Part shown: positions 1 to 64,000 of the stretch, piece by piece
How the letters are laid out: every line of letters starts with the position of its first letter
Numbering within the stretch: the stretch's first letter is position 1
Origin: Candidatus Omnitrophota bacterium
GTDB lineage: Bacteria > Omnitrophota > Gorgyraeia > Gygaellales > Profunditerraquicolaceae
Direction: 5' to 3'
Assembly (NCBI GenBank): GCA_022710715.1
Contig: JAKLGJ010000004.1
Location: 128,166-192,165 of the forward strand
DNA length: 64,000 bases
Position numbers and translations under genes: made by a program
The notes under the pieces: generated by a model
The model's input: only the letters and a program-made list of their open reading frames with translations
The model's database searches: none
Told to the model about the DNA's origin: nothing

Positions 1-255
1 CCCGCGGCCGCGCCTGAAGCAGCCGTTGCCGCCGCACCCGCAGCAGAACAGCAGGAACAACCGCAGAATGACGGCGGGTTGAGTCAATTGCCCGGTGTTG
101 GAGAGAAGACGCTTGCTTTATTGCAGGCAGGGGGATTCGTCTCCTTGAACGACATCGCGCAGGCCGAGGAGAGCAAACTTACGGAGATTAAGGGGATCGG
201 CGAGAAGAAAGCGCAGACTCTGATCAAAGAAGCCAAGAAACTACTCGCAAAATAA
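1..255 (+). CDS. nusA: Transcription termination/antitermination factor NusA, C-terminal fragment (5' end outside the window)
   Basis: Frame 1 is open from base 1 to TAA at 253-255. It translates to ...GLSQLPGVGEKTLALLQAGGFVSLNDIAQAEESKLTEIKGIGEKKAQTLIKEAKKLLAK, a helix-hairpin-helix repeat typical of the NusA C-terminus, and infB follows immediately as in the conserved nusA-infB arrangement. Confidence 0.7.
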   Translation, partial: PAAAPEAAVAAAPAAEQQEQPQNDGGLSQLPGVGEKTLALLQAGGFVSLNDIAQAEESKLTEIKGIGEKKAQTLIKEAKKLLAK

Positions 256-264
256 GCAGGGAAA

Positions 265-2460
265 ATGGAAGAAAAAACTAAGAAGCCAAAAGCCAAGGTC
301 GCGACCAAGCCGAAAGAAAAACCGGCGGTAAAAACCGTTAAACCTAAAGCGGCACCCGTCAAGCGCGCGCCCAGGGCGGTCAAACCTAAAGAAGAGATTG
401 TGGCCAGGCCGAAAGAGGCCGCGGAAGTCAAACCGAAGCGCAAAGTAGCGGTAAAGAAAAAGGAAGCCGTTATTGTTGCTGCGCCGGTTGCCGAAGCGAA
501 GCCGGCAGCCAGCGTTGCTGCCGCGCCTGCGTCTGTTGCCGCGCCTGCAACTGCTGCGGCGCCTGTTCACGCCGGTCCGGTACATGCAAAACCTCCGGTT
601 GTCGAAAAACCGAAAGTTGCGCCACAGCCTGCGGTTGTCGCAAAGCCCGCGCCGAAAGTAGAGCCGGCGGCAGAAGAAAAACCCGCGGTTGCCGTTGCGA
701 CGAAAGAATTGGAGCTGGAATTCCCGATAAGCGTCAAGGATCTTTCGGTCAAGCTGCAGTTAAAACCATCGGCGCTGATCAAAGATTTGATGAGTATGAG
801 GGTAATGGCCGGGATCAATCAGAATCTTGATCCGCAGATCGTTGCAACCGTTTGTCAGAAATACGGCTACACGGTCAAAGAGGCGCCCAATGAGGAAGAA
901 GTCGCTCTCGGTCAGCATACGGAGCAGGATGCTCCGGAATCCTTGCGGTCACGCGCCCCCATTGTTACGATTATGGGGCATGTCGATCACGGCAAAACCT
1001 CCATTCTCGACGCTATCCGTAAGAGCAAAGTAGCGGAAAACGAGCATGGCGGCATTACCCAGCATATCGGCGCTTATCGCGTCAAGTTACCGCAGGGAGA
1101 AATTACTTTCCTCGACACGCCCGGCCATGAAGCGTTTACCGCGATGCGCGCCAGAGGCGCCAGCGTAACCGATATTGTGGTCCTGGTTGTGGCGGCGGAC
1201 GACGGGATCATGCCTCAAACCAAGGAAGCCATCGATCATTCCCGCGCGGCGGGAGTAAGTATTATTGTGGCCATCAACAAGATGGATAAGGCCGGAGCTG
1301 AACCTGACCGGGTGAAAAAACAGCTTAATGAGCTTGGTCTGGTTGCCGAGGACTGGGGCGGTAAGACGATCACGGTTCCGGTCTCGGCCAAGACAGGCCA
1401 GGGGATCGAGACGCTGCTGGAGATGATCCTGCTGGAAGCGCAAATGCTGGAGCTGAAAGCCAATCCGCACCGTCCGGGAAAAGGCGTGGTGCTGGAGGGT
1501 AAACTGGTCAAGAGCAGGGGGCCGGTAGCGACGCTTCTGATCCAGAACGGCACGCTGCATTTGAACGATAATATTATCGTGGGTAATTACTACGGTAAGG
1601 TCCGCGCTATGTTCGACGACCATCGGCAGCCGGTGGTGAGCGCCGGGCCGTCTTACCCGGTGGAAGTGCTGGGCATTACCGATGTCGCTCTGGCCGGCGA
1701 GCAGTTTTTTGTGATGAGCGAGGAGCGACAAGCCAAGGAACTCGCGGCGCAGCGCCAGGAGAAGGTGCGCCAGCACCAGATGCAGCCAGTCAAGCGCATG
1801 AGCCTGGAAGATCTCTATACCCAGATCAAGGACGGCAAACTCAAGGAATTGAAACTCATTCTCAAGGCTGACGCCCAGGGATCTCTGGAAGCGATCAAGG
1901 AAGCGATTCAAAAGGTCCAGCCGCCGGAAGAAGTGCAATTCGTGATCCTGCATGACGATGTCGGCAGCATCACTGCTTCCGACGTCATGCTGGCCGTGGC
2001 TTCACAGGCGCTGATACTCGGGTTCAATGTCACTCCCGACGCCGGGGCAAAAGAATTGATCGATAAGGAAGGCCAGGACGTGCGGGTGTATAATGTCATC
2101 TACGAACTGGTCAATGATATTAAGGCTGCGCTGGAAGGCATGCTTTCGCCTAAACTCAAGAAGGTCTTCCTGGGCAGGGCTGACGTGAGGAAGGTGTTCA
2201 GGTTATCCAGTTCCGGGACCATCGCCGGCTGTTATGTGACCAAGGGGAAGATCAACCGCCGCGCTTCCATTGCGCTGGTCCGCAACGGCAAGGAAATTTT
2301 TCAGGGAGAACTTTCTTCGCTGAAGCGTTTTAAAGACGATGTCCGCGACGTGGAAGAGGGTTTCGAATGCGGCATGGCCATAAAAGGTTTCAGCGAAGTC
2401 ATGGAAGGCGACGTCATTGAGGCATACGAAATTCAGAAGATTGCCCGGACCCTCGAATAA
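265..2460 (+). CDS. infB: Translation initiation factor IF-2
   Basis: The G domain [19 protein letters not shown], the DTPGHEAF motif, NKMDK and an overall length of 731 aa. The N-terminal ~190 aa is a Lys/Ala/Pro/Val-rich low-complexity linker. The RBS gcaggga sits upstream of ATG 265. Confidence 0.95.
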
Positions 2461-2466
2461 CAGGCT

Positions 2467-3456
2467 ATGGCTTCACAGAAAAAAAAGATCCTTAGCGGTA
2501 TGCGGCCTACAGGCAAGCTGCATCTTGGGCACCTGGTAGGAACGCTGGATAACTGGATCAAGCTGCAGGAAGAGTACGAATGTTTTTACATGGTCGCGGA
2601 CTGGCACGCATTGATGGGCGAGTACGAACATCCCCAGGAAATGCCCGCAGCGATCATCGATAACGTTGTCGACTGGTTGAGCGTCGGCATCGATCCCTCC
2701 AAAGCAACGCTGTTTATCCAATCCGAAGTCTTTCAGCATCTGGAACTGCACATGGTTTTTTCCTGCCTGACCCCGCTGGGGTGGCTGGAGCGTTGTCCGA
2801 CGTACAAAGAACAGATGCGCGAAGTCACCACGCGCAACCTCAATACCTACGGATTCCTGGGATATCCGGTTCTGCAGGCCGCGGACATTCTGCTCTATAA
2901 AGCGGAGAAGGTCCCGGTGGGAGAAGACCAGCTTCCCCATCTGGAACTGACCCGCGAGATCGCCCGGAGGTTCAACGGGCTTTACGGCCGGCAGGTTTTT
3001 CCCGAACCCGACGGATTGCTGACTGCGGCATCGCGGCTGCCCGGCCTTGACGGCAGGAAGATGAGTAAAAGTTATAACAATACCATCAATCTTTCCGACG
3101 ATGAAACGGCGGTGCGCCAGAAAGTGCAAACGATGATTACCGATCCCCAGCGCATCAAATTGAGCGATAAGGGGCACCCGGATATCTGCAACGTCTTTTC
3201 GTACTATTCGATCTTCGCTCCGCAGGTCAGAGAAGAGGTGTCGGCCTGGTGCACCGGAGCGAGCGTAGGCTGCACCGAATGCAAAAAGCGCCTGGCCGGC
3301 CATCTGGTGGAGAAACTGGCGCCGTTCAACCGGCGTCGCCGGGAATTACTTGAAGATAAGCAAACAATCCGCGACATCCTCGCTGAAGGAAGGAAAAAAG
3401 CGCAGGCGGTCGCGGCTGCCACCATGGATGACGTCCGGGCGGCCATGGGCCTATGA
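2467..3456 (+). CDS. trpS: Tryptophan--tRNA ligase
   Basis: Class I aminoacyl-tRNA synthetase motifs GMRPTGKLHLGHLVG (HIGH) and KMSKS, and the 329 aa size typical of TrpS. Confidence 0.9.
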   Translation: MASQKKKILSGMRPTGKLHLGHLVGTLDNWIKLQEEYECFYMVADWHALMGEYEHPQEMPAAIIDNVVDWLSVGIDPSKATLFIQSEVFQHLELHMVFSCLTPLGWLERCPTYKEQMREVTTRNLNTYGFLGYPVLQAADILLYKAEKVPVGEDQLPHLELTREIARRFNGLYGRQVFPEPDGLLTAASRLPGLDGRKMSKSYNNTINLSDDETAVRQKVQTMITDPQRIKLSDKGHPDICNVFSYYSIFAPQVREEVSAWCTGASVGCTECKKRLAGHLVEKLAPFNRRRRELLEDKQTIRDILAEGRKKAQAVAAATMDDVRAAMGL

Positions 3457-4259
3457 GCTATAAGATCAAAATAGAACTTTTCGAAGGTCCGCTGGACCTG
3501 CTGCTGTATCTGGTCAAGAAGGACCATTTGAATATCTACGATATACCGATTACCCAGGTAACCGAGCAATACCTGCAGTATCTCGACCTGATGAAATTTC
3601 TCGATCTCAATATCGCGGGAGAATTCCTGGTCATGGCGGCGACATTGCTGCAGATCAAATCCAAGATGCTGCTTCCGGCCCAGGAGAACGAGCAGGTCGA
3701 GGAAGAGGATCCCCGCGCCGATCTGGTCCAGCAGCTGCTGGAATACGAACGGTTCAAGGAGATCGCCCAGGAGCTTAAAAAGCGGGAAACCGAGCAGCAG
3801 GATATTTTCAAGCGGCCGCGCATCATAGAAAAGGAGATTCCGGCCAAAGATGGAGCGGTCGATTTCTTCGAAGCCAGCATTTTCGATCTTATCTCGGCGT
3901 TCTCCCGGGCGTTGCAGGAGACACCCCGCGATGTTTTCTACAATGTCATCAAGGAAGAGTTCACCATTGAACAGAAAGTGCACGACATCCTCCATGATCT
4001 GCTGTTGCGCTCGTCGTTGACGCTCTCCGGGTTGTTTGCCCGCGCCAAGAGCAAGATCGAGATCATCGTGACTTTCCTGGCGGTACTGGAGTTGACCAGG
4101 ATGAAAGAGATCATCGCCTGCCAGCGCGAACATTTCGGCGAGATCGAGATCATCCGGAACCAGAACAATATCGTGCCTGTTACCCGTGCGGACCAAACCG
4201 ATGAAAAAGAAGATCAAACAGACGCCCGGCCCGATGAAGGGCGCGGTCAATCCGGCTGA
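3453..4259 (+). CDS. scpA: Segregation and condensation protein A
   Basis: N-terminus MSYKIKIELFEGPLDLLLYLVKKDHLNIYDIPITQVTEQYL is the ScpA kleisin signature. The start overlaps the trpS stop by 4 nt. Confidence 0.85.
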   Translation: MSYKIKIELFEGPLDLLLYLVKKDHLNIYDIPITQVTEQYLQYLDLMKFLDLNIAGEFLVMAATLLQIKSKMLLPAQENEQVEEEDPRADLVQQLLEYERFKEIAQELKKRETEQQDIFKRPRIIEKEIPAKDGAVDFFEASIFDLISAFSRALQETPRDVFYNVIKEEFTIEQKVHDILHDLLLRSSLTLSGLFARAKSKIEIIVTFLAVLELTRMKEIIACQREHFGEIEIIRNQNNIVPVTRADQTDEKEDQTDARPDEGRGQSG

Positions 4260-5322
4260 AGACGATCCCGAAGCAGCGCGTATCGGATTCAAGGCCGACG
4301 CGTTCCCGCAGCAGTTCTTGCGTCCCGAGGCCGAGAGCGAAGAAGATACCGTCCTGAACATTTCCCTGCGGCCGGCAAAGCTGGCTGATTTTGTCGGACA
4401 AAAGGATGTGGTTGACAAGCTCACCGTATGCATCGACGCCGCCAAGCAGCGTAAAGAACAACTCGAGCACGTGCTGCTTTCCGGTCCTCCCGGTCTGGGC
4501 AAGACCTGTCTTGCGCACATCATCTCGCATGAAATGCGTTCCAAGATCACCGTCACGTCCGGCCCGGCCATCGCCCGCGCAGGCGACCTGATCGGTATCC
4601 TGACCAATCTTGAAAAAGGGGATATCCTGTTTATCGACGAGATCCACCGGCTCTCGAAAGTGGTGGAAGAGTTCCTCTATCCGGCGATGGAGGACTTCGA
4701 GATAGATTTCGTGATCGACAAAGGTCCCTACGCCAAAACGATCAAGTTCCATCTCAAGCCATTCACCCTGGTAGGCGCCACTACGCGGTCGGGATTGCTG
4801 ACGTCGCCGCTGCGCAGCCGGTTCGGCATCCTGTATCATCTGGATTTCTACGGGGTGGAAGAACTGGCGGAAATCGTCAAGCATTCGGCACAGCTGTTGC
4901 ATATGGAGATCGACCGCGAGGCAACCCTTGAGATCGCCCGCCGCGCCCGCGGCACGCCGCGTATCGCTAACCGGTTGTTGAGACGGGTCCGGGATTACGC
5001 CCAGGTAGCCGGGATCAAAACTATCGGCAAAGAGCAGGCGGTAAGTTCTCTCAACGGGTTGGGCATCGACACTTCGGGGCTGGACGAAATGGACCGTAAA
5101 GTTCTGCGGGTGCTGCTGGAAACCTTTGACGGCGGCCCGGTAGGCGTGGAATCGCTGGCGGCGAGTCTGAACGAGGAAGTCGATACGCTGGTGGATACCG
5201 TCGAACCGTTCCTTCTGAAAGCCGGATATCTTAAACGGACCTCCCGCGGCCGGGTGGCCACAAAGCTGTCCTTCGCCCATTTCGGGCTGACGCCGAAAGA
5301 AAAGCAGGCGGAGTTGTTTTAG
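4186..5322 (+). CDS. ruvB: Holliday junction branch migration ATPase RuvB
   Basis: LRPAKLADFVGQ, the Walker A box GPPGLGKTCLAHI, DEIHRL, the sensor region and GTPRIANRLLRRVRD all align closely with E. coli RuvB. The start is uncertain (ATG 4186 or 4201), and either one overlaps the scpA 3' end. Confidence 0.9.
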   Translation: MRTKPMKKKIKQTPGPMKGAVNPAEDDPEAARIGFKADAFPQQFLRPEAESEEDTVLNISLRPAKLADFVGQKDVVDKLTVCIDAAKQRKEQLEHVLLSGPPGLGKTCLAHIISHEMRSKITVTSGPAIARAGDLIGILTNLEKGDILFIDEIHRLSKVVEEFLYPAMEDFEIDFVIDKGPYAKTIKFHLKPFTLVGATTRSGLLTSPLRSRFGILYHLDFYGVEELAEIVKHSAQLLHMEIDREATLEIARRARGTPRIANRLLRRVRDYAQVAGIKTIGKEQAVSSLNGLGIDTSGLDEMDRKVLRVLLETFDGGPVGVESLAASLNEEVDTLVDTVEPFLLKAGYLKRTSRGRVATKLSFAHFGLTPKEKQAELF

Positions 5323-5397
5323 CGGAACATGGGCGTGCATTCCCTCCCCGATCCCATTCCTGTTAATCACCGGTATCGTTATTCTTTTTTCTCACCT

Positions 5398-6546
5398 ATG
5401 GCTCCCGCGATAAAACGTTTTGTGTGCAGTGTCGTTTGTCTGGCAGCCGCGGCCGGGTTGAGCGCGGCGGCGTTCGCCGCAGACACCGCCATCCGGGTCC
5501 GCGTGCTGGAAGCTTCCCGCAGCGTGTCTGTCGAGATAGCGGGGGCGTTCTCCATTATCGACCAGGCCAGCGGCCATGTCCTCTACCAGGCAGCCGGGGC
5601 GTCGGCGCGACTGACGTCTGATCCGCAGGGACTGGTGTTCGGCAATCGCCGGCTGGCATCCAGGGATATCGTTATCGCCGGCGAACCGGCGGTTGCGGTG
5701 TCGCTGAACAAGCGCAGCTACCGCGGCACGCTGCGTTGCACGCTGCTGCCGGACGGGAACGTGCGCTGCATCAATACCATTAATGTGGAAGCGTATGTCA
5801 AAGGCATAGCCATCAGGGAGATCTCGCATTACTGGCCCAAAGAGGCTCTGCGGGCGCATGCGGTGGTTTTTCGGACCTATGCGCTGTATCAGATGCGGCA
5901 GAATAAAGCCAATCCCTTCGACGTGACCAGCGATGTGTATTCGCAGGTGTATGGCGGCAAAGACGCCGAGCGGTATCGTATCAGCGAAGCGGTCGATGAA
6001 ACCAAGGGGGAGGTTTTGACCTATCGTCAGGCGTTGATCCCGGCTTTCTACCATTCCACCTGCGGCGGCGCTACAGAAGACGCCGGCGAGCTCTGGGATA
6101 TGCGCATCGGGCCGCTGGCCGGGCAGATCTGCCCCTATTGCCAGGAAGCGCCGTATTACCGCTGGAAGGCGCAGGTTAAAGCAAAAACTATCTGCCGCGC
6201 GTTACGCGCCGGCGGATATCCCTGCGCGGAAATCCGCGATATCACCGTCATCAGCCGGACCGCTTCGTCGCGGGCAAAGGAGATCAAGATCGGCGGTTCC
6301 GGACAACCGGTTTTGCTTTCCGGCAAGACGTTCAGGGCGCTTCTGGGAGCGGATGTGATCCGCAGCACCCGGTTTCAGGTAAAGCGCGCCGGCGACGGTT
6401 TTGTTTTCTCGGGGGAAGGGTGGGGCCACGGGGTGGGCTTATGCCAGTGGGGAGCGTACGCCATGGCCAAGGGCGGGTCAACCTATGTCGAGATACTGCA
6501 GCAGTACTATCCCGGAACGCAACTTGAGACCTATGAAACTTTCTGA
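5398..6546 (+). CDS. SpoIID/LytB domain protein (secreted amidase-enhancer family)
   Basis: Signal peptide MAPAIKRFVCSVVCLAAAAGLSAAAFA, and the SpoIID/LytB signatures HSTCGG and GWGHGVGLCQWGA. Start taken at ATG 5398 within ORF 5329. Confidence 0.8.
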   Translation: MAPAIKRFVCSVVCLAAAAGLSAAAFAADTAIRVRVLEASRSVSVEIAGAFSIIDQASGHVLYQAAGASARLTSDPQGLVFGNRRLASRDIVIAGEPAVAVSLNKRSYRGTLRCTLLPDGNVRCINTINVEAYVKGIAIREISHYWPKEALRAHAVVFRTYALYQMRQNKANPFDVTSDVYSQVYGGKDAERYRISEAVDETKGEVLTYRQALIPAFYHSTCGGATEDAGELWDMRIGPLAGQICPYCQEAPYYRWKAQVKAKTICRALRAGGYPCAEIRDITVISRTASSRAKEIKIGGSGQPVLLSGKTFRALLGADVIRSTRFQVKRAGDGFVFSGEGWGHGVGLCQWGAYAMAKGGSTYVEILQQYYPGTQLETYETF

Positions 6547-7519
6547 ATTCGATTATCATCTGCCCAGGGAACTTATCGCGCAGCATCCTCTTCTCGAACG
6601 CGACGCCGCTCGGCTGATGGTGGTGCATCGTAAGGAAAACCGCATCGAGCATCGCATCTTCAGGGATATCGCCGGCTATCTCCGCTCCGGTGACCTCCTG
6701 GTGCTCAACAACACCAGGGTCGTCGCCTGCCGTCTGCGCGGCAAGCGCGCTACCGGAGGGGCGGTGGAGGTGTTCCTGGTAAAAGACAAGGGCGGGCTGG
6801 TTTTCGAAGCCCTGATCAGTCCGCTGCGCGTTCATCCGGGCGAGAGGATATTTTTCAAGAACGGCCTGTCCTGTGAGCTGTGCGCGAACAGGGAGGTGGC
6901 TTTTTCCGGCGTCACCCTTTCCGAGATCTATGCCGCCGGTGAAATTCCCCTGCCGCCGTATATCAAGCGGCCCCTGGAGGAGTCGGATGCGCAGTATTAT
7001 CAAACCGTGTATGCCCGCGATGACGGCTCGGTGGCTTCTCCCACCGCGGGACTTCATTTCACCCGGGAACTGCTGGACCGGTTGCAGTCGCAGGGCGTGC
7101 GAGAGGAGTATGTTACTCTTCACGTCGGCCTGGCCACGTTCAAGGCGGTGACCAGCGATTCCGTTACCGATCACCAGATGGGTAAGGAATACATGGATAT
7201 TCCTTCGGGCGTACAGGAAGCCGTTCGTCAGATCCGCCGGCCGCCGGGCAGGATCGTTGCCGTGGGTACCACCAGCTGCCGGACGCTGGAGAGTTTTGCC
7301 GCCGGCATGAGCCGGGGATATACCGATCTCTTCATCTATCCGGGATATGCTTTTCAGTTGACGGACGCATTGCTGACGAATTTTCATCTGCCCAAGACCA
7401 CTCTTTTTATGCTGGTGTGCGCTTTCGCCGGCACCGATCTGGCCCGCCGCGCCTATCAGGAGGCGGTTGATCGGTGTTACCGTTTTTACAGCTACGGCGA
7501 CGCGATGCTGATCGTTTGA
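6533..7519 (+). CDS. queA: S-adenosylmethionine:tRNA ribosyltransferase-isomerase
   Basis: N-terminus MKLSEFDYHLPRELIAQHPLLERDAARLMVV and LPPYIKR match QueA. Start is ATG 6533 inside ORF 6401. Confidence 0.9.
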   Translation: MKLSEFDYHLPRELIAQHPLLERDAARLMVVHRKENRIEHRIFRDIAGYLRSGDLLVLNNTRVVACRLRGKRATGGAVEVFLVKDKGGLVFEALISPLRVHPGERIFFKNGLSCELCANREVAFSGVTLSEIYAAGEIPLPPYIKRPLEESDAQYYQTVYARDDGSVASPTAGLHFTRELLDRLQSQGVREEYVTLHVGLATFKAVTSDSVTDHQMGKEYMDIPSGVQEAVRQIRRPPGRIVAVGTTSCRTLESFAAGMSRGYTDLFIYPGYAFQLTDALLTNFHLPKTTLFMLVCAFAGTDLARRAYQEAVDRCYRFYSYGDAMLIV

Positions 7520-7605
7520 GCGGCGCAGCGGAAAATCATTGACGTAGCCTCCGGCGGCATGCTACGATGGGGGGTGCTTTTCAAAGCAGCAATGAAGGAG
7601 AATCC

Positions 7606-9555
7606 GTGATCGCTGAAGTCAATATCAGATTCACACGCCGCCTGCTGGTCGTATCCCGCTGGGCGGGTTTTCTGGTTATGGCCATGGGGGGAATCGTTCT
7701 GGCGGGCTGGACGTTACGGTCGCCGGCTATCCTGATGATATTCCCCCGCCAGAGTCCGATGACTCCCTGGACCGCGGTGTGTTTTGTCCTCTACGGCATA
7801 GCGTTGCTGGGCTCGCAGGAAGGCGGTTCCGATCGCCGGCAGCTTTACCTGCGCACTATCTGTATCTGGTCCGTCGTCTTTCTCGCCGCATTGGTTCTCG
7901 CCGAATACGTTTTTAAATTCTCCGCAGGGATAGATACGCTTTTATTCGCCTCCGCCCTTAACGCTTTTATGCCGCAGTTTCCCGGCCGGATGTCGCCTCT
8001 TTCGACGCTGGGTTTCTTGTTGAGCGGCATGGCCCTGGCCAACCTGGACATGAAAACCTGCCGGGGCAGCCGGCCCGGTCAGGGCGCCGCTCTGTGCGTC
8101 GGCGTCCTGGCATTGCTGGGGCTCCTGGGGTACGCCTACGGCATAGACAGTTTCTACAAATTCAGCTTTTATAAGCCGATGGCGCTGCATACGGCGATCG
8201 CTTTCATGCTGCTGGCCATCGGGCTGCTTAGCGCCCGCCCGTCCTGCGGTTTCATGACGGTTTTTGTCAGCGACAGCGAAGGCGGGATCATGGCCCGCAG
8301 GCTGCTGCTCTTTGCGGTGGCCGCGCCTTTTTTACTCGGCTTGCTGCTGCTCGAATATCATCGCCTGGGCTGGTATGACGTAACCTTCGCTTTTTCCCTG
8401 CTGATCTTCCTGATCATCGTTGTCTTTACCGCAGTTATCTGGATCAATGCGATTTCTTTGCATCGCATCGACCTCAAACGCTTGCGCATCGAGCAGATGC
8501 TGCGGGAGAACGAGGATAAATACCGGACCATATTCGAGACGGCCGGTTCAGCCATGGCCATCTTCGAGGAGGATCGGACGATTTCGCTGGTGAATACCGA
8601 ATTCGAGAAGCTTTCGGGGTTTGCCAGGGAGGACATCGAAACGCGCAAGTCCTGGGAAGAGTTCGTCGCCAATGACGTCGATCTCAAAAAAATGCGCGAG
8701 TATCACCGGCAGCGGCGCGTCGAGCCTTTTTCCGCTCCGCGCACATACGAGTTCAAGTTCATCGACCGTTACGGGATGATCAAGGATATCTTCATGACCG
8801 TCGCGATGATCCCGGCCACCACCAAGAGCATCGCTTCGTTGATGGATATCACCGAACGCAAGCGCATCGAACGGATGAAAAGCGATTTCGTTTCCCTGGT
8901 ATCGCATCAGCTCAAGACGCCCGTCGCCGAGATCAACGGGTACGTGTTCAATCTCCTCACCGGGATCGCCGGCGCATTGACCCCCAAGCAGCGGGAATAT
9001 CTCGAAGAAATGCAGGAGATCAGCGGCAAGAACTACCGTCTTATTTCCGACCTGCTCAATGTTTCGCGGCTGGAACGGGGCGTCATCTCCATGGATATCC
9101 GTCCGGTGGCGGTAAAGGATCTGGTGGAAATGTCGCTGCAGGATTATTATGAGCGGCTCAAAAAGCAAAATCTGGTTTTACAATTGGGAGGGCTGGAGCA
9201 GGAGATCTTCGTTAACGCCGATAAGGAAAAAGTGATCGAGGTGATCGGCAACGTTCTTAATAACGCGATAAAATTCACCAGCCAGGGAACTATCGGTATC
9301 GTCGTGACGGTTAAAGAAGACACCGCGCGCATCTCTATCAGCGATACCGGCGCAGGCATCCCGCCGCACCGGCTGGAAAAACTGTTCACCAAAGACCAGA
9401 TGCTTGAAGGCGGTCCTGTCGCCGGAGGAGGAGCGGGCCTGGGGTTGTACATCGCCAAACAGTTCATGCTGCTGCAAAAAGGGGACATAACCGTTGTTTC
9501 ACAGGTGGGCAAGGGGACTACGTTCGAGATCAGCTTGCCTATTGCCGATCAATAA
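7606..9555 (+). CDS. Sensor histidine kinase (multi-TM N-terminal sensor, PAS, HisKA, HATPase)
   Basis: About 290 aa with 6-8 predicted TM helices, then a PAS-like region after the last TM helix, the H-box SHQLKTP and the ATPase N/G boxes (NAIKFT, DTGAGI, GLGL). The most plausible start is GTG 7606, which follows the RBS aaggag. The table ORF begins at ATG 7567, which is adjacent to a -10-like hexamer. Confidence 0.8.
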   Translation: MIAEVNIRFTRRLLVVSRWAGFLVMAMGGIVLAGWTLRSPAILMIFPRQSPMTPWTAVCFVLYGIALLGSQEGGSDRRQLYLRTICIWSVVFLAALVLAEYVFKFSAGIDTLLFASALNAFMPQFPGRMSPLSTLGFLLSGMALANLDMKTCRGSRPGQGAALCVGVLALLGLLGYAYGIDSFYKFSFYKPMALHTAIAFMLLAIGLLSARPSCGFMTVFVSDSEGGIMARRLLLFAVAAPFLLGLLLLEYHRLGWYDVTFAFSLLIFLIIVVFTAVIWINAISLHRIDLKRLRIEQMLRENEDKYRTIFETAGSAMAIFEEDRTISLVNTEFEKLSGFAREDIETRKSWEEFVANDVDLKKMREYHRQRRVEPFSAPRTYEFKFIDRYGMIKDIFMTVAMIPATTKSIASLMDITERKRIERMKSDFVSLVSHQLKTPVAEINGYVFNLLTGIAGALTPKQREYLEEMQEISGKNYRLISDLLNVSRLERGVISMDIRPVAVKDLVEMSLQDYYERLKKQNLVLQLGGLEQEIFVNADKEKVIEVIGNVLNNAIKFTSQGTIGIVVTVKEDTARISISDTGAGIPPHRLEKLFTKDQMLEGGPVAGGGAGLGLYIAKQFMLLQKGDITVVSQVGKGTTFEISLPIADQ

Positions 9556-9581
9556 TCAGCACCAATAAACCGGAGGATAGC

Positions 9582-10178
9582 ATGGCCCAAGCGAAGGCAA
9601 CAATTCTGATCATTGAAGATGAACCGGGTTTTCGCAAGATCTACAAGGATTTCCTGCAGAATGAAGGGTATACCGTGCTCGAAGCCGACGACGGAGATAA
9701 AGGGCTGATCCTGATCAATTCCGCGCATCCGGACCTGGTCCTGCTCGATCTGGTATTGCCCCAGGTCAACGGTTTTGAAGTCCTGACCAGGCTGCGCGCT
9801 GCGGAAGCGACCAAGGACCTTCCGGTAATCATCTTTTCCGTATTAGGCGAGCGCGATACGGTCAAAAAAGGGCTGGAATTGGGCGCCAGCGATTTCGCAG
9901 TCAAAGGATTTTATTCTCCCGGCGAGATGTTGAGCAAGATCAGATCGCTCTTGTTCAAATCGGATATGCACAAGCACATGGTTACCTATAAAGTGGATGT
10001 TGCCGAAACAAGGGTCGATGCCCCCAAGCTGGAGCAGGATATGGGCATGACCAAATTATTCGAATGCCCGCATTGCAAGTCCAGGATACATCTTGAATTG
10101 ATTCCGGATTATACCCGCACCGACGGGCACTGGTTCTCCGCGCATTTTATCTGCCCGGGATGCAAGACGCAGTTTTAA
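9582..10178 (+). CDS. Response regulator: REC domain fused to a C-terminal double-CxxC zinc-ribbon
   Basis: The receiver domain has the acidic pocket EDE and the phospho-acceptor in LVLLDLVLP. The C-terminus CPHCKSRIHLELIPDY...FICPGCKTQF carries two CxxC pairs. It lies immediately downstream of the histidine kinase. Confidence 0.8.
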   Translation: MAQAKATILIIEDEPGFRKIYKDFLQNEGYTVLEADDGDKGLILINSAHPDLVLLDLVLPQVNGFEVLTRLRAAEATKDLPVIIFSVLGERDTVKKGLELGASDFAVKGFYSPGEMLSKIRSLLFKSDMHKHMVTYKVDVAETRVDAPKLEQDMGMTKLFECPHCKSRIHLELIPDYTRTDGHWFSAHFICPGCKTQF

Positions 10179-10190
10179 GATCGGGGACGT

Positions 10191-11231
10191 TTATACCGCG
10201 AGGATCTTCTGCGGATAGGCCAGCAGGATATCCCGGCAGGAGTCGCGCATGGCCAGCGAGGCGCTGATCTGTGTCGCCTGCGCCAGCGAGGCGCTGATCT
10301 GCGTTTTGGCATAATCGAGCGCCCCGGAAGCGATCACCAGCTGCCGGATGAAGCGCAGGTCCCGCACCGTAACGTTCGGCGCGGTAAGAATGCGCTGGAG
10401 GCGTTTTTTGTCCGTCGGCGATGCGTGTCGAAAAGCATACCAGACCAGAAGCGTCTTTTTGCCTTCCTTGATGTCCGTCAACGGCGATTTGCCGATTTCC
10501 GCTTTACTGCCGAACATATCGAGTATATCGTCTTTAATCTGAAATGCCCTGCCCAGCAGTATGCCGTATCGCGTAAGCTTATTGATCTCCGGCTGTTTTG
10601 CCCCGGCGAGAATCGCGCCCAGGGTCAAAGGGGAACAGAACGTATAGTAAGCCGTTTTCAAATCGTAGATGATATCGATGTCTCTGCGGCTGAAGTTTTT
10701 CAGCTGTTTAGTGCCGGCAAGCAGTTCAACAAACTCGCCGCTGCCGGTATAAATCGCGGTCTGGATGAATCGTTTCAACGCGCGCAGTTTCCGGCCGGGG
10801 TTTTCCCCGATCGAGAGGAAGGCGTCGATAGCCATGGCATAGATGATATCGCCGACGACAATAGCCAGATCGCTGCCCGTAAACTTCAATCTGCCGCTGC
10901 GGGGAAGGGTGCGGTCAAGCATGGTATGCATCGCCGGTTCCCCTTTGCGCAGGCTGGATTTGTCGATAATGTCGTCATGTATAAGCAGGAACGCGTGCAA
11001 CAGCTCCAGGCCCAGCGCGCTTTCGTAGATGCCTTTGGCCGGGCGCCGGCTGTAACCCAGGTAGGAGAGCGTAAAGAGCAGCGGCCGGACGCGCTTGCCG
11101 CTGCGGCGCAGGAAGTTTGCGACATTCGCGTGCAGAAAAGGGGAAATCTTTTTTAATCCGTACCTGCGATCCAGGTTGTCGGTAAACGTCGAGAGCGTTT
11201 TTTCAATATTCTTTTTTATTTTATCGAGCAT
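10191..11231 (-). CDS. Polyprenyl diphosphate synthase (trans-isoprenyl diphosphate synthase family)
   Basis: First aspartate-rich motif LIHDDIIDKSSLRKG and second motif FQIKDDILD. The C-terminus contains an imperfect 30-bp tandem duplication (TQISASLAQA / TQISASLAMR). Confidence 0.85.
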   Translation of the reverse strand: MLDKIKKNIEKTLSTFTDNLDRRYGLKKISPFLHANVANFLRRSGKRVRPLLFTLSYLGYSRRPAKGIYESALGLELLHAFLLIHDDIIDKSSLRKGEPAMHTMLDRTLPRSGRLKFTGSDLAIVVGDIIYAMAIDAFLSIGENPGRKLRALKRFIQTAIYTGSGEFVELLAGTKQLKNFSRRDIDIIYDLKTAYYTFCSPLTLGAILAGAKQPEINKLTRYGILLGRAFQIKDDILDMFGSKAEIGKSPLTDIKEGKKTLLVWYAFRHASPTDKKRLQRILTAPNVTVRDLRFIRQLVIASGALDYAKTQISASLAQATQISASLAMRDSCRDILLAYPQKILAV

Positions 11232-11249
11232 GTTTTTATGCTACCATAG

Positions 11250-12431
<1,182 letters not shown>

Positions 12432-12439
12432 GCAAGGCT

Positions 12440-13141
12440 ATGTTACGTATCGACATCATCACCATATTCCCGGGCATGTTCGACCCGGTGCTCAATGAAT
12501 CGATCGTTAAACGCGCCCAGGCGAAGAAAAAAGTGAGCATCCGGGTGCACGATCTGCGCGCTTACTCGAAAGAGAAACACCGCAAGGTCGATGACCGGCC
12601 TTTTGGCGGAGGTTCCGGCATGGTGTTGTGCCCGGAGCCGCTGTTCGCCGCGGTCAAAGCGCTGCTGCCGCGCGCCAAAGCGCAACGCGCCAGGACCCAG
12701 GTAGTGTTGCTTTGTCCTCAAGGCGCGACGCTGGATCAGAAAACCGCCCGGCAGCTGGCCGGGTATAGCCGGCTGATCCTTATCTGCGGCCATTACGAAG
12801 GGATAGATGAGCGCGTACGCGCATTCCTGGCGGACCGGGAGATTTCCATCGGCGATTACGTGCTGACCGGAGGGGAATTGCCGGCCATGGTCCTGGTGGA
12901 TTGCGTGGTCAGGCTGGTGCCGGGAGTGCTGGGGGATAAAAATTCCTTGAATTTTGAGTCATTTGAGGGTAATCTATTAGAATATCCGCAGTATACCCGT
13001 CCTGCGGATTTCCAGGGTATGTCTGTGCCTGCGGTGTTACTGTCAGGCGATCATACCAAAATCGAGCACTGGCGTAAAGCACAGGCTTTGAAACGGACAC
13101 AAGAAAGACGGCCGGATCTGTTACGCGCAAAAAGTGCATAA
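12440..13141 (+). CDS. trmD: tRNA (guanine37-N1)-methyltransferase
   Basis: [26 protein letters not shown] and [12 protein letters not shown]. Confidence 0.9.
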
Positions 13142-13211
13142 CTAAGAAAGCTGACACCTGGCGCTTATCAGGAATTGTGCCAGTGTTTTGCTTCTGCAAA
13201 AGGAGTTACTC

Positions 13212-13559
13212 ATGGATAAGATCAAGCTGGTTGAACAGGAATTCACCAACAAGAAGCTGCCCGCCATCAATGTCGGCGACACGGTCAAAGTGTTGACCAA
13301 GATTCCCGAAGGGGATAAGATACGACTGCATCCTTTCGAGGGTGTGGTGATCGCCAAAAAAGGCCGGGGCACCAACGCGAGTTTTACCGTACGTAAAGTT
13401 TCTTACGGCGAAGGAACGGAGCGCGTCTTCAATCTCTATTCGCCGAATATCGAACGCATTGAAGTCACCAGAAAAGGCAAAGTAAAGCGGGCTAAGCTGT
13501 ATTACCTCCGGGCCAAAATCGGCAAACGCGCCACCAAGATCGAGGCTCTCGAGGCATAA
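13212..13559 (+). CDS. rplS: 50S ribosomal protein L19
   Basis: MDKIKLVEQEF...PAINVGDTVKV...FEGVVIAKKGRG...TVRKVSYGEGTERVF matches L19. RBS aaaggag lies 6 nt upstream of ATG 13212. Confidence 0.9.
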   Translation: MDKIKLVEQEFTNKKLPAINVGDTVKVLTKIPEGDKIRLHPFEGVVIAKKGRGTNASFTVRKVSYGEGTERVFNLYSPNIERIEVTRKGKVKRAKLYYLRAKIGKRATKIEALEA

Positions 13560-13574
13560 CCTGGTCTTTCTATC

Positions 13575-14189
13575 GTGCAGAGGATGCTGTATTACGAGCA
13601 TAAGTTCCGCCAGCTGGGCAGGGATGTCGTTATCGGCGTGGATGAAGCCGGCCGGGGTCCGCTTGCCGGCCCGGTAGTCGCTGCGGCAGTATACCTCCAG
13701 CAGTCGAGTTTCAAGCAGCGTATCGACGATTCGAAGAAGCTGTCAGCCTCCCAAAGAGACAGAGCTTTTTTTGAGATCACTTCCCAGAATAATTTTGGTG
13801 TCGGTATCATCAACGAGCGGGTTATCGACCGGTTGAACATACTGGTGGCTACGCGCATCGCCATGGAACAGGCCCTGGAGGCGCTGTTCAAGCAGTTGTC
13901 CCGCTGCGATGCCGCCCGTATGCAGGTTCTGGTCGACGGACCGATGCGCCCGTCGTGCGCGGTACCCTGCGCGGCGATTATCGGCGGCGACGGAAAATCG
14001 CAGAGTATCGCCGCGGCCTCGATCATCGCCAAAGTGGTCCGCGACCGGATCATGTGCATCTATGACCGGGTGTTTCCCGGATACGGGTTTGTACAGCACA
14101 AAGGATATCCGACGCAGCAGCACCGCAGCGTCCTGGCGCGCTTAGGCCGGACACCCATCCATAGAATGAGTTTTATGGCTGATGCATAA
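13575..14189 (+). CDS. rnhB: Ribonuclease HII
   Basis: VIGVDEAGRGPLAGPVVAAAV (the DEAGRG active-site motif) and DDSKKL. Confidence 0.9.
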   Translation: MQRMLYYEHKFRQLGRDVVIGVDEAGRGPLAGPVVAAAVYLQQSSFKQRIDDSKKLSASQRDRAFFEITSQNNFGVGIINERVIDRLNILVATRIAMEQALEALFKQLSRCDAARMQVLVDGPMRPSCAVPCAAIIGGDGKSQSIAAASIIAKVVRDRIMCIYDRVFPGYGFVQHKGYPTQQHRSVLARLGRTPIHRMSFMADA

Positions 14190-14556
14190 AGGGCATATTC
14201 AAAGAGGGCGGGCCGGAGAAGAACAAGCCGCCGGTTTCCTGGAAGCGAACGGTTATGCGATCGTGTGCAGGAATTACCGCAACCGTTTCGGGGAGATCGA
14301 TATTATCGCCCGGCATGAAAAGGCCGTCTGTTTCATCGAAGTCAAAACCCGGCAATCCTGCGATTACGGCCGGCCGGCTGAAGCGGTCTATGCGATCAAA
14401 CAGCGCAGGATCGTCAGGGTGGCCACCCAGTTCTTGAAGGAGCGCGGGTGGCTGGAGGAACGAGTGCGCTTCGACGTGGTCTCCATCGTCCTGGGACAGG
14501 AGCCTGCGCGGATAGAGTTGATCCGGGACGCTTTTGAAGCCGAACCCGAGGTATAG
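14182..14556 (+). CDS. yraN: YraN-family endonuclease (UPF0102)
   Basis: GEEQAAGFLEANGYAIVCRNYRNRFGEIDIIARHEKAVCFIEVKTR is the YraN/UPF0102 signature. 124 aa. Confidence 0.8.
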   Translation: MHKGHIQRGRAGEEQAAGFLEANGYAIVCRNYRNRFGEIDIIARHEKAVCFIEVKTRQSCDYGRPAEAVYAIKQRRIVRVATQFLKERGWLEERVRFDVVSIVLGQEPARIELIRDAFEAEPEV

Positions 14557-14562
14557 ACGCCA

Positions 14563-15126
14563 ATGATGTACAAGGACAGTTCGCTCAAACAGTATTGCGA
14601 TGATGTCGCGGCGAAGCTCGCCGCCCCCGGCGGCGGATCGGTCAGCGCTTTGACCGCCTGTATGGGCGTTTCGCTGTTGAGCATGGTCATCAATTTCACG
14701 CTGGGCAAGCCCCGTTTTGCGCGTTACGAAGCGTTGTTGCGCCGGCGTCTGGAAGACACGGAGAAACTGCGCCGTGAATTGCTGCGCCTGGTCGATCTCG
14801 ATGTCGCCGCATTCAAGAGCGGCTCTGCCCGCGATGCTTTTGCCGTGCCGTTGATGATCTGCCGTCTTTCGTTAGCCGGAGGGCGGCTCTGTAAGCTGTT
14901 GTTGACCAGTACCAATCCGGCGCTGATCAGCGATATCGGCGTGGCCGCGGTTTTGCTGGAAGCGGCTTTTGCCGGCGCGGCGATGAATGTGGATATCAAT
15001 CTCAAGACGCTCGATGATGCTTCGCTTTCCCGCAAGTCAAGGCGGGAGCTGGCGGCGGGTCGTAAACAGATACAACGTATCCGTGCGAACGTGGAGGAGT
15101 ATGTCGGCAAAGTTATTGGAAGGTAA
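14563..15126 (+). CDS. Cyclodeaminase/cyclohydrolase family protein (FchA / FtcD C-domain-like methenyl- or formimino-THF enzyme)
   Basis: YCDDVAAKLAAPGGGSVSALTACMGVSLLSMV is typical of the formiminotransferase-cyclodeaminase C-terminal domain family. It lies directly upstream of folD and overlaps it. Confidence 0.75.
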   Translation: MMYKDSSLKQYCDDVAAKLAAPGGGSVSALTACMGVSLLSMVINFTLGKPRFARYEALLRRRLEDTEKLRRELLRLVDLDVAAFKSGSARDAFAVPLMICRLSLAGGRLCKLLLTSTNPALISDIGVAAVLLEAAFAGAAMNVDINLKTLDDASLSRKSRRELAAGRKQIQRIRANVEEYVGKVIGR

Positions 15127-15940
15127 GCTCATTGCTGATCAGTTGCGCGAGATCTTGAAACAGAAGATCCAGGCGGCGCATGCGCGCCTGCGGCTGGCAA
15201 GTATTCAGGTGGGAACGAATCCCGCCACCGAAGTGTATATCAAATCCCAGAAGAGGATCGCCGATCTGCTGGGGATCGACTATCAGCTGCATGCGCTTCC
15301 CAAAGAGACCAGCCAGGAGGCGTTCTGCGCGTTCGCCGCCGGGCTCAACCGCGATGCCGGAGTGCAGGGCATCATCGTGCAGCTGCCGCTGCCTTTGCAT
15401 TTGAGCTATACCGAGGTCATCCAGTGTATTGTTCCGGAAAAAGATATTGAGGGCATGCATCCGATCAACCTGGGCAGAGTGGTGTTCGGCAAAGCCAGGA
15501 TCCTGCCCTGCACTGCCGCCGCTGCCATGGAACTGTTGCAGTCGATCGGGATGGGTTTATCCGGCAAAGAGGTCGTTATTATCGGCCACAGCGAGATCGT
15601 AGGCAAACCGCTGGCTTTGATGCTCATGGATAAGCTGGCCACGGTCACTGTTTGCCACATCGGCACCTACAAAGCGGGTAAACTCGAGGAGCATGTGCGC
15701 AGAGCGGATATCCTGATCGTAGCTGTGGGCAAGCCCGGATTGATCAAAGGCGAGTGGATCAAGGAGAAAGCCGTGATCATCGATATCGGAATCAACAAGA
15801 TCGGCGATAAGATCGTCGGCGATGTGGAGTTCGAGGAAGCCCAGAAACATGCCGCCTGGATCACGCCGGTGCCCGGGGGCGTGGGGCCGCTGACGGTGAT
15901 GATGCTCATGCGTAACCTGGTAGAAGCCGCCCACCTGTAG
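15101..15940 (+). CDS. folD: Bifunctional methylene-THF dehydrogenase / methenyl-THF cyclohydrolase
   Basis: MSAKLLEGKLIADQLR N-terminus, VQLPLP and the Rossmann motif VVIIGHSEIVGKPLA. Start ATG 15101 is inside ORF 14987. Confidence 0.9.
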   Translation: MSAKLLEGKLIADQLREILKQKIQAAHARLRLASIQVGTNPATEVYIKSQKRIADLLGIDYQLHALPKETSQEAFCAFAAGLNRDAGVQGIIVQLPLPLHLSYTEVIQCIVPEKDIEGMHPINLGRVVFGKARILPCTAAAAMELLQSIGMGLSGKEVVIIGHSEIVGKPLALMLMDKLATVTVCHIGTYKAGKLEEHVRRADILIVAVGKPGLIKGEWIKEKAVIIDIGINKIGDKIVGDVEFEEAQKHAAWITPVPGGVGPLTVMMLMRNLVEAAHL

Positions 15941-15949
15941 CGAAAAAAA

Positions 15950-16279
15950 ATGAAAACGATCATCCTGCTTACCATCTCGAATATTTTCATGACTTTTGCC
16001 TGGTACGGTCACCTGAAATACCGGAATTCGCCGTTATGGATAGCGATCGCGGTCAGCTGGTCGATCGCGCTGGTGGAATACTGTTTTCAGGTCCCGGCCA
16101 ACCGCATCGGGTCGTATCATTTTTCAACCGCGCAGTTGAAAACCATCCAGGAAGTGATCACCCTGGCGGTGTTCGTGGTCTTTTCCCTGTTCTATCTGAA
16201 AGAAGATTTCAAGTGGAACTACCTGGCCGGCTTTCTGTGCATCATCGCCGCCGTTTTCTTTGTTTTCAAAAAGTGGTAG
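15950..16279 (+). CDS. DMT-superfamily small membrane protein (DUF486-like)
   Basis: 109 aa with three to four predicted TM helices. The N-terminus MKTIILLTISNIFMTFAWYGHLKY resembles the DUF486 family. Confidence 0.65.
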   Translation: MKTIILLTISNIFMTFAWYGHLKYRNSPLWIAIAVSWSIALVEYCFQVPANRIGSYHFSTAQLKTIQEVITLAVFVVFSLFYLKEDFKWNYLAGFLCIIAAVFFVFKKW

Positions 16280-17463
16280 CCGGATCGGTTCCCCTGCAAC
16301 AATCATGCCTGCATTTCCCCCTGTGCGGGGGCTGCGAATATCAGGATGTTCCCTATCCCAAGCAGCTCGAAGATAAACAGATCTATCTTGAGCATCTCTT
16401 CGCGCGTTTCAAAGCCAGGGAATTCCGGCCGATCATCCCCTCCCCGCAACTGCGGGCGTACCGCAATAAAATGGAGTATGCGGTGGGAGGCAGCGCCGAA
16501 GCGCCCTGTATCGGTTTGCGCCGGAAGAAGCAGCACCGGGCGTTGATCGATGTGCAAGAGTGTCCGGTGTTTTCCCCGGATACCCGGGCGTTGCTGGACG
16601 TATTCCGGGACTGGATGCGTACGCTCACTATCCTGCCCTACGATGTGTATAAACATACCGGCCAGCTGCGGTATGTGACGGTGCGTCACGCGAAATATAC
16701 CGATGAGATGCTGGTTTCCGTGGTAATGGCGGCAGAGCCTGCGCAGATCGAGCGCGAGCGTCAGACGGAGAAATACCGTTGGCTGGTAGAGCGCTTAAGC
16801 GCTTTGCCGATGGTCCGGTCGATTTACGCCTGCGCGAACAGCTCCTGGTCGGATACCGCTCTGACCGATGCGATGATCCTGCTCTGGGGAACCGAGAGCG
16901 TCACCGAACGCATCAATGATCGCGACTATCAGATCGGTCCGCGGACCTTTTTTCAGACCAACTCTTTCTGTTGCGCCCGCCTTTATGAGGAGATCCGCCG
17001 CCAGGTAGGAGTTCATGCCGGCAGGACGCTGGATCTGTATTGCGGCTGCGCGGGGATCACTCTGCAGGTAGCGGATGCAGTAAGCGAAGTAGTGGGGGTG
17101 GACAATCTTCCTGCGAATATCGATCAGGCCCGGGTCAATGCCCGGCTTAACGGTGTGACCAACGCTACGTTTATCTGCGCCGACGCGCAGGAACTGATCC
17201 GGCAGGTAGCAGCCGGACCGCAGCAGGACCGGTTCGAGACGATCATTGTCGATCCTCCCCGGGTCGGTCTGACGCGTAAAAGCAGGCAGTTGCTGCTCGC
17301 GAGCCAGGCGCGGGCGATTGTTTATGTTTCCTGCAATCCCCTTAATCTGGCCGAGGATCTCAAGATCCTCACTACCGAGTATGCCGTTGAGAGTATCACC
17401 GGGGTGGATATGTTTCCCTATACCCGGCATATGGAAGTGGTGGCGGGTTTGCGCCGGCAATAA
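16273..17463 (+). CDS. Class I SAM-dependent RNA (uracil-5)-methyltransferase, RumA/TrmA family, no TRAM domain
   Basis: Fe-S-type cysteine cluster CLHFPLCGGC, the SAM motif DLYCGCAGITL and the catalytic motifs VDPPRVG and CNP. The upstream part of table ORF 16036 overlaps the DMT gene, so the likely start is the in-frame GTG 16273. Confidence 0.75.
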   Translation: MVAGSVPLQQSCLHFPLCGGCEYQDVPYPKQLEDKQIYLEHLFARFKAREFRPIIPSPQLRAYRNKMEYAVGGSAEAPCIGLRRKKQHRALIDVQECPVFSPDTRALLDVFRDWMRTLTILPYDVYKHTGQLRYVTVRHAKYTDEMLVSVVMAAEPAQIERERQTEKYRWLVERLSALPMVRSIYACANSSWSDTALTDAMILLWGTESVTERINDRDYQIGPRTFFQTNSFCCARLYEEIRRQVGVHAGRTLDLYCGCAGITLQVADAVSEVVGVDNLPANIDQARVNARLNGVTNATFICADAQELIRQVAAGPQQDRFETIIVDPPRVGLTRKSRQLLLASQARAIVYVSCNPLNLAEDLKILTTEYAVESITGVDMFPYTRHMEVVAGLRRQ

Positions 17464-17467
17464 CGCT

Positions 17468-17496
17468 TTGACAAACCCGATTGCTGCGGTTACAAT
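17468..17496 (+). promoter_or_regulatory. Near-consensus sigma70 promoter TTGACA-17-TACAAT for the metF-acsB operon
   Basis: ttgaca at 17468-17473, a 17-nt spacer and tacaat at 17491-17496. The metF ATG at 17522 is about 20 nt downstream of the predicted transcription start. Confidence 0.5.
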
Positions 17497-17521
17497 AAAT
17501 GATGAGCACAAAGAGAACGCA

Positions 17522-18397
17522 ATGACCTTCAGAGAAAAACTTACCAGCGGGCGGTTCCTGGTCACCACCGAGATCGGCCCGCCGAAAGGCATCGATATTC
17601 AGCACGTGCTGGACGCGGCCGAGTCTACGCGCGGGCGGGTCGACGCGTTGAATGTGACCGACCTTCAGAGTTCGATCATGCGTCTGGGGTCGTTGGTGGT
17701 TTCGGGTATCCTGCAGGCGCGCGGTTTCGAGCCGATCTGTCAGGTTACCTGCAGGGATCGGAATCGTCTGGCTTTGCAATCGGATATCCTGTCCGTCGCG
17801 GCTCTGGGAATAGAGAATCTCCTTATCCTGACCGGAGATTATCCGACTATCGGCGATCATCCGGAGGCAAAACCGGTGTTCGACCTTGATGCGGTGCAAT
17901 TGCTGGAAGTGGTCGGCAGGCTGCAGCGGGGCGAGGATATGAACGGCAATAAGCTCATCGGGCCGGCGCCGCGCTATTTCGCGGGGGCGGTGGTCAATCC
18001 CGGGGCTGATCCGCTGGAGCCGGAATTGATCAAGATGGAGAAGAAAGTCCGCGCCGGAGCGCAGTTTTTTCAAACCCAGGCGGTTTTTGATGTCGAGGCG
18101 TTCGAGCGTTTTATGCACAAGGTCCGGTATCTCAATGTGCCGGTGCTGGCAGGGATCATTCTGTTGAAATCCGAGAAAATGGCGCGGTACCTTAATCAGC
18201 ACGTTCCGGGGATCTGCGTGCCGCAGGAGTTGATCCAGAAGTTGTCCGCCGCCGGCGATAAAGCGGCGGTGTCGTGCGAGATCGCCGCGGCGTTGATTCG
18301 CCGCATCAAGCCGTTGTGCCGGGGAGTGCATATAATCCCCATCGGCTGGGATAAACAGGTGCCGCTGGTGCTTGACGCGGCAGGAATAAACCCATGA
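17522..18397 (+). CDS. metF: Methylenetetrahydrofolate reductase
   Basis: MTFREKLTSGRFLVTTEIGPPKG...LNVTD...TCRDRN match MetF. The consensus promoter TTGACA-17-TACAAT lies 30-50 nt upstream. Start is ATG 17522 within ORF 17318. Confidence 0.85.
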   Translation: MTFREKLTSGRFLVTTEIGPPKGIDIQHVLDAAESTRGRVDALNVTDLQSSIMRLGSLVVSGILQARGFEPICQVTCRDRNRLALQSDILSVAALGIENLLILTGDYPTIGDHPEAKPVFDLDAVQLLEVVGRLQRGEDMNGNKLIGPAPRYFAGAVVNPGADPLEPELIKMEKKVRAGAQFFQTQAVFDVEAFERFMHKVRYLNVPVLAGIILLKSEKMARYLNQHVPGICVPQELIQKLSAAGDKAAVSCEIAAALIRRIKPLCRGVHIIPIGWDKQVPLVLDAAGINP

Positions 18398-19296
18398 AAA
18401 AAATAGTCATCATCGGAGCTTCCATCGCAGGCCACACGGCCGCCGTCGGGCTGCGGGAAAAGATCAAAGACTGTCAGATCAGCCTGATTACCGAAGGTTC
18501 GTATCCGTTATACGATAAGTCGAAGCTGCTGCAGTATCTCTGCGGTCTGCTTAAAGAGAAGGATCTGCTGATGGTCGGTCCCGATTTTTACCAGCAGCAG
18601 TCGATCGAGTTCCTTAAAGACAGGAAAGTCGTGCAGGTCAGCCCGTCAAGAAAAGTCGTCCACTGCCGGCACAAAGACAAGCGGGAGAGTTATGAGTATG
18701 ATTTCCTGGCGGTTTGTTCGGGCCGGCGTTCCGTGCTGCCGGAAATCACCGGGATCAATAAAGAGGGTATTTACACGCTTGATTCGCTCAACGATTACAA
18801 GCAGCTGCGCCAGCATCTGATCAGCGATCCGGTCTGTTTCATCGGATCCGTACGCCGGGCGTTGCCGGCTGCGACCATGCTTGCCGGTAGGCAGCGGGAA
18901 GTAAAGGTGATCTCTTCGGAGGGCATGCAGCCGGCTGAACCCATCGACGGGATGGAGATCGTTTCCAGCGAAGTGATCGAGTTGATCGGGGAATCCGGGG
19001 TGCAGGCGATACGTCTGAAAGAGGGCAAGATCATCGGTACGTCCCTGCCGGTATTCGTTCCTGCCCTGACCGCCGCCAACAGCGATTTTCTCAAGGATAG
19101 CGGTATTACTATGGACGGTGAACTGTTGTGCGTCGATGAATCGATGTGTACCAGTATCAAAACAATTTACGCCAGCGGCGCGGTGTGTTTGCGTCAAGGC
19201 GCTGCAGCGGCCGAGAAAAGCTGGGATGAGGCGATTCAGGAAAGCCGCATGCTTGTCGATGGTCTGGCGAAGGCTATAGGAGGCGCGGATGTCTGA
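18394..19296 (+). CDS. Short FAD/NAD(P)-binding pyridine nucleotide-disulfide oxidoreductase-family protein
   Basis: Dinucleotide-binding motif MKKIVIIGASIAGHTAA at the N-terminus. At 300 aa it lacks the usual C-terminal dimerisation domain. The ATGA and ATGTCTGA overlaps couple it translationally to metF and acsB. Confidence 0.65.
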   Translation: MKKIVIIGASIAGHTAAVGLREKIKDCQISLITEGSYPLYDKSKLLQYLCGLLKEKDLLMVGPDFYQQQSIEFLKDRKVVQVSPSRKVVHCRHKDKRESYEYDFLAVCSGRRSVLPEITGINKEGIYTLDSLNDYKQLRQHLISDPVCFIGSVRRALPAATMLAGRQREVKVISSEGMQPAEPIDGMEIVSSEVIELIGESGVQAIRLKEGKIIGTSLPVFVPALTAANSDFLKDSGITMDGELLCVDESMCTSIKTIYASGAVCLRQGAAAAEKSWDEAIQESRMLVDGLAKAIGGADV

Positions 19297-21472
19297 AGTA
19301 TTGGTTCAATTAGGCACACAGGGTAGCGCGGCGGTGATACAACTGGCGCGTCAGTCGCTGGATAAGGTTATCAAGGCCAAAGGTCCTGCCGCCCCCATGG
19401 GATTTCCCGAGACCAATTATTATCTGCCGCTGTGCCTGGCGTTGCTTAACCGCGAAGTCCGGACTGCGGCTGATTGCGCATACATTCTTGAGCAGGCGCA
19501 GAAGCTTGACGCGGGAAAACCCGCGGCGGGAGGCGTGCATATCCCCGCACTGGGAGGCGTTCTGAACAAGGGTATTGCCACCTTGCTCTGCGAAGAGGTT
19601 CTGGCGGCGGTAGCAGTGTCCGAAGGACAGCATCCGCAACCCGGTTATGCCGGTTTTCTGCCGGATAAACTGCTGCGTTCGCTGGGGCTGCAATTGGTGG
19701 ATGGCAGGATCGCCGGTATTGCGGTCATCCTGGGGCCGGCCGCGGATGAGGATAAGGCGGTAGAGATGATCCGGCAGTTCCAGACCAACAGTATTGTCTG
19801 CCTGCTGGTGGGGAGCGCCAAAGGCACGAGCCTGAAGCAGCAACTGGAGAACAAGAAGGTCGAGCTGGGCCTGGAGAATTATATCGTGCCGCTGGGAGAA
19901 GATTACCTGTCGGCGATCTACGCGGTGAACTGGGCGGTGCGCGCGGCTTTGATCTACGGCGGATATAAACCCGGCCAGTGGGAAGGGATCGCTGAATATG
20001 TGCGCAACCGCGTACCCGCGGTGGTCGTTCTGTTAAGCCATGTGGACGAAGTTCTGGTAGCTACCGGATTGGGAGTACTGGCGCTGGGACTGCCCATCAT
20101 TACCGATCTGGATGTGCCTCAACTGGGAAAGATCGATACCACGCTCTATGAAGCGCTGGTGACCGAAAAAGATTATAAAAAGATCGTCTCCCGCTGCATC
20201 CTCACCCGCGGGATCAAGGTTAAAGTCGCGCAGGTTCCTGTTCCGGTAGCCTATGCCGCCGCTTTTGAAGGTGAACGGGTGCGCAAGGAGCAGCTATACG
20301 TCGAGTTCGGCGGCAAGTCCGGCGTTTCCTTCGAATATCTCAAAACCGCCGGCATCGAAGATATCGAGGACGGCGCGGTCAAAATAGTCGGACCGGATAT
20401 CGACGCGCTGCCCAAAGACGTTACCGCCATGCCGCTGGCCATCGTGGTCGAAGTGGCGGGGCGTAAGATGCAGAAAGATTTTGAACCGATCCTGGAACGT
20501 CAGATTCATCGTTTTGTGAATTACGCTCAAGGGATTATGCATATCGGCCAGAGGGATATGAACTGGATCCGGATTTCCCGGGAGGCTTTTACCAAGGGAT
20601 TTCGCCTGAAACATTTCGGCGTTATCCTGCATGCCATGCTGCATCAGGAATTCAGCGCGATCGTGGACAAGGTTCAGGTTACTTTGTTCACGGGCAAGCA
20701 GGATGTGCAGCGGCTCCTGGCAGAGGCCAGGCGCGTTTACGACGAACGGGATGAGCGTCTTAGCGGCATGACCGATGAAAGCGTGGATACGTTCTATTCC
20801 TGCACGCTCTGTCAGAGTTTCGCGCCCAATCATGTTTGCATCATCACGCCTGAACGTCTGGGGCTCTGCGGCGCGTATTCCTGGCTCGACGGCAAGGCTG
20901 CATTCGAGATCAATCCCACCGGCCCGAACCAGCCGGTAGAGAAAGGAACCGCTCTGGACCTGCGCCTGGGGCAATGGGACAGGATCAATCAGTTCTTCTA
21001 CGAACGGTCGAACAAAACCATCGAGAAGGTCAGCATGTATTCGCTGATGGACGCCCCGCAGTCTTCGTGCGGTTGTTTCGAATGCATCCTGGCGGTTTTA
21101 CCTGAAGTCAACGGCGTGATGGTGGTGCACCGTGATTTTCCGGGCATGACTCCCTGCGGCATGACTTTTACCACGCTGGCCGGTTCGGTCGGCGGCGGAG
21201 TGCAGACGCCGGGATTTCTGGGTATCGGCAAGCTCTATGTGGTCAGCGGCAAATTCATTTCCGCGGAAGACGGGCTCAAGCGACTGGTTTGGATGCCTAA
21301 AGAACTCAAGGAGTTGCTTAAAGATAAGCTGGTCAAGCGTTGTCAGGCCATTGGCGAGCCGGCGCTTCTGGATAAGATCGCTGATGAAACCATAGCTACT
21401 ACCGTTGAAGAGGTAGCAGCCTATCTGGAGAAGGTCAAACATCCGGTACTGGATCTCGCGCCACTGGTGTAA
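19289..21472 (+). CDS. acsB: Acetyl-CoA synthase catalytic subunit (CODH/ACS beta subunit, A-cluster)
   Basis: Aligns along its whole length with Moorella AcsB. It has RQIHRFVNYAQGIMHIGQRDMNWIRIS, the [4Fe-4S] ligands SCTLCQSFAPNHVCIITPERLGLCG and the proximal-Ni Cys-Gly-Cys motif SSCGCFECI. 727 aa. Confidence 0.9.
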   Translation: MSEVLVQLGTQGSAAVIQLARQSLDKVIKAKGPAAPMGFPETNYYLPLCLALLNREVRTAADCAYILEQAQKLDAGKPAAGGVHIPALGGVLNKGIATLLCEEVLAAVAVSEGQHPQPGYAGFLPDKLLRSLGLQLVDGRIAGIAVILGPAADEDKAVEMIRQFQTNSIVCLLVGSAKGTSLKQQLENKKVELGLENYIVPLGEDYLSAIYAVNWAVRAALIYGGYKPGQWEGIAEYVRNRVPAVVVLLSHVDEVLVATGLGVLALGLPIITDLDVPQLGKIDTTLYEALVTEKDYKKIVSRCILTRGIKVKVAQVPVPVAYAAAFEGERVRKEQLYVEFGGKSGVSFEYLKTAGIEDIEDGAVKIVGPDIDALPKDVTAMPLAIVVEVAGRKMQKDFEPILERQIHRFVNYAQGIMHIGQRDMNWIRISREAFTKGFRLKHFGVILHAMLHQEFSAIVDKVQVTLFTGKQDVQRLLAEARRVYDERDERLSGMTDESVDTFYSCTLCQSFAPNHVCIITPERLGLCGAYSWLDGKAAFEINPTGPNQPVEKGTALDLRLGQWDRINQFFYERSNKTIEKVSMYSLMDAPQSSCGCFECILAVLPEVNGVMVVHRDFPGMTPCGMTFTTLAGSVGGGVQTPGFLGIGKLYVVSGKFISAEDGLKRLVWMPKELKELLKDKLVKRCQAIGEPALLDKIADETIATTVEEVAAYLEKVKHPVLDLAPLV

Positions 21473-21487
21473 AGGAGGCCACGGATT

Positions 21488-21862
21488 ATGAACGAACGCA
21501 GGAAGGATTTACGGGTGAATAACTCGGTGATGGTGCGTTACTGGATAGGCGACGGTTTTCTCAAGACCGGTTCGCGCAGCGCGGACATGTCCACAGGGGG
21601 GGTACGTTTGCCCCTGCATCAGAAACTTGAACCCGGGACCAAGGTCGAATTGTCCATCGAAATAGAGAATAACGCTAAGCCGCTGATCGCCTCCGGGCAG
21701 GTGGCCTGGGTGGAGAGAAAAAAACATCCCCAGTATCCCTTTGAAATCGGGATTAAATTCACCCGGATAGACTCGGGAACTCTGGAACGGCTCAAGAAAT
21801 ACCTGGAGAGTCTGCCTCCCGATGACAGTGCCCCGAAGATGCGCTGGCTGGATAAGGAATAG
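21488..21862 (+). CDS. PilZ-domain protein (putative c-di-GMP receptor)
   Basis: PilZ motifs RRKDLR (RxxxR) and DMSTGGV (DxSxxG). 124 aa. RBS aaggagg lies 8 nt upstream of the start, which is 16 nt after the acsB stop. Confidence 0.7.
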   Translation: MNERRKDLRVNNSVMVRYWIGDGFLKTGSRSADMSTGGVRLPLHQKLEPGTKVELSIEIENNAKPLIASGQVAWVERKKHPQYPFEIGIKFTRIDSGTLERLKKYLESLPPDDSAPKMRWLDKE

Positions 21863-21878
21863 GGGATGAATATTTTCC

Positions 21879-21907
21879 TTGACAGTCGCTGCAACTTTAG
21901 TTATTAT
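21879..21907 (+). promoter_or_regulatory. Consensus sigma70-type promoter TTGACA-17 nt-TATTAT in an AT-rich island upstream of polA
   Basis: ttgaca at 21879-21884, a 17-nt spacer and tattat at 21902-21907. It is followed by the small hairpin cccgc-N14-gcgggg-atttt. Confidence 0.5.
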
Positions 21908-22075
21908 CATACATAAGGATATAGAACCCGCACCCTGAAATATAAGCGGGGATTTTACCTGCCTAACTTTCAAGCATTACCATTAAAATACAATAACGCT
22001 TTTGAACGAGCAGAAGTCTCATTCTTTTACCCCATTGCCAGCCATATAAGAACCCCATGTTGATCGTTATGTATC

Positions 22076-24616
22076 ATGCATAAATCAAGGGTCTATTTAA
22101 TCGACGCTACGGCGTTCTGTTACCGAGCGTTTTACGCTATTCGCGGCCTGGCTACGTCTTCGGGCCAGCCGACTAACGCGATCTTCGGATTTGTCCGGAT
22201 GCTGCAGAAGATACTCAAGCAGTATGCTCCGGAGTATCTTGCGGTTTGCTTTGACGTTTCCCGCAAGACCTTCCGTCAGGAGAAGTACGCCGCCTATAAA
22301 GCGCAGCGCCAGGCCATGCCTGACGGGTTAAGTTCGCAGATGCCGATTATCAAGCGGATCATCAAGGCTTACGGGATCAGACTCTTCGAACAGGAGGGAT
22401 TCGAGGCCGATGATATTATTGCGACGCTTGCCGCCAAAGCCCGCCGGAAATCCCTGCCGGTAGCGGTGGTCAGTTCCGACAAAGACCTGATGCAGCTGGT
22501 GGACGAGGGGGTTGTGGTGGTGAACCCCGGAACAGACGACGGGGAATTCGACGTTGCCCGGGTGAACGCAAAATTCGGCGTTGCTCCCGCGCAGATCCCC
22601 GATCTGATCGCTTTGCTGGGAGACAGCGTGGATAATATTCCGGCGGTAAAAGGCGTATCGGAAAAGAAAGCGCAGGAATTGGTGCGCACCTTCGGATCCG
22701 TGGAAAAAATACTTTCGCAGACGGAAACGGTTGTCCCGGATAAGCTGCGCGCTTTGATCGATACCAATGCCGAACAGATCAGGTTGAATAAAGATCTGGC
22801 TTCATTGCAGCGGGATATGGACCTGGATTTCGATCTTGAAGCCCTGAAGATCGATCAGCCGGATTACCAGCAATTGTATAACCTGTTCAAGGAGTTGGAG
22901 TTTAAGGCCTTTTTGAAAGATCTGCCGGTCACCGGAAAGCAGGATGAGCTTAAGGCTCAAGCAGTTGTCCTGGAGGATAAGGATGTCCGGGCAGCGGTCA
23001 AGGGGCACGGCGCCATAACGGTGTACGCTCTTTCCGGGGAATCCCTGACTTTGGGCATCGACGGAAAGATCTATACCGTGCCGAATATGGCCGGGCAGGT
23101 GCAGGCGGTCCTGGCAGATCCGGAGGTCAAAAAAATCGGGCATGACCTGAAAAAATTGAAGATCGTGCTCAAGGGCGCAGGCATGGAATTGTCCGGTCTG
23201 TGGTTCGATATCATGATCGCCGGCTATCTGGTCAATCCCGCGCGCAGCTCTTTCAGCCTGGAGGACCTGGCCTGGGAATATCTGAAAAAGACCGTTGACG
23301 ATGCTGCCAGCGATGGAGTCAAAGCCGTCAGCCTGATCATGACCCTGCAGCCGGTGTTTGAGCGGTTGTTGCGGGAGAACGGGCTGGAGAAGCTGTTTAC
23401 CGCAACGGAGATGCCGCTGGTTGACGTGCTGGCAGGGATGGAACTCTGCGGGATAAGGCTGGATACCGGAAAGCTCGCACGACTATCCCGCGATCTGGAA
23501 AAGAAGCTCGCCCATCTGATCGAGGAAATTTATGCTTTGTGCGGTTGCCAGTTCAATATCAATTCTCCCAAACAGTTGCAGCGGGTGCTCTTTGAAGAAC
23601 TCAAACTGCCCGTGGTAAAACGCACCAAGACCGGAGCGTCTACCGATGAAGAAGTATTGCGGACACTGGCAGCGCAGCATCCCTTGCCCAGGATGCTGCT
23701 GGAATACCGGCAGTTGACCAAGCTCAAAAGCACCTATATCGACGCTTTGCCGGAAATGGTCAATCCCGCGTCGGGCCGGGTGCATACATCGTTCAATCAG
23801 ACCGGCACTGAAACCGGCCGCTTGAGTTCCAGCAATCCCAATCTGCAGAATATTCCCATTAAGACCGAGCTGGGCCGCAGTATCCGGGAAGCGATCATCG
23901 CTTTCAGCGGGAAGAGCTGCCTGCTTTCCTGCGATTACTCCCAGATCGAGCTGCGGGTTCTGGCTCACCTTTCCGGAGATAAGACGTTGATCTCCGCTTT
24001 CAAACAGGGGCACGATATACATAAGAAGACCGCGGCATTGATCTATGACATCGACGAAAAAGAAGTGAGCGATCAGCAGCGCACGGTGGCGAAGCGGGTC
24101 AATTTCGGCATCGTGTACGGGTTGAGCGCGTTCGGTCTGGCCCGGGACCTGGAGATACCCCTGGAACAGGCGCAGAGATTCATCGAAGCATATTTTGTGC
24201 GGTATCCGGGAGTCAAAGCGTATATCGGCGAGCAGATCGTTCGCGCGGAAAAAGAAGGGTTTGTCACCACCATTCTGGGCCGGCGCAGATATCTTCCGGA
24301 GATCAAAGACAGGAATCAATCCATCCGCCAGTTCGCTCAACGGCAGGCGATCAATACGCCGATACAGGGATCCGCCAGCGATATGATAAAAATGGCGATG
24401 GTGCGCATCCAGCATCATCTGCAGTCGCAGCCGGTTCCGGGAACGATGATCCTGCAGATTCACGATGAATTGCTCTTTGATGTCGCCCGGACGCATCTGG
24501 AGCAGTTTGGCCGGATGGTGAAAGAGTGCATGGAGCATGTTTTCACGCTTGAAGTGCCGGTAGTGGTGGATATGCAGTACGGCGCGAACTGGGCGCAGAT
24601 GCAGCCGTTCCAATAA
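22076..24616 (+). CDS. polA: DNA polymerase I
   Basis: 846 aa. The 5'-3' exonuclease N-terminus matches (LIDATAFCYRAFYAI), as do the polymerase motifs A, B and C (DYSQIELR, RTVAKRVNFGIVYG, QIHDELLFD). Confidence 0.95.
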   Translation: MHKSRVYLIDATAFCYRAFYAIRGLATSSGQPTNAIFGFVRMLQKILKQYAPEYLAVCFDVSRKTFRQEKYAAYKAQRQAMPDGLSSQMPIIKRIIKAYGIRLFEQEGFEADDIIATLAAKARRKSLPVAVVSSDKDLMQLVDEGVVVVNPGTDDGEFDVARVNAKFGVAPAQIPDLIALLGDSVDNIPAVKGVSEKKAQELVRTFGSVEKILSQTETVVPDKLRALIDTNAEQIRLNKDLASLQRDMDLDFDLEALKIDQPDYQQLYNLFKELEFKAFLKDLPVTGKQDELKAQAVVLEDKDVRAAVKGHGAITVYALSGESLTLGIDGKIYTVPNMAGQVQAVLADPEVKKIGHDLKKLKIVLKGAGMELSGLWFDIMIAGYLVNPARSSFSLEDLAWEYLKKTVDDAASDGVKAVSLIMTLQPVFERLLRENGLEKLFTATEMPLVDVLAGMELCGIRLDTGKLARLSRDLEKKLAHLIEEIYALCGCQFNINSPKQLQRVLFEELKLPVVKRTKTGASTDEEVLRTLAAQHPLPRMLLEYRQLTKLKSTYIDALPEMVNPASGRVHTSFNQTGTETGRLSSSNPNLQNIPIKTELGRSIREAIIAFSGKSCLLSCDYSQIELRVLAHLSGDKTLISAFKQGHDIHKKTAALIYDIDEKEVSDQQRTVAKRVNFGIVYGLSAFGLARDLEIPLEQAQRFIEAYFVRYPGVKAYIGEQIVRAEKEGFVTTILGRRRYLPEIKDRNQSIRQFAQRQAINTPIQGSASDMIKMAMVRIQHHLQSQPVPGTMILQIHDELLFDVARTHLEQFGRMVKECMEHVFTLEVPVVVDMQYGANWAQMQPFQ

Positions 24617-24677
24617 GGGTCGGGTTGCCCGCGGGGGGCGACAGCGGATGGAGAGCAGCAAGTGCGAGGAGGGGGTC

Positions 24678-26072
24678 ATGAAAATAGTCATGTGTGCGAG
24701 CGAAGTGGTTCCTTTTGCCAAGACCGGCGGGCTGGCCGATGTGGCAGGCGCGTTGCCGGTGGCTCTGGAGAAACTCCAGCAGGACGTTATCATCGTTATG
24801 CCGGGATACAAAAAGACCCATGAACTCAAGAGCCCGGCGATCAAGCAACTCAAGGAAGGGGTTTCCTGGGCGCAGATCGGCAAAGGCATCAAAGTATACC
24901 TCATCGACCGGAAAGATTATTTCGACCGCGACGGCCTCTACGGCGACAAGACCGGCGATTTTCCCGACAATCTGGACCGTTTTTCGTTTTTCTGCAGGCG
25001 GACTCTGGAATTGCTCAAAGAGATCGATTTCAAACCCGATATCATCCATTGCCATGACTGGCAATCGGGATTGGTGCCGGTATATCTCAAAACCACGTAC
25101 AAGAACGATCCGTTCTTTAAAAACACCCGGACCATTTTTACCATTCACAACATCGGCTATCAGGGGCTGTTCAAAAAAGAAGAGTTCCCCCGCCTGGGAC
25201 TGGACTGGAGCGTTTTCAGCGTGGATAAACTGGAGTATTACGACAAGATCAATATCCTTAAAGGCGGCATCGTGTTTTCCGACCTGATCAATACGGTCAG
25301 CGACGCGTACAGCAGGGAGATCCAGACCAAGGAGTTCGGGTTCGGGATGGAAGGGATACTCAATCAGCGCAAGGCCGACGTGTCGGGGATCATCAACGGC
25401 CTGGATTACGGCATCTGGGATCCGGCGCTTGACAAGCAGATTTTCAATCAGTTTTCCGTCAAGGAGATCGAAGGCAAATACGAGAACAAGAGCGGCTTGC
25501 AGAAGATGGTCGGTTTGCCGGAAAAACGCACCGTTCCTTTATTCGGGATCGTTTCGCGTCTGGCCGAACAAAAAGGGTTCGATATCCTGGCTGAAGGTAT
25601 CGACGAGATCTGCAAGATGGATCTGCAACTGGTCATTCTGGGCACCGGCGACGCCAAATATCACGAACTGCTGGAAAAAATGGTTAAGAAATATCCCAAA
25701 GTGATTTCATTGAGTTTGAAATTCGACGACGCGCTGGCGCACCGGATCTACGCCGGTTCGGATATTTTCCTCATGCCCTCGAAATACGAACCGTGCGGGC
25801 TGGGGCAGATGATCAGTCTTAAATACGGTACGATCCCGCTGGTTTTCAAGACCGGGGGGCTTGCCGACACCGTCAACGAGAAGAACGGGTTTGTTTTTGA
25901 CGTCTACAGCAAGGCCGAGCTGATCAAGACGATCAAAAAAGCCATCTCCGCTTTCAAAGCCAAAGCCGGCTGGAGCAAACTGGTTACCGCCGCCATGAAA
26001 TGCAATTTCTCCTGGGCGGAATCGGCCAAGAAATACGTCGAGCTGTATGGAAAAGCCAAGGCAAAAAGTTAA
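24678..26072 (+). CDS. glgA: Glycogen synthase (ADP-glucose type)
   Basis: MKIVMCASEVVPFAKTGGLADVAGALP, the IHCHDWQ motif and the C-terminal GT1 domain. Start ATG 24678 is inside ORF 24648. Confidence 0.9.
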   Translation: MKIVMCASEVVPFAKTGGLADVAGALPVALEKLQQDVIIVMPGYKKTHELKSPAIKQLKEGVSWAQIGKGIKVYLIDRKDYFDRDGLYGDKTGDFPDNLDRFSFFCRRTLELLKEIDFKPDIIHCHDWQSGLVPVYLKTTYKNDPFFKNTRTIFTIHNIGYQGLFKKEEFPRLGLDWSVFSVDKLEYYDKINILKGGIVFSDLINTVSDAYSREIQTKEFGFGMEGILNQRKADVSGIINGLDYGIWDPALDKQIFNQFSVKEIEGKYENKSGLQKMVGLPEKRTVPLFGIVSRLAEQKGFDILAEGIDEICKMDLQLVILGTGDAKYHELLEKMVKKYPKVISLSLKFDDALAHRIYAGSDIFLMPSKYEPCGLGQMISLKYGTIPLVFKTGGLADTVNEKNGFVFDVYSKAELIKTIKKAISAFKAKAGWSKLVTAAMKCNFSWAESAKKYVELYGKAKAKS

Positions 26073-26658
26073 ACGCGTACTGGGCGTGACCGGCGGATTC
26101 GGCTGCGGCAAGACCACGGTAGCAGCAATGCTGTCGCGCGCCGGCGCAGTGGTTATCGACGCAGATGCCGTTGCGCATGCGCTGATGCGTCCGCGCACCG
26201 CAGTGTACCGGCGTATCCGCCGGTTCTTCGGCGCGGGCGTAGTGAGTACCGACGGTCAGATCGACCGTCAGGCATTATCCCGTATCGTTTTTACCGATCC
26301 GGTCAAGCTTGTTCGGTTGAACCGGATCATGCACCCGGCGATCATCGCATCCATGCGCCGGCAGATTCGTCGCGTTACAAAGGGGATGGTGGTGCTGGAC
26401 GCACCGCTTTTATTCGAAACCGGCCTTGACCGCATGGCAGACGCGGTGATCGTGGTCAAAGCCTCACCGGCCCGCCAGAGGCAGCGGATCAAGGCGCGGG
26501 ATGGTTTATCCGGCAGACAGATTGCTTTGAGGATCAAAGCGCAGATTCCCCTTTCAGAAAAGATCCGTAGAGCGGATTTTGTAATAGATAATACCGGAAC
26601 CAAGATCAATACGCTTAAACAAGTGCAACACATAAGGAGGCAGTTGTGGAGAAGTTAG
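26047..26658 (+). CDS. coaE: Dephospho-CoA kinase
   Basis: P-loop [19 protein letters not shown] and the CoaE fold. The start is uncertain and overlaps the glgA 3' end. Confidence 0.85.
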
Positions 26659-27902
26659 ACATCAGTAAATTAAAAGACATGAAAATCACCGAGCTCAATA
26701 AGCTGGCCAGGGAGCTCAATGTCAACGGCATCAGCGGCCTGAAGAAACAGGACCTGATCTTCAAGATTTTGCAGGGTCAGGCGGAGAAAGAAGGTTTGAT
26801 GTTCGGCGAGGGGATCCTGGAGATCCTGCCGGAGGGGTTCGGCTTCCTGCGGTCTCCGAATTACAACTACCTGCCCTGTCCGGACGATATTTATATCTCC
26901 CCGTCGCAGATCCGCAAATTCGACCTGCGCACCGGCGATACGGTCAGCGGTCAGATCCGCCCGCCCAAGGAAGGGGAAAAATATTTCGCCCTGCTCAAAG
27001 TCGAAGCGGTGAATTTCGAGAATCCCGACGACGGCAAGGAGAAGGTTTTGTTCGACAACCTCACGCCCATTTATCCTCTTCAGCGTTTTAACATGGAGAC
27101 CAACCCCGACGAGATCTCCATGCGCGTGATGGGGTTGCTCACGCCCATGGGCAAGGGGCAGCGCGGTTTGATCGTTGCGCAGCCGTACAGCGGAAAGACC
27201 GTTTTGCTGCAGAAAATAGCCAATGCCGTTATGGCGAATAATCCGGACGTGATCCTGATCGTTTTGCTGATCGACGAGCGCCCCGAGGAAGTTACCGATA
27301 TGCAGCGGCATGTCAAGGGCGAGGTCATTTCTTCGACGTTCGACGAACCGCCGGAACGTCACATTCAGGTAGCGGAGATCGTGCTGGAGAAAGCCAAGCG
27401 ATTGGTGGAACACAAGAAAGACGTGGTTATCCTGCTTGACAGCATCACCAGGCTGGCCCGCGCCTATAACTCGGTGGTCCCGCACAGCGGCAAGGTGCTC
27501 TCCGGCGGTATCGATTCCAACGCTCTGCAGAAGCCCAAGCGCTTTTTCGGAGCTGCCCGGGCGATCGAAGAAGGCGGTTCGCTGACCATCATCGCCACGG
27601 CGCTGGTCGATACGGGAAGCCGCATGGACGAAGTTATCTTTGAAGAGTTCAAAGGCACCGGGAATATGGAACTGCAGCTGGACAGGAATCTCTTCCAGCG
27701 CAGGATCTATCCGGCGATCGACATCAAGCGGTCCAATACCCGCCATGAGGAATTGTTGCTCAAACCCGATGAGCTCACCAAGGTCTGGATATTGCGTAAG
27801 GTGTTGAATGAATTGAACAACGTGGAAGCGATGGAGCTTCTGATCGAGAAGCTGGCTAAAACCAAGACCAACGAGGATTTCTTAAACAGCATGAACCAAT
27901 AA
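26646..27902 (+). CDS. rho: Transcription termination factor Rho
   Basis: N-terminal [26 protein letters not shown], the RNA-binding domain, Walker A box [12 protein letters not shown] and the Q/R loops. It starts with GTG. Confidence 0.95.
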
Positions 27903-27920
27903 CCAAAGAGGAGAAATCAG

Positions 27921-28124
27921 ATGAAAGACAAGATCCATCCCGACTATAAGGAGTGTACCATTGTATGCGCGTGCGGCAACACCATTCACACGCGTTCCAC
28001 CAAGCCGACTATCCGCGTGGAGATCTGCTCGGCCTGCCACCCGTTTTTCAGCGGTAAAAAGAAGCTGGTCGATTCCGCCGGCCGCGTGGACAAGTTCATG
28101 AAGAAGTACGGCAAAGCAAAATAA
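27921..28124 (+). CDS. rpmE: 50S ribosomal protein L31
   Basis: [21 protein letters not shown]...[11 protein letters not shown] is the zinc-binding type A L31. Confidence 0.9.
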
Positions 28125-28290
28125 CCGGAAGCCGTGCGGGCGCGAAATCACGCAGTGTGTTACGGGGTTCGTGAGCGCGCATCAGTTTTTTCGATGGCGA
28201 AGGCGGTTGTTATCGAAACGAAAAAACTTTAAGCGCGAACGAATCCCGGAATACACTGCGTTATAACGTGTCGGCACGGATTGTTTTCGT

Positions 28291-29355
28291 ATGATCGATA
28301 AACTTCAGAAATTAGAGCAGCGCTACGTGGAACTCGAGCATATGCTTGCGGATCACGAGCTGCTGGCTGACCAGGACCGGTACAATAAGCTGGCCAAGGA
28401 GCTTTCCGACCTGCGGACTCCGGTGAGCGCGTTCCGCGATTTTCAGAAGCTCGCCAGAGAGATCGCCGACCTCGAGCTGATTCTCAAGGAGAAGCACGAT
28501 CCGGAGATCGTCGAGATGGCCCGGGCGGAACTGCCCCAGCTCACTACCCGCAAGAGCGCGCTTGAGGCCAGGCTCAAAGAGCTCCTCAAGGGAGAGGATA
28601 AGGACGCGGGAAAAGACGTGATCATGGAGATCCGGCAGGGGACCGGCGGAGCGGAAGCGACGCTCTTTGCCGCAGACCTGTACCGCATGTATACGCGCTA
28701 TGCCGCGCAAAAAGGCTGGAATGCGGAATTAATGTCCGCGCATGAAACCGACGAAGGCGGTTTCAAAGAAGTGGTTTTCAGCGTGCGCGGCAGGGATGCC
28801 TATCGGCACTTCAAGTTTGAGAGCGGAGTGCATCGCGTACAGCGTGTTCCGGAAACCGAAGCGCAGGGCAGGATCCATACGTCCACCGCGACGGTAGCGG
28901 TGCTGGTGGAACCCGATGATGTCGAGCTGGTGATCAATCCCGCGGATCTGAAGATCGAGACCTACCGTTCTTCCGGTCCCGGCGGGCAGCATATGCAGAA
29001 GACGGATTCCGCGGTGAGGATTACGCATATCCCGACGGGGGTGGTCGTTGCCTGTCAGGATGAGCGTTCGCAGATCAAGAACAAGACGAAAGCGATGCGT
29101 ATACTCGGCGCGCGTCTTCTGGACGCCAAACAACAGGCGGAAGCGAAAAAGATAACCGAGGAGCGCCGGTCACAGATCGGTACCGGCGATCGCAGCGAAA
29201 AGATCCGCACGTATAACTATCCCGACCGCCGGGTAACCGATCATCGCGTCAACCTGACGTTGTACCGTTTGGAGCAGATCATGGAAGGTGATCTCGACGA
29301 GTTGTTCGACGGCCTCTTAAAAGCGGCCGAAGAACAAGCAGAGAAAAATGAATGA
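28291..29355 (+). CDS. prfA: Peptide chain release factor 1
   Basis: GGQ motif [24 protein letters not shown] and an RF1-type tripeptide region [17 protein letters not shown], which has PET in place of the usual PAT/PVT. Confidence 0.9.
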
Positions 29356-30184
29356 AGCCGAAACCGTCTTCACGCACCTGCTCGCCTGTGACCGGGCTTC
29401 GTTGTACCTCAAGCGGCATACCCGTTTGTCCGCTGCCAGCGCGCGGCGTCTGGCTGCGGTGTTGCGCAGGCGCATAGCCGGCGAACCGCTCGACTATATT
29501 CTCGGCAGCAGCGAATTCATGGGGTTGCTTTTCCGGGTAACCCCGGATGTCCTTATTCCCCGCCAGGATACCGAAGTTCTCGTAGAAACCGTCCTGCGCC
29601 TCGCCCGCCGGTTTCACCACAATTCCCGACAGTCTTCCAGCAGGGATCCCGCACGACTCGATATTCTCGATCTCGGCACGGGCAGCGGCGCTATCGCTGT
29701 CAGCCTGGCGCATATGCTGCCGGTGAGCCGTCTGCTGGCTACCGACAGTTCCCTGCCGGCATTGCGCATCGCTCAAGAGAATGCCCGGCGGCACGCCGTC
29801 GACGGCCGCATTGAGTTCCGCCAATGCGATCTTTTTCCCGGCGGCAAGGACTGCCGGCGCCGTTTTCAGATCATCGTGAGCAATCCGCCGTATATCCCCA
29901 GCCGGACCGTTGCGACCCTGGCGCCGGAAGTGCAGGCCGAACCGCGCCGGGCTCTGGATGGCGGTCCAGACGGGCTGGCATTTTTCCGACGCATAGCGCA
30001 GAAGGCCCCTTTGTTCCTGCGGCCTGCCGGGTTGTTGATCCTGGAGATGGGTTTTGACCAGAAAGACCGGGTGCAGGAAATAGTGTTAAATCAGAAAAAA
30101 TTTCTCATCAAAGAGGTAGTTAAGGATTATAATAGTATCCAACGGGTGATGGTAGCGCAGCTGCGCGGGAGAACCAGCGCGTAG
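29348..30184 (+). CDS. prmC: Release-factor glutamine N5-methyltransferase
   Basis: SAM motif [14 protein letters not shown] and catalytic IVSNPPY. It overlaps the prfA stop. Confidence 0.85.
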
Positions 30185-30232
30185 AGGGGTGTTTGTCTTT
30201 ATTTAAAATCAATCTATCGGGAGTGCGGTCGC

Positions 30233-31495
30233 ATGGATAAATTAGTGATTCGCGGCGGGCAGAAGCTTAAAGGGGAAGTTACCATTTCCGGTTCCAAGAA
30301 TTCGGTATTGCCGATTCTCGCTGCGACGCTGTTGACTGACGAGAAATGCGTGATCAGGGACGTTCCGGCATTGCGGGATACCAATACGATGTTCAGGATC
30401 CTGCGCTCGCTGGGCAAGACCGTGGAACTCGAAAAAGGAGTGGTGACGGTCAGCGGGTCCAAGGAATGCGGATGGGTGGCGGATTACAAGCTGGTGTCTA
30501 CCATGCGCGCATCTTTTTGCGTGCTCGGGCCGCTGCTGGGCAAATTGAAGAAAGCCCAGGTGTCTTTACCCGGCGGCTGCGTGATCGGCGTGCGGCCGGT
30601 CGATCTGCACATTAAAGGCGTCAAGGCCCTGGGCGCGCACATCGATGTGGAAGGCGGCTATGTGATCGCCCACGCCAAGCGACTCAAAGGCGCGCATATC
30701 TATCTGGGCGGCGAGTACGGCTCTTCGGTGCTGGCTACCGGCAACGTGATGATGGCTGCCGTGTGCGCAGAGGGGAAGACCATCCTTGAATCCGCGGCCT
30801 GCGAGCCGGAAGTGGCGGATCTCGGGGATTTTTTGATCAAGATGGGAGCCAGGATCAAAGGCCACGGCACTCCGATCATTGAGATCGAAGGGGTCAAGAA
30901 ACTCCATGGCGTGGCGCATACCATTATTCCTGATCGTATCGAAGCCGGGACTTTTATGGTCGCCTCACTGATTACCGACGGCGATATTACCATCAAGAAT
31001 GTCAATCCCCGTCATCTGGGGGCGCTTCTGGACAAATTGAAAGAGGCCGGCGCGGTGATCTCGGAATCCGCGATGAGTATGCGGGTGGTGCGCAAGAAAC
31101 AGCTGCGGCCGGTCAATATCACCACGCTGCCGTATCCGGGATTTCCCACCGATATGCAGGCGCAGATCATGGCTTTGATGACCGTTACCCCGGGGATCAG
31201 CGTGATCACGGAAAAAATCTATCCGGATCGTTTCATGCATGTCGCGGAGCTCAACCGCATGGGTGCGCATATTCAGCGCGAAGGGCCGCACGCTATCGTT
31301 GAAGGGGTCAGGTATCTTTCCGGCGCTCCGGTGATGGCGTCAGACCTGCGCGCTTCCGCGTGTCTGGTGCTGGCCGGGCTGGTAGCGAAGGGCACCACCA
31401 CGATTTCCAGGATTTACCATCTGGAGCGCGGATATGAGAATATCGACACCAAGCTGCAGTCTTTGGGGGCCAAGATCTGGAGAGAGAAGGAATAA
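30233..31495 (+). CDS. murA: UDP-N-acetylglucosamine 1-carboxyvinyltransferase
   Basis: MDKLVIRGGQKLKGEVTISGSKNSVLPILAATLL with the active-site Cys in GGCVIGVRPVDLH. 420 aa. Confidence 0.95.
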   Translation: MDKLVIRGGQKLKGEVTISGSKNSVLPILAATLLTDEKCVIRDVPALRDTNTMFRILRSLGKTVELEKGVVTVSGSKECGWVADYKLVSTMRASFCVLGPLLGKLKKAQVSLPGGCVIGVRPVDLHIKGVKALGAHIDVEGGYVIAHAKRLKGAHIYLGGEYGSSVLATGNVMMAAVCAEGKTILESAACEPEVADLGDFLIKMGARIKGHGTPIIEIEGVKKLHGVAHTIIPDRIEAGTFMVASLITDGDITIKNVNPRHLGALLDKLKEAGAVISESAMSMRVVRKKQLRPVNITTLPYPGFPTDMQAQIMALMTVTPGISVITEKIYPDRFMHVAELNRMGAHIQREGPHAIVEGVRYLSGAPVMASDLRASACLVLAGLVAKGTTTISRIYHLERGYENIDTKLQSLGAKIWREKE

Positions 31496-31498
31496 TCC

Positions 31499-32062
31499 AT
31501 GATCCTGATGATCGACAATTACGATTCATTTACCTATAACCTGGTGCAGTATCTCGGCGAGCTGGGAGCGCAGGTCAAGGTGGCGCGCAACGACGTTATT
31601 GACGGCGAAGGTATCGCCCGTTTGAAACCGGAGAAGATCATTATCTCCCCGGGGCCGGGAGGGCCGGCGGATGCCGGTATTTCCTGCGAGGCGATCCGTC
31701 GGTTTGCCGGTACCGTCCCGCTGCTGGGGGTATGTCTCGGCCATCAATGCATCGGCGCGGTGTTCGGGGGGAAAGTGGTCAGAGCGAAACATCTGATGCA
31801 CGGCAAAACCTCCGCTATTTTCCATAACGGCCGTTCGCTCTTCGCGGGATTGAGCAATCCATTCGCGGCTACGCGGTATCATTCGCTGCTGGTGGAGCGG
31901 GCGAGTTTTCCCGCCTGCCTGGAGATAACCGCCTGGACCCGCCAGCGGGAGATTATGGGGTTGAAGCATCGTCGTCTGCCGGTGTGGGGGGTGCAGTTCC
32001 ATCCGGAATCGATCCTGACCGTGGAAGGCAAAAAGCTGTTAGCTAATTTTATCAGACTATGA
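31499..32062 (+). CDS. trpG: Anthranilate synthase component II / type 1 glutamine amidotransferase
   Basis: [23 protein letters not shown], the catalytic GVCLGHQ and the HPES motif. 187 aa. Confidence 0.85.
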
Positions 32063-33069
32063 TCCAGACTTTGACCGCGAAACTGCAACGCCGGGAGAAT
32101 CTGACCGCAGAAGAGATGACTGCCGCCATGCAACAGATCATGAGCGGCGCAGCCCAGACTGCCGATATCGTGGCTTTTCTCCAGTCTTTAAGCGCCAAGG
32201 GCGAGACGATCGATGAAATTGCCGCTGCGGCGCGGGTGATGCGCAGTTTCGCTTTGCCGTTGAAAACGTCCCGGGAGATCATTCTGGATACCTGCGGCAC
32301 GGGAGGAGATCGCAAGGGGACGTTCAATATTTCCACCGCCGTCGCTTTCGTGGTGGCGGGCTGCGGCGTGGCGGTCGCCAAGCACGGCAACCGGTCCGTT
32401 ACCAGCCAGTGCGGCAGCGCGGATATCCTGGAGGCGGTGGGGATCGCCATTCAGATGCCGGTCGAGAAGATCGAGCGGTGTCTGGAGGAAGTGGGGATCG
32501 CTTTTTTATTCGCCCAGCAATTTCATCCGGCGATGAAACATGCCATGCCCGCGCGTAAACAGATCGGGACGCGGACGATTTTCAATATCCTTGGTCCTCT
32601 GTGCAATCCCGCGAAGGCCACGCATCAACTGATCGGCGTGTTCGATCGCGCTTTGCCCCGGACGATTGCCGGCGTGCTGGGGCAGCTCGGCACCAGCCAC
32701 GCCGTGGTGGTGCACGGCCACGACGGTCTCGACGAGGTCAGTCTTACCGACAAGACGCACATCGCGGAATTCCGCGGAGGCGTTGTTTCGGAATACGAGA
32801 TCGCTCCCGAAGAGTTTGGGTTCAAACGCGCGCAGATGGACGATCTGGCGGGGGGGGACGTTTCCGAAAATCTTCAGATCCTGCTGGAAGTGCTTAACGG
32901 CCGCGCCGGCGTGCGACGGAATATGGTTGTGTTGAACGCCGCGGCAGCGCTGTATGCCGCCGATAAGACCGCGTCGATACAGGAGGGGATCCCTCTGGCC
33001 CAGGATTCTCTGGATTCGGGACGGGCACTCAAAAAACTCGCCGTGCTTAAAGAATTCTCACGGCACTAA
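32059..33069 (+). CDS. trpD: Anthranilate phosphoribosyltransferase
   Basis: DTCGTGGD and [18 protein letters not shown] motifs. Confidence 0.9.
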
Positions 33070-33085
33070 AGGACTTCCGACACCC

Positions 33086-33943
33086 ATGGGAAAGACCGAT
33101 ACGTTAAAAGAAATCATTGCCAGGAAGAAAGAGCGGATCGCGCAGGCGCAGCAGTCATTGCCGGAGGCAGAGCTTATTGCCCGGCTGACGGGTCTGCCGC
33201 CGACCCGGCCGTTCCTGCAGGCGGTGAACAGGCCGCGGCAGATCTCTCTGATCGCCGAGATCAAAAAACAATCCCCTTCGCAGGGGCTTTTGCGCGAAGC
33301 GTTCAATCCCGCGGCGATCGCTGCGGTGTATCAGCAGGCAGGGGCGCAGGCCGTGTCCGTGCTGACCGAGGAAGACTTTTTCGCCGGCGCGCCCGGTTTC
33401 ATCAACGAGGTCAAGCAGGCGGTCGCGCTGCCGGTGTTGCGCAAGGATTTCATCCTTGAGCCATATCAGGTGTATGAGTCGCGTCTGATCGGCGCCGACG
33501 CGATTTTGCTTATCGCGGATATACTTTCCAAAGAGACGCTGATGGATCTGATCAGGCGCGCGGATGCGCTGGGCATGGACTGTCTGGTTGAAGTACATGA
33601 TGAGAAAGAGCTCAAGAAAGTTCTGGGGTTGAAGATCATGCCCGAACCGCCGCAGCCGGATGCGCTCAAGGTATCGTCCAGGAAGGCCGCCCGGAAAACG
33701 ATTGAATTCATGCTCGGGATCAATAACCGCAATCTGCGTACGCTTGAAGTGGACCTGAAGACCACGGAGCGGTTGTATCCGCTGGTTCCCAAGGACAGGG
33801 TGGTGGTGGTGGAAAGCGGGATCAAACAGTATCAGGACGTGTTGTTCCTTAAAGTACTGGGCGTTAACGCTATTCTTGTCGGAGAAGTGCTGATGCGCTC
33901 TGCGGATGTACAGTCGCAGATCCTTGACCTCATGGGCTGGTAA
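33086..33943 (+). CDS. trpC: Indole-3-glycerol phosphate synthase
   Basis: IAEIKKQSPSQG, LRKDFI, GINNRNL and VESGI motifs. Start ATG 33086 is inside ORF 32954. Confidence 0.85.
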   Translation: MGKTDTLKEIIARKKERIAQAQQSLPEAELIARLTGLPPTRPFLQAVNRPRQISLIAEIKKQSPSQGLLREAFNPAAIAAVYQQAGAQAVSVLTEEDFFAGAPGFINEVKQAVALPVLRKDFILEPYQVYESRLIGADAILLIADILSKETLMDLIRRADALGMDCLVEVHDEKELKKVLGLKIMPEPPQPDALKVSSRKAARKTIEFMLGINNRNLRTLEVDLKTTERLYPLVPKDRVVVVESGIKQYQDVLFLKVLGVNAILVGEVLMRSADVQSQILDLMGW

Positions 33944-33944
33944 G

Positions 33945-34574
33945 GTGCGGACAAAGATCAAGATATGCGGGATCACTACCCGTGCCGATGTCGGGCAGGC
34001 AATTGCCTGCGGGTGTGACGCGGTAGGGTTCGTTTTTTATAAGCGCAGCCCCCGGTATGTCAGCCCGCGAGCTGCAGCAGCGATAATCGCCGCTGTGCCC
34101 GCAGGAGTGGAACGGGTCGGCGTATTCGTGAATGCCCGGGAGCGCACCGTGCGGCAGGTCGCCCGGAGATGCGGGTTGACCATGGTGCAGTTTCACGGCG
34201 ACGAGTCGCCGGCATTCTGCCGGCGATTCAGGGGATGGCGGATAATAAAGGCGCTGCGGGTCAGAAGCGCCGGCGATATCTCCCAGGCCTCCCGTTACCG
34301 GACATCCGCCGTGCTCTTCGACACTTTCAGCGCGGACGGTTTCGGCGGCACCGGCAGGCGGTTCGACTGGAACCTGCTGCGCCGGGCGAATGTGCGCCAG
34401 ACGGTTTTTTTGTCCGGGGGATTGACGCCTGCAACCGTGGCCGGCGCTGTCCGGTTGGTGAAACCTGCCTGGGTGGACGTGTCCAGCGGTGTGGAGCGCA
34501 GTCCCGGGCGCAAGGATGCGCGTAAAATACGCGCATTTGTCCGTGCGGTGAAACGCGCCGAAAAGCATGATTAA
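33945..34574 (+). CDS. trpF: Phosphoribosylanthranilate isomerase
   Basis: IKICGITTRADVGQAIACGCDAVGFVF and QFHGDES. The likely start is GTG 33945, just after the trpC stop; the table ORF begins at 33906. Confidence 0.8.
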   Translation: MRTKIKICGITTRADVGQAIACGCDAVGFVFYKRSPRYVSPRAAAAIIAAVPAGVERVGVFVNARERTVRQVARRCGLTMVQFHGDESPAFCRRFRGWRIIKALRVRSAGDISQASRYRTSAVLFDTFSADGFGGTGRRFDWNLLRRANVRQTVFLSGGLTPATVAGAVRLVKPAWVDVSSGVERSPGRKDARKIRAFVRAVKRAEKHD

Positions 34575-35121
34575 AAACGGAGGAGCAATGATGAGGGGAC
34601 GGATTAAGCGGCTTGTGGCGCTCTGCAGCGTGTGTATCCTCGCCGGCAGCGTTCATGTCCACGCGCAGCAGGTGAGAACGTATACCAACAAGAATCTGCA
34701 TTTCAAGCTTCAGTATCCGGCGGATTTTCAAGTCAAGACTATCAACGGCGCGATTATTCTCTCTTCTCCCCTGAAGAGCCAGAAAGACACCTTTGCCGAA
34801 AGCGTCAACATTGTTACGCTGGGCGCAGATCGGGGCGTCAATAATCTCAAGGATTTCTATGGTCAGGCCAGGAAGAGCATGCAGGAAACCATGCTTAAGG
34901 TGAAGATCATCGAGGATAAGAAGATAACCCTGGGCGGAAAAGAGGCGTATCTGCTGGTCTATACCTCTCTGCGCAAGAAAACCACTTTTAAATTCATGCA
35001 GGTTATGACCATGAACGATAGACTGGTGTATGTAGTGACCTATACCGCTTTGCCGGAAACCTATGAAGAGTATCTGCGTCCGGTTAAAGCCATGCTGAAT
35101 TCGTTCGCCTTCGTTAAATAA
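34567..35121 (+). CDS. Secreted protein, PsbP/DcrB (DUF1795)-like fold candidate
   Basis: Signal peptide RIKRLVALCSVCILAGSVHVHAQQ, then a ~150 aa domain whose conserved hydrophobic pattern (QYPADF..., MQVMT..., YVVTYTA) resembles PsbP-like periplasmic proteins. The family assignment is tentative. Confidence 0.45.
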   Translation: MIKNGGAMMRGRIKRLVALCSVCILAGSVHVHAQQVRTYTNKNLHFKLQYPADFQVKTINGAIILSSPLKSQKDTFAESVNIVTLGADRGVNNLKDFYGQARKSMQETMLKVKIIEDKKITLGGKEAYLLVYTSLRKKTTFKFMQVMTMNDRLVYVVTYTALPETYEEYLRPVKAMLNSFAFVK

Positions 35122-35135
35122 AGGGGGTAGTAGTA

Positions 35136-36485
35136 ATGGCGCTATCAGGTTTAGACATCTATAAGCTTTTACCCAAGACGAACTGTAAGGCCTGCGGTTT
35201 CCCCACCTGCCTGGCTTTTGCCATGCAACTGGCCAAGAAGGCGGTCAGCATCGATGCCTGTCCTTCGGTAAGCAAGGAAACTAAAGCGGCGCTGGAAGCG
35301 GCAGCCCAGCCGCCGATACGGCTGGTCAGCGTCGGCCGCCCGGAAAAGCCGCTGGACATGGGCAATGAAACAGTGCTCTTCCGGCACGAAGAGAAATTCC
35401 GTAATCCCTGCGGTCTGGGGTTCGTTATCGACGACAGTTTGTCCGACGATGAGATAACCGTCCGGGTGCAGAAGATCAACCAGCTGAAATTCGAGCGCGT
35501 GGGGCAGGAATTGCAGGTCAACGCCGTGGCGGTCAAGCAGACCGGTAACGCCGAACGTTTCGTGGAAGCGGTGAGACTGGTCGGCGCCCGGACGCAACTG
35601 GCGATCGTGTTGATGAGTCAGGATGCGCAGGCGCTTGCGGGCGCTCTGCCGCTGCTTAAAGATACCAAACCCGTGGTTTTTTCGGTGACCGGCGCGTCCG
35701 TCGATTCGCTGCTGCCGGCGATCGCGCCGTTCAAGCCGGCGGTAGTGGTATCCGCTTCCGACCTGCAGGGAGTTGCCGCGTTGACGCAGCAGCTGACCCG
35801 GCAGGGGATACAGGACATTCTTCTGGACACCGGCGCCAAGCCGTGCGCGCAGAAACTCTGGGATCTTACGCAGATCCGCAGGCTGGCTTTGAGGAAATCC
35901 GAGCGAAGTCTGGGTTTCCCGTCTATCGTCGTGGTGGATGAGCAGGATCCGGCTGCGGAAGCCCTGCAGGCAGCCACGTACATACTCAAATACGCCGGTC
36001 TGGTGCTGGTGAGAAGCATAGAGAACTGGCAATCCTACGCATTATTAACGCTGCGCCAGAACATTTACAGCGATCCGCAAAAACCGTTGCAGATCGAGCC
36101 GAAATTGTACGAGATCGGAACAGTGACCAGAGAATCCCCGGTCCTGGTGACCACTAATTTTTCCTTGAGCTACTATACGGTACTGGGAGAGGTGGAAGCC
36201 AGCAAGATCCCCGTGTATATTTTGAGCGTGGATACCGAAGGCATGTCGGTTCTGACCGCGTGGGCAGCCGAAAAATTCACCCCGGAGCGCATCACCCAGA
36301 CATTGCAGAAAATGGCTGTGCGCGACAAAGCGCAGAAGAGCGCTCTGGTTATCCCCGGGTACGTCGCGGTGATGAGCGGCGATCTCGAGGATCAGAGCAA
36401 ATGGGATATCATCGTGGGGCCGAAGGAAGCTTCGGGCATCCCGGCATTCCTGAAAACGTTGGGACATGGCAAAGCTAACCGTTAA
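35136..36485 (+). CDS. acsC: Corrinoid iron-sulfur protein large subunit (CODH/ACS gamma subunit)
   Basis: N-terminal Fe-S site MALSGLDIYKLLPKTNCKACGFPTCLAFAMQLA, and close co-linearity with Moorella AcsC (ETVLFRHEEKF, DLTQIRRLALRK, TNFSLSYYTVLGEVEASKIPVYILSVDTEGMSVLTAWA). Confidence 0.9.
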   Translation: MALSGLDIYKLLPKTNCKACGFPTCLAFAMQLAKKAVSIDACPSVSKETKAALEAAAQPPIRLVSVGRPEKPLDMGNETVLFRHEEKFRNPCGLGFVIDDSLSDDEITVRVQKINQLKFERVGQELQVNAVAVKQTGNAERFVEAVRLVGARTQLAIVLMSQDAQALAGALPLLKDTKPVVFSVTGASVDSLLPAIAPFKPAVVVSASDLQGVAALTQQLTRQGIQDILLDTGAKPCAQKLWDLTQIRRLALRKSERSLGFPSIVVVDEQDPAAEALQAATYILKYAGLVLVRSIENWQSYALLTLRQNIYSDPQKPLQIEPKLYEIGTVTRESPVLVTTNFSLSYYTVLGEVEASKIPVYILSVDTEGMSVLTAWAAEKFTPERITQTLQKMAVRDKAQKSALVIPGYVAVMSGDLEDQSKWDIIVGPKEASGIPAFLKTLGHGKANR

Positions 36486-38391
36486 GTTCATACCTGATAA
36501 TAAGACCGTCGAGGTCGAAAAGGACCGGACCATCGCTTCGGCCGCCCTTTCCGCCGGCGTGCCGTTGAACGCCGCCTGCGGGGGGGACGGCGTTTGCGGC
36601 CGATGCAGGGTGCTGGTACGCAAAGGCCAGGTCGGCGCGCTGGCTACCGGCAGGATGAGCCTGGCAGATATGCGTAAAGGTTTGTATCTGGCTTGCCAGA
36701 CTACGGTGCAGAGCGATCTGGAAGTCGAGGTCCCGGCGGAGTCCCGCCTGGATATGGACCGGCTGTCCGCCGAAGAGATCGACCGGCGCTTGAAGGGTTT
36801 TTACGGCCCGTCCGAAGATGTGCAGTCGTTGGAAGCGGCCGCGCCGGTCAAACCGGCTTTCACCGGCTCTGCGTTGACCGAGAAACTGTACCTGGAATTG
36901 CCGCCTCCGACGTTGCAGGATTGTATCAGCGATCTGGAGCGTCTCTATCGACAGATCCAGGCGCAGAAAGACTATATCCCGGAGCACGCGGGGTTGGCGG
37001 CTATCCGTCTCCTGGGAGAACTCCTGCGCTCTGCGCAGTGGAAAGTCACCGCCACCGTGGGCAAGCGCTATGGCATCATCGAATTGCTGGACGTTGAGCC
37101 GGGGGATACTGCGTCCCGGAATTTCGGTCTGGTATTCGATATCGGCACGACCACGGTTTCCGGCCAGCTGGTGGATCTGCAATCCGCCCGGGTTCTGGGC
37201 ACCAGAGCTACCTATAACAAGCAGGCCAGCTTCGGCAGCGATGTGATCACCCGCATTATGTACGCGCAGAAGGAGGAAGGGTTAGAGAAGCTGCATCAGG
37301 CGGTCGTTGAGAGCATGAATGCCATCACCCATGATCTGGCTGCCGAAAACAGTATCGATCTCAACGATGTCACCTGCGTGGTCTGCGCCGGCAACACCAC
37401 CATGATACATTTGCTCCTGCGCATCGATCCGACCTATATCCGCCGGGAACCGTATGTTGCCACCGCTAATTTTATTCCTGTGGCGCGCGCGCATGAAGCC
37501 GGAATCCTGGTTAATCCCCGGGCGCTGCTGTTTTGCCTGCCGGGCGTGGCCAGTTACGTGGGAGGAGATGTTACCGCCGGAGTGCTGGCGTGCGGGCTGG
37601 ATACAGCGGACGATGTCAACATCCTGATCGATATCGGGACGAACGGCGAAGTGGTCGTGGGTAATAAAGAATTTCTGGTCTGCGCGGCAGCTTCCGCCGG
37701 CCCGGCGTTCGAAGGGTCCGGGGTAAGCTGCGGAATGCGCTCGAGTATCGGGGCGATACAGAAAGTCACCATCGATCCGAAAGCATTCGCGGTGCGGTAT
37801 GAAACTATCGGGTCGGCTCCTGCCCGCGGTATCTGCGGCTCCGGGTACATCGACTGTATTGCGGCGATGCTTACCTGCGGGTTGCTGGATAAAGACGGTA
37901 AGATAAAAGCCATCGATAATCCCCGGATCCGCGCGACGGGCGCCGGCAGGGAATTCGTTCTGGCGGCGGCAGGAGAAAACGGTTGTCAGGCGGATATCGT
38001 GATCACCGAAGCGGATATCGATAATATCAAACGGGCCAAAGCGGCGATCTATGCGGCCGTCGTAAGTCTGCTGAAACATATTTCGCTCGATTTCCCCGCG
38101 ATAAAGCGGATTTTTATCGCCGGAGGGTTCGGAACGTCGCTGGATATCGCCAGCGCTATCACCATCGGATTGCTTCCCGCTTTGAAGAAAGAAACATTCG
38201 TTTTTGTGGGCAACAGCTCCCTTACCGGGGCCAGGAATACGATCCTGTCCGAAGAGGCCTGCGCGACGGCGGATGAGATTGCCCACAAGATGACGTACTG
38301 CGAACTTTCCGTTGAGCCGGGATATATGGAAGAATATATGGCGGCGTTGTTCTTTCCCCATACGGATATAGCGCGTTTCGGGAAGAAATAG
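36466..38391 (+). CDS. Corrinoid activation/regeneration protein (RACo-type; 2Fe-2S ferredoxin domain plus ASKHA ATPase domain)
   Basis: N-terminal plant-type ferredoxin motif CGGDGVCGRCRV and a C-terminal ASKHA-like domain. At 641 aa it sits exactly where orf7/RACo lies in the Moorella acs operon. Confidence 0.8.
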   Translation: MAKLTVKFIPDNKTVEVEKDRTIASAALSAGVPLNAACGGDGVCGRCRVLVRKGQVGALATGRMSLADMRKGLYLACQTTVQSDLEVEVPAESRLDMDRLSAEEIDRRLKGFYGPSEDVQSLEAAAPVKPAFTGSALTEKLYLELPPPTLQDCISDLERLYRQIQAQKDYIPEHAGLAAIRLLGELLRSAQWKVTATVGKRYGIIELLDVEPGDTASRNFGLVFDIGTTTVSGQLVDLQSARVLGTRATYNKQASFGSDVITRIMYAQKEEGLEKLHQAVVESMNAITHDLAAENSIDLNDVTCVVCAGNTTMIHLLLRIDPTYIRREPYVATANFIPVARAHEAGILVNPRALLFCLPGVASYVGGDVTAGVLACGLDTADDVNILIDIGTNGEVVVGNKEFLVCAAASAGPAFEGSGVSCGMRSSIGAIQKVTIDPKAFAVRYETIGSAPARGICGSGYIDCIAAMLTCGLLDKDGKIKAIDNPRIRATGAGREFVLAAAGENGCQADIVITEADIDNIKRAKAAIYAAVVSLLKHISLDFPAIKRIFIAGGFGTSLDIASAITIGLLPALKKETFVFVGNSSLTGARNTILSEEACATADEIAHKMTYCELSVEPGYMEEYMAALFFPHTDIARFGKK

Positions 38392-38394
38392 ACT

Positions 38395-39144
38395 ATGGCA
38401 TACGTTATCGCGCTGGCAGGCAAAGGGGGTACCGGCAAGACGACTATCGCCGGGTTGATCGTCAGATTGCTGGGGGAGAGCAAACGCGGCTCCGTGCTGG
38501 CAGTGGATGCCGACCCCAACAGTAATCTCGGCGAAGTGCTGGGTGTGACGCCGCAGGAAACGATCGGCGAGATCCTTGATTTCATCGGCGCCCATCCCGA
38601 TAAAATTCCGGCGGGGATGACCAAGGACCGTTTCATCGAGTATAAAGTTCAAACTGCGGTCCAGGAGGCCAAAGGTTTCGACCTGTTGACCATGGGCAAG
38701 CCCGAAGGGCCGGGTTGTTACTGTTATGTGAACAATGTCCTGCGCAGCGTGGTCGAGCGGTTGATGCAGGAATACGATTATGTGGTCATTGACAATGAAG
38801 CGGGGCTGGAGCATCTTTCGCGCCGGACTACCCGTCGAGCCGACTGCCTGCTGGTCGTGGCGCAGCCCAGCGCGGTGTCGTTGAAAGCCGCGCAGAGGAT
38901 CAAACAGCTGGTCGGTCAGTTGCAGATAGAGACGCGCCAGTCGGTACTGTTGATCAATGCCAGCCGGGGCAGGGTTGATCCCGCGCAGGTGCGTGAAACC
39001 GGTTTGCTCCTGGCCGGGAAGCTCGCTTTCGACCAGACGCTGGCGCGCTTGAGCGCGCGCGGGTCGTCATTGACGGGTTTAAGCCGGCGATCAAAGATGA
39101 TGGCGACTCTGGAAAAAATTCTGAAAAAAACAATCGACCATTGA
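38395..39144 (+). CDS. cooC: CODH/ACS nickel-insertion accessory ATPase (CooC/AcsF, MinD/ParA family)
   Basis: Deviant Walker A box ALAGKGGTGKTTIAGL and VDADPNSNL, at 249 aa. Its place between RACo and acsD matches acsF. Confidence 0.85.
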   Translation: MAYVIALAGKGGTGKTTIAGLIVRLLGESKRGSVLAVDADPNSNLGEVLGVTPQETIGEILDFIGAHPDKIPAGMTKDRFIEYKVQTAVQEAKGFDLLTMGKPEGPGCYCYVNNVLRSVVERLMQEYDYVVIDNEAGLEHLSRRTTRRADCLLVVAQPSAVSLKAAQRIKQLVGQLQIETRQSVLLINASRGRVDPAQVRETGLLLAGKLAFDQTLARLSARGSSLTGLSRRSKMMATLEKILKKTIDH

Positions 39145-39171
39145 TCCCCCCGTTAACGAGAAGAGGTTTCT

Positions 39172-40134
39172 ATGGCAATCGAAGCGTTACTGGAGAAGTG
39201 GCAGGGAAAGATAAACAGCGTGACTATCGGGGCTACCGCCGCGGAAGGCGGAACGCGGACGCACACGGTTACCGTGGGCGGTCAGACGGCGCTGCCGTTC
39301 TTGTTCAAAGAAGGCGCTTTGCCGAACAAGCCGGTCATAGCTTTCGAGATCTGGGACTGCGCCCCGGACGACTGGCCGCCGGAACTGGCAACGGTCTACC
39401 GGGCGGATTGGTCGCATCCTCTGGAGTGGGCCGCGCGTTGCGTCAAAGAATACAAAGCCGGATTATTGAGCGTCCGGTTGCAGGGATTGCATCCTGACTG
39501 CGGGAACAAAAAGCCGGAAGAGGCGGCGGAGTTCGTCCGCGCTTTATTAAAAAAGACCGGTGTGCCGTTGATCATCACCGGTTGCGGCGACGATGACAAA
39601 GACAACATCGCATTGCCGTTGTGTTCGGAAGCAGCCAAAGGCCAGCGCTGCCTGTTCGGTTCGGCGCTGCAGGATAATTATAAAACGTTGACCGCTGCGG
39701 TGCTGGCTGACGGTCATTCGCTGATCGCGGAATCCCCGATCGATATCAATATCGCCAAACAGCTGAACATTTTGATTTCGGATATGGGGTTGAGCCCAGC
39801 GCGGCTGGTGATCAATCCGACTATCGGACCGCTGGGCTACGGCCTGGAGTATGCCTATTCGATCATGGAGCGCTGCCGTCTTGCGGCGCTGGCCGGCGAC
39901 ACGATGGTGGCCATGCCCTTTATCTGTTTCGTCGGACAGGAATCATGGAAAATAAAAGAGGCGCGGGCGAGCATCCGGGAATTCCCGCAATGGGGACCGG
40001 AGAAAGAGCGCGGGATCATCTGGGAAGCCATGACTGCCGCGGCTTTGATACAGGCCGGCGCGGATATCCTGGTCATGCGTCATCCCGTTGCCGCGCAAAA
40101 AGTCAGGGAGTATATCGACAGCCTATGTTCATAA
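39172..40134 (+). CDS. acsD: Corrinoid iron-sulfur protein small subunit (CODH/ACS delta subunit)
   Basis: Aligns with Moorella AcsD throughout (GGTRTHTVTVGG, ALPF, NKPVIAFEIWD, CKQLNILI, GYGLEYAYSIMER, GAHILLMRHP). Confidence 0.9.
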   Translation: MAIEALLEKWQGKINSVTIGATAAEGGTRTHTVTVGGQTALPFLFKEGALPNKPVIAFEIWDCAPDDWPPELATVYRADWSHPLEWAARCVKEYKAGLLSVRLQGLHPDCGNKKPEEAAEFVRALLKKTGVPLIITGCGDDDKDNIALPLCSEAAKGQRCLFGSALQDNYKTLTAAVLADGHSLIAESPIDINIAKQLNILISDMGLSPARLVINPTIGPLGYGLEYAYSIMERCRLAALAGDTMVAMPFICFVGQESWKIKEARASIREFPQWGPEKERGIIWEAMTAAALIQAGADILVMRHPVAAQKVREYIDSLCS

Positions 40135-40916
40135 TCGGAGAGCTTATTAACGGCATGTACCGGCAGATCGCCGCCGCGCTTAAAGCCAAAGACGCTGCAG
40201 CGATACAGAATTGCGCCCGCCAGCAGCTTGCTGCCGGCGCGCAGGCGCTGGATATCAACTGCGGGCCGGGTTCAGCCGATCCGGTCAGGGACATGGTGTG
40301 GCTGGTGGAGACGGTGCAGTCGGTTGCCGCAAGCATGATCGTGCTGGACGCCAGCAAGCCGGCGGTGATCGAGGCGGGATTGCAGGCCGCCCGGGTACCG
40401 ACGATGATCAATTCTACGACCGCGGACAGAGAAAAACTGGAAGTGCTGGTGGGGCTGGCCAGGCGCTATAACGCCAAGTTGATCGGGCTGGCCATGGACG
40501 CCCGCGGCATCCCGCAGAACAAGGATCAGCGCCTGGAATTGGCGGCGTCCATAGTATCGTTCTGCGCGGAAAAAGAATTTCCCCTGGAGGATCTCTATCT
40601 GGACCCGGTGCTGCTGCCGGTCAAAGTAGGCCAGGCCCACCTGGAGGCGATCCTGGAATCGATACGCGAGTTCAAGATCATTTCCCGGCCGAGCCCCAAA
40701 ACCGTTGTGGGGTTGAGCAATGTATCCCAGGGGATTCCAGCAGTCAGGAGCCTGATCAATCGCACGTTTTTAAGCATGGCGGCCGCCGCCGGACTGGACG
40801 CGGCGATACTCGATCCGCTGGACAAGGATCTGATGGATACCTTGATCACGGCCGAAGTGATCCTGAACAAAGAGATTTATTGCGATTCATTCTTGACCGG
40901 GCGGCGAAAGAAGTAG
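40125..40916 (+). CDS. acsE: Methyl-THF:corrinoid iron-sulfur protein methyltransferase
   Basis: MFIIGELINGMY...ALDINCGP...MINSTTADREK...GLSNVSQG...NRTFL align with Moorella AcsE (pterin-binding TIM barrel). Start ATG 40125 overlaps the acsD stop. Confidence 0.9.
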   Translation: MFIIGELINGMYRQIAAALKAKDAAAIQNCARQQLAAGAQALDINCGPGSADPVRDMVWLVETVQSVAASMIVLDASKPAVIEAGLQAARVPTMINSTTADREKLEVLVGLARRYNAKLIGLAMDARGIPQNKDQRLELAASIVSFCAEKEFPLEDLYLDPVLLPVKVGQAHLEAILESIREFKIISRPSPKTVVGLSNVSQGIPAVRSLINRTFLSMAAAAGLDAAILDPLDKDLMDTLITAEVILNKEIYCDSFLTGRRKK

Positions 40917-40942
40917 ATAATAGTTCAACGAGGTGAAGAGTA

Positions 40943-42238
40943 ATGCGGAATGCGCGCTGGATGGTATCCGTTTTTTTTGTGCTGGCGACGTCAGTCGTCG
41001 CGACTGCCCAGGTAGATTTCAAAGAGCTGGTCAGGATCGAAGCCGACTACATCCTCTCCTGCCAGTATGTGAGCGAAACCGATCCTGCTTCGGGAGCCAT
41101 TAATAATGTCTATGGCCTGCCGACGTGGGTGGTGCCGCGTGAAAATGCCCTGGCCATCCTGGCCCTGGTGCAGGCTGCCGAGATCCTCGATGACGAGCAG
41201 TACATCCAGCGGGCGCGCCTGGCCGCGGATTATCTCGTACGTATCCAGGATACAGACGGCGCCTGGTATAATCAATATCGTTATACCGCCGCCGGCGATC
41301 CGGATAATCCGGATCGCAGCGAGACGCTGGCAAAGTCGCCGACCCAGGCCGCGGAAGTGATGATCGCTCTGTACCGGCTCGGGTACGAATCCGGTTATTA
41401 TCCGGCGATGAAAAAGGCCGCCGGTTATTTGATGGCCTGTCAGAACAGCGGCGGCAACGGCTTCCTGCTGGGCGGCGGCAAGGACGCGCAGGGGGTGTTT
41501 CGCAGCTGGCGCTGGGCGTCGGACAACGCATTCGCTTTCCAGGCGCTTAAGGCCGCCGAGACCTGGGCGGTGATGCATAACGATCTGCGCTTCGCTCTGT
41601 TCTGCTCCAGGTCTGCCCGCAAGATCGCCGTCGGGATCAACAGGAATTTATACATCGCAGACAAAAAAGATCCCGATTACGGGGTCTGGCACCGGGTTGT
41701 GGATGAGATGAATATCCCGGTCGAACCGTTGCGCCACGACTGGATCAATTACGCTCCCCAGATGCTGGATCTGCCCTGCAAGGGAGTGAATAACGCCAGA
41801 GTCGGCCACTGGATACACCGCACTCTGCAGAATGAACATTTTGCCTGCATCTGGGACGACACGCAGTTCACCCACCGGGAATCGCCCGGATATACGTTCC
41901 AGGCGGTGCTGTGCTGGCGCGACCTCGGCCAGGAAGAATATTTTTTCAAAGCGTTGATCTGGGCTTTGAACAGCGGTCTGTGGAAAAATACCATTGATTG
42001 TAATCCGGCGGTCGGCGGCTGGGTAGACTGGCAGGATACGCAAACCGGCGAGCAGTCTCCCTGCTGGCAGCGTTTCATCGACACCAGCTTTTATTCGATC
42101 GCCGCTTTTAACGGCGGATATGCGTTCAGGGTCATTCCGAGTTTCTTGCGTATCAGTTATTCCAATCCCAAGACAACTTCCGGCGCCCCCTGTTATCTGC
42201 AATTGAGTTTTCCTGAAACGGAGTCCGAGACGGAATAA
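40943..42238 (+). CDS. Secreted protein with prenyltransferase/terpene-cyclase-like alpha/alpha-toroid repeats (function unknown)
   Basis: Signal peptide MRNARWMVSVFFVLATSVVATAQ. Repeated motifs of the form QxxDG(A/G)W and ENALAILAL suggest an (alpha/alpha)6 toroid. The family assignment is tentative. Confidence 0.45.
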   Translation: MRNARWMVSVFFVLATSVVATAQVDFKELVRIEADYILSCQYVSETDPASGAINNVYGLPTWVVPRENALAILALVQAAEILDDEQYIQRARLAADYLVRIQDTDGAWYNQYRYTAAGDPDNPDRSETLAKSPTQAAEVMIALYRLGYESGYYPAMKKAAGYLMACQNSGGNGFLLGGGKDAQGVFRSWRWASDNAFAFQALKAAETWAVMHNDLRFALFCSRSARKIAVGINRNLYIADKKDPDYGVWHRVVDEMNIPVEPLRHDWINYAPQMLDLPCKGVNNARVGHWIHRTLQNEHFACIWDDTQFTHRESPGYTFQAVLCWRDLGQEEYFFKALIWALNSGLWKNTIDCNPAVGGWVDWQDTQTGEQSPCWQRFIDTSFYSIAAFNGGYAFRVIPSFLRISYSNPKTTSGAPCYLQLSFPETESETE

Positions 42239-42244
42239 AGCCAC

Positions 42245-43444
42245 ATGTCACGACAACTACCCGATACAAAAGGATATTTCGGTCAATTCGGCGGGATGTT
42301 TGTTCCGGAAACGCTGGTTGCCGCCCTGCAGGCGCTGGCTGCGGAGTACGCCCGGGCCAGAACCGATGCGCGTTTCCGGGACGCGCTGCGTTATTATCTG
42401 ACGGAATACGCCGGTCGGCCGACCCCGTTGTATCGCGCGGATAACCTGGCGAAAGAACTGGGTATCCGCAGGGTATACCTCAAGCGGGAAGACCTGCTGC
42501 ATACCGGCGCGCATAAGATCAATAACTGCCTTGGTCAGATCCTGCTGGCTAAGCGCATGCACAAAACCCGGGTGATCGCGGAAACCGGCGCCGGCCAGCA
42601 CGGCGTGGCTACGGCTACGGTGGCGGCGCTGTTCGGCATGCGCTGCGTGGTTTTCATGGGCGCGGAAGATATCGAGCGGCAGAAGCTCAATGTTTTTCGC
42701 ATGAAATTGCTCGGCGCGCAGGTGGTGCCGGTCACCAGCGGTTCCCGGACGCTCAAAGACGCGATCAACGAAGCTATGCGCGACTGGGTCACCAATGTCG
42801 CCACTACATTCTATATTTTCGGCACTGTTGCCGGCCCGCATCCCTACCCGCTGATCGTGCGCGATTTTCAGGCGGTGATCGGGCAGGAATCGCGCCGGCA
42901 GCTGTTGCGCAGGGAAAAGCGCCTGCCGGATTATCTGGTCGCCTGTGTCGGCGGCGGGAGCAACGCCATGGGTATGTTCTATCCGTTTTTCCGGGACAGG
43001 AGCGTGCGTTTCATCGGAGTGGAGGCCGGCGGCGAAGGGTTGGCCTCCGGCAGGCACGCAGCCACGCTTTGCCGCGGCAGGATGGGGGTGCTCCACGGAG
43101 CGAAATCCTTCGTCCTGGAGGATGCTTTCGGCCAGATCAAAGCCACGCATTCGATTTCCGCAGGGCTGGATTATCCCGGGGTGGGACCGGAACACGCCTA
43201 TTATCAATTAAGCCGCCGGGCGCAGTACGTTTCGGTGACCGACAAGCAGGCGCTCGAAGCGGTCCAGATGCTTTCCCGCACCGAAGGGATCATTCCCGCG
43301 CTGGAATCCGCGCATGCGCTGGCGTATCTTAAAAAGATGCCGGCGCGCAAAAAAAAGGACGCGTTGATGGTGGTTTGCGTATCGGGAAGAGGCGATAAGG
43401 ATATGCCCACCGTCATGAAAGCCATGCACTATGAGCAGGATTGA
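42245..43444 (+). CDS. trpB: Tryptophan synthase beta chain
   Basis: Motifs HTGAHKINN (PLP-binding lysine) and GGGSNA. 399 aa. Confidence 0.95.
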
Positions 43445-44219
43445 AGCCAGGTTCAGCTATTTGAAGAAGAACAGGCGCAAAGCGTTTGTCGCGTTTCTGA
43501 CCGCCGGGTATCCCAATTTGCCGTCGACCGCAGCGTTTATCCGCGCGTTCGACCGGATCGGAGTGGATGTCCTGGAACTGGGGATCCCTTTTTCCGACCC
43601 CATCGCCGACGGGCCGGTGATCCAGGCCGCTTCCCATGAAGCCCTGCGCAAGGGCGTTACCCTCGAAGCGGTACTGCGGGTGGTACGCCGCGCGCGCGAT
43701 CAGGGGGTCAGCCTGCCGATATGTTTCATGTCGTATTACAACCCGGTTTTCTGCTACGGCGTTGAGCGTTTTATCCGGAAAGCCGCAGCTTCAGGCGTCG
43801 ATGGCATGATCATTCCGGATCTTCCCCTGGAGGAAGCCAGGACCTTTTCCCGCCTGGCTCGTCGCCATGGGCTGGATACGATCCTGTTCATCTCGCAGAC
43901 GACCGCCGCCTCCCGGCAGAAGCGGATCGTTGCGCAGTCGCAGGGATTCATCTATTATATTTCTCTGACCGGCACAACCGGGGCGCGCGCCGCTTTGCCT
44001 TCCGGCATCGCCGGACAGGTGCGCAGGATCAAGCGATTGACCGCCAAGCCGGTGTGCGTGGGTTTCGGCATTTCCACTCCCGCCCAGGTCAAGCGTCTGC
44101 AGTCGGCAGCCGACGGCGTTATCGTGGGAAGCGCCATTGTCAGAAAGATCAAGGAATATGCCGGCAGACCGGATATGGTCGAACGCGTGACCGCTTTTGT
44201 GGCGTCTCTGAAAGGATAA
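43431..44219 (+). CDS. trpA: Tryptophan synthase alpha chain
   Basis: [28 protein letters not shown] and YISLTGTTG. Confidence 0.9.
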
Positions 44220-44221
44220 GC

Positions 44222-45487
44222 ATGTATTCCAAGACTATCGTGGGAAACGGCGTGCGGGTGATCAGCTGTCCGATGAAGGACCGGCAGTCCCTGGCTGTCG
44301 GCATATGGGTGGCAGTGGGCAGCCGGTACGAGAACCAGCGCAATGCCGGCATCAGCCATTACCTGGAGCATATGGTTTTCAAAGGCACCGAACATTTTAC
44401 CTGCCAGCAGATCAAGGAATCCATCGAGGGCGTCGGTGGTTCCTTTAACGGGTTCACTTCCGAAGAGATCACCTGTTATTTCGTCAAAATGCCCGGTAGA
44501 TATCTCGATCTGTCGCTGGATATCCTTTCGGATATGGTCCTGTATCCGCAATTGAAGCAAAAGGATGTGCTCAAGGAACGCACGGTTATCCTGGAAGAGA
44601 TAAAAATGTATAAGGATCAACCGCAGAGTCATGTCTACGAATTGCTGGATAAACTGCTCTGGCCGGCGCATCCGCTGGGCATGAGCACGCTGGGCACGGA
44701 GGAGTCGGTCAGCGCCGTCACCCGCGCCGACCTGGCGGCGTACCAGAAACAGAATTATGCGCCGAAGAATATCGTGGTCAGCGTTGCCGGTTCGATCGAC
44801 CCGGTCCTGCTGTCGCGCAAAGTGGCCAGACGTTTTTCCGGCCTGCCGGCTTCGGATACGCTGGCGGCGCTGCCGGTGATCGGCCGTCAGTCAAAAGCGC
44901 AGGTCACGCTGGTCTCCAAGGATACCGAGCAGAGCCATATGGTCATCGGTTTCCCCGGGTTGCACCGCGATCATCCTTTGAAACACGCGCTGGGGCTGCT
45001 GCATATTTCGCTCGGAGCGAATTCCTCCAGCCGGCTCTTCAACGAAGTGCGGGAAAAGCGCGGTCTGGCGTATGAGATCGGCACGCACGTCAAATTCCTC
45101 AAGGATACCGGCGCTTTCATCGTGCATGCCGGCGTGGACAATCGCAAGGTCAAAGATACCATCCGGCTGGTCTTCAAGGAACTGGGCAAGACTACCCGCA
45201 GCGTTCTCTCTCGCGCAGAACTCAAGCGCGCCAGGGAATTCTATCTCGGCCAGCTTACGCTGGCGCTGGAAGATACGATGGACCAGATGATGTGGATCGG
45301 AGAATCCACGGTGTCTCTGGACCGTACCTATACGCTTAAACAGGTCATCAATGAAGTCCAGCGGGTTACTCCCGAAGATATCCGGGAAGTCAGCCGGCTG
45401 CTCTTCCGGTCGAACATGGCGAACCTGGCTTTGATCGGGCCGCTGCGCGAGCATGAGCGCACGATGCTCGAGTGGATGGTGCTGTGA
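44222..45487 (+). CDS. M16-family zinc peptidase (insulinase/pitrilysin-like)
   Basis: Inverted zinc motif HYLEHMVFKGT with the downstream Glu (LEEI). Start ATG 44222 is inside ORF 44054, directly after the trpA stop. Confidence 0.8.
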   Translation: MYSKTIVGNGVRVISCPMKDRQSLAVGIWVAVGSRYENQRNAGISHYLEHMVFKGTEHFTCQQIKESIEGVGGSFNGFTSEEITCYFVKMPGRYLDLSLDILSDMVLYPQLKQKDVLKERTVILEEIKMYKDQPQSHVYELLDKLLWPAHPLGMSTLGTEESVSAVTRADLAAYQKQNYAPKNIVVSVAGSIDPVLLSRKVARRFSGLPASDTLAALPVIGRQSKAQVTLVSKDTEQSHMVIGFPGLHRDHPLKHALGLLHISLGANSSSRLFNEVREKRGLAYEIGTHVKFLKDTGAFIVHAGVDNRKVKDTIRLVFKELGKTTRSVLSRAELKRAREFYLGQLTLALEDTMDQMMWIGESTVSLDRTYTLKQVINEVQRVTPEDIREVSRLLFRSNMANLALIGPLREHERTMLEWMVL

Positions 45488-46497
45488 TGCACATGCTTTT
45501 TTTATTATTCCTGCCCGGGCTGCTGCTGCTGGCTCTTTTATCATTCCTTTTCTCGCTTTCGGAAACTTCTATCATCGGTTTAAGCAAGATCAAGCTGCAT
45601 CATATGCTTTCGCGGGGGATCAAGAACAGCAAAAAGGTGCAGCAGCTCATCACCCAGTCGGATAAGCTGATAGTGACCATCCTGGTGGGCAATAATTTCG
45701 TCAACATCGCTTTTTCGGTTTTGGTATCGGCGTTCCTGGTCAAGCTGCTGGGCGAGCAGTGGGGCGTGGTGCTCGCAACGTTCCTCACCGCCGCGTTCAT
45801 CCTGATCTTCTGCGAAATCCTTCCCAAAATGCTGGCTTTAAAGAATACCGAGCGCATGGCTTTGTTCGTGGCGCCGATCATGAACGTGGGGATCCGTTTG
45901 TTGAATCCGGTGAGCCGGATATTCATGCGCATCAGCGACGGCATCCTGAAGATCCTGCGCATCGAGCTTCCCAAACGTTCGCCTCTGATCACCGAAGAGG
46001 AACTGCGGCTGATGATCGAGGTGGGCAAGGAAACCGGCGTGCTCACCGAAGAAGAGCGCGGCATGCTGCACCGTATTTTCGAGTTCGGGGATACCCGGGT
46101 GGAAGAGGTGATGATCCCCCGGGCGCAGATGGTCGCCGCCAGTATTTCCAGCTCGGCGGAGCAATTGCTGGACATATTCGCCGAAGAGGGGCATTCGCGT
46201 ATTCCGGTCTATAAAGGCTCGCTGGATACCGTGGTCGGGGTGATCTATGCCCGGGATCTGATCTATACAATGCGGGATAAAGGGTTATTCGTGGTACAGG
46301 ACCTGGTGCATCGGGTGTATTCCGCTCCCGCCGGGATGCGGGTGAACGAGCTGCTGCGTAAATTCCAGGCGGAGAAGATGCAGATCGCGATCGTGGTCGG
46401 CCCGGACAACAAAACCCTGGGCGTGGTCACGCTGGAGGACCTGATCGAGGAAATTGTCGGAGAAATCGAGGAACAACACACTCCGGCGGCTAAATAG
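45472..46497 (+). CDS. CNNM/DUF21 transmembrane domain plus CBS-pair protein (HlyC/CorC-type transporter family)
   Basis: Four N-terminal TM helices followed by two CBS domains (EEVMIPR..., RIPVY...VVGVI), with no obvious CorC_HlyC C-terminal domain. Confidence 0.8.
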   Translation: MDGAVMHMLFLLFLPGLLLLALLSFLFSLSETSIIGLSKIKLHHMLSRGIKNSKKVQQLITQSDKLIVTILVGNNFVNIAFSVLVSAFLVKLLGEQWGVVLATFLTAAFILIFCEILPKMLALKNTERMALFVAPIMNVGIRLLNPVSRIFMRISDGILKILRIELPKRSPLITEEELRLMIEVGKETGVLTEEERGMLHRIFEFGDTRVEEVMIPRAQMVAASISSSAEQLLDIFAEEGHSRIPVYKGSLDTVVGVIYARDLIYTMRDKGLFVVQDLVHRVYSAPAGMRVNELLRKFQAEKMQIAIVVGPDNKTLGVVTLEDLIEEIVGEIEEQHTPAAK

Positions 46498-46500
46498 CAT

Positions 46501-46528
46501 TTGACTTTGAATAGGCGCGGTGTATAAT
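46501..46528 (+). promoter_or_regulatory. Sigma70-like promoter TTGACT-16-TATAAT upstream of the small zinc-ribbon gene
   Basis: ttgact at 46501-46506, a 16-nt spacer and tataat at 46523-46528. The RBS aaaggag and ATG 46600 follow. Confidence 0.45.
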
Positions 46529-46599
46529 AATCAAACAAGAACACAGTCGTGGGGTTATAAGCGTACGGCTTCCAGCCGCAACCTCAAAAAGGAGTGGAT

Positions 46600-46749
46600 A
46601 TGGCAGAGAAGGGATATTGCGTTAAGTGCAAGGCGAAAAGAGATATGAAAGATGAGCAGAAAGTTACCATGAAGAACGGCCGCGCTGCAGTCAAGGGGAA
46701 ATGTCCTACCTGCGGGACCGGCATGTATAAAATTTTGGGCAAAAAATAA
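46600..46749 (+). CDS. Small zinc-ribbon protein (49 aa, CxxC-x24-CxxC, lysine-rich; DUF5679-like)
   Basis: Not in the ORF table because it is under 60 aa. ATG 46600 has the RBS aaaggag 6 nt upstream. It translates to MAEKGYCVKCKAKRDMKDEQKVTMKNGRAAVKGKCPTCGTGMYKILGKK, it is followed by a 13-bp hairpin, and a dedicated promoter lies upstream. Confidence 0.6.
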   Translation: MAEKGYCVKCKAKRDMKDEQKVTMKNGRAAVKGKCPTCGTGMYKILGKK

Positions 46750-46789
46750 TACCTTTTGTCCGGTATTCATTTAAGAAAGACTTGAGCCT

Positions 46790-46820
46790 GCCCCGTTAGA
46801 GCATAGCGCTCTAACGGGGC
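46790..46820 (+). terminator. Perfect 13-bp stem hairpin (GCCCCGTTAGAGC-ATAGC-GCTCTAACGGGGC) after the small zinc-ribbon gene, with no U-tract
   Basis: Read directly from the sequence. It may be a terminator or a processing element, but the following sequence ttgcc is not U-rich. Confidence 0.35.
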
Positions 46821-46923
46821 TTGCCTATACAGGAGGGGATGAGGTATCGACTCCAAGAAAGTAGCCCTGAAGATCGCAGCCGTCGCCAAAGAGAAAAAAG
46901 CGCTGAAAGTTACCGTTCTGGAC

Positions 46924-47211
46924 ATGCGCCAGGTCTGTAATTTTTGCGATTATTTTGTCATCGCCAGCGGCAATTCTCTGCGCCAGGTCAACGCTATCGC
47001 CGACGCCATACAGGACAAACTCTCCGAGCACAAGATGGTCTCGTTGTCCAAGCCCGGCGCGAACGATGAATCCGGCTGGATAGTCCTTGATTATTCCGTC
47101 GTGGTGGTGCACGTTTTCTACAAACCGATGCGCGAATTCTACAATCTTGAGCATCTCTGGTCCGATGCCAAGAAGGTCAGGATTGCTCAAAAGGCGCTTT
47201 CCAGCCGTTAA
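46924..47211 (+). CDS. rsfS: Ribosomal silencing factor RsfS (Iojap family); the real N-terminus probably lies about 25 codons upstream, without a canonical start
   Basis: DYFVIASGNSLRQVNAIADAI and the C-terminal WIVLDYSVVVVHVF match RsfS. The conserved N-terminal segment KVALKIAAVAKEKKALKVTVLD is encoded in frame upstream of ATG 46924, back to a TGA at 46840-46842, and has no ATG, GTG or TTG codon. Confidence 0.75.
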   Translation: MRQVCNFCDYFVIASGNSLRQVNAIADAIQDKLSEHKMVSLSKPGANDESGWIVLDYSVVVVHVFYKPMREFYNLEHLWSDAKKVRIAQKALSSR

Positions 47212-47250
47212 AATGCCATTCCCCGCAGTTACTCTTTCGAGCCAATTCAT

Positions 47251-48891
47251 ATGAAAATCGACATTCAGCACGAACTTAGGCAGATCCTTACCCTGGCCAT
47301 GGCGGACGCCGGGTTGTCTGCTTCCTGGCCTGCGGAGGCGCCGCTGGAATTCTCTCTGGCGTCGGGATTCGGCGATATCGCCAATAACAGCGCTTTGCGG
47401 CTGGCCAGCCTGCTCAAAAAACCGCCGCTGGAAGTCGCCAGGACTCTCGTGGCTGCCATGCAGCAGAGGATACCCGAGAGTGCTGCCCGCGAATATATCA
47501 AAGAGATCAAAGCCGAAGGCGCCGGGTTCATCAACGTTTATTTGAGCGAAGGGTATTTCTACGAATTATTGCGCGAGATACTCGTCAAAGGAGGGGATTG
47601 CGCGCGTTCCGATCTCGGCAAGGGAAAGCGCGTTCTGGTGGAGTTCGTCAGCGCCAATCCTACCGGCCCCTTATCCGTGGCGCATGCGCGTCAGGCAGTG
47701 GTCGGAGACGCATTAGCCAATATCCTGGGGTACCTGGGCTTCCGGGCCGACAAGGAATATTATCTCAACGATGAGGGCAATCAGATCAATATTCTCGGCG
47801 GTTCGGTACAATTGCGGCTGCGGGAACTTAACGGCGAAAAGATCGATTTCCCCGAGAACTATTATCAGGGCGAGTACATCGTGGATATTGCCCGCGAAAT
47901 CAAAGCGAAGCAACTGACGGTAGAGGATTTCCCGGCGTACAGCGGACAGGTTATCCTGGATGTGATCAAGCAGGAATTGAAAGATTTCGGCGTCACCTTC
48001 GACACCTGGTTCAGCCAGAAAGAACTGCGTACCAGCGGCAAGATCCAGGAAACCCTGGATTCCCTCAAGCAGCAGAAGCATCTCTATGAAGAAGACGGCG
48101 CGCTGTGGTTCAAATCCACAGCCTTCGGCGATGATAAGGACCGCGTGGTCATCAAGAGCGACGGGGCCTATACGTATCTGGCGCCGGATATCGCCTATCA
48201 CCGGGAAAAATTCAAGCGCGGCTACGAATGGCTGATCAATCTGTGGGGGCCGGATCATCACGGCTATATCAACCGCCTCAAGGCCGCAGTGATGGCTCTG
48301 GGCGGCAATGCGGATTCCCTGTCGGTGATCATCGTGCAGCTGGCTACGATCTTCCGGGACGGCAAGCTGGTCGAGATGTCCACCCGCAAAGGGCAGTATA
48401 TTACCCTGCGCGAGGTCCTGGACGAGGTGGGTATCGACGCCTCGCGGTTTTTCTTCCTGATGCGCAAGACCAACAGCCATCTCAATTTCGACCTGGAAAC
48501 CGCCAAGAAACAGACCCCGGAGAATCCGGTGTATTACATCCAGTATGCCCACGCGCGCATTTGCAGCATAGTGCGTCAGAGCCAGACCAAACCCGACGCC
48601 GCGACTCTCGCGGTGCATCTGCTCAAGGAGAAAGAGGAGCTGGCTCTGTTGAAGAAACTCTGGCAGTTTTCCTATATTCTCAAAATCTGTTATCTGACCG
48701 CCGATCCGTATATGCTCACCGTTTATTTGCAGGAGGCGGCGGAGTCATTCCATAAATTTTACGATAAGCATAAAGTACTGGGAACCGATATCCAGTTGAC
48801 CCAGGCCCGGCTGGGACTTATTTCCGCCGCCCGCATCGTGCTTGCGCAGGGGTTAAAGCTTATCGGCGTTTCGCAGCCGGAACAGATGTAA
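47251..48891 (+). CDS. argS: Arginine--tRNA ligase
   Basis: SANPTGPLSVAHARQAVVGD (HIGH-like), the KMSK-like MSTRKG, the DALR anticodon-binding C-terminus and a length of 546 aa. Confidence 0.95.
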   Translation: MKIDIQHELRQILTLAMADAGLSASWPAEAPLEFSLASGFGDIANNSALRLASLLKKPPLEVARTLVAAMQQRIPESAAREYIKEIKAEGAGFINVYLSEGYFYELLREILVKGGDCARSDLGKGKRVLVEFVSANPTGPLSVAHARQAVVGDALANILGYLGFRADKEYYLNDEGNQINILGGSVQLRLRELNGEKIDFPENYYQGEYIVDIAREIKAKQLTVEDFPAYSGQVILDVIKQELKDFGVTFDTWFSQKELRTSGKIQETLDSLKQQKHLYEEDGALWFKSTAFGDDKDRVVIKSDGAYTYLAPDIAYHREKFKRGYEWLINLWGPDHHGYINRLKAAVMALGGNADSLSVIIVQLATIFRDGKLVEMSTRKGQYITLREVLDEVGIDASRFFFLMRKTNSHLNFDLETAKKQTPENPVYYIQYAHARICSIVRQSQTKPDAATLAVHLLKEKEELALLKKLWQFSYILKICYLTADPYMLTVYLQEAAESFHKFYDKHKVLGTDIQLTQARLGLISAARIVLAQGLKLIGVSQPEQM

Positions 48892-48896
48892 TCGAT

Positions 48897-50588
48897 ATGC
48901 CTAGCCACAAGATTGTCCGCATCCCTTCGCCAGACCTCGCCCGCCAGGATCTGCTGCATCAAGCTCTGGGTATTTCCCGCTTATGCGCTCAAGTATTGAT
49001 CAATCGCGGAATAAGCGATTCCGATGAAGGCCGGCGTTTCCTCACGGCCGCTCCCGCATATTTTTCCGACCCGTTTTCCTTCACCGAGATGCCCGTGGCC
49101 GTCAAGCTTATCAAAAAAGCCATCCAGCTCAACGCGCCCATTCTGGTCCACGGCGATTATGACGTGGACGGGATCACTTCTTTATGCCTGGTTAAAACCA
49201 CTCTGGAACGGATGGGCGCCCGGGTCGAGCATTATATCCCGCATCGCATTCGCGAAGGGTACGGTTTGAATAAGAATATCGTCAGCGTGGTTAAAGAGCG
49301 GGGAGTCAAGCTGGTCATTACCGTGGACTGCGGTACGAACAGCGAAGCCCAGATCCAGGCCCTGCGCAATGAAAATATCGAGGTGGTGATCACCGATCAT
49401 CATGAGCCCGGCAAGAAAGCGCATGTTTCGTCCGCTTCGGCGGTGATCAATCCCAAGATCGAAGGCTCGGGTTTCGCCTTCCGGGAGCTGGCCGGGGTCG
49501 GCGTGGCCTATAAGTTGTGCCAGGCATTGACCGGCTCGTCGCTGGAAGACGACCTGGACCTGGTTTGTCTGGGGACCATCGCCGACGCCGTTCCGTTGAT
49601 CGGCGAAAATCGCATTATCGCCAAGCAGGGATTGCTGCGTATTGCGGCTACCCGGCGGCTGGGGCTTAAGGTGTTGATGGAAAAAAGCCGCATTGCCGGT
49701 AAAAAACTTAAAACGGAAGCGGTGACCTTCATTCTCGCTCCGCGGATCAATGCCTGCGGCCGGCTGGATACCGCAGAGACTGCGCTGGATCTGCTTCTGG
49801 CCCGTACCGGCGAAGAAGCCGAGCTGCGCGCCGGCAAGCTGGAGGCATGCAATCGTCAGCGTCAGAAGATCGAAGGCGAGATCATGGAAGAAGCGTACGC
49901 GCTGATCAGCCGCGAGGTGCATTTTAAAGATCATACGGTAATGGTTTTGGGCAAAGAAGGATGGCATCTGGGCGTGCTGGGGGTGGTGGCTTCGAAACTG
50001 GCCGACCGGTATCATCGTCCGGTCATCCTGATCTCCATGGCGCAAGGGCTTTGCCGGGGTTCAGGACGGTCGATCAAGAATTTCCATTTATTTCAGGGTG
50101 TGGCGCAGTGCAGCGATCTTCTGGAAGGCTTTGGCGGACATCAGCATGCCGTGGGGATGACCATCCCCAGGGAGAATATCGATACTTTCAGGCATAAGAT
50201 CAATGATCATGCCCGTCAGACGCTGATGGTTGAAGATCTGCTCCCGAGCGTGGACGTCGATATGGAGCTTACTCTGAAAGAAATGCAGGAAACCTTTATC
50301 CGCGAACTGGAGCAGCTTGAACCCTTCGGTATCGGCAATCCGCGGCCTTCGTTTTATCTGCGCGCGCTGCGTTTAAAAGGCCAGCCCCGGATTTTAACCC
50401 GGGAAACGCTTAAATTCTGGGTCACTGACGGAAAACAAACTGCTCAAGCAATTGCTTTCGGTATGGCAGATATGTACGAAAGCCTTTTAGCCGCAAATAG
50501 TTTTGATCTTGTTGTACACCCGAAAATTGACAGCTGGCAGGAAATGGAATCTGTTATTCTGGAAGTGGAAGAGATATTCCTGAAATAA
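48897..50588 (+). CDS. recJ: Single-stranded-DNA-specific exonuclease RecJ
   Basis: DHH motifs ILVHGDYDVDGITS and ITDHH, with a DHHA1 domain. 563 aa. Confidence 0.9.
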   Translation: MPSHKIVRIPSPDLARQDLLHQALGISRLCAQVLINRGISDSDEGRRFLTAAPAYFSDPFSFTEMPVAVKLIKKAIQLNAPILVHGDYDVDGITSLCLVKTTLERMGARVEHYIPHRIREGYGLNKNIVSVVKERGVKLVITVDCGTNSEAQIQALRNENIEVVITDHHEPGKKAHVSSASAVINPKIEGSGFAFRELAGVGVAYKLCQALTGSSLEDDLDLVCLGTIADAVPLIGENRIIAKQGLLRIAATRRLGLKVLMEKSRIAGKKLKTEAVTFILAPRINACGRLDTAETALDLLLARTGEEAELRAGKLEACNRQRQKIEGEIMEEAYALISREVHFKDHTVMVLGKEGWHLGVLGVVASKLADRYHRPVILISMAQGLCRGSGRSIKNFHLFQGVAQCSDLLEGFGGHQHAVGMTIPRENIDTFRHKINDHARQTLMVEDLLPSVDVDMELTLKEMQETFIRELEQLEPFGIGNPRPSFYLRALRLKGQPRILTRETLKFWVTDGKQTAQAIAFGMADMYESLLAANSFDLVVHPKIDSWQEMESVILEVEEIFLK

Positions 50589-50819
50589 TCAGCGGGCTTT
50601 GACGAAGTCGCCTTTTTTGATACATTTAGTGCAGACGTATACCTGCTTGGGGTGTTTGTTGACCAGAATGCGCATTTTCTGTAAGTTGGGCAGAAACTGG
50701 CGTTTGGTCGCTCTGACGATCTTGCTTCCGGTTCCGCCTTTTTTCTTGGCCATACCTTTTCTGACTACACTTTTTCCGGTGAGCGGACCTTTTCCGCAGA
50801 GGGCGCATTTACGTAACAT
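50589..50819 (-). CDS. rpmB: 50S ribosomal protein L28
   Basis: MLRKCALCGKGPLTGKSVVRKG...KRQFLPNLQKMRIL follows the L28 pattern (C-x-x-x-G-K-x-P-x-x-G, KRxFxPNL). A TTGACA-16-TATACT promoter lies upstream on the − strand. Confidence 0.85.
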   Translation of the reverse strand: MLRKCALCGKGPLTGKSVVRKGMAKKKGGTGSKIVRATKRQFLPNLQKMRILVNKHPKQVYVCTKCIKKGDFVKAR

Positions 50820-50860
50820 GAGAAGCTCCTTTGTTTGATTGAATTTGACTTAGGTTCAAA

Positions 50861-50888
50861 GTATACCCCAAATTGCCCTTTTGTCAAG
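50861..50888 (-). promoter_or_regulatory. − strand promoter TTGACA-16-TATACT for rpmB
   Basis: The reverse complement of 50861-50888 reads ttgaca (16 nt) tatact, about 40 nt upstream of the rpmB start codon. Confidence 0.45.
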
Positions 50889-50918
50889 GAAAAAACTGCC
50901 TGGGGGGTAAAAAAAGAG

Positions 50919-50946
50919 TTGAAAAAAAGCGAAATAAAGCTATAAT
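50919..50946 (+). promoter_or_regulatory. Candidate rpsB promoter TTGAAA-16-TATAAT
   Basis: ttgaaa at 50919-50924, a 16-nt spacer and tataat at 50941-50946. A second candidate, TTGCAT-16-TATACT, lies near 50977-51004. Both sit in a 388-bp AT-rich divergent region, so promoter-like sequences are expected by chance here. Confidence 0.35.
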
Positions 50947-51207
50947 AAGAATTCCTTTGTTTATTCAAGAAAAAAGTTGCATCTTAAGAAATTTATGTTA
51001 TACTTAAAAAACTGACGTTTGGTCAAACCGGTCAGAGAGAATCGGTTTGGCCGGGTTAACCACCAATGGTTTGAGCCCAGCACGCAAGTCGCTGCGCCTC
51101 AAATAAGTGCCTGCGGTCTGCTTGGTTCTGGTTAGCACCAAGAACGTTTTAAGCAAAGGCGCTAGGCCGGTCGCCCGATCGGTCCAGAAAGAAGAAGGAG
51201 AACAGTC

Positions 51208-52095
51208 GTGCCATCAGAACTCATCAAACAGTTATTGGAATCCGGTGTCCATTTCGGGCACAAGACATCCCGCTGGAATCCCAAGATGAAGAAATTCATT
51301 TTCGGAAAACGCAGCGGCATTTACATTATCGACCTGGAAAAAACCGAAGAATGCCTGGCGCATGTCCGGGAATATCTTCTGGATATCACTTCCAAGGGCG
51401 ACAGCATCCTTTTTGTCGGCACTAAGAAACAGGCGCAGGAAGTCATTCAGCGCGAAGCGGTGCGTTGCGGCATGTACTATGTCACCGAACGCTGGCTGGG
51501 CGGTATGCTGACCAATCACGAGACGGTCAAGAAAAGCATCCGGCGTCTGAAAGAGATCGAATCGATGAAAGAATCGGGAGAGCTGCAGAAGCGTACCAAG
51601 AAAGAGATCTCCCTGATGGAGAAAGAGCTGGTTAAACTGAAGAATAATTTCGGCGGTATTGCCGCCATGGACCGGTTTCCGAAAGCGCTTTTCATCGTTG
51701 ATACCAAGAAAGAAGAAACGGCTGTGCGCGAAGCCCGCCGTCTGAACATACCGGTCATCGGCCTGCTGGATACCAACGCCGATCCGGATCTGGTCGCGTT
51801 CCCGATTCCCGGCAACGACGACGCCACCAAATCCATTGCCAGCATTGCCACCTATATCGCGGAGAGCATTATTGAAGGTCGCAAGAAATTCCTTTCCTAC
51901 CTGTCGCACGAGACGGTCGCCATGCAGGAGCAGGGGCAGGGAGAGGCTTCGCTGGTGGGAGCTGACGAAGAAGTGAAGATCAAAGAGATTGTGGAGATCA
52001 TCGAGGATACCACTAAAACTGATCCCAAGTCCGCAAAAAAGCCTTTTTCCGGCCCGGTCGGCGCGGACAAATCAAAATTAAGAAAGAAGGTGTAA
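51208..52095 (+). CDS. rpsB: 30S ribosomal protein S2
   Basis: LLESGVHFGHKTSRWNPKM...GMLTN...IFIVDT. It starts with GTG at 51208 after the RBS gaaggag and has a long 5' leader of more than 200 nt. Confidence 0.95.
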   Translation: MPSELIKQLLESGVHFGHKTSRWNPKMKKFIFGKRSGIYIIDLEKTEECLAHVREYLLDITSKGDSILFVGTKKQAQEVIQREAVRCGMYYVTERWLGGMLTNHETVKKSIRRLKEIESMKESGELQKRTKKEISLMEKELVKLKNNFGGIAAMDRFPKALFIVDTKKEETAVREARRLNIPVIGLLDTNADPDLVAFPIPGNDDATKSIASIATYIAESIIEGRKKFLSYLSHETVAMQEQGQGEASLVGADEEVKIKEIVEIIEDTTKTDPKSAKKPFSGPVGADKSKLRKKV

Positions 52096-52100
52096 GTAAC

Positions 52101-52625
52101 ATGACGGTATCGGTTGAAGCGATTAAAGAATTGAGAAATCTGACCTGCGCCAGTTTCGCTGACTGTAAAAAGATACTCGGGGAAACCAATAACGATATTC
52201 CCAAGGCAGTAGAGCTGTTGCGCAAGCGCGGGCTGGAGATCGCCGCGAAGAAGAGCGGCCGCAGCGCCAAGGAAGGCAGGGTCGAGGCGTACATTCATCA
52301 CGGCAATAAGATCGGCGTGATCCTGGAATTGAACTGTGAGAGCGATTTTGTGGCCAAGAATCCCGACTTTGCGCAATTCGCCAAGGATCTGGCGATGCAG
52401 GTTACCGCCTGCAGCCCTTCCTATATAAAGCGGGAAGACGTTCCTGAAGACATGCTCAAGCAGCTGGAAGACAAGGAGCGCTTTTTCAAGGAACAATGCC
52501 TCCTGGAACAGGTGTATGTGAAAGATCCCAGCCTGACCGTCAAGGATTATCTCGGCGCTATCGTGGCCAAGATGGGAGAGAATATCGTTATCCGCAGATT
52601 CGTGCGGTATAAGATAGGGGAATAA
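52101..52625 (+). CDS. tsf: Elongation factor Ts (short form)
   Basis: [22 protein letters not shown] (UBA-like N-terminus), [29 protein letters not shown] and [18 protein letters not shown]. rpsB-tsf-pyrH-frr synteny. Confidence 0.9.
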
Positions 52626-53353
52626 TGGGGCATAAGGGTTCGGTCTATAAAAGGATAGTGTTGAAATTAAGCGGCGAGGCCCTGCAGGGAAAGAAGGAAC
52701 ACGGCATCGACCAGACTGTCCTGGTTTCCATAGCCCGCCAGATCAAGGAAGTGCGCCGGATGAAGGTGGATGTGGCTCTGGTTCTGGGCGGCGGCAATAT
52801 CTTTCGCGGCCAGGAGAATACCGCTTCGCTGGGGCTGGATATGGATCGTTCGGTTGCCGATTATATGGGTATGCTGGCTACGGTGATCAACGGATTGGCC
52901 CTGCAGGATGCTCTGGAAAAGATGGGAGTTCCTACCCGGGTGATGACCGCTATCGAGATCGAGAAGATCGCCGAGCCGTATATCAAGCGCAGGGCGGTGC
53001 GGCATCTGGAAAAAGGCCGGGTGATTATTTTTGTCGCGGGGACCGGCAATCCTTATTTTACCACCGATACCGCTGCGGCATTGCGGGCAATGGAGATCAA
53101 CGCGGATGTGATTTTGAAAGCCACCAAGGTCGACGGAGTGTATTCAGCCGATCCGAAAAAAGTCCGGGGGGCGCGGCGGTTTACCGCTTTGAAATATATC
53201 GATGTCCTGAAGCGAAGCTTGAAAGTAATGGATGCGACTGCCGTCAGCCTGTGTATGGACAATAAGCTTCCCATTATCGTTTTCGACCTGACCCAGGCCG
53301 GCAATATCAAGCGGGTGGTGCAGGGCGAACTGATCGGTACGATCGTTAACTGA
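52625..53353 (+). CDS. pyrH: Uridylate (UMP) kinase
   Basis: [19 protein letters not shown] and [11 protein letters not shown]. Confidence 0.95.
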
Positions 53354-53375
53354 AGATGTGCGAAGGAGGAACCCC

Positions 53376-53936
53376 ATGACCGTCAAAGAAGTATTACATA
53401 GTTCGGAAGACAAGATGAAGAAAACCATCGAGTTCGTCATGCGGAATTTCTCCGAAGTCCGTACCGGCAGGGCAAATCCCAGCATCGTTGAAGGTCTGCA
53501 TGTTGACTATTACGGTACGCCTACCATGCTCAAGCAGCTGGCGGCGATTTCCGTGCCCGATGCGCATATGCTGGTGATCCAACCCTGGGATGTTACGGCG
53601 ATCGTGGAGATAGAAAAGGCGATACTGAAATCGAACCTGGGAATCACTCCTTCGAATGACGGGAAATTGATCCGCCTGGCTGTGCCGGCGTTGTCCAAGG
53701 AAAGAAGGCAGGAGCTGGTCAAGGTCGTGCACAAGATGGCGGAAGACGGCCGGGTTTCTTTGCGGACGCTGCGCCATGAATCCAAATCGCTTCTTGAGAA
53801 GCTGGAGAAAGACAAAACGGTATCCGAGGATGACAAATTCCGCGGCATCGATGAGCTGCAGAAAATGGTCGATAAGTACTCCGCCCGGGTAGAAGAAATA
53901 CTCAAGAACAAAGAAAAAGAAATTCTGGAATTTTAA
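53376..53936 (+). CDS. frr: Ribosome recycling factor
   Basis: MTVKEVLHSSEDKMKKTIEF...RTGRANPSIVEGLHVDYYGTPT. Start is ATG 53376 within ORF 53358. Confidence 0.9.
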   Translation: MTVKEVLHSSEDKMKKTIEFVMRNFSEVRTGRANPSIVEGLHVDYYGTPTMLKQLAAISVPDAHMLVIQPWDVTAIVEIEKAILKSNLGITPSNDGKLIRLAVPALSKERRQELVKVVHKMAEDGRVSLRTLRHESKSLLEKLEKDKTVSEDDKFRGIDELQKMVDKYSARVEEILKNKEKEILEF

Positions 53937-53946
53937 ATTTGAAGTG

Positions 53947-53970
53947 CCCTTGAGTCAAGGGTATCTTTCT
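53947..53970 (+). terminator. Candidate intrinsic terminator after frr (cccttg-agt-caaggg + tatctttct)
   Basis: A 6-bp GC-containing stem with a 3-nt loop, followed by a U-rich tract, 10 nt after the frr stop. Confidence 0.45.
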
Positions 53971-53976
53971 CAATCA

Positions 53977-54049
53977 GGGCCTCTAGCTCATCTGGTAGAG
54001 CACCACCCTTTTAAGGTGGGTGTGCCGAGTTCGAGCCTCGGGAGGCTCA
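53977..54049 (+). tRNA. tRNA-Lys (anticodon TTT)
   Basis: Manual cloverleaf. Acceptor GGGCCTC/GAGGCTC, D-arm GCTC-ATCTGGTA-GAGC, anticodon stem CCACC/GGTGG with loop CTTTTAA, T-arm CCGAG-TTCGAGC-CTCGG and discriminator A. 73 nt, no encoded CCA. Confidence 0.85.
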
Positions 54050-54089
54050 TTTATTTGCATGTTGAGCCGTGAATCTCACAACACTTCAA

Positions 54090-54171
54090 GGGCGGATGGC
54101 GGAATTGGCATACGCGATAGCCTTAGGAGCTATTGGGGTAACCCTTGGAGGTTCAAATCCTCTTCCGCCCA
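54090..54171 (+). tRNA. tRNA-Leu (anticodon TAG), type II with a long variable arm
   Basis: Acceptor GGGCGGA/TCCGCCC (perfect), anticodon stem ATAGC/GCTAT with loop CTTAGGA, variable arm TGGGGTAACCCTT and T-arm GGAGG-TTCAAAT-CCTCT. 82 nt. Confidence 0.8.
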
Positions 54172-54294
54172 GATTTGAATACGCGCAGAGGATTACATTT
54201 CCTTTCCATCAGAATCGTCGTTTTTTTGCTGTGTGCCTTTCGACAGGCGGCACACCTGTAAGACAAAAGCAAGCAAGACGCGAGAAGATCTTAT

Positions 54295-54367
54295 GCGGGA
54301 GTAGCTCAGCTGGTAGAGCGCTACCTTGCCAAGGTAGTTGTCGCGGGTTCGATCCCCGTCTCCCGCT
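54295..54367 (+). tRNA. tRNA-Gly (anticodon GCC)
   Basis: Acceptor GCGGGAG/CTCCCGC (perfect), D-arm GCTC-AGCTGGTA-GAGC, anticodon stem CTACC/GGTAG with loop TTGCCAA, T-arm GCGGG-TTCGATC-CCCGT and discriminator T, followed by a T7 tract. Confidence 0.85.
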
Positions 54368-54425
54368 TTTTTTAACTATCCCCTCACGATATTTATTTTC
54401 CCTTGAATAGAAAGGAGTTCGTTGT

Positions 54426-54893
54426 ATGAAAATCATGGATTTCCTCTCAAAGAACGCAATCCTTGCGGACCTCAAGTCCACTAAGAAAGACGATGTGATC
54501 AAAGAGATGGTGGATCTGCTGATTTCCGCCGGAGAAATCGACAAGTCCACACGCGCCAAGGTCATCGATTCTCTTATGGAGCGCGAGTCTCTGGGATCGA
54601 CTGCCATCGGGCAGGGGATCGCCATTCCCCATGCCAAGACCGACAGCGTCCAGAAGCTGGTCGGCGCTTTTGCGCTTTCCAAGAAGGGCGTCGAGTTCGA
54701 TTCTCTTGACGGCGAGCCGGTCTATATCTTTTTCATGCTGCTGGCCGCGCAGGATTCGGCGGGCCCTCACCTGAAAGCGCTGGCGCGGATTTCCCGGCTT
54801 TTCAAGGATAAATATTTCCGGGACAGTTTGCGTAACAGCGTTGATGAGAAAGCCATCGTAAAGGTCATCAGCCAGGAAGACGAGAAGCTGTAA
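54426..54893 (+). CDS. ptsN: PTS EIIA(Ntr)-type nitrogen regulatory protein
   Basis: EIIA fructose/Ntr family. The phosphorylatable His is in GQGIAIPHAKTD. 155 aa. Confidence 0.85.
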   Translation: MKIMDFLSKNAILADLKSTKKDDVIKEMVDLLISAGEIDKSTRAKVIDSLMERESLGSTAIGQGIAIPHAKTDSVQKLVGAFALSKKGVEFDSLDGEPVYIFFMLLAAQDSAGPHLKALARISRLFKDKYFRDSLRNSVDEKAIVKVISQEDEKL

Positions 54894-54900
54894 CTGCCAC

Positions 54901-56139
54901 ATGATAGAGCGAGTTACGCGTATCATCAAATGGTTGTACCCGGGCATCGGGATAAAACGCTGGATGGGCTTGAGCGCGTTCGGCGTCATTCTGCTGGTGA
55001 TCGGTTCCAGCGGTCTGCAATCCCAGCAATTCCTGGTCATCCGTATCCTGGACGCGGTCATACTTCTTTCCGGACTGATCATTCTTATTCTCGGTATCAA
55101 ACGCCTGATGCGCGCTTTCATCCAGGCGGTTATCCCGTCCACCAGGGAAAACGAACTGGTGGATATTCTCTACCAGCGCAAGCAGCTTGCCCGGGGACCC
55201 AAGATCGTTGCCATCGGCGGCGGCACGGGGTTGTCGATGCTCCTGACCGGGTTGAAGGAATATACGTCGAACATTTCCGCGATCGTTACCGTGGCCGATG
55301 ACGGCGGCTCAAGCGGCCGGTTGAGACAGCAATTCGACATACTGCCGCCGGGTGATATCCGCAACTGCCTGGTCGCGCTGGCCGACGCGTCCACAATGAT
55401 GCGCGAGCTCTTTCAGTTCCGCTTTGACAGCGGTTCGGAGCTGGCCGGCCACAGCTTCGGCAATCTGTTCATCACCGTGATGACCCGCATTACCGGCGAT
55501 TTTGAAAAGGCGATCCGCGAAACCAGCAAGGTTCTCGCACTGCGCGGTCAGGTGATCCCTTCGGCGTTGAGCAATGTGGTGCTGGCGGCCAGATACCGGG
55601 ACGGTTCGGTGACGGAAGGGGAGAACAAGATCCCTCTGGCGCATAAACAGATCGAGCGCGTGTTTTTGAAACCGGAAACGCCGGAAGCTACGCCGGAAGC
55701 GGTTAAGGCTATCGACGAAGCAGACATCATTGTTCTGGGACCGGGCTCGCTGTACACCAGCATTATGCCTAACCTTTTGATCAAAGAGATACGGGACGCG
55801 TTGTACGCTACGAAAGCGATCAAAGTATACGTGTGCAACGTGATGACCCAGCCCGGAGAGACCGACGGATATCCCGCATCCCGGCATCTGAAGGCGATTC
55901 TCGAGCACAGCCATGAGCGGGTGGTGGATTACTGTATCGTGAATACCGGTTCCATCCCGCAGGAAATGCTCAACCGATACGTCCAGGAACAGGCGTTTCA
56001 GGTGGTCAATGACCGCCGCAAGATAGAGAAGATGGGGTTCCGGGTCATCGAAGACGATACGATATCGACGGATAACTTTATTCGCCATGATCCGATGAAA
56101 CTGGCGAAGATCATTCTCGGGTTTTTAGACGAAGTGTAA
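54901..56139 (+). CDS. yvcK: YvcK/UPF0052-family gluconeogenesis factor (CofD-like) with an N-terminal two-helix membrane anchor
   Basis: Core KIVAIGGGTGLSMLLTGLKEY...IVTVADDGGSSGRLR. The first ~85 aa contain two hydrophobic helices (WMGLSAFGVILLVIGSSGL and VIRILDAVILLSGLIILILGI) that cytoplasmic YvcK proteins lack. Confidence 0.85.
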   Translation: MIERVTRIIKWLYPGIGIKRWMGLSAFGVILLVIGSSGLQSQQFLVIRILDAVILLSGLIILILGIKRLMRAFIQAVIPSTRENELVDILYQRKQLARGPKIVAIGGGTGLSMLLTGLKEYTSNISAIVTVADDGGSSGRLRQQFDILPPGDIRNCLVALADASTMMRELFQFRFDSGSELAGHSFGNLFITVMTRITGDFEKAIRETSKVLALRGQVIPSALSNVVLAARYRDGSVTEGENKIPLAHKQIERVFLKPETPEATPEAVKAIDEADIIVLGPGSLYTSIMPNLLIKEIRDALYATKAIKVYVCNVMTQPGETDGYPASRHLKAILEHSHERVVDYCIVNTGSIPQEMLNRYVQEQAFQVVNDRRKIEKMGFRVIEDDTISTDNFIRHDPMKLAKIILGFLDEV

Positions 56140-56163
56140 CCGTTGCATCCACAGGAAGGACAT

Positions 56164-56430
56164 ATGCTCGCCACACGCACAGTGACGGTAAAGAACAAGC
56201 AGGGGCTGCATGCGCGCCCCGCGGCCCTCTTTGTCCAGGTGGCGAATAAATTCGACTCCAAGATCACGGTCATGCACGATGCGGAGCGGGTGAACGGTAA
56301 ATCGATCATGGGCATTCTCATGCTGGGCGCCGAGCAGGGCAGCGAGATTATCATCGAAGCCGAAGGCAAAGATGCTGAACTGGCGGTGGTCGAGCTGGAA
56401 CGGATAGTGACACAGGAAGAAGACAAATGA
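56164..56430 (+). CDS. ptsH: Phosphocarrier protein HPr
   Basis: The active-site His is in GLHARPAALFV and the regulatory Ser region is in KSIMGILMLGA. Start ATG 56164 follows the RBS aggaagga. Confidence 0.85.
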   Translation: MLATRTVTVKNKQGLHARPAALFVQVANKFDSKITVMHDAERVNGKSIMGILMLGAEQGSEIIIEAEGKDAELAVVELERIVTQEEDK

Positions 56431-58157
56431 TCACGCTTAAAGGAATAGCTGCGGCTCCGGGCATCAATATCGCGCCTGCCTATAAATTCGGCAAGGAAGA
56501 CCTGGAAATCCCCAAGGAGCAGATTCGCCAGGAAGAGATCCCTGTGCAGATCCAGCTGTTTGAGGAGGCATTGATCTCGACCCGCCGCGAGATCATCGAA
56601 CTGCAAAAACGCATTTCGACCGAAATGGGGCAGGAGGAAGCGCAGATATTCGACGCGCATTTGCTGGTCCTCGAGGACCGGATGCTCATCGAGGAAGTCA
56701 TTTCCCGTCTGAAGAAAGACCAGATCAATGTCGCGTTCATCTTTTCGGAAGTCCTGAAGAAATATATCGAGGTTTTCGCCAAGATCGAAGACGAATACCT
56801 GCGCGAGCGCATCGCCGATCTCAACGACGTGGGCAAACGCATCCTGCGCAATCTTCTGGGCAAAGAACACAAGAGCCTTAAAGATCTCAAAGAGCGGGTG
56901 GTGGTGGTGGCGCACGACCTGGCCCCGTCCGATACCGCAGCCATGCACAAGCAGATGGTCTGCGCTTTCGTCGCGGATATCGGCGGCAAAACCTCGCATA
57001 CGGCGATCATGGCGAAGTCCCTGGAGATCCCGGCGGTGGTCGGTACCGGGGAAGCGACCGTCAAGATCAAGACCGGCGACATCCTGATCGTCGACGGGAC
57101 GATGGGCATGGTCATCGTCAATCCCGACGAAGAGACGCTGCGCAATTATCAGGAAGAAGAACGCAAGCTCAAGGGCGTGGCCGAGCGTTTCCTGCAGGTC
57201 AAGGACCTGCCCGCGGTGACCCTTGACGGAAAAGAAGTCGAGATTTCCGCCAATATCGAGCTTCCCGATGAGATCCCGTCGATCAAGATACACGGCGCCC
57301 ATGGGATCGGTCTGTACCGCACCGAATTTTTCTACATGAACCGCAAAGACGCCCCCACGGAGGAAGAGCAGTTCCAGGCGTACAAAACCGTGGCCGAAGA
57401 ATTAAGCCCGTACCCGGTGATCATCAGGACGCTGGATCTGGGGGGAGATAAATTTCTTTCGCAGTTCGAGATGCCTAAAGAGATACAGCCGTTTCTGGGC
57501 TGGCGGGCTATCCGGTTCTGCCTGGCCCGGCCCGATGTTTTCAAGATGCAGCTTCGCGCGATACTGCGCGCATCCTCTTTCGGAAAGCTCAAGCTGATGT
57601 ATCCGATGATCTCCGGAGTGGAAGAATTGCGCCAGGCCAACGCCATCCTTGAGGAATGCAAGAACGAATTGCGCCAGACCCGCGTTCCCTTCGACGAAAA
57701 CATCAAAGTCGGGGTGATGATCGAGGTGCCTTCCGCGGCAATGACCGCGGATCTGCTGGCCCGGGAAGCGGATTTCTTCAGCATCGGGACCAACGACCTC
57801 ATTCAATATGCGCTGGCCGTGGATCGCACCAACGAAAAAGTGGCGTACCTCTACGAACCGGCGCATCCGGCGGTGCTGCGGATGATCAAGAATATCGTTG
57901 ATTCCGCTCATGCCAACAAGATCTGGGTGGGGATGTGCGGCGAAATGGCTTCCGACGAGATCTTTACCCTGATCCTGCTGGGACTGGGTATCGATGAAAT
58001 GAGTATGCCGTCTCTGGCTATACCGCAGATCAAGTATATTATCCGTTCCGTGACCATGGCGGAGGCCAGGACTATTGTCGAAGAAGCGATGAGCCTGTCT
58101 ACGGCCAAGGCAGTCGAGCATTTTTTACAGGAAAAGCTCAAGGCGATCCTGAAATGA
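56427..58157 (+). CDS. ptsI: Phosphoenolpyruvate-protein phosphotransferase (PTS enzyme I)
   Basis: GGKTSHTAIMAKSLEIPAVVG (phospho-His region), the PEP-utilising TIM-barrel C-terminus and a length of 576 aa. Confidence 0.9.
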   Translation: MITLKGIAAAPGINIAPAYKFGKEDLEIPKEQIRQEEIPVQIQLFEEALISTRREIIELQKRISTEMGQEEAQIFDAHLLVLEDRMLIEEVISRLKKDQINVAFIFSEVLKKYIEVFAKIEDEYLRERIADLNDVGKRILRNLLGKEHKSLKDLKERVVVVAHDLAPSDTAAMHKQMVCAFVADIGGKTSHTAIMAKSLEIPAVVGTGEATVKIKTGDILIVDGTMGMVIVNPDEETLRNYQEEERKLKGVAERFLQVKDLPAVTLDGKEVEISANIELPDEIPSIKIHGAHGIGLYRTEFFYMNRKDAPTEEEQFQAYKTVAEELSPYPVIIRTLDLGGDKFLSQFEMPKEIQPFLGWRAIRFCLARPDVFKMQLRAILRASSFGKLKLMYPMISGVEELRQANAILEECKNELRQTRVPFDENIKVGVMIEVPSAAMTADLLAREADFFSIGTNDLIQYALAVDRTNEKVAYLYEPAHPAVLRMIKNIVDSAHANKIWVGMCGEMASDEIFTLILLGLGIDEMSMPSLAIPQIKYIIRSVTMAEARTIVEEAMSLSTAKAVEHFLQEKLKAILK

Positions 58158-58199
58158 TCAGAGCAGCGGCCTTGAGTTCATAACAAAGGAGAAGGAAAA

Positions 58200-59363
58200 G
58201 TGGAAAAGTTCTTTTTTACGTCGGAGTCCGTAACTGAAGGTCATCCGGATAAAGTGTGCGATCAGATTTCCGACTCGGTGCTGGATGAAGTTCTGAAAAA
58301 CGACCCCGCCGGCCGCGTGGCCTGCGAGACCTACGTGACCATGGGATTGCTGATCGTCGGCGGCGAGATCACCACGCACACGTACGTCGACATTCATAAG
58401 CTCGCGCGCAACGTGATCAAGGAGATCGGCTATACCCATCCCAAATACGGGTTCGATTACCAGACCTGCGCTATCGTCAATACCATTCACAGCCAGTCGC
58501 CGGATATCGCGATGGGCGTGGACACCGGCGGCGCCGGGGACCAGGGTATCATGTTCGGTTACGCCTGCAAAGAAACCAAAGACTACATGCCGCTGCCCAT
58601 CTCCCTGGCGCACGGTTTGAGCAAGCGGTTGAGTGAAGTGCGCAAAAAAGGCATTTTGAAATATCTCGGCCCGGACGGCAAGTCCCAGGTGACCATGGAA
58701 TATCATAACAGCAAACCGGTGAGAGTGGATTCGGTGGTGCTTGCCTCGCAGCATACCTCCGAGATACTGGATAAGACCGGCGAACACATTACCGCCAAGG
58801 CGCGTAAAGAGTTGATCGACGTTGTCGCCAAGGAGGTGTTGAAGGGCTGGATCGATAAAGACACCAAGTATTATGTCAACCAGACCGGGAAGTTCCTGAT
58901 CGGCGGACCGCAGTCGGACACCGGTATGACCGGGCGCAAGATCATCGTGGATACCTACGGCGGTTCAGTGCCTCACGGCGGCGGCGCGTTCTCGGGAAAA
59001 GATCCGACCAAAGTCGACCGGTCCGCGGCCTACATGTCGCGTTACATCGCCAAGAATCTGGTTGCCGCGGGCGTGGCTGACCGGTGCTGCATCCAGCTGT
59101 CCTATGTCATCGGCTATGCCGATCCGCTGTCGATCTTCGTGGATACCTTCGGCACCGGCAAACTGCATGAGGCCCAGATCGTCAAGCTGATCCGGGATAA
59201 CTTCAAACTGACGCCCAAGGGTATTATCGAATCCCTGAATCTGCTGCGTCCGATTTACCGGAAAACCGCCGCCTACGGCCATTTCGGCAGGCCCGATCCG
59301 GAGTTTACCTGGGAAGCTTTGGATAAAGTCGACGCGCTGAAGAAACAGGCGTCGCGGCTGTAG
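58200..59363 (+). CDS. metK: S-adenosylmethionine synthetase
   Basis: [39 protein letters not shown] and a length of 387 aa. Confidence 0.95.
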
Positions 59364-59367
59364 CCCA

Positions 59368-59605
59368 CGGGGGCTACACTTGCGCATATTCCGATTGCGC
59401 AAGGTGTAAACGGGGGCTACACTTGCGCATATTCCGATTGCGCAAGGTGTAAACGGGGGCTACACTTGCGCACATTCCGATTGCGCAAGGTGTTAACGGG
59501 GGCTACACTTGCGCACATTCCGATTGCGCAAGGTGTTAACGGGGGCTACACTTGCGCACATTCCGATTGCGCAAGGTGTTAACGTAGGCTACACTTGCGC
59601 AATTC
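59368..59605. repeat. Tandem array of 43-bp units (5 complete and 1 degenerate copy), each with the palindrome CTTGCGCA-N9-TGCGCAAG
   Basis: Copies start at 59368, 59411, 59454, 59497 and 59540, with a degenerate copy at 59583. Two sequence variants occur (copies 1-2 versus 3-5, differing at two positions). All three reading frames contain stops on both strands, so the array is non-coding. Confidence 0.9.
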
Positions 59606-59621
59606 TCCCCGGCAAAGGGGA

Positions 59622-59651
59622 TGCCGGCCCGATTCCAATCCGGGCCGGGCA
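59622..59651. other. Strong GC hairpin (8 G:C pairs, 9-nt loop ATTCCAATC) between the repeat array and ahcY
   Basis: tGCCGGCCCG-attccaatc-CGGGCCGGgca. Its loop resembles the loops of the repeat-unit hairpins (ATTCCGAT). No U-tract follows, and the ahcY RBS and start lie 40 nt downstream. Confidence 0.5.
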
Positions 59652-59689
59652 CAATCTGCGCAAGGTGTACAATACTTAAGGAGTTGATA

Positions 59690-60949
59690 ATGAACTATCA
59701 TGTTAAGGATATAAAGCTGGCGAAGAAGGGGGCTTTACGTATTGAATGGGCCCGCAACAATATGCCGGTTCTGGGATTGGTCGGCGCGCGGTTCAAAAAA
59801 GAGCAGCCGCTCAAAGGATTGAAACTGGCTGCCTGTCTGCACGTGACCACCGAGACCGCGGTGTTGATGGAAGTACTCAAGGCCGGCGGCGCGCAGTTGT
59901 CTTTATGCGCCTCCAACCCGCTTTCCACCCAGGATGACGTGGCTGCGTCCCTGGCGGTCAATTTGAAAATACCGGTGTTCGCCATCAAGGGCGAAGATAC
60001 CAAGACGTATTACAGCCATATCAAGTCGGCTCTGTCTTTTCAGCCGGATATGACCATGGACGACGGCGCGGACCTGGTTTCGACCATCCACCAGAATTTC
60101 TCGGTGTACGGACGCAAAGAGATTATCGGCGGGACCGAAGAAACGACTACCGGCGTGATCAGGCTGCGGGCGCTGGCAGCGCAGCGCAAGCTGCGCTATC
60201 CGGTGATCGCGGTGAATGACGCGATGACCAAGCACATGTTCGATAACCGCTACGGTACCGGACAATCGACGCTCGACGGGATCATTCGCGCCACCAACAA
60301 GCTTATCGCCGGTTCGAATTTCGTGGTCTGCGGCTACGGCTGGTGCGGCCGGGGCGCGGCTATGCGCGCGCGCGGCATGGGCGCCAATGTTATCGTGGTG
60401 GAAGTCGATCCCCTGAAGGGGCTGGAAGCCGTGATGGACGGTTTGCAGGTCATGCCGATCAGGGACGCGGCGCGCATCGGCGACATTTTCGTGACCGTGA
60501 CCGGCGATATCAACGTGATACGCGGCGAGCATTTCGTGCTGATGAAAGAGGGCGCGATCGTCTGCAATTCCGGCCATTTCAACGCGGAGCTGGAGATCCC
60601 GGCTCTGGAAAAACTCAAGAAATCAAAGCGCGTGATCCGCGATTTCGTGGAGGAATATACGCTCAAGAACGGACGCAGGATCAACCTGCTGGGCGAAGGC
60701 CGTTTGATCAACCTGGCCGCGGCAGAAGGTCATCCGGCGTCGGTTATGGATATGTCGTTCTGCAACCAGGCGCTGGGCGCCGAATACCTGCGCCAGCATT
60801 ACAAAGAACTGCAGAAAACCGTGTATAAGGTGCCGGATCCGATCGACCACGAGATCGCCCGTTTGAAATTGAAATCGATGGGCGTCAGGATCGACACGTT
60901 GACCGAAGAACAGAAGCGGTATCTCTCGAGCTGGGAGATGGGGACCTGA
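59690..60949 (+). CDS. ahcY: Adenosylhomocysteinase
   Basis: [14 protein letters not shown], the NAD-binding motif [10 protein letters not shown] and HPASVMD. 419 aa from ATG 59690, which follows the RBS aaggag. Confidence 0.95.
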
Positions 60950-60973
60950 TTTTGCACAAACCGGAGGAGAAGA

Positions 60974-62656
60974 ATGAAGCACGCTAAAAGAGCGGTTTTA
61001 GTAGTGGCTTTCATGCTGTCCGTAAGCGCAGTCTCTTTTGCTGCCGATATCGTTGCTGATTCCCGGATCGCCAGGATCACGGCCTATCCGGATTCCGCGA
61101 TGATCAGCCGTCAGGCCGCAGTCAAGCTTTCTCCTCAAGATACCAGGGTCATATTCGCCGATATCATTCCCGAGATAGATGAAGCGTCTCTCAAGGCGTC
61201 GGTAGCGGCTGCCGGCGTTAAACTGCTGGGCGTAACGCTGCGGCGCCAGTATCTCGAAGAAGTCCCTTCGGACCGGATACAGAAACTTAAAGATCAGCTC
61301 CAGCAGCTGGAAGACGACGGCCGCAGGCTGCAGGATACCAAGAATGTCCTGCGTGAAGAGAAGATGTTCCTGGATGCGCTGCGGGTATTTTCCCAGGCGC
61401 AACTGCCCAAGGATCTGGTGACCAAGGTGCCCGCTCCGGCAGAAATCGACGGATTGTATAAATTCCTCGATGTCCGGCTGCGCGAGAATTACTCCGCGGT
61501 AATGGATATCGAGTTGAAAGAACGGGAATTGCACAACCAGATCGAAGCGGTGCGCCGGCAACTGGCGGAAATCGCCGGACCGGTGAAAAAACAGAAGCGG
61601 TTTATCGAAGTGGAGCTGCAGTCGGGACAGTCCGTTTCCACCGAGATCACGGTTTCGTACCTGGTGCGCGGCGTTTCCTGGGAGGCGAGCTACGATGCGC
61701 GCGCGGATTTCGAGAAGCAGGAAGTCGAACTGGTCTTATACGGTTTGATCCGCCAGAATACCGGAGAGGATTGGACCAACGTGGAGATGAATCTTTCCAC
61801 GGCCCGGCCCACGGTGGGCGGGAATATGCCTTATGTGGAGCCCTGGATACTGCGTCCCTTCCAGCCGCAGGTGTATCGCGAAAGGAAGATGTCCAAGCTT
61901 GCCGGCGCAGTGCAGTCCATGGCCTTCAAAGAGGAAAATGACGCGGTCATGGATAGGGAGGGTCTGGGAATGCCGACCGAAGCGCCGGTGTACGCTACCG
62001 CGCAGGAAAAGGGCGTGGCGGTGATCTATTCCATCCCGCGCGCCATTTCGGTCAAAGCCGACGGAGCGGAAGTCAAGATACCCGTTTCCGCGCAGATGCT
62101 CAAAGCCGTTTTTACCTATTCCACGTATCCGCGCGCAGTGCCGCTGGCTTTCCTGGGCAGCAGGGTAACCAATGCCAGGGACCTGCAGTTGTTACCCGGG
62201 AGGGTGAACATTTTCCTGGACGGCGATTTTGTCGGCGCCTCCAGCCTGGGCGGTATAGGTCCCGGCGAAGAATTTGATTTATATCTGGGGTCGGACGAGA
62301 ACGTCAAGGTAAAACGCGATCAGGTGGAGAAGAAAGTCGACCAGACTCTCATCGGCACTATCGCTTCGCCGAACAGGCAGACCGTGCTTAAATACAAACT
62401 CGGGGTCGAGAATTATAAATCCCGGAAGATCAAGGTTAAACTGTTCGAAGCCATGCCGGTGCCCGAAGATGACCGCATTAAAGTGAAGATGAACCAGGTC
62501 AGCCTTGAGCCTAAAGTCAAGGACTGGGAGAATCGCAAGGGCGTCTGGCTCTGGGAGTTCGATCTGGAGCCGAAAGCCAAACAGGAAATTTTCTATAGTT
62601 TTACCGTGGATCATCCCAGGGAAATGCAGGTGGAGGGGATGTCGTATGGCAATTAA
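60974..62656 (+). CDS. Secreted DUF4139/DUF4140 (mucoidy-inhibitor MuiA-like) family protein
   Basis: Signal peptide, a central coiled coil and the C-terminal motif ...NTGEDWTNVEMNLSTARP typical of the DUF4139 family. The family is recalled from memory. Confidence 0.65.
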   Translation: MKHAKRAVLVVAFMLSVSAVSFAADIVADSRIARITAYPDSAMISRQAAVKLSPQDTRVIFADIIPEIDEASLKASVAAAGVKLLGVTLRRQYLEEVPSDRIQKLKDQLQQLEDDGRRLQDTKNVLREEKMFLDALRVFSQAQLPKDLVTKVPAPAEIDGLYKFLDVRLRENYSAVMDIELKERELHNQIEAVRRQLAEIAGPVKKQKRFIEVELQSGQSVSTEITVSYLVRGVSWEASYDARADFEKQEVELVLYGLIRQNTGEDWTNVEMNLSTARPTVGGNMPYVEPWILRPFQPQVYRERKMSKLAGAVQSMAFKEENDAVMDREGLGMPTEAPVYATAQEKGVAVIYSIPRAISVKADGAEVKIPVSAQMLKAVFTYSTYPRAVPLAFLGSRVTNARDLQLLPGRVNIFLDGDFVGASSLGGIGPGEEFDLYLGSDENVKVKRDQVEKKVDQTLIGTIASPNRQTVLKYKLGVENYKSRKIKVKLFEAMPVPEDDRIKVKMNQVSLEPKVKDWENRKGVWLWEFDLEPKAKQEIFYSFTVDHPREMQVEGMSYGN

Positions 62657-63611
62657 GCGCATCGGTGTTTTGACCAGCGGCGGCGATGCGCCGGGAATGA
62701 ACGCGGCGATACGCAGCATTGTCCGTTACGCTAATCGCACCAATCTCGAGATAATGGGGATTTTCCGGGGGTACGCCGGCCTGTTGAATGAAGAGCTGAA
62801 GGTGCTCGATCACCGTTCAGTATCGAATATCATCGGAAGAGGCGGGACGATTTTAAAGACCGCGCGCTGTCCGGAATTCCTTACCCAGGAAGGGCAGGCT
62901 CGCGGGGTCGAGGTGCTGAAAAAATACGGCATTGAAGGTCTGGTGGTTATCGGGGGCGACGGCACGTATCGCGGCGCGATCGCCTTGAGCCGTCGCTGGG
63001 GTATCCCCTGCGTGGGAGTGCCGGGGACTATCGATAACGATCTCAACGGCACGGATTCTACCATCGGTTCGGATACGGCGGTGAATACCGCGCTGGAAGC
63101 TATCGACAAGATCCGCGATACCGTCACCTCCATGGAGCGAATATTTGTGGTGGAAGTCATGGGCCGCGGCTCCGGATATATTGCGCTGCAGGTTGCTTTA
63201 GCCGGCGGCGCCGAGGATGTCTTGATTCCCGAACGCCAGTTCGATATGCACCGGATGTGCCACGACATCGTTGAGGGCAATCTGCGCGGCAAGGTCAGCT
63301 GGATCGTGGTTGTCGCGGAGGGAGCTTCAAAAGCTGAAGATGTCGCCCGTCAGATCACCGATCTGACGTCGCTGGAAACGCGCGTGGCGGTGCTGGGCCA
63401 TGTGCAGCGCGGCGGCAGCCCTACGGCGCGCGACAGGAATCTGGCAAGCCTGCTGGGTATGGAAGCCGTGAAGCTGCTTGCGGACGGGCAGTCGGGCAAA
63501 GCACTCGGGGTCATCTCCGACAATATCAATGTGGTGGATCTGGAGTTCGCCATCACCAAGAAGGCGCTGGAAGCCGAATATGTGTATCGTGCAATGAAGA
63601 TGCTTATTTAA
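62646..63611 (+). CDS. pfkA: 6-phosphofructokinase
   Basis: IKRIGVLTSGGDAPGMNAAIR, GGDGT and MGR. Start ATG 62646 overlaps the upstream gene by 11 nt. Confidence 0.85.
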   Translation: MAIKRIGVLTSGGDAPGMNAAIRSIVRYANRTNLEIMGIFRGYAGLLNEELKVLDHRSVSNIIGRGGTILKTARCPEFLTQEGQARGVEVLKKYGIEGLVVIGGDGTYRGAIALSRRWGIPCVGVPGTIDNDLNGTDSTIGSDTAVNTALEAIDKIRDTVTSMERIFVVEVMGRGSGYIALQVALAGGAEDVLIPERQFDMHRMCHDIVEGNLRGKVSWIVVVAEGASKAEDVARQITDLTSLETRVAVLGHVQRGGSPTARDRNLASLLGMEAVKLLADGQSGKALGVISDNINVVDLEFAITKKALEAEYVYRAMKMLI

Positions 63612-63629
63612 CACCATAATCAAGAGGAG

Positions 63630-64000
63630 GAAACAGACAATGGGAAGAAGACCGCTGGATGTCGAAACGATAGTCAGGGATCTGGTCATGACCGACGATG
63701 CCGCAAAGAAGCAGCAGTTGGCCAAGAAGATCCTGGATATTGCGTATAAAAAGGGCGTGTATCCCGCGAGTATCCACGAGCTGTATATGGCCCGGGGCCG
63801 CGGCGAGTTCAAGGGATTTACCGTCCCGGCATGCAATCTGCGCAGTATGACCTATGACCTGGCGCGGGCGATGTTCCGGGTAGCCAAAAAGAATAACGCC
63901 GGAGCGTTCATCTTTGAGATCGCCAAATCCGAAATGGGATATACCGCGCAGCCGCCGGTGGAATATTCCGCGGTTATCCTGGGAGCGGCTATCAAGGAAG
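63630..64000 (+). CDS. Class II fructose-bisphosphate aldolase family protein (3' end outside the window)
   Basis: The segment GFTVPACNLRSMTYDLARAMFRVAKKNNAGAFIFEIAKSEMGY follows the pattern of the class II aldolase N-terminal region (xAVGxFN...ILGVSEG..RY). It lies directly after pfkA and has a ~50 aa N-terminal extension. Confidence 0.5.

Follow-up and report, generated by a model that had tools for sequence, protein, structure and literature searches.

A truncated FNOR-like flavoprotein beside an apparently CODH-less acetyl-CoA synthase in Omnitrophota: a probable accessory subunit rather than an electron donor of MetF

The analysed DNA, a 64-kb stretch from an Omnitrophota bacterium (hereafter the window), carries between metF and acsB an ORF of 300 amino acids (ORF300), and raises the question of what a small flavoprotein does between a methylene-THF reductase and an acetyl-CoA synthase (ACS) catalytic subunit lacking an adjacent CODH. 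The question bears on how ACS works without CODH in Dehalococcoides and in the “partial Wood-Ljungdahl pathway” of Omnitrophota, including the source or destination of CO and the upkeep of the active Ni site. AcsB without CODH is already known in Omnitrophota, where 24 species as well as Velamenicoccus archaeovorus are reported to lack CODH (PMC10066038), and is also published for Dehalococcoides (PMC7005905). The original prediction presented ORF300 as a candidate novel electron-transfer subunit for methylene-THF reduction or for ACS. We consider here that ORF300 is probably an FNOR-derived accessory subunit of the CODH-less ACS and not the electron donor of MetF, which corrects a tempting and probably wrong annotation as a MetF reductase partner.

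The organization of the locus (Table 1) agrees with its first description. The sigma-70-like promoter upstream of metF was retrieved with an 11/12 match; the surrounding 9.5-kb region contains 11 promoter-like sites, for an expectation of 5.8 +/- 2.6, and no more than two of them attain this score, the second one, between pilZ and polA, marking the downstream boundary of a metF-ORF300-acsB-pilZ unit. As announced, metF and ORF300 overlap by ATGA, ORF300 and acsB overlap by ATGTCTGA, and the TAA of acsB is followed by 15 nt containing AGGAGG before the start of pilZ. Gene calls and junctions are identical in three independent assemblies. The PilZ protein displays the RxxxR (RKDLR, residues 5-9) and DxSxxG (DMSTGG, 33-38) motifs (PF07238, E 2e-14) of a predicted c-di-GMP receptor. 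No PilZ gene was found at this position in the other related loci of the initial set, and its inclusion in the operon thus appears specific to this strain.

Table 1. Features of the metF-ORF300-acsB locus and of related genes in the 64-kb window
Feature	Position	Strand	Basis
fchA, upstream methyl-branch gene	14563-15126	+	PF04961; gene call
folD, upstream methyl-branch gene	15101-15940	+	PF00763+PF02882; gene call
Sigma-70-like promoter upstream of metF, TTGACA (17468-17473), 17-nt spacer, TACAAT (17491-17496)	17468..17496	+	11/12 match
metF, methylene-THF reductase, 291 aa	17522..18397	+	PF02219 full length; JGI gene call
ORF300, truncated FNOR-like two-domain flavoprotein, 300 aa	18394..19296	+	PF07992; AF2; Foldseek; family motifs
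ORF300 residues ~113-233, NAD-like middle domain	18730..19092	+	blastp vs N-terminal extension of AcsB
acsB, acetyl-CoA synthase catalytic subunit, 727 aa	19289..21472	+	NF040764; PF18537+PF03598+PF19436; motifs
pilZ, PilZ-domain protein	21488..21862	+	PF07238; motifs
Second sigma-70-like promoter, TTGACA-17-TATTAT, just after pilZ, upstream of polA	21879..21907	+	11/12 match
acsC	35136-36485	+	window ORF scan
RACo	36466-38391	+	window ORF scan
cooC/acsF-like ATPase	38395-39144	+	window ORF scan
acsD	39172-40134	+	window ORF scan
acsE	~40125-40916	+	window ORF scan

Both neighbours of ORF300 look complete. MetF covers about positions 1-285 of the 287 of PF02219 (E 4e-34), possesses the EIGPP motif of the catalytic Glu at residue 17 and the TGD of the flavin site at residue 104, and is alignable to the T. 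thermophilus and E. coli enzymes. Like AcsB of the Moorella thermoacetica CODH/ACS (AcsA2-AcsB2), the window AcsB has three domains (CODH_A_N, CdhC and ACS_CODH_B_C; NF040764, 970.7 bits vs a cut-off of 800) and all the A-cluster ligands (C505, C508, C517 and C527 for the [4Fe-4S] cluster, and C594-G-C596). As in bacterial CODH/ACS, acsC, acsD, acsE, RACo and a cooC/acsF-like gene accompany it, located 14 kb downstream (35136-40916). Unlike in these systems, no AcsA/CooS is encoded beside acsB, and the scanned ORFs of the 64-kb window include no Prismane/CooS or CooF-type protein. The solitary AcsB reported by the original prediction is therefore retained for the window as a whole, its qualification as unusual being superseded by the published cases.

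ORF300 adopts the FAD plus NAD domain fold of the Pyr_redox_2 group. Its AF2 model has high confidence (pLDDT 94.8, pTM 0.90) and is matched by Foldseek to 9li3, 8a56, 6pfz, 5l1n and 3lb8 with query-normalised TM of 0.80-0.85, the alignment spanning the first ~300 residues of enzymes of 400-565 aa (target-normalised TM 0.45-0.67). By sequence and fold, the best PDB matches belong to NADH oxidase/persulfide reductase, CoADR and ferredoxin reductases. In line with the original prediction, ORF300 does not correspond to a characterised enzyme. The FAD loop, initially read as GxGxxG, is actually GASIAG (GxSxxG, residues 8-13) and is retained in 47/48 family members; followed by LITEG at the end of beta2 (residues 31-35; LITEE, LISEE or LISDE in many members), it conforms to the Gx[G/S]xxG signature with an acidic residue ending beta2. 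This strict conservation suggests that a flavin is still held where the FAD domain exists. The other motifs are degraded: GSVRRA replaces the GxGxxG/A expected for the NAD(P)H loop, which is canonical in only 13/48 members, ~14 residues are deleted after beta2 of the NAD domain, and the C-terminal FAD “GD” motif reads ASGAV, its Asp occurring in 0/48 members (S, A, T or V instead) and its Gly being invariant. The redox-active Cys found near residue 42 in Nox/Npx/CoADR is absent (YDK in ORF300, YDK/YDR in 39/48 members), C148 alone, of eight scattered Cys, reaches at least 90% conservation, and ORF300 contains neither Fe-S/CxxC cluster motifs nor MTHFR_C (PF12225). The protein stops at residue 300, directly past the last FAD-domain helix, and has no C-terminal domain of the Pyr_redox_dim or Rubredoxin_C kind that could form an interface or bind a partner, bearing out the predicted lack of a dimerisation domain.

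This decay can be gauged by comparison with the FNOR of other Omnitrophota, which scores 210.6 bits for PF07992 and 68.7 bits for PF00070, against 88.7 bits for PF07992 alone in ORF300. The two proteins share 30% identity (E 3e-40) and a common E-IG-x-x-KAVKL-xGK stretch; ORF300 is without the Rubredoxin_C-like domain, the ~14 NAD-domain residues, the canonical GGGxxG loop and the GD Asp of FNOR. FNOR is encoded beside cooS-cooF in the Ni-CODH/CooF/FNOR gene unit (Whitham 2015, Geelhoed 2016, Inoue 2019: PMC4703632, PMC6344411), with which ORF300 has in common the superfamily and sub-type, the GxSxxG loop and the above stretch, but no associated cooS or cooF. ORF300 belongs to a family of ~300-aa two-domain flavoproteins restricted to Omnitrophota, forming a monophyletic short clade (NJ bootstrap 100/100) nested among FNOR-like proteins of 400-440 aa. 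The tree does not recover this family as the direct sister of the Omnitrophota FNOR clade, the wider grouping having 59% support, and the argument for its orthology with FNOR is taken from position and from the shared junction.

The order metF-ORF300(-acsB) is conserved in relatives, being kept in >20 Omnitrophota loci, with metF immediately upstream of ORF300 in 21/21 loci examined (at a distance of -4 to +16 nt in 19 of them) and overlaps or near-overlaps on both sides of ORF300 in most loci where it is a separate gene (type 1). ORF300 also occurs alone: in seven fetched loci (L004, L008, L014, L015 and L018-L020, L004 and L015 possibly deriving from the same organism) the metF-ORF300 pair is intact and the flanks fetched contain no acsB, which counts against the link of ORF300 with AcsB favoured here. 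In CODH-bearing loci (type 5), the same slot is occupied by a full-length FNOR. Among 31 such loci fetched, most of them partial, 13 span metF to acsB and all 13 show the order metF-cooS-cooF-FNOR-acsB. FNOR is there, like ORF300, directly 5' of acsB, and in 7/13 measured loci it has the same 8-nt overlap with acsB as the window ORF300 (TATGTCTAA, YV*/MSK, vs GATGTCTGA, DV*/MSE, in the window). Because FNOR sits apart from metF and is coupled to acsB in these relatives, the adjacency of metF and ORF300 looks like a by-product of the loss of cooS-cooF, which are absent around the window ORF300.

In two further states of the slot, ORF300 has merged with its downstream neighbour. Fusions ORF300::AcsB (type 2) form nine distinct clusters (1014-1030 aa) falling in two subclades (197/200 and 191/200) whose joint monophyly is recovered in 0/200 replicates, indicating that the fusion arose at least twice. 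About 110 additional AcsB clusters (840-870 aa, type 3) retain only the NAD-like domain of ORF300, at their N-terminus: the extension of ~850-aa AcsB aligns by blastp with ORF300 residues 111-238 (31-37% identity), and this domain shares 43-49% identity with short-family members (P0076, P0066) vs 30-35% with full-length FNORs. Among the best 150 representatives no fusion of ORF300 with MetF was found, all fusions being with AcsB.

The N-terminal sequence of AcsB, and not the sequence of MetF, follows these states. Residues 1-310 of AcsB share 38-47% identity between ORF300-type and CODH-type loci, compared with 56-74% and 77-93% within each type, respectively, whereas domains A2 and A3 are at 75-78% in all comparisons. 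MetF shows 79% identity between the two types, and 75% and 86% within them. The AcsB N-terminal domain (A1) contacts CODH in Moorella; in ORF300-type loci a partner or domain of flavoprotein origin would be joined to AcsB instead. The AF2 model of a natural ORF300::AcsB fusion has a pTM of 0.44 and no confident inter-domain packing, so that the model lends no support to a defined interface. The divergence of A1 could stem from the loss of CODH alone, without binding of ORF300.

On the homology, domain losses, synteny, fusions and A1 co-variation described above we base the following scenario, in which the binding to AcsB, the occupancy by flavin and the role are inferred. ORF300 would descend from FNOR, the FAD-dependent NAD(P) oxidoreductase encoded in a CooS-CooF-FNOR module, lodged in a metF-cooS-cooF-FNOR-acsB operon with FNOR translationally coupled to acsB, as in CODH-bearing Omnitrophota. 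We know of no biochemical characterisation of the FNOR of Ni-CODH units. In window-like lineages, cooS and cooF would have been lost from the slot, and FNOR would have lost its C-terminal partner-binding domain, a NAD-domain helix, the Asp of “GD” and, in most cases, the glycine loop for NAD(P)H, its remnant being nevertheless kept beside acsB. This remnant would act as a stoichiometric accessory subunit of the CODH-less ACS, its NAD-like middle domain binding the remodelled A1 domain of AcsB. It may serve either as a structural cap or stabiliser of the domain that formerly faced CODH, or for one-electron redox maintenance of the A-cluster. This would be a clear example of how a redox enzyme can be pared down and taken over by the protein next to it, as a subunit or as a domain.

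The most serious competitor of this accessory-subunit proposal, and the main idea of the original prediction, keeps ORF300 with MetF: the two would form a new MTHFR of two subunits, in which the flavoprotein brings in electrons in place of MetV, RnfC2 or HdrA. The constant position of metF directly 5' of ORF300, the persistence of the pair at loci without a neighbouring acsB, the strict conservation of the FAD loop and the absence of MetV (PF12225) from the 64-kb window and from the annotated flanks of related loci fit with it. We regard it as unlikely, since cooS-cooF separate metF from the homologue in CODH-bearing relatives, no MetF fusion occurs among the 150 best-scoring representatives whereas AcsB fusions arose at least twice, and MetF does not co-vary with the state of ORF300, being unchanged even in type-3 lineages deprived of the FAD domain (where it shares 64% identity with the window MetF and 74% with that of type 1). 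The degenerate NAD(P)H loop and the lack of an Fe-S site leave no evident electron entry, making NAD(P)H-driven supply from ORF300 to MetF unlikely, and MetF, a full-length single-domain protein with E. coli-type catalytic motifs, may use NAD(P)H by itself. The described electron-input modules of MTHFR (MetV; MetV+RnfC2; MetV+HdrABC-MvhD; NuoEFG-like “X type”), MetV being defined by MTHFR_C with NGPCGG and two [4Fe-4S] sites (PMC8515935), resemble the window locus by a second gene tightly coupled to metF in the Wood-Ljungdahl cluster of a strict anaerobe. ORF300 differs from them by the lack of MTHFR_C/NGPCGG, Fe-S clusters and an intact NAD(P)H site, and by its location downstream rather than upstream of metF. 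Adjacency to metF is moreover a weak argument for electron donation, given the precedent of lpdA, another Pyr_redox_2 gene, adjoining metFV in Clostridium ljungdahlii and Acetobacterium woodii and once proposed as donor: tested in C. ljungdahlii, it does not feed MTHFR (PMC8515935). LpdA is full-length, with the redox disulfide and dimerisation domain that ORF300 lacks. Of the two options initially left open, ACS is hence favoured over MetF, and the electron-transfer function itself is doubtful considering the missing redox motifs and the many AcsB that carry the flavin-less middle domain alone.

Other explanations account for part of these observations with a lower probability. A bridging adaptor tethering MetF to AcsB in a methyl-branch/ACS supercomplex would explain the coupling of ORF300 to both neighbours, and it fits with metF lying directly before the fused acsB at the type-2 and type-3 loci inspected (2- and 19-nt gaps). 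This is improbable, as the biochemical neighbours of ACS in the Wood-Ljungdahl pathway are AcsE and the corrinoid protein, not MetF, with no evident channeling advantage, and as covariation is missing on the MetF side and metF and FNOR are non-adjacent in type-5 loci. It is equally improbable that ORF300 is a functionless relic, a decaying pseudoenzyme surviving by operon inertia and translational coupling to acsB. The loss of the NAD loop, GD Asp and C-terminal domain, the faster evolution of ORF300 (32-57% identity among loci vs ~65% for MetF and ~70-79% for AcsB), a truncated copy in one locus (L022) and the trimming to one domain in some lineages are compatible with such a decay, which is contradicted by intact ORFs in about 50 clusters at 50% identity, 11 invariant columns, the preserved FAD loop, the equal conservation of the two domains (44.5% and 43.3%) and two independent in-frame fusions maintained down to 58-82% divergence. 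The PDB matches could evoke a small flavin oxidoreductase unrelated to its neighbours, involved for example in O2/ROS or persulfide detoxification like its Nox/CoADR relatives; the fixed genomic location, the fusion to AcsB, the degenerate NAD(P)H loop and the absence of both a dimerisation domain and the redox-active Cys make this the least credible explanation.

The sequence comparisons thus point to ORF300 as an undescribed accessory part of ACS. A more far-reaching version, which we consider less likely, is a new form of ACS in which an FNOR-derived flavoprotein has taken the place of CODH, be it as a separate protein, as a fusion or as a single remaining Rossmann-like domain. It would dock on the remodelled A1 and be functionally required, e.g. 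for holding the A-cluster in a reduced, active state or for controlling the passage of CO in and out. If true, ultra-small bacteria with a predatory or parasitic life could make or cleave acetyl-CoA independently of CODH. The phylum-wide and repeatedly fused AcsB partner, together with the partner-specific N-terminal domain of AcsB, offers concrete proteins to test. Neither this partner nor an AcsB N-terminal extension is mentioned in the searched text of PMC7005905 and PMC10066038. As in Dehalococcoides mccartyi, where CODH-less AcsB cleaves acetyl-CoA for methyl groups (Zhuang 2014, as reported in PMC7005905), and in the partial pathway of V. archaeovorus and other Omnitrophota, AcsB and the corrinoid protein are found without CODH in the 64-kb window. 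Dehalococcoides is devoid of metF and acsE, whereas the window organism has both.

The genes metF, ORF300 (encoding the 300-aa flavoprotein) and acsB, followed by pilZ, were called identically in three independent assemblies, one of them a 1.62-Mb JGI contig. The promoter, the ATGA and ATGTCTGA overlaps and the 15-nt acsB-pilZ spacing of the original prediction were all recovered in the sequence, and the gene identities were confirmed by Pfam and NCBIfam searches. Only two promoter-like sites with 11 of 12 matching positions occur in the 9.5 kb scanned, and the second, owing to its location, bounds the unit.

Features of the metF-acsB operon and remaining ACS genes of the window
Feature	Position	Characteristics
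Promoter-like site TTGACA-17-TACAAT	17468-17496	11/12 match
metF	17522-18397	Pfam MTHFR; ATGA overlap with ORF300
ORF300	18394-19296	Pfam Pyr_redox_2 only; overlap with acsB: ATGTCTGA
acsB	19289-21472	NCBIfam, 970 bits against a cut-off of 800
pilZ	21488-21862	Pfam PilZ; 15 nt past the acsB TAA, preceded by AGGAGG
Second promoter-like site	21879-21907	11/12 match; just past pilZ, ahead of polA
acsC, RACo, cooC/acsF-like ATPase, acsD, acsE	35.1-40.9 kb	Remaining ACS genes

ORF300 is a member of a compact protein family (about 265-320 aa), represented by 95 clusters at 90% identity in a word-index search and by about 50 clusters at 50% identity when 1.84 billion representatives were searched exhaustively with a profile, below which the scores merge into ordinary proteins of 400-440 aa. 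Nearly all named homologues originate from Candidatus Omnitrophota, together with a few MAGs labelled Planctomycetales, Deltaproteobacteria or Patescibacteria. The AF2 model of ORF300 is confident (pLDDT 94.8); with a TM of 0.80-0.85 over the query, it fits the FAD and NAD domains found in persulfide/CoA-disulfide reductases, NADH oxidases and ferredoxin reductases. Every one of these matches is 100-260 residues longer, and the C-terminal domain is therefore absent from ORF300, in agreement with the lack of a dimerisation domain noticed originally; the predicted GxGxxG motif reads in fact GASIAG (GxSxxG). The FAD loop is retained in 47 of 48 family sequences, and its strict conservation wherever the domain exists suggests that ORF300 would still bind a flavin there. 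None of the 48 sequences has the Asp of the terminal “GD” FAD motif, the canonical NAD(P)H loop is present in only 13 of them (GSVRRA in the window), about 14 residues are deleted after beta2 of the NAD domain and two members are devoid of most of this domain. Compared with a full-length Omnitrophota relative, ORF300 scores 88.7 versus 210.6 bits for PF07992 and has no match to PF00070 (68.7 bits for the relative). The position of the Nox/CoADR catalytic Cys is occupied by YDK or YDR, and a DLDH, CoADR or Nox identity was rejected because both the Cys and the dimerisation domain are lacking. ORF300 thus stands, as anticipated, as an uncharacterised conserved member of a C1 operon rather than as a characterised enzyme. 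The sole disrupted copy seen (L022:5998-6486) is shortened to 162 aa and separated from acsB by 328 nt; a pseudogene or an assembly error would account for it.

Through MetF homologues, a locus was reached with the order metF, cooS, cooF, an unknown gene and a gene for a 424-aa protein (Pyr_redox_2 + Rubredoxin_C) that shares 30% identity with ORF300 (E 3e-40). This protein is the known yet uncharacterised FAD-dependent NAD(P) oxidoreductase (FNOR) of Ni-CODH/CooF/FNOR clusters (PMC6344411, PMC4703632). Among 34 loci fetched around FNOR, 31 were of this CODH type, mostly partial, and the order folD-metF-cooS-cooF-FNOR-acsB-...-polA was found in all 13 that span metF to acsB. The block is syntenic with the window operon. 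An 8-nt overlap joins FNOR and acsB in 7 of the 13 loci measured (TAT GTC TAA over ATG TCT AAG), the ORF300/acsB counterpart in the window being GAT GTC TGA over ATG TCT GAA. The position of ORF300 is thus that of FNOR minus cooS-cooF, and the adjacency of metF and ORF300 is most simply a consequence of the removal of these two genes. Some CODH-type loci, not all, also encode between cooF and FNOR a 423-aa protein (L029:8483-9754; L032:8697-9965) with no Pfam match.

Conservation of the metF-ORF300-acsB triad among relatives was confirmed. In 21 non-identical loci, metF directly precedes a homologue of ORF300 that shares 32-57% identity with the ORF300 of the window; the two genes are -4 to +16 nt apart in 19 loci. 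In about 13 of the 21, acsB comes next, mostly at a distance of -16 to +12 nt. The association extends to gene fusions: a follow-up search retrieved nine distinct clusters of 1014-1030 aa (ENA, JGI and NCBI entries) that combine an ORF300-family protein and AcsB in one reading frame, with some 10 linker residues between them. They are 58-82% identical to the 1024-aa query, a protein also recovered by the exhaustive profile search, and one fusion gene lies immediately behind metF at the usual locus. A further ~110 AcsB clusters from Omnitrophota, 840-870 aa in length, carry an N-terminal extension of about 128 residues corresponding to ORF300 residues ~113-233, a degenerate NAD-like domain; one of these extended AcsB also directly follows metF. 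The extension has the deletion after beta2 typical of the ORF300 family and shares 43-49% identity with family members P0076 and P0066, versus 30-35% with full-length FNORs. In a NJ tree, the short proteins and the fusions form one clade (100/100), whose long branch arises among FNOR-like proteins of full length. This clade divides into two deep subclades (197/200 and 191/200); because fusions occur in each and monophyly of all fusions was recovered in 0 of 200 bootstrap replicates, the fusion of ORF300 to AcsB arose at least twice. The AF2 model of a natural fusion (P0228, 75-sequence alignment) reached a pTM of 0.44, with low confidence for the linker and the catalytic domain A3 and no confident inter-domain geometry.

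ORF300 was originally proposed as an electron-transfer subunit serving either MetF or ACS, a proposal that finds partial support. MetF shares 79% identity between ORF300-type and CODH-type loci, and 75% and 86% within them, and is equally similar in lineages lacking the ORF300 FAD domain; being unchanged where this domain was lost, its sequence argues against a dependence of MetF on the ORF300 flavin. The catalytic domains A2 and A3 of AcsB show 75-78% identity between locus types, the same as within types. Identity between types is 38% over AcsB residues 1-110 (56% within the ORF300 type, 77% within the CODH type) and 47% over residues 111-310 (74% and 93%, respectively). In Moorella, the N-terminal domain of AcsB contacts CODH. 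Since this domain differs by locus type and MetF does not, the comparison supports a probable association of ORF300 with the partner-binding domain of AcsB. ACS is thus favoured by co-variation and fusions, whereas the MetF alternative finds no such co-variation. Nor does ORF300 look like a conventional electron-transfer subunit. It has none of the defining features of the known MTHFR partners, MetV, RnfC2, HdrABC-MvhD and a NuoEFG-like set (PMC8515935). The Pyr_redox_2 gene lpdA, which adjoins metFV, does not serve MTHFR (PMC8515935), which directly cautions against arguments drawn from gene neighbourhood. The main counter-evidence to an AcsB accessory is provided by seven fetched loci (at most seven species) with an intact metF-ORF300 pair and no acsB within the fetched flanks.

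The most likely history, to which we give a somewhat better than even chance, comprises four steps. An ancestral CooS-CooF-FNOR-AcsB unit would have lost its CODH; FNOR, no longer involved in electron traffic from CooF to NAD(P)+, would have shed its C-terminal partner-binding domain and its NAD(P)H site; the remnant would have been kept since AcsB had become dependent on it; and fusion of the remnant to AcsB would then have occurred repeatedly, with reduction to the middle domain in many lineages. The homology, domain losses, synteny, fusions and co-variation of ORF300 are demonstrated. Its binding, flavin content and role are what we infer: a residual one-electron function, e.g. keeping the A-cluster active, may persist, and it is not universal because the AcsB proteins retaining only the middle domain are flavin-less.

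AcsB without CODH, originally regarded as unusual, was already known. Seymour et al. found the Wood-Ljungdahl pathway of Velamenicoccus archaeovorus and 24 Omnitrophota species to be partial, with FDH, AcsA and CooS/F lacking, and described a fuller pathway with CooS/F in other Omnitrophota (PMC10066038), matching the two locus types found here; for Dehalococcoides, PMC7005905 reports acetyl-CoA cleavage by a CODH-less AcsB. No Prismane/CooS ORF was found among the window ORFs scanned. A literature search retrieved no paper on the ORF300 family, the ORF300::AcsB fusions or the AcsB N-terminal module. The finding is an ACS with a putative FNOR-derived accessory subunit or domain.

The PilZ protein, with intact motifs (RKDLR, DMSTGG) predicting c-di-GMP binding, is present in the window operon as first proposed but is strain-specific rather than a conserved member, being found at the acsB operon of the window's own strain only. 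Its slot is occupied in other loci by TPR proteins, a PMT_2 glycosyltransferase or a Rex-like regulator. In L005 (11272-16903), a locus with separate ORF300 and acsB, the genes after acsB encode a Rex-like regulator, NuoE-like and NuoF-like proteins and [FeFe]-hydrogenase, arranged as in a bifurcating hydrogenase of the HydABC type. In two loci with ORF300 but no adjacent acsB (L004:6282-7097; L008:4310-5131), a secreted TPR-repeat protein is encoded directly upstream of metF, its gene overlapping the metF start in L008; a MetV-like gene at this place was rejected, the 271-273-aa genes encoding secreted TPR proteins with 0-4 Cys. A RumA/TrmA-like U5 RNA methyltransferase gene (16273-17463) separates the DMT_6 gene from metF in the window and some relatives; the window metF promoter may be lineage-specific, as folD or DMT_6 abuts metF in other relatives.

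Within the distal ACS genes, acsD (39172-40134) was missed by longest-ORF picking, the long acsE call (from 39945) overlapping it; acsE (to 40916) likely starts at the ATG at 40125, with a 10-nt overlap with the acsD stop. The 431-aa ORF directly after acsE (40943-42238), hydrophobic at its N-terminus, matches no Pfam family above threshold and is unrelated to the 423-aa gene between cooF and FNOR. Some Omnitrophota AcsB reach about 1265-1318 aa (P0414; L059:11487-15284). P0414 contains LAGLIDADG_3 and Intein_splicing Pfam domains and its AcsB match is split near residue 594, beside the Cys-Gly-Cys Ni site, suggesting an intein inserted in the ACS catalytic domain.

Follow-up and report, generated by a model that had tools for sequence, protein, structure and literature searches.

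Introduction

In the canonical bacterial trp operon the genes are arranged in the order trpEGDCFBA. The incomplete Wood–Ljungdahl pathway of Dehalococcoides mccartyi proceeds through cleavage of acetyl-CoA to methyl-THF, with CO as a by-product, and this organism is reported in a 2014 PNAS study to be devoid of MTHFR. In the acs clusters of Firmicutes the gene order is acsC–ferredoxin (RACo)–acsF/cooC–acsD–acsE (PMC8671834), and acsB, acsC, acsD and acsE, as well as acsF, were always found to be clustered in 14 model acetogens (PMC5039349). A partial Wood–Ljungdahl pathway has also been described in Omnitrophota of the Velamenicoccus archaeovorus type; in that work AcsA/CooS is reported to be missing in 24 Omnitrophota species and CooS to be present in others (Seymour et al., 2023; PMC10066038). 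The word 'tryptophan' was not found in the main text of the same paper, and the passages searched do not mention an acs cassette embedded among trp genes (PMC10066038).

Organization of the locus

The window, i.e. the whole 64-kb stretch of DNA that was analysed, belongs to a small, streamlined Omnitrophota metagenome-assembled genome. As proposed in an earlier note on this sequence, an acs cassette is embedded between trpF and trpB, and all of the gene identities assigned in that note were confirmed by searches against Pfam, NCBIfam and PDB sequences. With murA and the first trp genes upstream and trpB–trpA downstream, the genes are arranged as follows.

30233-31495, + strand, murA (profile searches)
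31499-32062, + strand, trpG (Pfam GATase)
32059-33069, + strand, trpD (Pfam Glycos_transf_3)
33086-33943, + strand, trpC (Pfam IGPS)
33945-34574, + strand, trpF (Pfam PRAI; NCBIfam NF002298)
34567-35121, + strand, 184-aa signal-peptide protein, PsbP-like (Pfam PsbP_2)
35136-36485, + strand, acsC (NF003195; PF04060 and PF03599; 2h9a_A)
36466-38391, + strand, RACo/AcsV (Fer2, RACo_linker, Raco_middle and RACo_C_ter; NF040756)
38395-39144, + strand, cooC-type ATPase (CooC1 3kje; Pfam AAA_31/CbiA)
39172-40134, + strand, acsD (PF03599; NF003376; 4djd_D)
40125-40916, + strand, acsE (Pterin_bind PF00809; NF005719)
40943-42238, + strand, 431-aa signal-peptide protein (no Pfam or NCBIfam match)
42245-43444, + strand, trpB (TIGR00263, 619 bits)
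43431-44219, + strand, trpA (Pfam Trp_syntA)

The insert between trpF and trpB (34567-42238) measures 7672 nt. Its successive junctions, from trpF through trpB, are of -8, +14, -20, +3, +27, -10, +26 and +6 nt, trpG begins 3 nt past murA, and all junctions from murA to trpA lie within -20 to +27 nt, in line with the earlier description of genes that overlap or are at most 30 nt apart. The start of acsE was placed at approximately 40125, as annotated on other contigs, the listed ORF start at 39945 being too early. These genes form part of a co-directional array on the + strand that starts with prfA at 28291 and closes with a CNNM gene at 46497, comprising 18 genes with gaps of no more than 48 nt and housing, according to Pfam, both the trp genes and the acs cassette in the order prfA–prmC–murA–trpGDCF–…–trpBA–M16 peptidase–CNNM. 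The tight run is far longer than the trp genes alone.

The two halves of the trp unit (trpG–D–C–F, 31499-34574, and trpB–A, 42245-44219) retain the usual gene order of the canonical operon, with overlapping or near-abutting junctions. However, in contrast to that operon, the unit is broken up by a 7.7-kb stretch of unrelated genes, is joined to the prfA–prmC–murA array and is not accompanied by a leader or T-box, while trpE was not found within the 64-kb window.

Proteins encoded by the cassette

The internal order acsC–RACo–cooC–acsD–acsE is identical to that of the acs clusters of Moorella thermoacetica and Carboxydothermus hydrogenoformans, and the likeness to the Moorella order acsC–orf7–acsF–acsD–acsE pointed out previously agrees with the published Firmicutes arrangement (PMC8671834). 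To judge from the sequences of its products, the five-gene unit is the canonical corrinoid iron–sulfur protein (CFeSP) methyl-transfer cassette of the Wood–Ljungdahl pathway. AcsC, identified by the sequence searches as the CFeSP large subunit, scored 537 bits with NF003195 (cut-off 306), contains both PF04060 and PF03599 and aligns over its full length with 2h9a_A (E=2.5e-127); it combines an N-terminal [4Fe-4S] cysteine motif (CkaCgfptC...C) with a barrel of the CdhD type and, at the C-terminus, a domain for corrinoid binding. The small subunit, AcsD, has the features expected of this protein, scoring 417 bits with NF003376 (cut-off 280) and matching 4djd_D with E=9e-103. The product of 36466-38391, in which a [2Fe-2S] ferredoxin domain is combined with an ASKHA ATPase domain, is predicted to be the RACo/AcsV-type activator that reduces the corrinoid protein at the expense of ATP; each of its four Pfam domains lies above the respective cut-off, and the NCBIfam AcsV model NF040756 gives 634 bits, under its strict 800-bit cut-off. 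CooC1 (3kje) is the best PDB relative of the product of 38395-39144 (E=1e-21), and the aligned P-loop (GKGGxGKT) and CxC motifs mark this protein as a putative CooC/AcsF-type Ni-insertion ATPase. AcsE, with 278 bits for NF005719 (cut-off 259) and the PF00809 domain, has the make-up of a pterin-binding methyltransferase and is the predicted methyl-THF:corrinoid/Fe–S protein methyltransferase.

AcsC, AcsD, CooC and also AcsB, the gene of which lies elsewhere in the window, align over their full or nearly full length with the solved proteins of C. hydrogenoformans and Moorella, with the cofactor motifs kept. Homology and these conserved motifs suggest that the cassette and AcsB would together carry methyl groups back and forth between methyl-THF and the A-cluster of ACS by way of Co(I)-CFeSP.

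Separation from acsB and CODH

The gene for AcsB is located 13.7 kb upstream of the cassette, behind metF and a Pyr_redox_2 gene and, as previously recognized (with a distance of about 14 kb), in a different operon.

14563-21472, + strand, methyl-branch/ACS run of fchA, folD, a tRNA U5-methyltransferase gene, metF, a Pyr_redox_2 gene and acsB (Pfam)
17318-18397, MTHFR domain protein (Pfam)
19289-21472, + strand, acsB

AcsB aligns over its full length with solved ACS structures and retains the A-cluster cysteine motifs (SCGCFEC). Domain searches of the long ORFs on both strands of the 64-kb window, the whole genome measuring 1.6 Mb or more, returned no CODH (cooS/acsA), as the earlier note had also concluded for this stretch. 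The acetogen cluster of Firmicutes (acsA–acsB–acsC…) differs in both respects, since here acsB belongs to the metF operon, no CODH gene adjoins acsC/D/E and the cassette is instead nested between trpF and trpB. Among 80 related loci, none has acsB within 10 kb on either side of the anchor gene (0/80). The missing CODH has precedent, its absence having already been reported for the phylum (PMC10066038), and the pathway outlined there has in common with the present locus the phylum, the presence of ACS and CFeSP and a small, streamlined genome.

The combination of ACS and CFeSP with no CODH gene next to them in a very small genome of an anaerobe is also reminiscent of D. mccartyi, and an analogous anabolic role in C1 supply is conceivable. 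On the other hand, the window encodes MTHFR, FolD and FchA and derives from a different phylum.

Distribution among Omnitrophota

The trp-embedded order is also present in at least ten other species (L005, L007, L008/L047, L013, L014, L017, L023, L035, L036 and L060), in which the conserved neighbourhood is the whole 20 kb, beyond the trp–acs junctions. Among 80 species-representative Omnitrophota loci, eight are trp-embedded, 60 display a larB…DAGK…tilS–ftsH–folP context and 12 are uninformative. The commonest home of the cassette (60/80, or 60/68 informative loci) is flanked by larB upstream and a diacylglycerol kinase (DAGK) gene downstream, with or without an FmdE-domain gene, within a run of unrelated housekeeping genes; this context occurs in Gorgyraia (GWA2_41_15) and in Velamenicoccia (UBA6253, UBA1562 and B70_G16).

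A close relative, L090, possesses the same murA…recJ array with trpF and trpB only 12 nt apart and no cassette at the junction. Contiguity of these two genes elsewhere had been singled out for checking in the earlier note, and its occurrence in L090 establishes the cassette as a real interruption. In other lineages the trpF/trpB junction carries different cargo, including a zeta toxin, a zinc-ribbon ORF, a group of M48, methyltransferase and M20 genes, PIN and DUF2314.

Origin of the arrangement

The favoured explanation, to which a probability of about 0.72 is assigned, is a single ancient relocation of the five-gene cassette into the trpF/trpB junction in one clade, followed by vertical inheritance, with the edge genes acquired later. 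One such relocation into a permissive junction is suggested by the 60 of 80 loci in which the cassette resides elsewhere, in the larB/DAGK context, and by the empty trpF/trpB site of L090. Across Omnitrophota the cassette would be a self-contained unit apart from acsB, mostly residing between larB and DAGK; in the ancestor of the clade it would have moved once into the short trpF/trpB junction of the prfA–prmC–murA–trpGDCF/trpBA–M16–CNNM–argS–recJ array, where it would then have been passed on vertically. The deep conservation of the arrangement could reflect selection as well as a low rearrangement rate. Co-transcription of the cassette with its neighbours is plausible, given that the genes share a strand and that no junction is long enough to house a terminator or promoter between genes; matches resembling such elements showed no excess over shuffled sequence. 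Transcription would most likely occur by read-through along with the neighbouring genes, which probably reflects a compact genome without room for separate signals rather than a tie to tryptophan synthesis.

Protein divergence is compatible with such a history. Among the embedded species, identities are of 57-66% for the cassette, 56-63% for the trp proteins and 56-64% for housekeeping proteins, and divergence is correlated between these sets (r = 0.77 and 0.71); being equally diverged (56-66% identity overall), the three sets diverged together. All trees were calculated by neighbour-joining from modest alignments, with 48-50% bootstrap for monophyly of the embedded loci and weakly supported deep branches. 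A four-protein tree (1650 columns) groups six embedded loci with 48% bootstrap, and the embedded loci together with L040 and L048, of larB/DAGK context, with 87%.

It is unlikely that, in Omnitrophota carrying acs genes, the trp-embedded position is instead ancestral and the larB position derived. Although midpoint rooting of the cassette tree puts the embedded loci in a basal position, and the weak deep branches leave some room for this polarity, the outgroup-rooted AcsC+AcsD tree has the larB-context loci L084, L049 and L071 at its base and the trp-embedded loci nested among larB-context loci. In addition, the larB context spans two classes and accounts for 60 of the 68 species loci that were informative, and the closest relatives by trp array, L090 and L093, which in the Trp-protein tree share a clade of 100% bootstrap with the embedded genomes, are without the cassette. 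These two genomes could nevertheless fall inside the embedded clade, in which case the empty site would be a secondary loss.

The position may alternatively have been selected, with joint expression of CFeSP, AcsE and the trp genes linking tryptophan synthesis to C1 metabolism; methylene-THF, and then serine for TrpB, could be obtained, for instance, from the cleavage of acetyl-CoA or the turnover of methyl-THF. Selection would be in keeping with the retention of the order across genomes of only ~60% protein identity, with MTHFR, FolD and FchA being encoded nearby, so that methyl-THF could be oxidized to other C1 levels, and with the CODH-less pathway of D. mccartyi, which is said to work anabolically. 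Partial pathways lacking CODH in Omnitrophota (PMC10066038) point in the same direction. Nevertheless, conservation extends to the entire 20-kb neighbourhood rather than to the trp–acs junctions alone, the cassette lies among unrelated genes and away from trp in most Omnitrophota, and the trpF/trpB junction is occupied by unrelated genes in other lineages. Furthermore, an Rfam scan of 28-47 kb gave no family at gathering score, with no T-box, attenuator, TRAP or other Trp-responsive leader and no tRNA nearby. We know of no biochemical link between the cassette and tryptophan synthesis, and a selected placement is regarded as decidedly improbable.

Even more doubtful is a specific functional reason for retention within the trp unit, in which ACS/CFeSP/AcsE of CODH-less Omnitrophota would cleave acetyl-CoA for anabolic C1 units and co-expression with trpB/trpA would be selected because serine, which would be formed from methyl-THF via methylene-THF, is consumed by their products. 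If true, this would connect the acetyl-CoA pathway with the synthesis of aromatic amino acids at the level of an operon, a link not previously recognized.

The earlier note favoured a recent horizontal insertion into the trp operon of an acs island carrying the two secreted proteins as cargo, a proposal that the present data render highly improbable. The interruption of a trpF–trpB pair that is contiguous in L090 and the low GC of the PsbP-like gene (0.483 versus about 0.57) speak in its favour. However, at least ten other species share the order, their cassettes having diverged to the same extent as the flanking housekeeping proteins, the kind of finding that the earlier note itself had named as refuting a recent insertion, and, with C. 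hydrogenoformans as the only outgroup, the cassettes of Omnitrophota fall into one clade. The comparison of GC and codon usage suggested at the time revealed no foreign signature: the cassette has a GC of 0.575-0.590 and a GC3 of 0.69-0.75, resembling its flanks, and its RSCU correlates with the rest of the window with r=0.953, within the null range (5th percentile 0.943). Neither direct or inverted repeats beyond short chance-level matches nor a tRNA flank the cassette, Pfam detected no integrase or transposase domain, and the secreted proteins are missing in several embedded genomes. None of the marks of a genomic island, namely deviant composition, boundary repeats, tRNA or mobility genes, and presence in a single species, was found.

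An assembly or binning chimera of trp and acs contigs, conceivable for a metagenome-assembled genome, was rejected, since the exact 431-aa protein occurs on 14 contigs, the four of which that were compared, from four independent samples (JGI, NCBI and ENA), have the same gene order and identical junctions, in one case on a 1.62-Mb contig, and the trp–acs junctions recur in many other species.

The trp-embedded cassette is best viewed as a long-standing peculiarity of gene order, handed down vertically within a single clade, and not as a new system. Its mechanistic import is small, the components being orthodox and the partial acetyl-CoA pathway of the phylum already described. Its value is comparative: the CFeSP/RACo/CooC/AcsE genes of Omnitrophota emerge as a discrete, relocatable five-gene unit, split from acsB and with two well-defined homes on the chromosome, next to larB in most lineages and at trpF/trpB in one clade, which could be recognized in synteny comparisons by this feature. 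The locus also cautions that tight junctions in streamlined co-directional genomes should not be taken as evidence of a functional operon or of a recent island.

The flanking secreted proteins

Both flanking proteins had been regarded as uncharacterized, and profile searches were recommended. For the 184-aa protein this description no longer holds, as it belongs to the PsbP_2 family (PF18933; 49.9 bits, cut-off 27, E=5e-13), whereas the 431-aa protein remained without a match in Pfam and NCBIfam. The PsbP_2 gene is missing from the trp-embedded loci L014, L017 and L060, and the 431-aa gene from L017, L023, L036 and L060, the corresponding site in L017 being occupied by a zeta-toxin gene; in L060, L014, L036 and L023 the cassette directly adjoins trpF and/or trpB on the side or sides covered by the contig. 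More than 160 homologues of the 431-aa protein were found, those named being nearly all from Omnitrophota, and those at ~50% identity lie in unrelated gene neighbourhoods. This secreted, Trp-rich protein is predicted to adopt an (α/α)6-toroid, glycosidase/epimerase-like fold: its AF2 model (pLDDT 92.7) matched MmpH, AGE-family epimerases, GH94 and trehalase in a Foldseek search of the PDB.

Because both genes are missing from several trp-embedded relatives and, for the 431-aa protein, because of the contexts of its homologues and its predicted fold, the two proteins are incidental variable cargo; the suggestions that they arrived with the cassette or are accessory components of the corrinoid/ACS system were not borne out. 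They would have joined the two edges of the cassette later, in a sub-clade only. The signal peptide of the PsbP_2 protein, as read from its sequence, would be cleaved at ...VHVHA|QQ, and an alternative start at 34588, giving 177 aa, is possible.

Organization of the trp–acs region

Genes were called from an ORF listing combined with Pfam, NCBIfam and PDB sequence searches, which agree with the earlier note in finding trpF and trpB split by an acsC-RACo-cooC-acsD-acsE cassette, the corrinoid iron–sulfur protein (CFeSP) methyl-transfer module of the Wood–Ljungdahl pathway, together with two signal-peptide proteins.

Genes of the interrupted trp region (window coordinates, strand, gene or product)
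30233-31495, +, murA
31499-32062, +, trpG
32059-33069, +, trpD
33086-33943, +, trpC
33945-34574, +, trpF
34567-35121, +, 184-aa signal-peptide protein
35136-36485, +, acsC
36466-38391, +, RACo/AcsV-type activator
38395-39144, +, CooC-type ATPase
39172-40134, +, acsD
40125-40916, +, acsE
40943-42238, +, 431-aa signal-peptide protein
42245-43444, +, trpB
43431-44219, +, trpA

The interruption spans 7672 nt, and its junctions measure -20 to +27 nt, in keeping with the earlier estimate of 30 nt or less or overlapping. AcsC retains the N-terminal Fe-S cysteine motif and aligns over its full length with the C. hydrogenoformans protein, and CooC keeps both the P-loop and the CxC nickel motif (PDB sequence searches). 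Nearly all genes of the window lie on the + strand, and the trp genes, instead of forming an operon of their own, belong to a chain of 18 genes that begins with prfA (28291), ends with a CNNM gene (46497) and has no gap above 48 nt. No trpE was found anywhere in the 64-kb window; trpS is located at 2467-3456. The gap between murA and trpG is 3 nt, and the same murA-trpG junction is seen in the related loci L017, L047, L060, L090 and L126.

The exact sequence of the 431-aa protein occurs on 14 public contigs. Four of these places, each from a different sample and among them a 1.62-Mb JGI contig (3300010429, Ga0116241_10000002) and GCA_035390565.1, show an identical gene order, which excludes an assembly chimera. 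Homologues bear Omnitrophota names.

Two chromosomal contexts of the cassette

The order murA-trpGDCF-PsbP-acsC-RACo-cooC-acsD-acsE-431-trpBA-M16-CNNM-...-argS-recJ seen in the window recurs around homologues with no more than 58-62% identity to the 431-aa protein. A scan with an AcsD alignment, taking one genome per species, yielded 80 loci, nearly all from Omnitrophota, in which the five-gene cassette is intact throughout, except that here and there one gene, mostly cooC, is missed or absent. The cassette is embedded between trpF and trpB in eight of the 80 and directly follows larB, a gene of nickel-pincer cofactor synthesis, in 60 (for example L028, 4883-5997), the other 12 loci being too short for the context to be informative. 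The larB context (assigned by Pfam, LarB by name) reads ctpA, polysaccharide deacetylase, tsaD, mgtC, bactofilin, HTH, larB, (FmdE), cassette, (diacylglycerol kinase, DAGK), ..., tilS, ftsH, folP, dacA, pdxJ, acpS, and, in the placement of Seymour et al., it spans two classes, Gorgyraia (GWA2_41_15) and Velamenicoccia (UBA6253, UBA1562, B70_G16). Only genomes of larB context found a place in that classification, from which the L008 assembly (GCA_026416665/SKW267) and the JGI sample and contig of the window are missing. A small FmdE-domain gene often stands between larB and the cassette, and two nickel-related functions adjoin here. In a LarB search for an empty larB-DAGK site in the window genome, none of the best 120 of 8000 equally similar proteins lay on contigs of that genome. 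Several loci (L020, L031, L034, L036, L055, L060 and others) stand in GenBank under other names ('uncultured Planctomycetales', Deltaproteobacteria, Paceibacterota or Margulisiibacteriota MAGs), although their gene order is typical of Omnitrophota and their AcsD 61-69% identical; they are probably mislabelled or mis-binned.

The order within the cassette, recognized earlier as the Moorella-type order, is that of Firmicutes acs clusters: acsC, a ferredoxin-annotated gene (RACo), acsF/cooC, acsD and acsE (PMC8671834). In none of the 80 loci does acsB come closer than 10 kb to the anchor gene, so that its separation from the CFeSP module is a feature of every locus sampled in the phylum. Model acetogens differ, acsB, C, D, E and F forming a cluster in each of 14 (PMC5039349).

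Age and direction of the proposed relocation

Tree topology, co-divergence, native composition, the lack of boundary repeats and two relatives without the cassette together favour a single ancient relocation of a phylum-native cassette into the trpF-trpB junction. In a tree of AcsC and AcsD rooted on C. hydrogenoformans, the embedded loci are nested among larB-context loci; in a four-protein tree (1650 columns), six embedded loci come together at 48% bootstrap and are grouped at 87% with L040 and L048, both of larB/DAGK context. Pairwise identities among six embedded genomes are 57-66% for the cassette, 56-63% for the Trp enzymes and 56-64% for M16/CNNM/ArgS, and the cassette values are correlated with those of the Trp and housekeeping proteins (r = 0.77 and 0.71), indicating that the cassette diverged in step with its neighbours. 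The recent insertion proposed in the earlier note is contradicted by this co-divergence with the flanks, in an arrangement that relatives share. A recent island is also ruled out by the composition and codon usage of the cassette, both of which resemble those of the window (GC and GC3 alike; RSCU r = 0.953 against a null 5th percentile of 0.943), and by the lack of boundary features, no repeats being present at the cassette edges.

Two relatives with the same trp array and without the cassette, L090 and L093, came to light when metagenomes were scanned with a TrpF alignment. In L090, murA-trpGDCF is followed after 12 nt by trpBA-M16-CNNM-argS-recJ, and its proteins are as similar to those of the window as are the proteins of embedded relatives, which upholds the view that a trpF-trpB pair was truly interrupted; L093 has a 119-aa zinc-ribbon ORF at this junction. 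Both form a clade with the embedded genomes in the Trp-protein tree (100% bootstrap). The new element here is a clade-specific gene-order variant, all parts of which belong to known families. A functional link of the cassette to tryptophan synthesis is conceivable, and nothing in the present data supports one.

Flanking signal-peptide proteins

Both flanking proteins had been described as uncharacterised. The 431-aa protein has no Pfam or NCBIfam match; the 184-aa protein is a member of the PsbP_2 family (Pfam) with the NCBI label 'PsbP-related'. The PsbP-like gene is fast-evolving; its orthologues are 34-39% identical, as against 52-71% for the remaining genes of the region and 47-54% for trpF, and a word-based homologue search with the protein returned only two relatives. 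The GC content of this gene (34567-35121) is 0.483, below that of every neighbour (0.57-0.63).

The family of the 431-aa protein is large, its named members are nearly all from Omnitrophota, and PEP-CTERM, LamG, dockerin or FN3 additions are present in some; members that share about 50% identity sit in unrelated neighbourhoods. The AlphaFold model (pLDDT 92.7) folds into an (alpha/alpha)6 toroid. Among solved structures it comes closest to glycoside hydrolases and to sugar epimerases (MmpH, AGE-family 2-epimerases, GH94 and trehalase; TM about 0.6, 10-14% identity). The protein is unusually rich in tryptophan (16 W, 3.7%, compared with 0.72% over 28 window proteins), and many of these residues are invariant across 44 homologues.

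In four embedded loci (L060, L014, L036 and L023) the cassette directly adjoins trpF and/or trpB, on whichever side the contig covers, and in L017 a zeta-toxin gene takes the place of the 431-aa gene next to trpB. The earlier suggestion that the two proteins arrived as cargo with the insertion fails on their absence from several embedded genomes. The alternative, that they are novel accessories of the corrinoid/ACS system, conflicts with the same patchy presence, with the PsbP_2 match and the glycosidase-like toroid fold and, for the 431-aa protein, with homologues in unrelated contexts. This evidence argues instead that the 184-aa and 431-aa genes are later, sub-clade-specific additions at the cassette edges and not partners of the corrinoid system.

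The trpF-trpB junction appears to be permissive and looks like a recurrent landing site. Unrelated genes found there in metagenomic lineages comprise the zeta toxin (L017 12193-13013, at the acsE-trpB edge), the zinc-ribbon ORF (L093 2621-2980), an M48 peptidase with a methyltransferase and an M20 peptidase (L114 10615-13469), and PIN-domain and DUF2314 genes (L162 10946-11338; L120 10628-11962).

Transcription

The junctions of the interrupted trp region leave no intergenic room for a terminator or a -35/-10 promoter, and terminator-like and promoter-like sites occur at the shuffle rate in consensus scans, which makes read-through co-transcription of the cassette with its neighbours likely; co-transcription is the expectation anywhere in such a compact, co-directional genome. 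The corresponding junctions of the embedded locus L007 measure 32-245 nt, so that junction tightness belongs to the window genome and not to the arrangement. A candidate internal promoter at the 3' end of acsE (40893-40921, 10 of 12 match) was rejected, as it is not conserved in L005, L007 and L008 and such matches arise at the shuffle rate. No Trp leader or riboswitch was found, and the prfA-CNNM region holds no Rfam element; three tRNA genes clustered after frr (53977-54367) account for all Rfam matches of the window.

acsB, CODH and pathway function

The position of acsB in a different operon about 14 kb upstream is confirmed: the gene (19289-21472) was mapped 13.7 kb upstream, at the end of a run (14563-21472) in which fchA and folD come first, followed by metF and a Pyr_redox_2 oxidoreductase gene. 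A tRNA (uracil-5)-methyltransferase-like gene (16036-17463) breaks up this methyl-branch run. AcsB is full-length and keeps its A-cluster cysteine motifs. Domain searches likewise bear out the reported lack of a CODH catalytic subunit, a CODH domain being absent from every long ORF on both strands of the 64-kb window; ten long antisense ORFs are without any Pfam domain, which disposes of a CODH hidden on that strand. No Omnitrophota CooS occurs among the fetched loci.

AcsC, AcsD, AcsE, RACo, CooC and AcsB are all complete with intact motifs, and MTHFR, FolD and FchA are encoded nearby. Methyl transfer between methyl-THF and Co(I)-CFeSP would be the task of AcsE, and ATP-dependent re-reduction of Co(II) that of RACo; CooC may serve nickel-site maturation and AcsB is predicted to carry out acetyl-CoA condensation or cleavage. 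Carbon monoxide might be supplied by a CODH encoded outside the 64-kb window, come from an external source or be released as a by-product of cleavage. A partial pathway in Omnitrophota is already reported, and members with and without CooS are both described (PMC10066038). No methionine synthase was seen in the window; metK and ahcY, of the SAM cycle, lie near each other at 58200-60949, ~16 kb downstream of the cassette.
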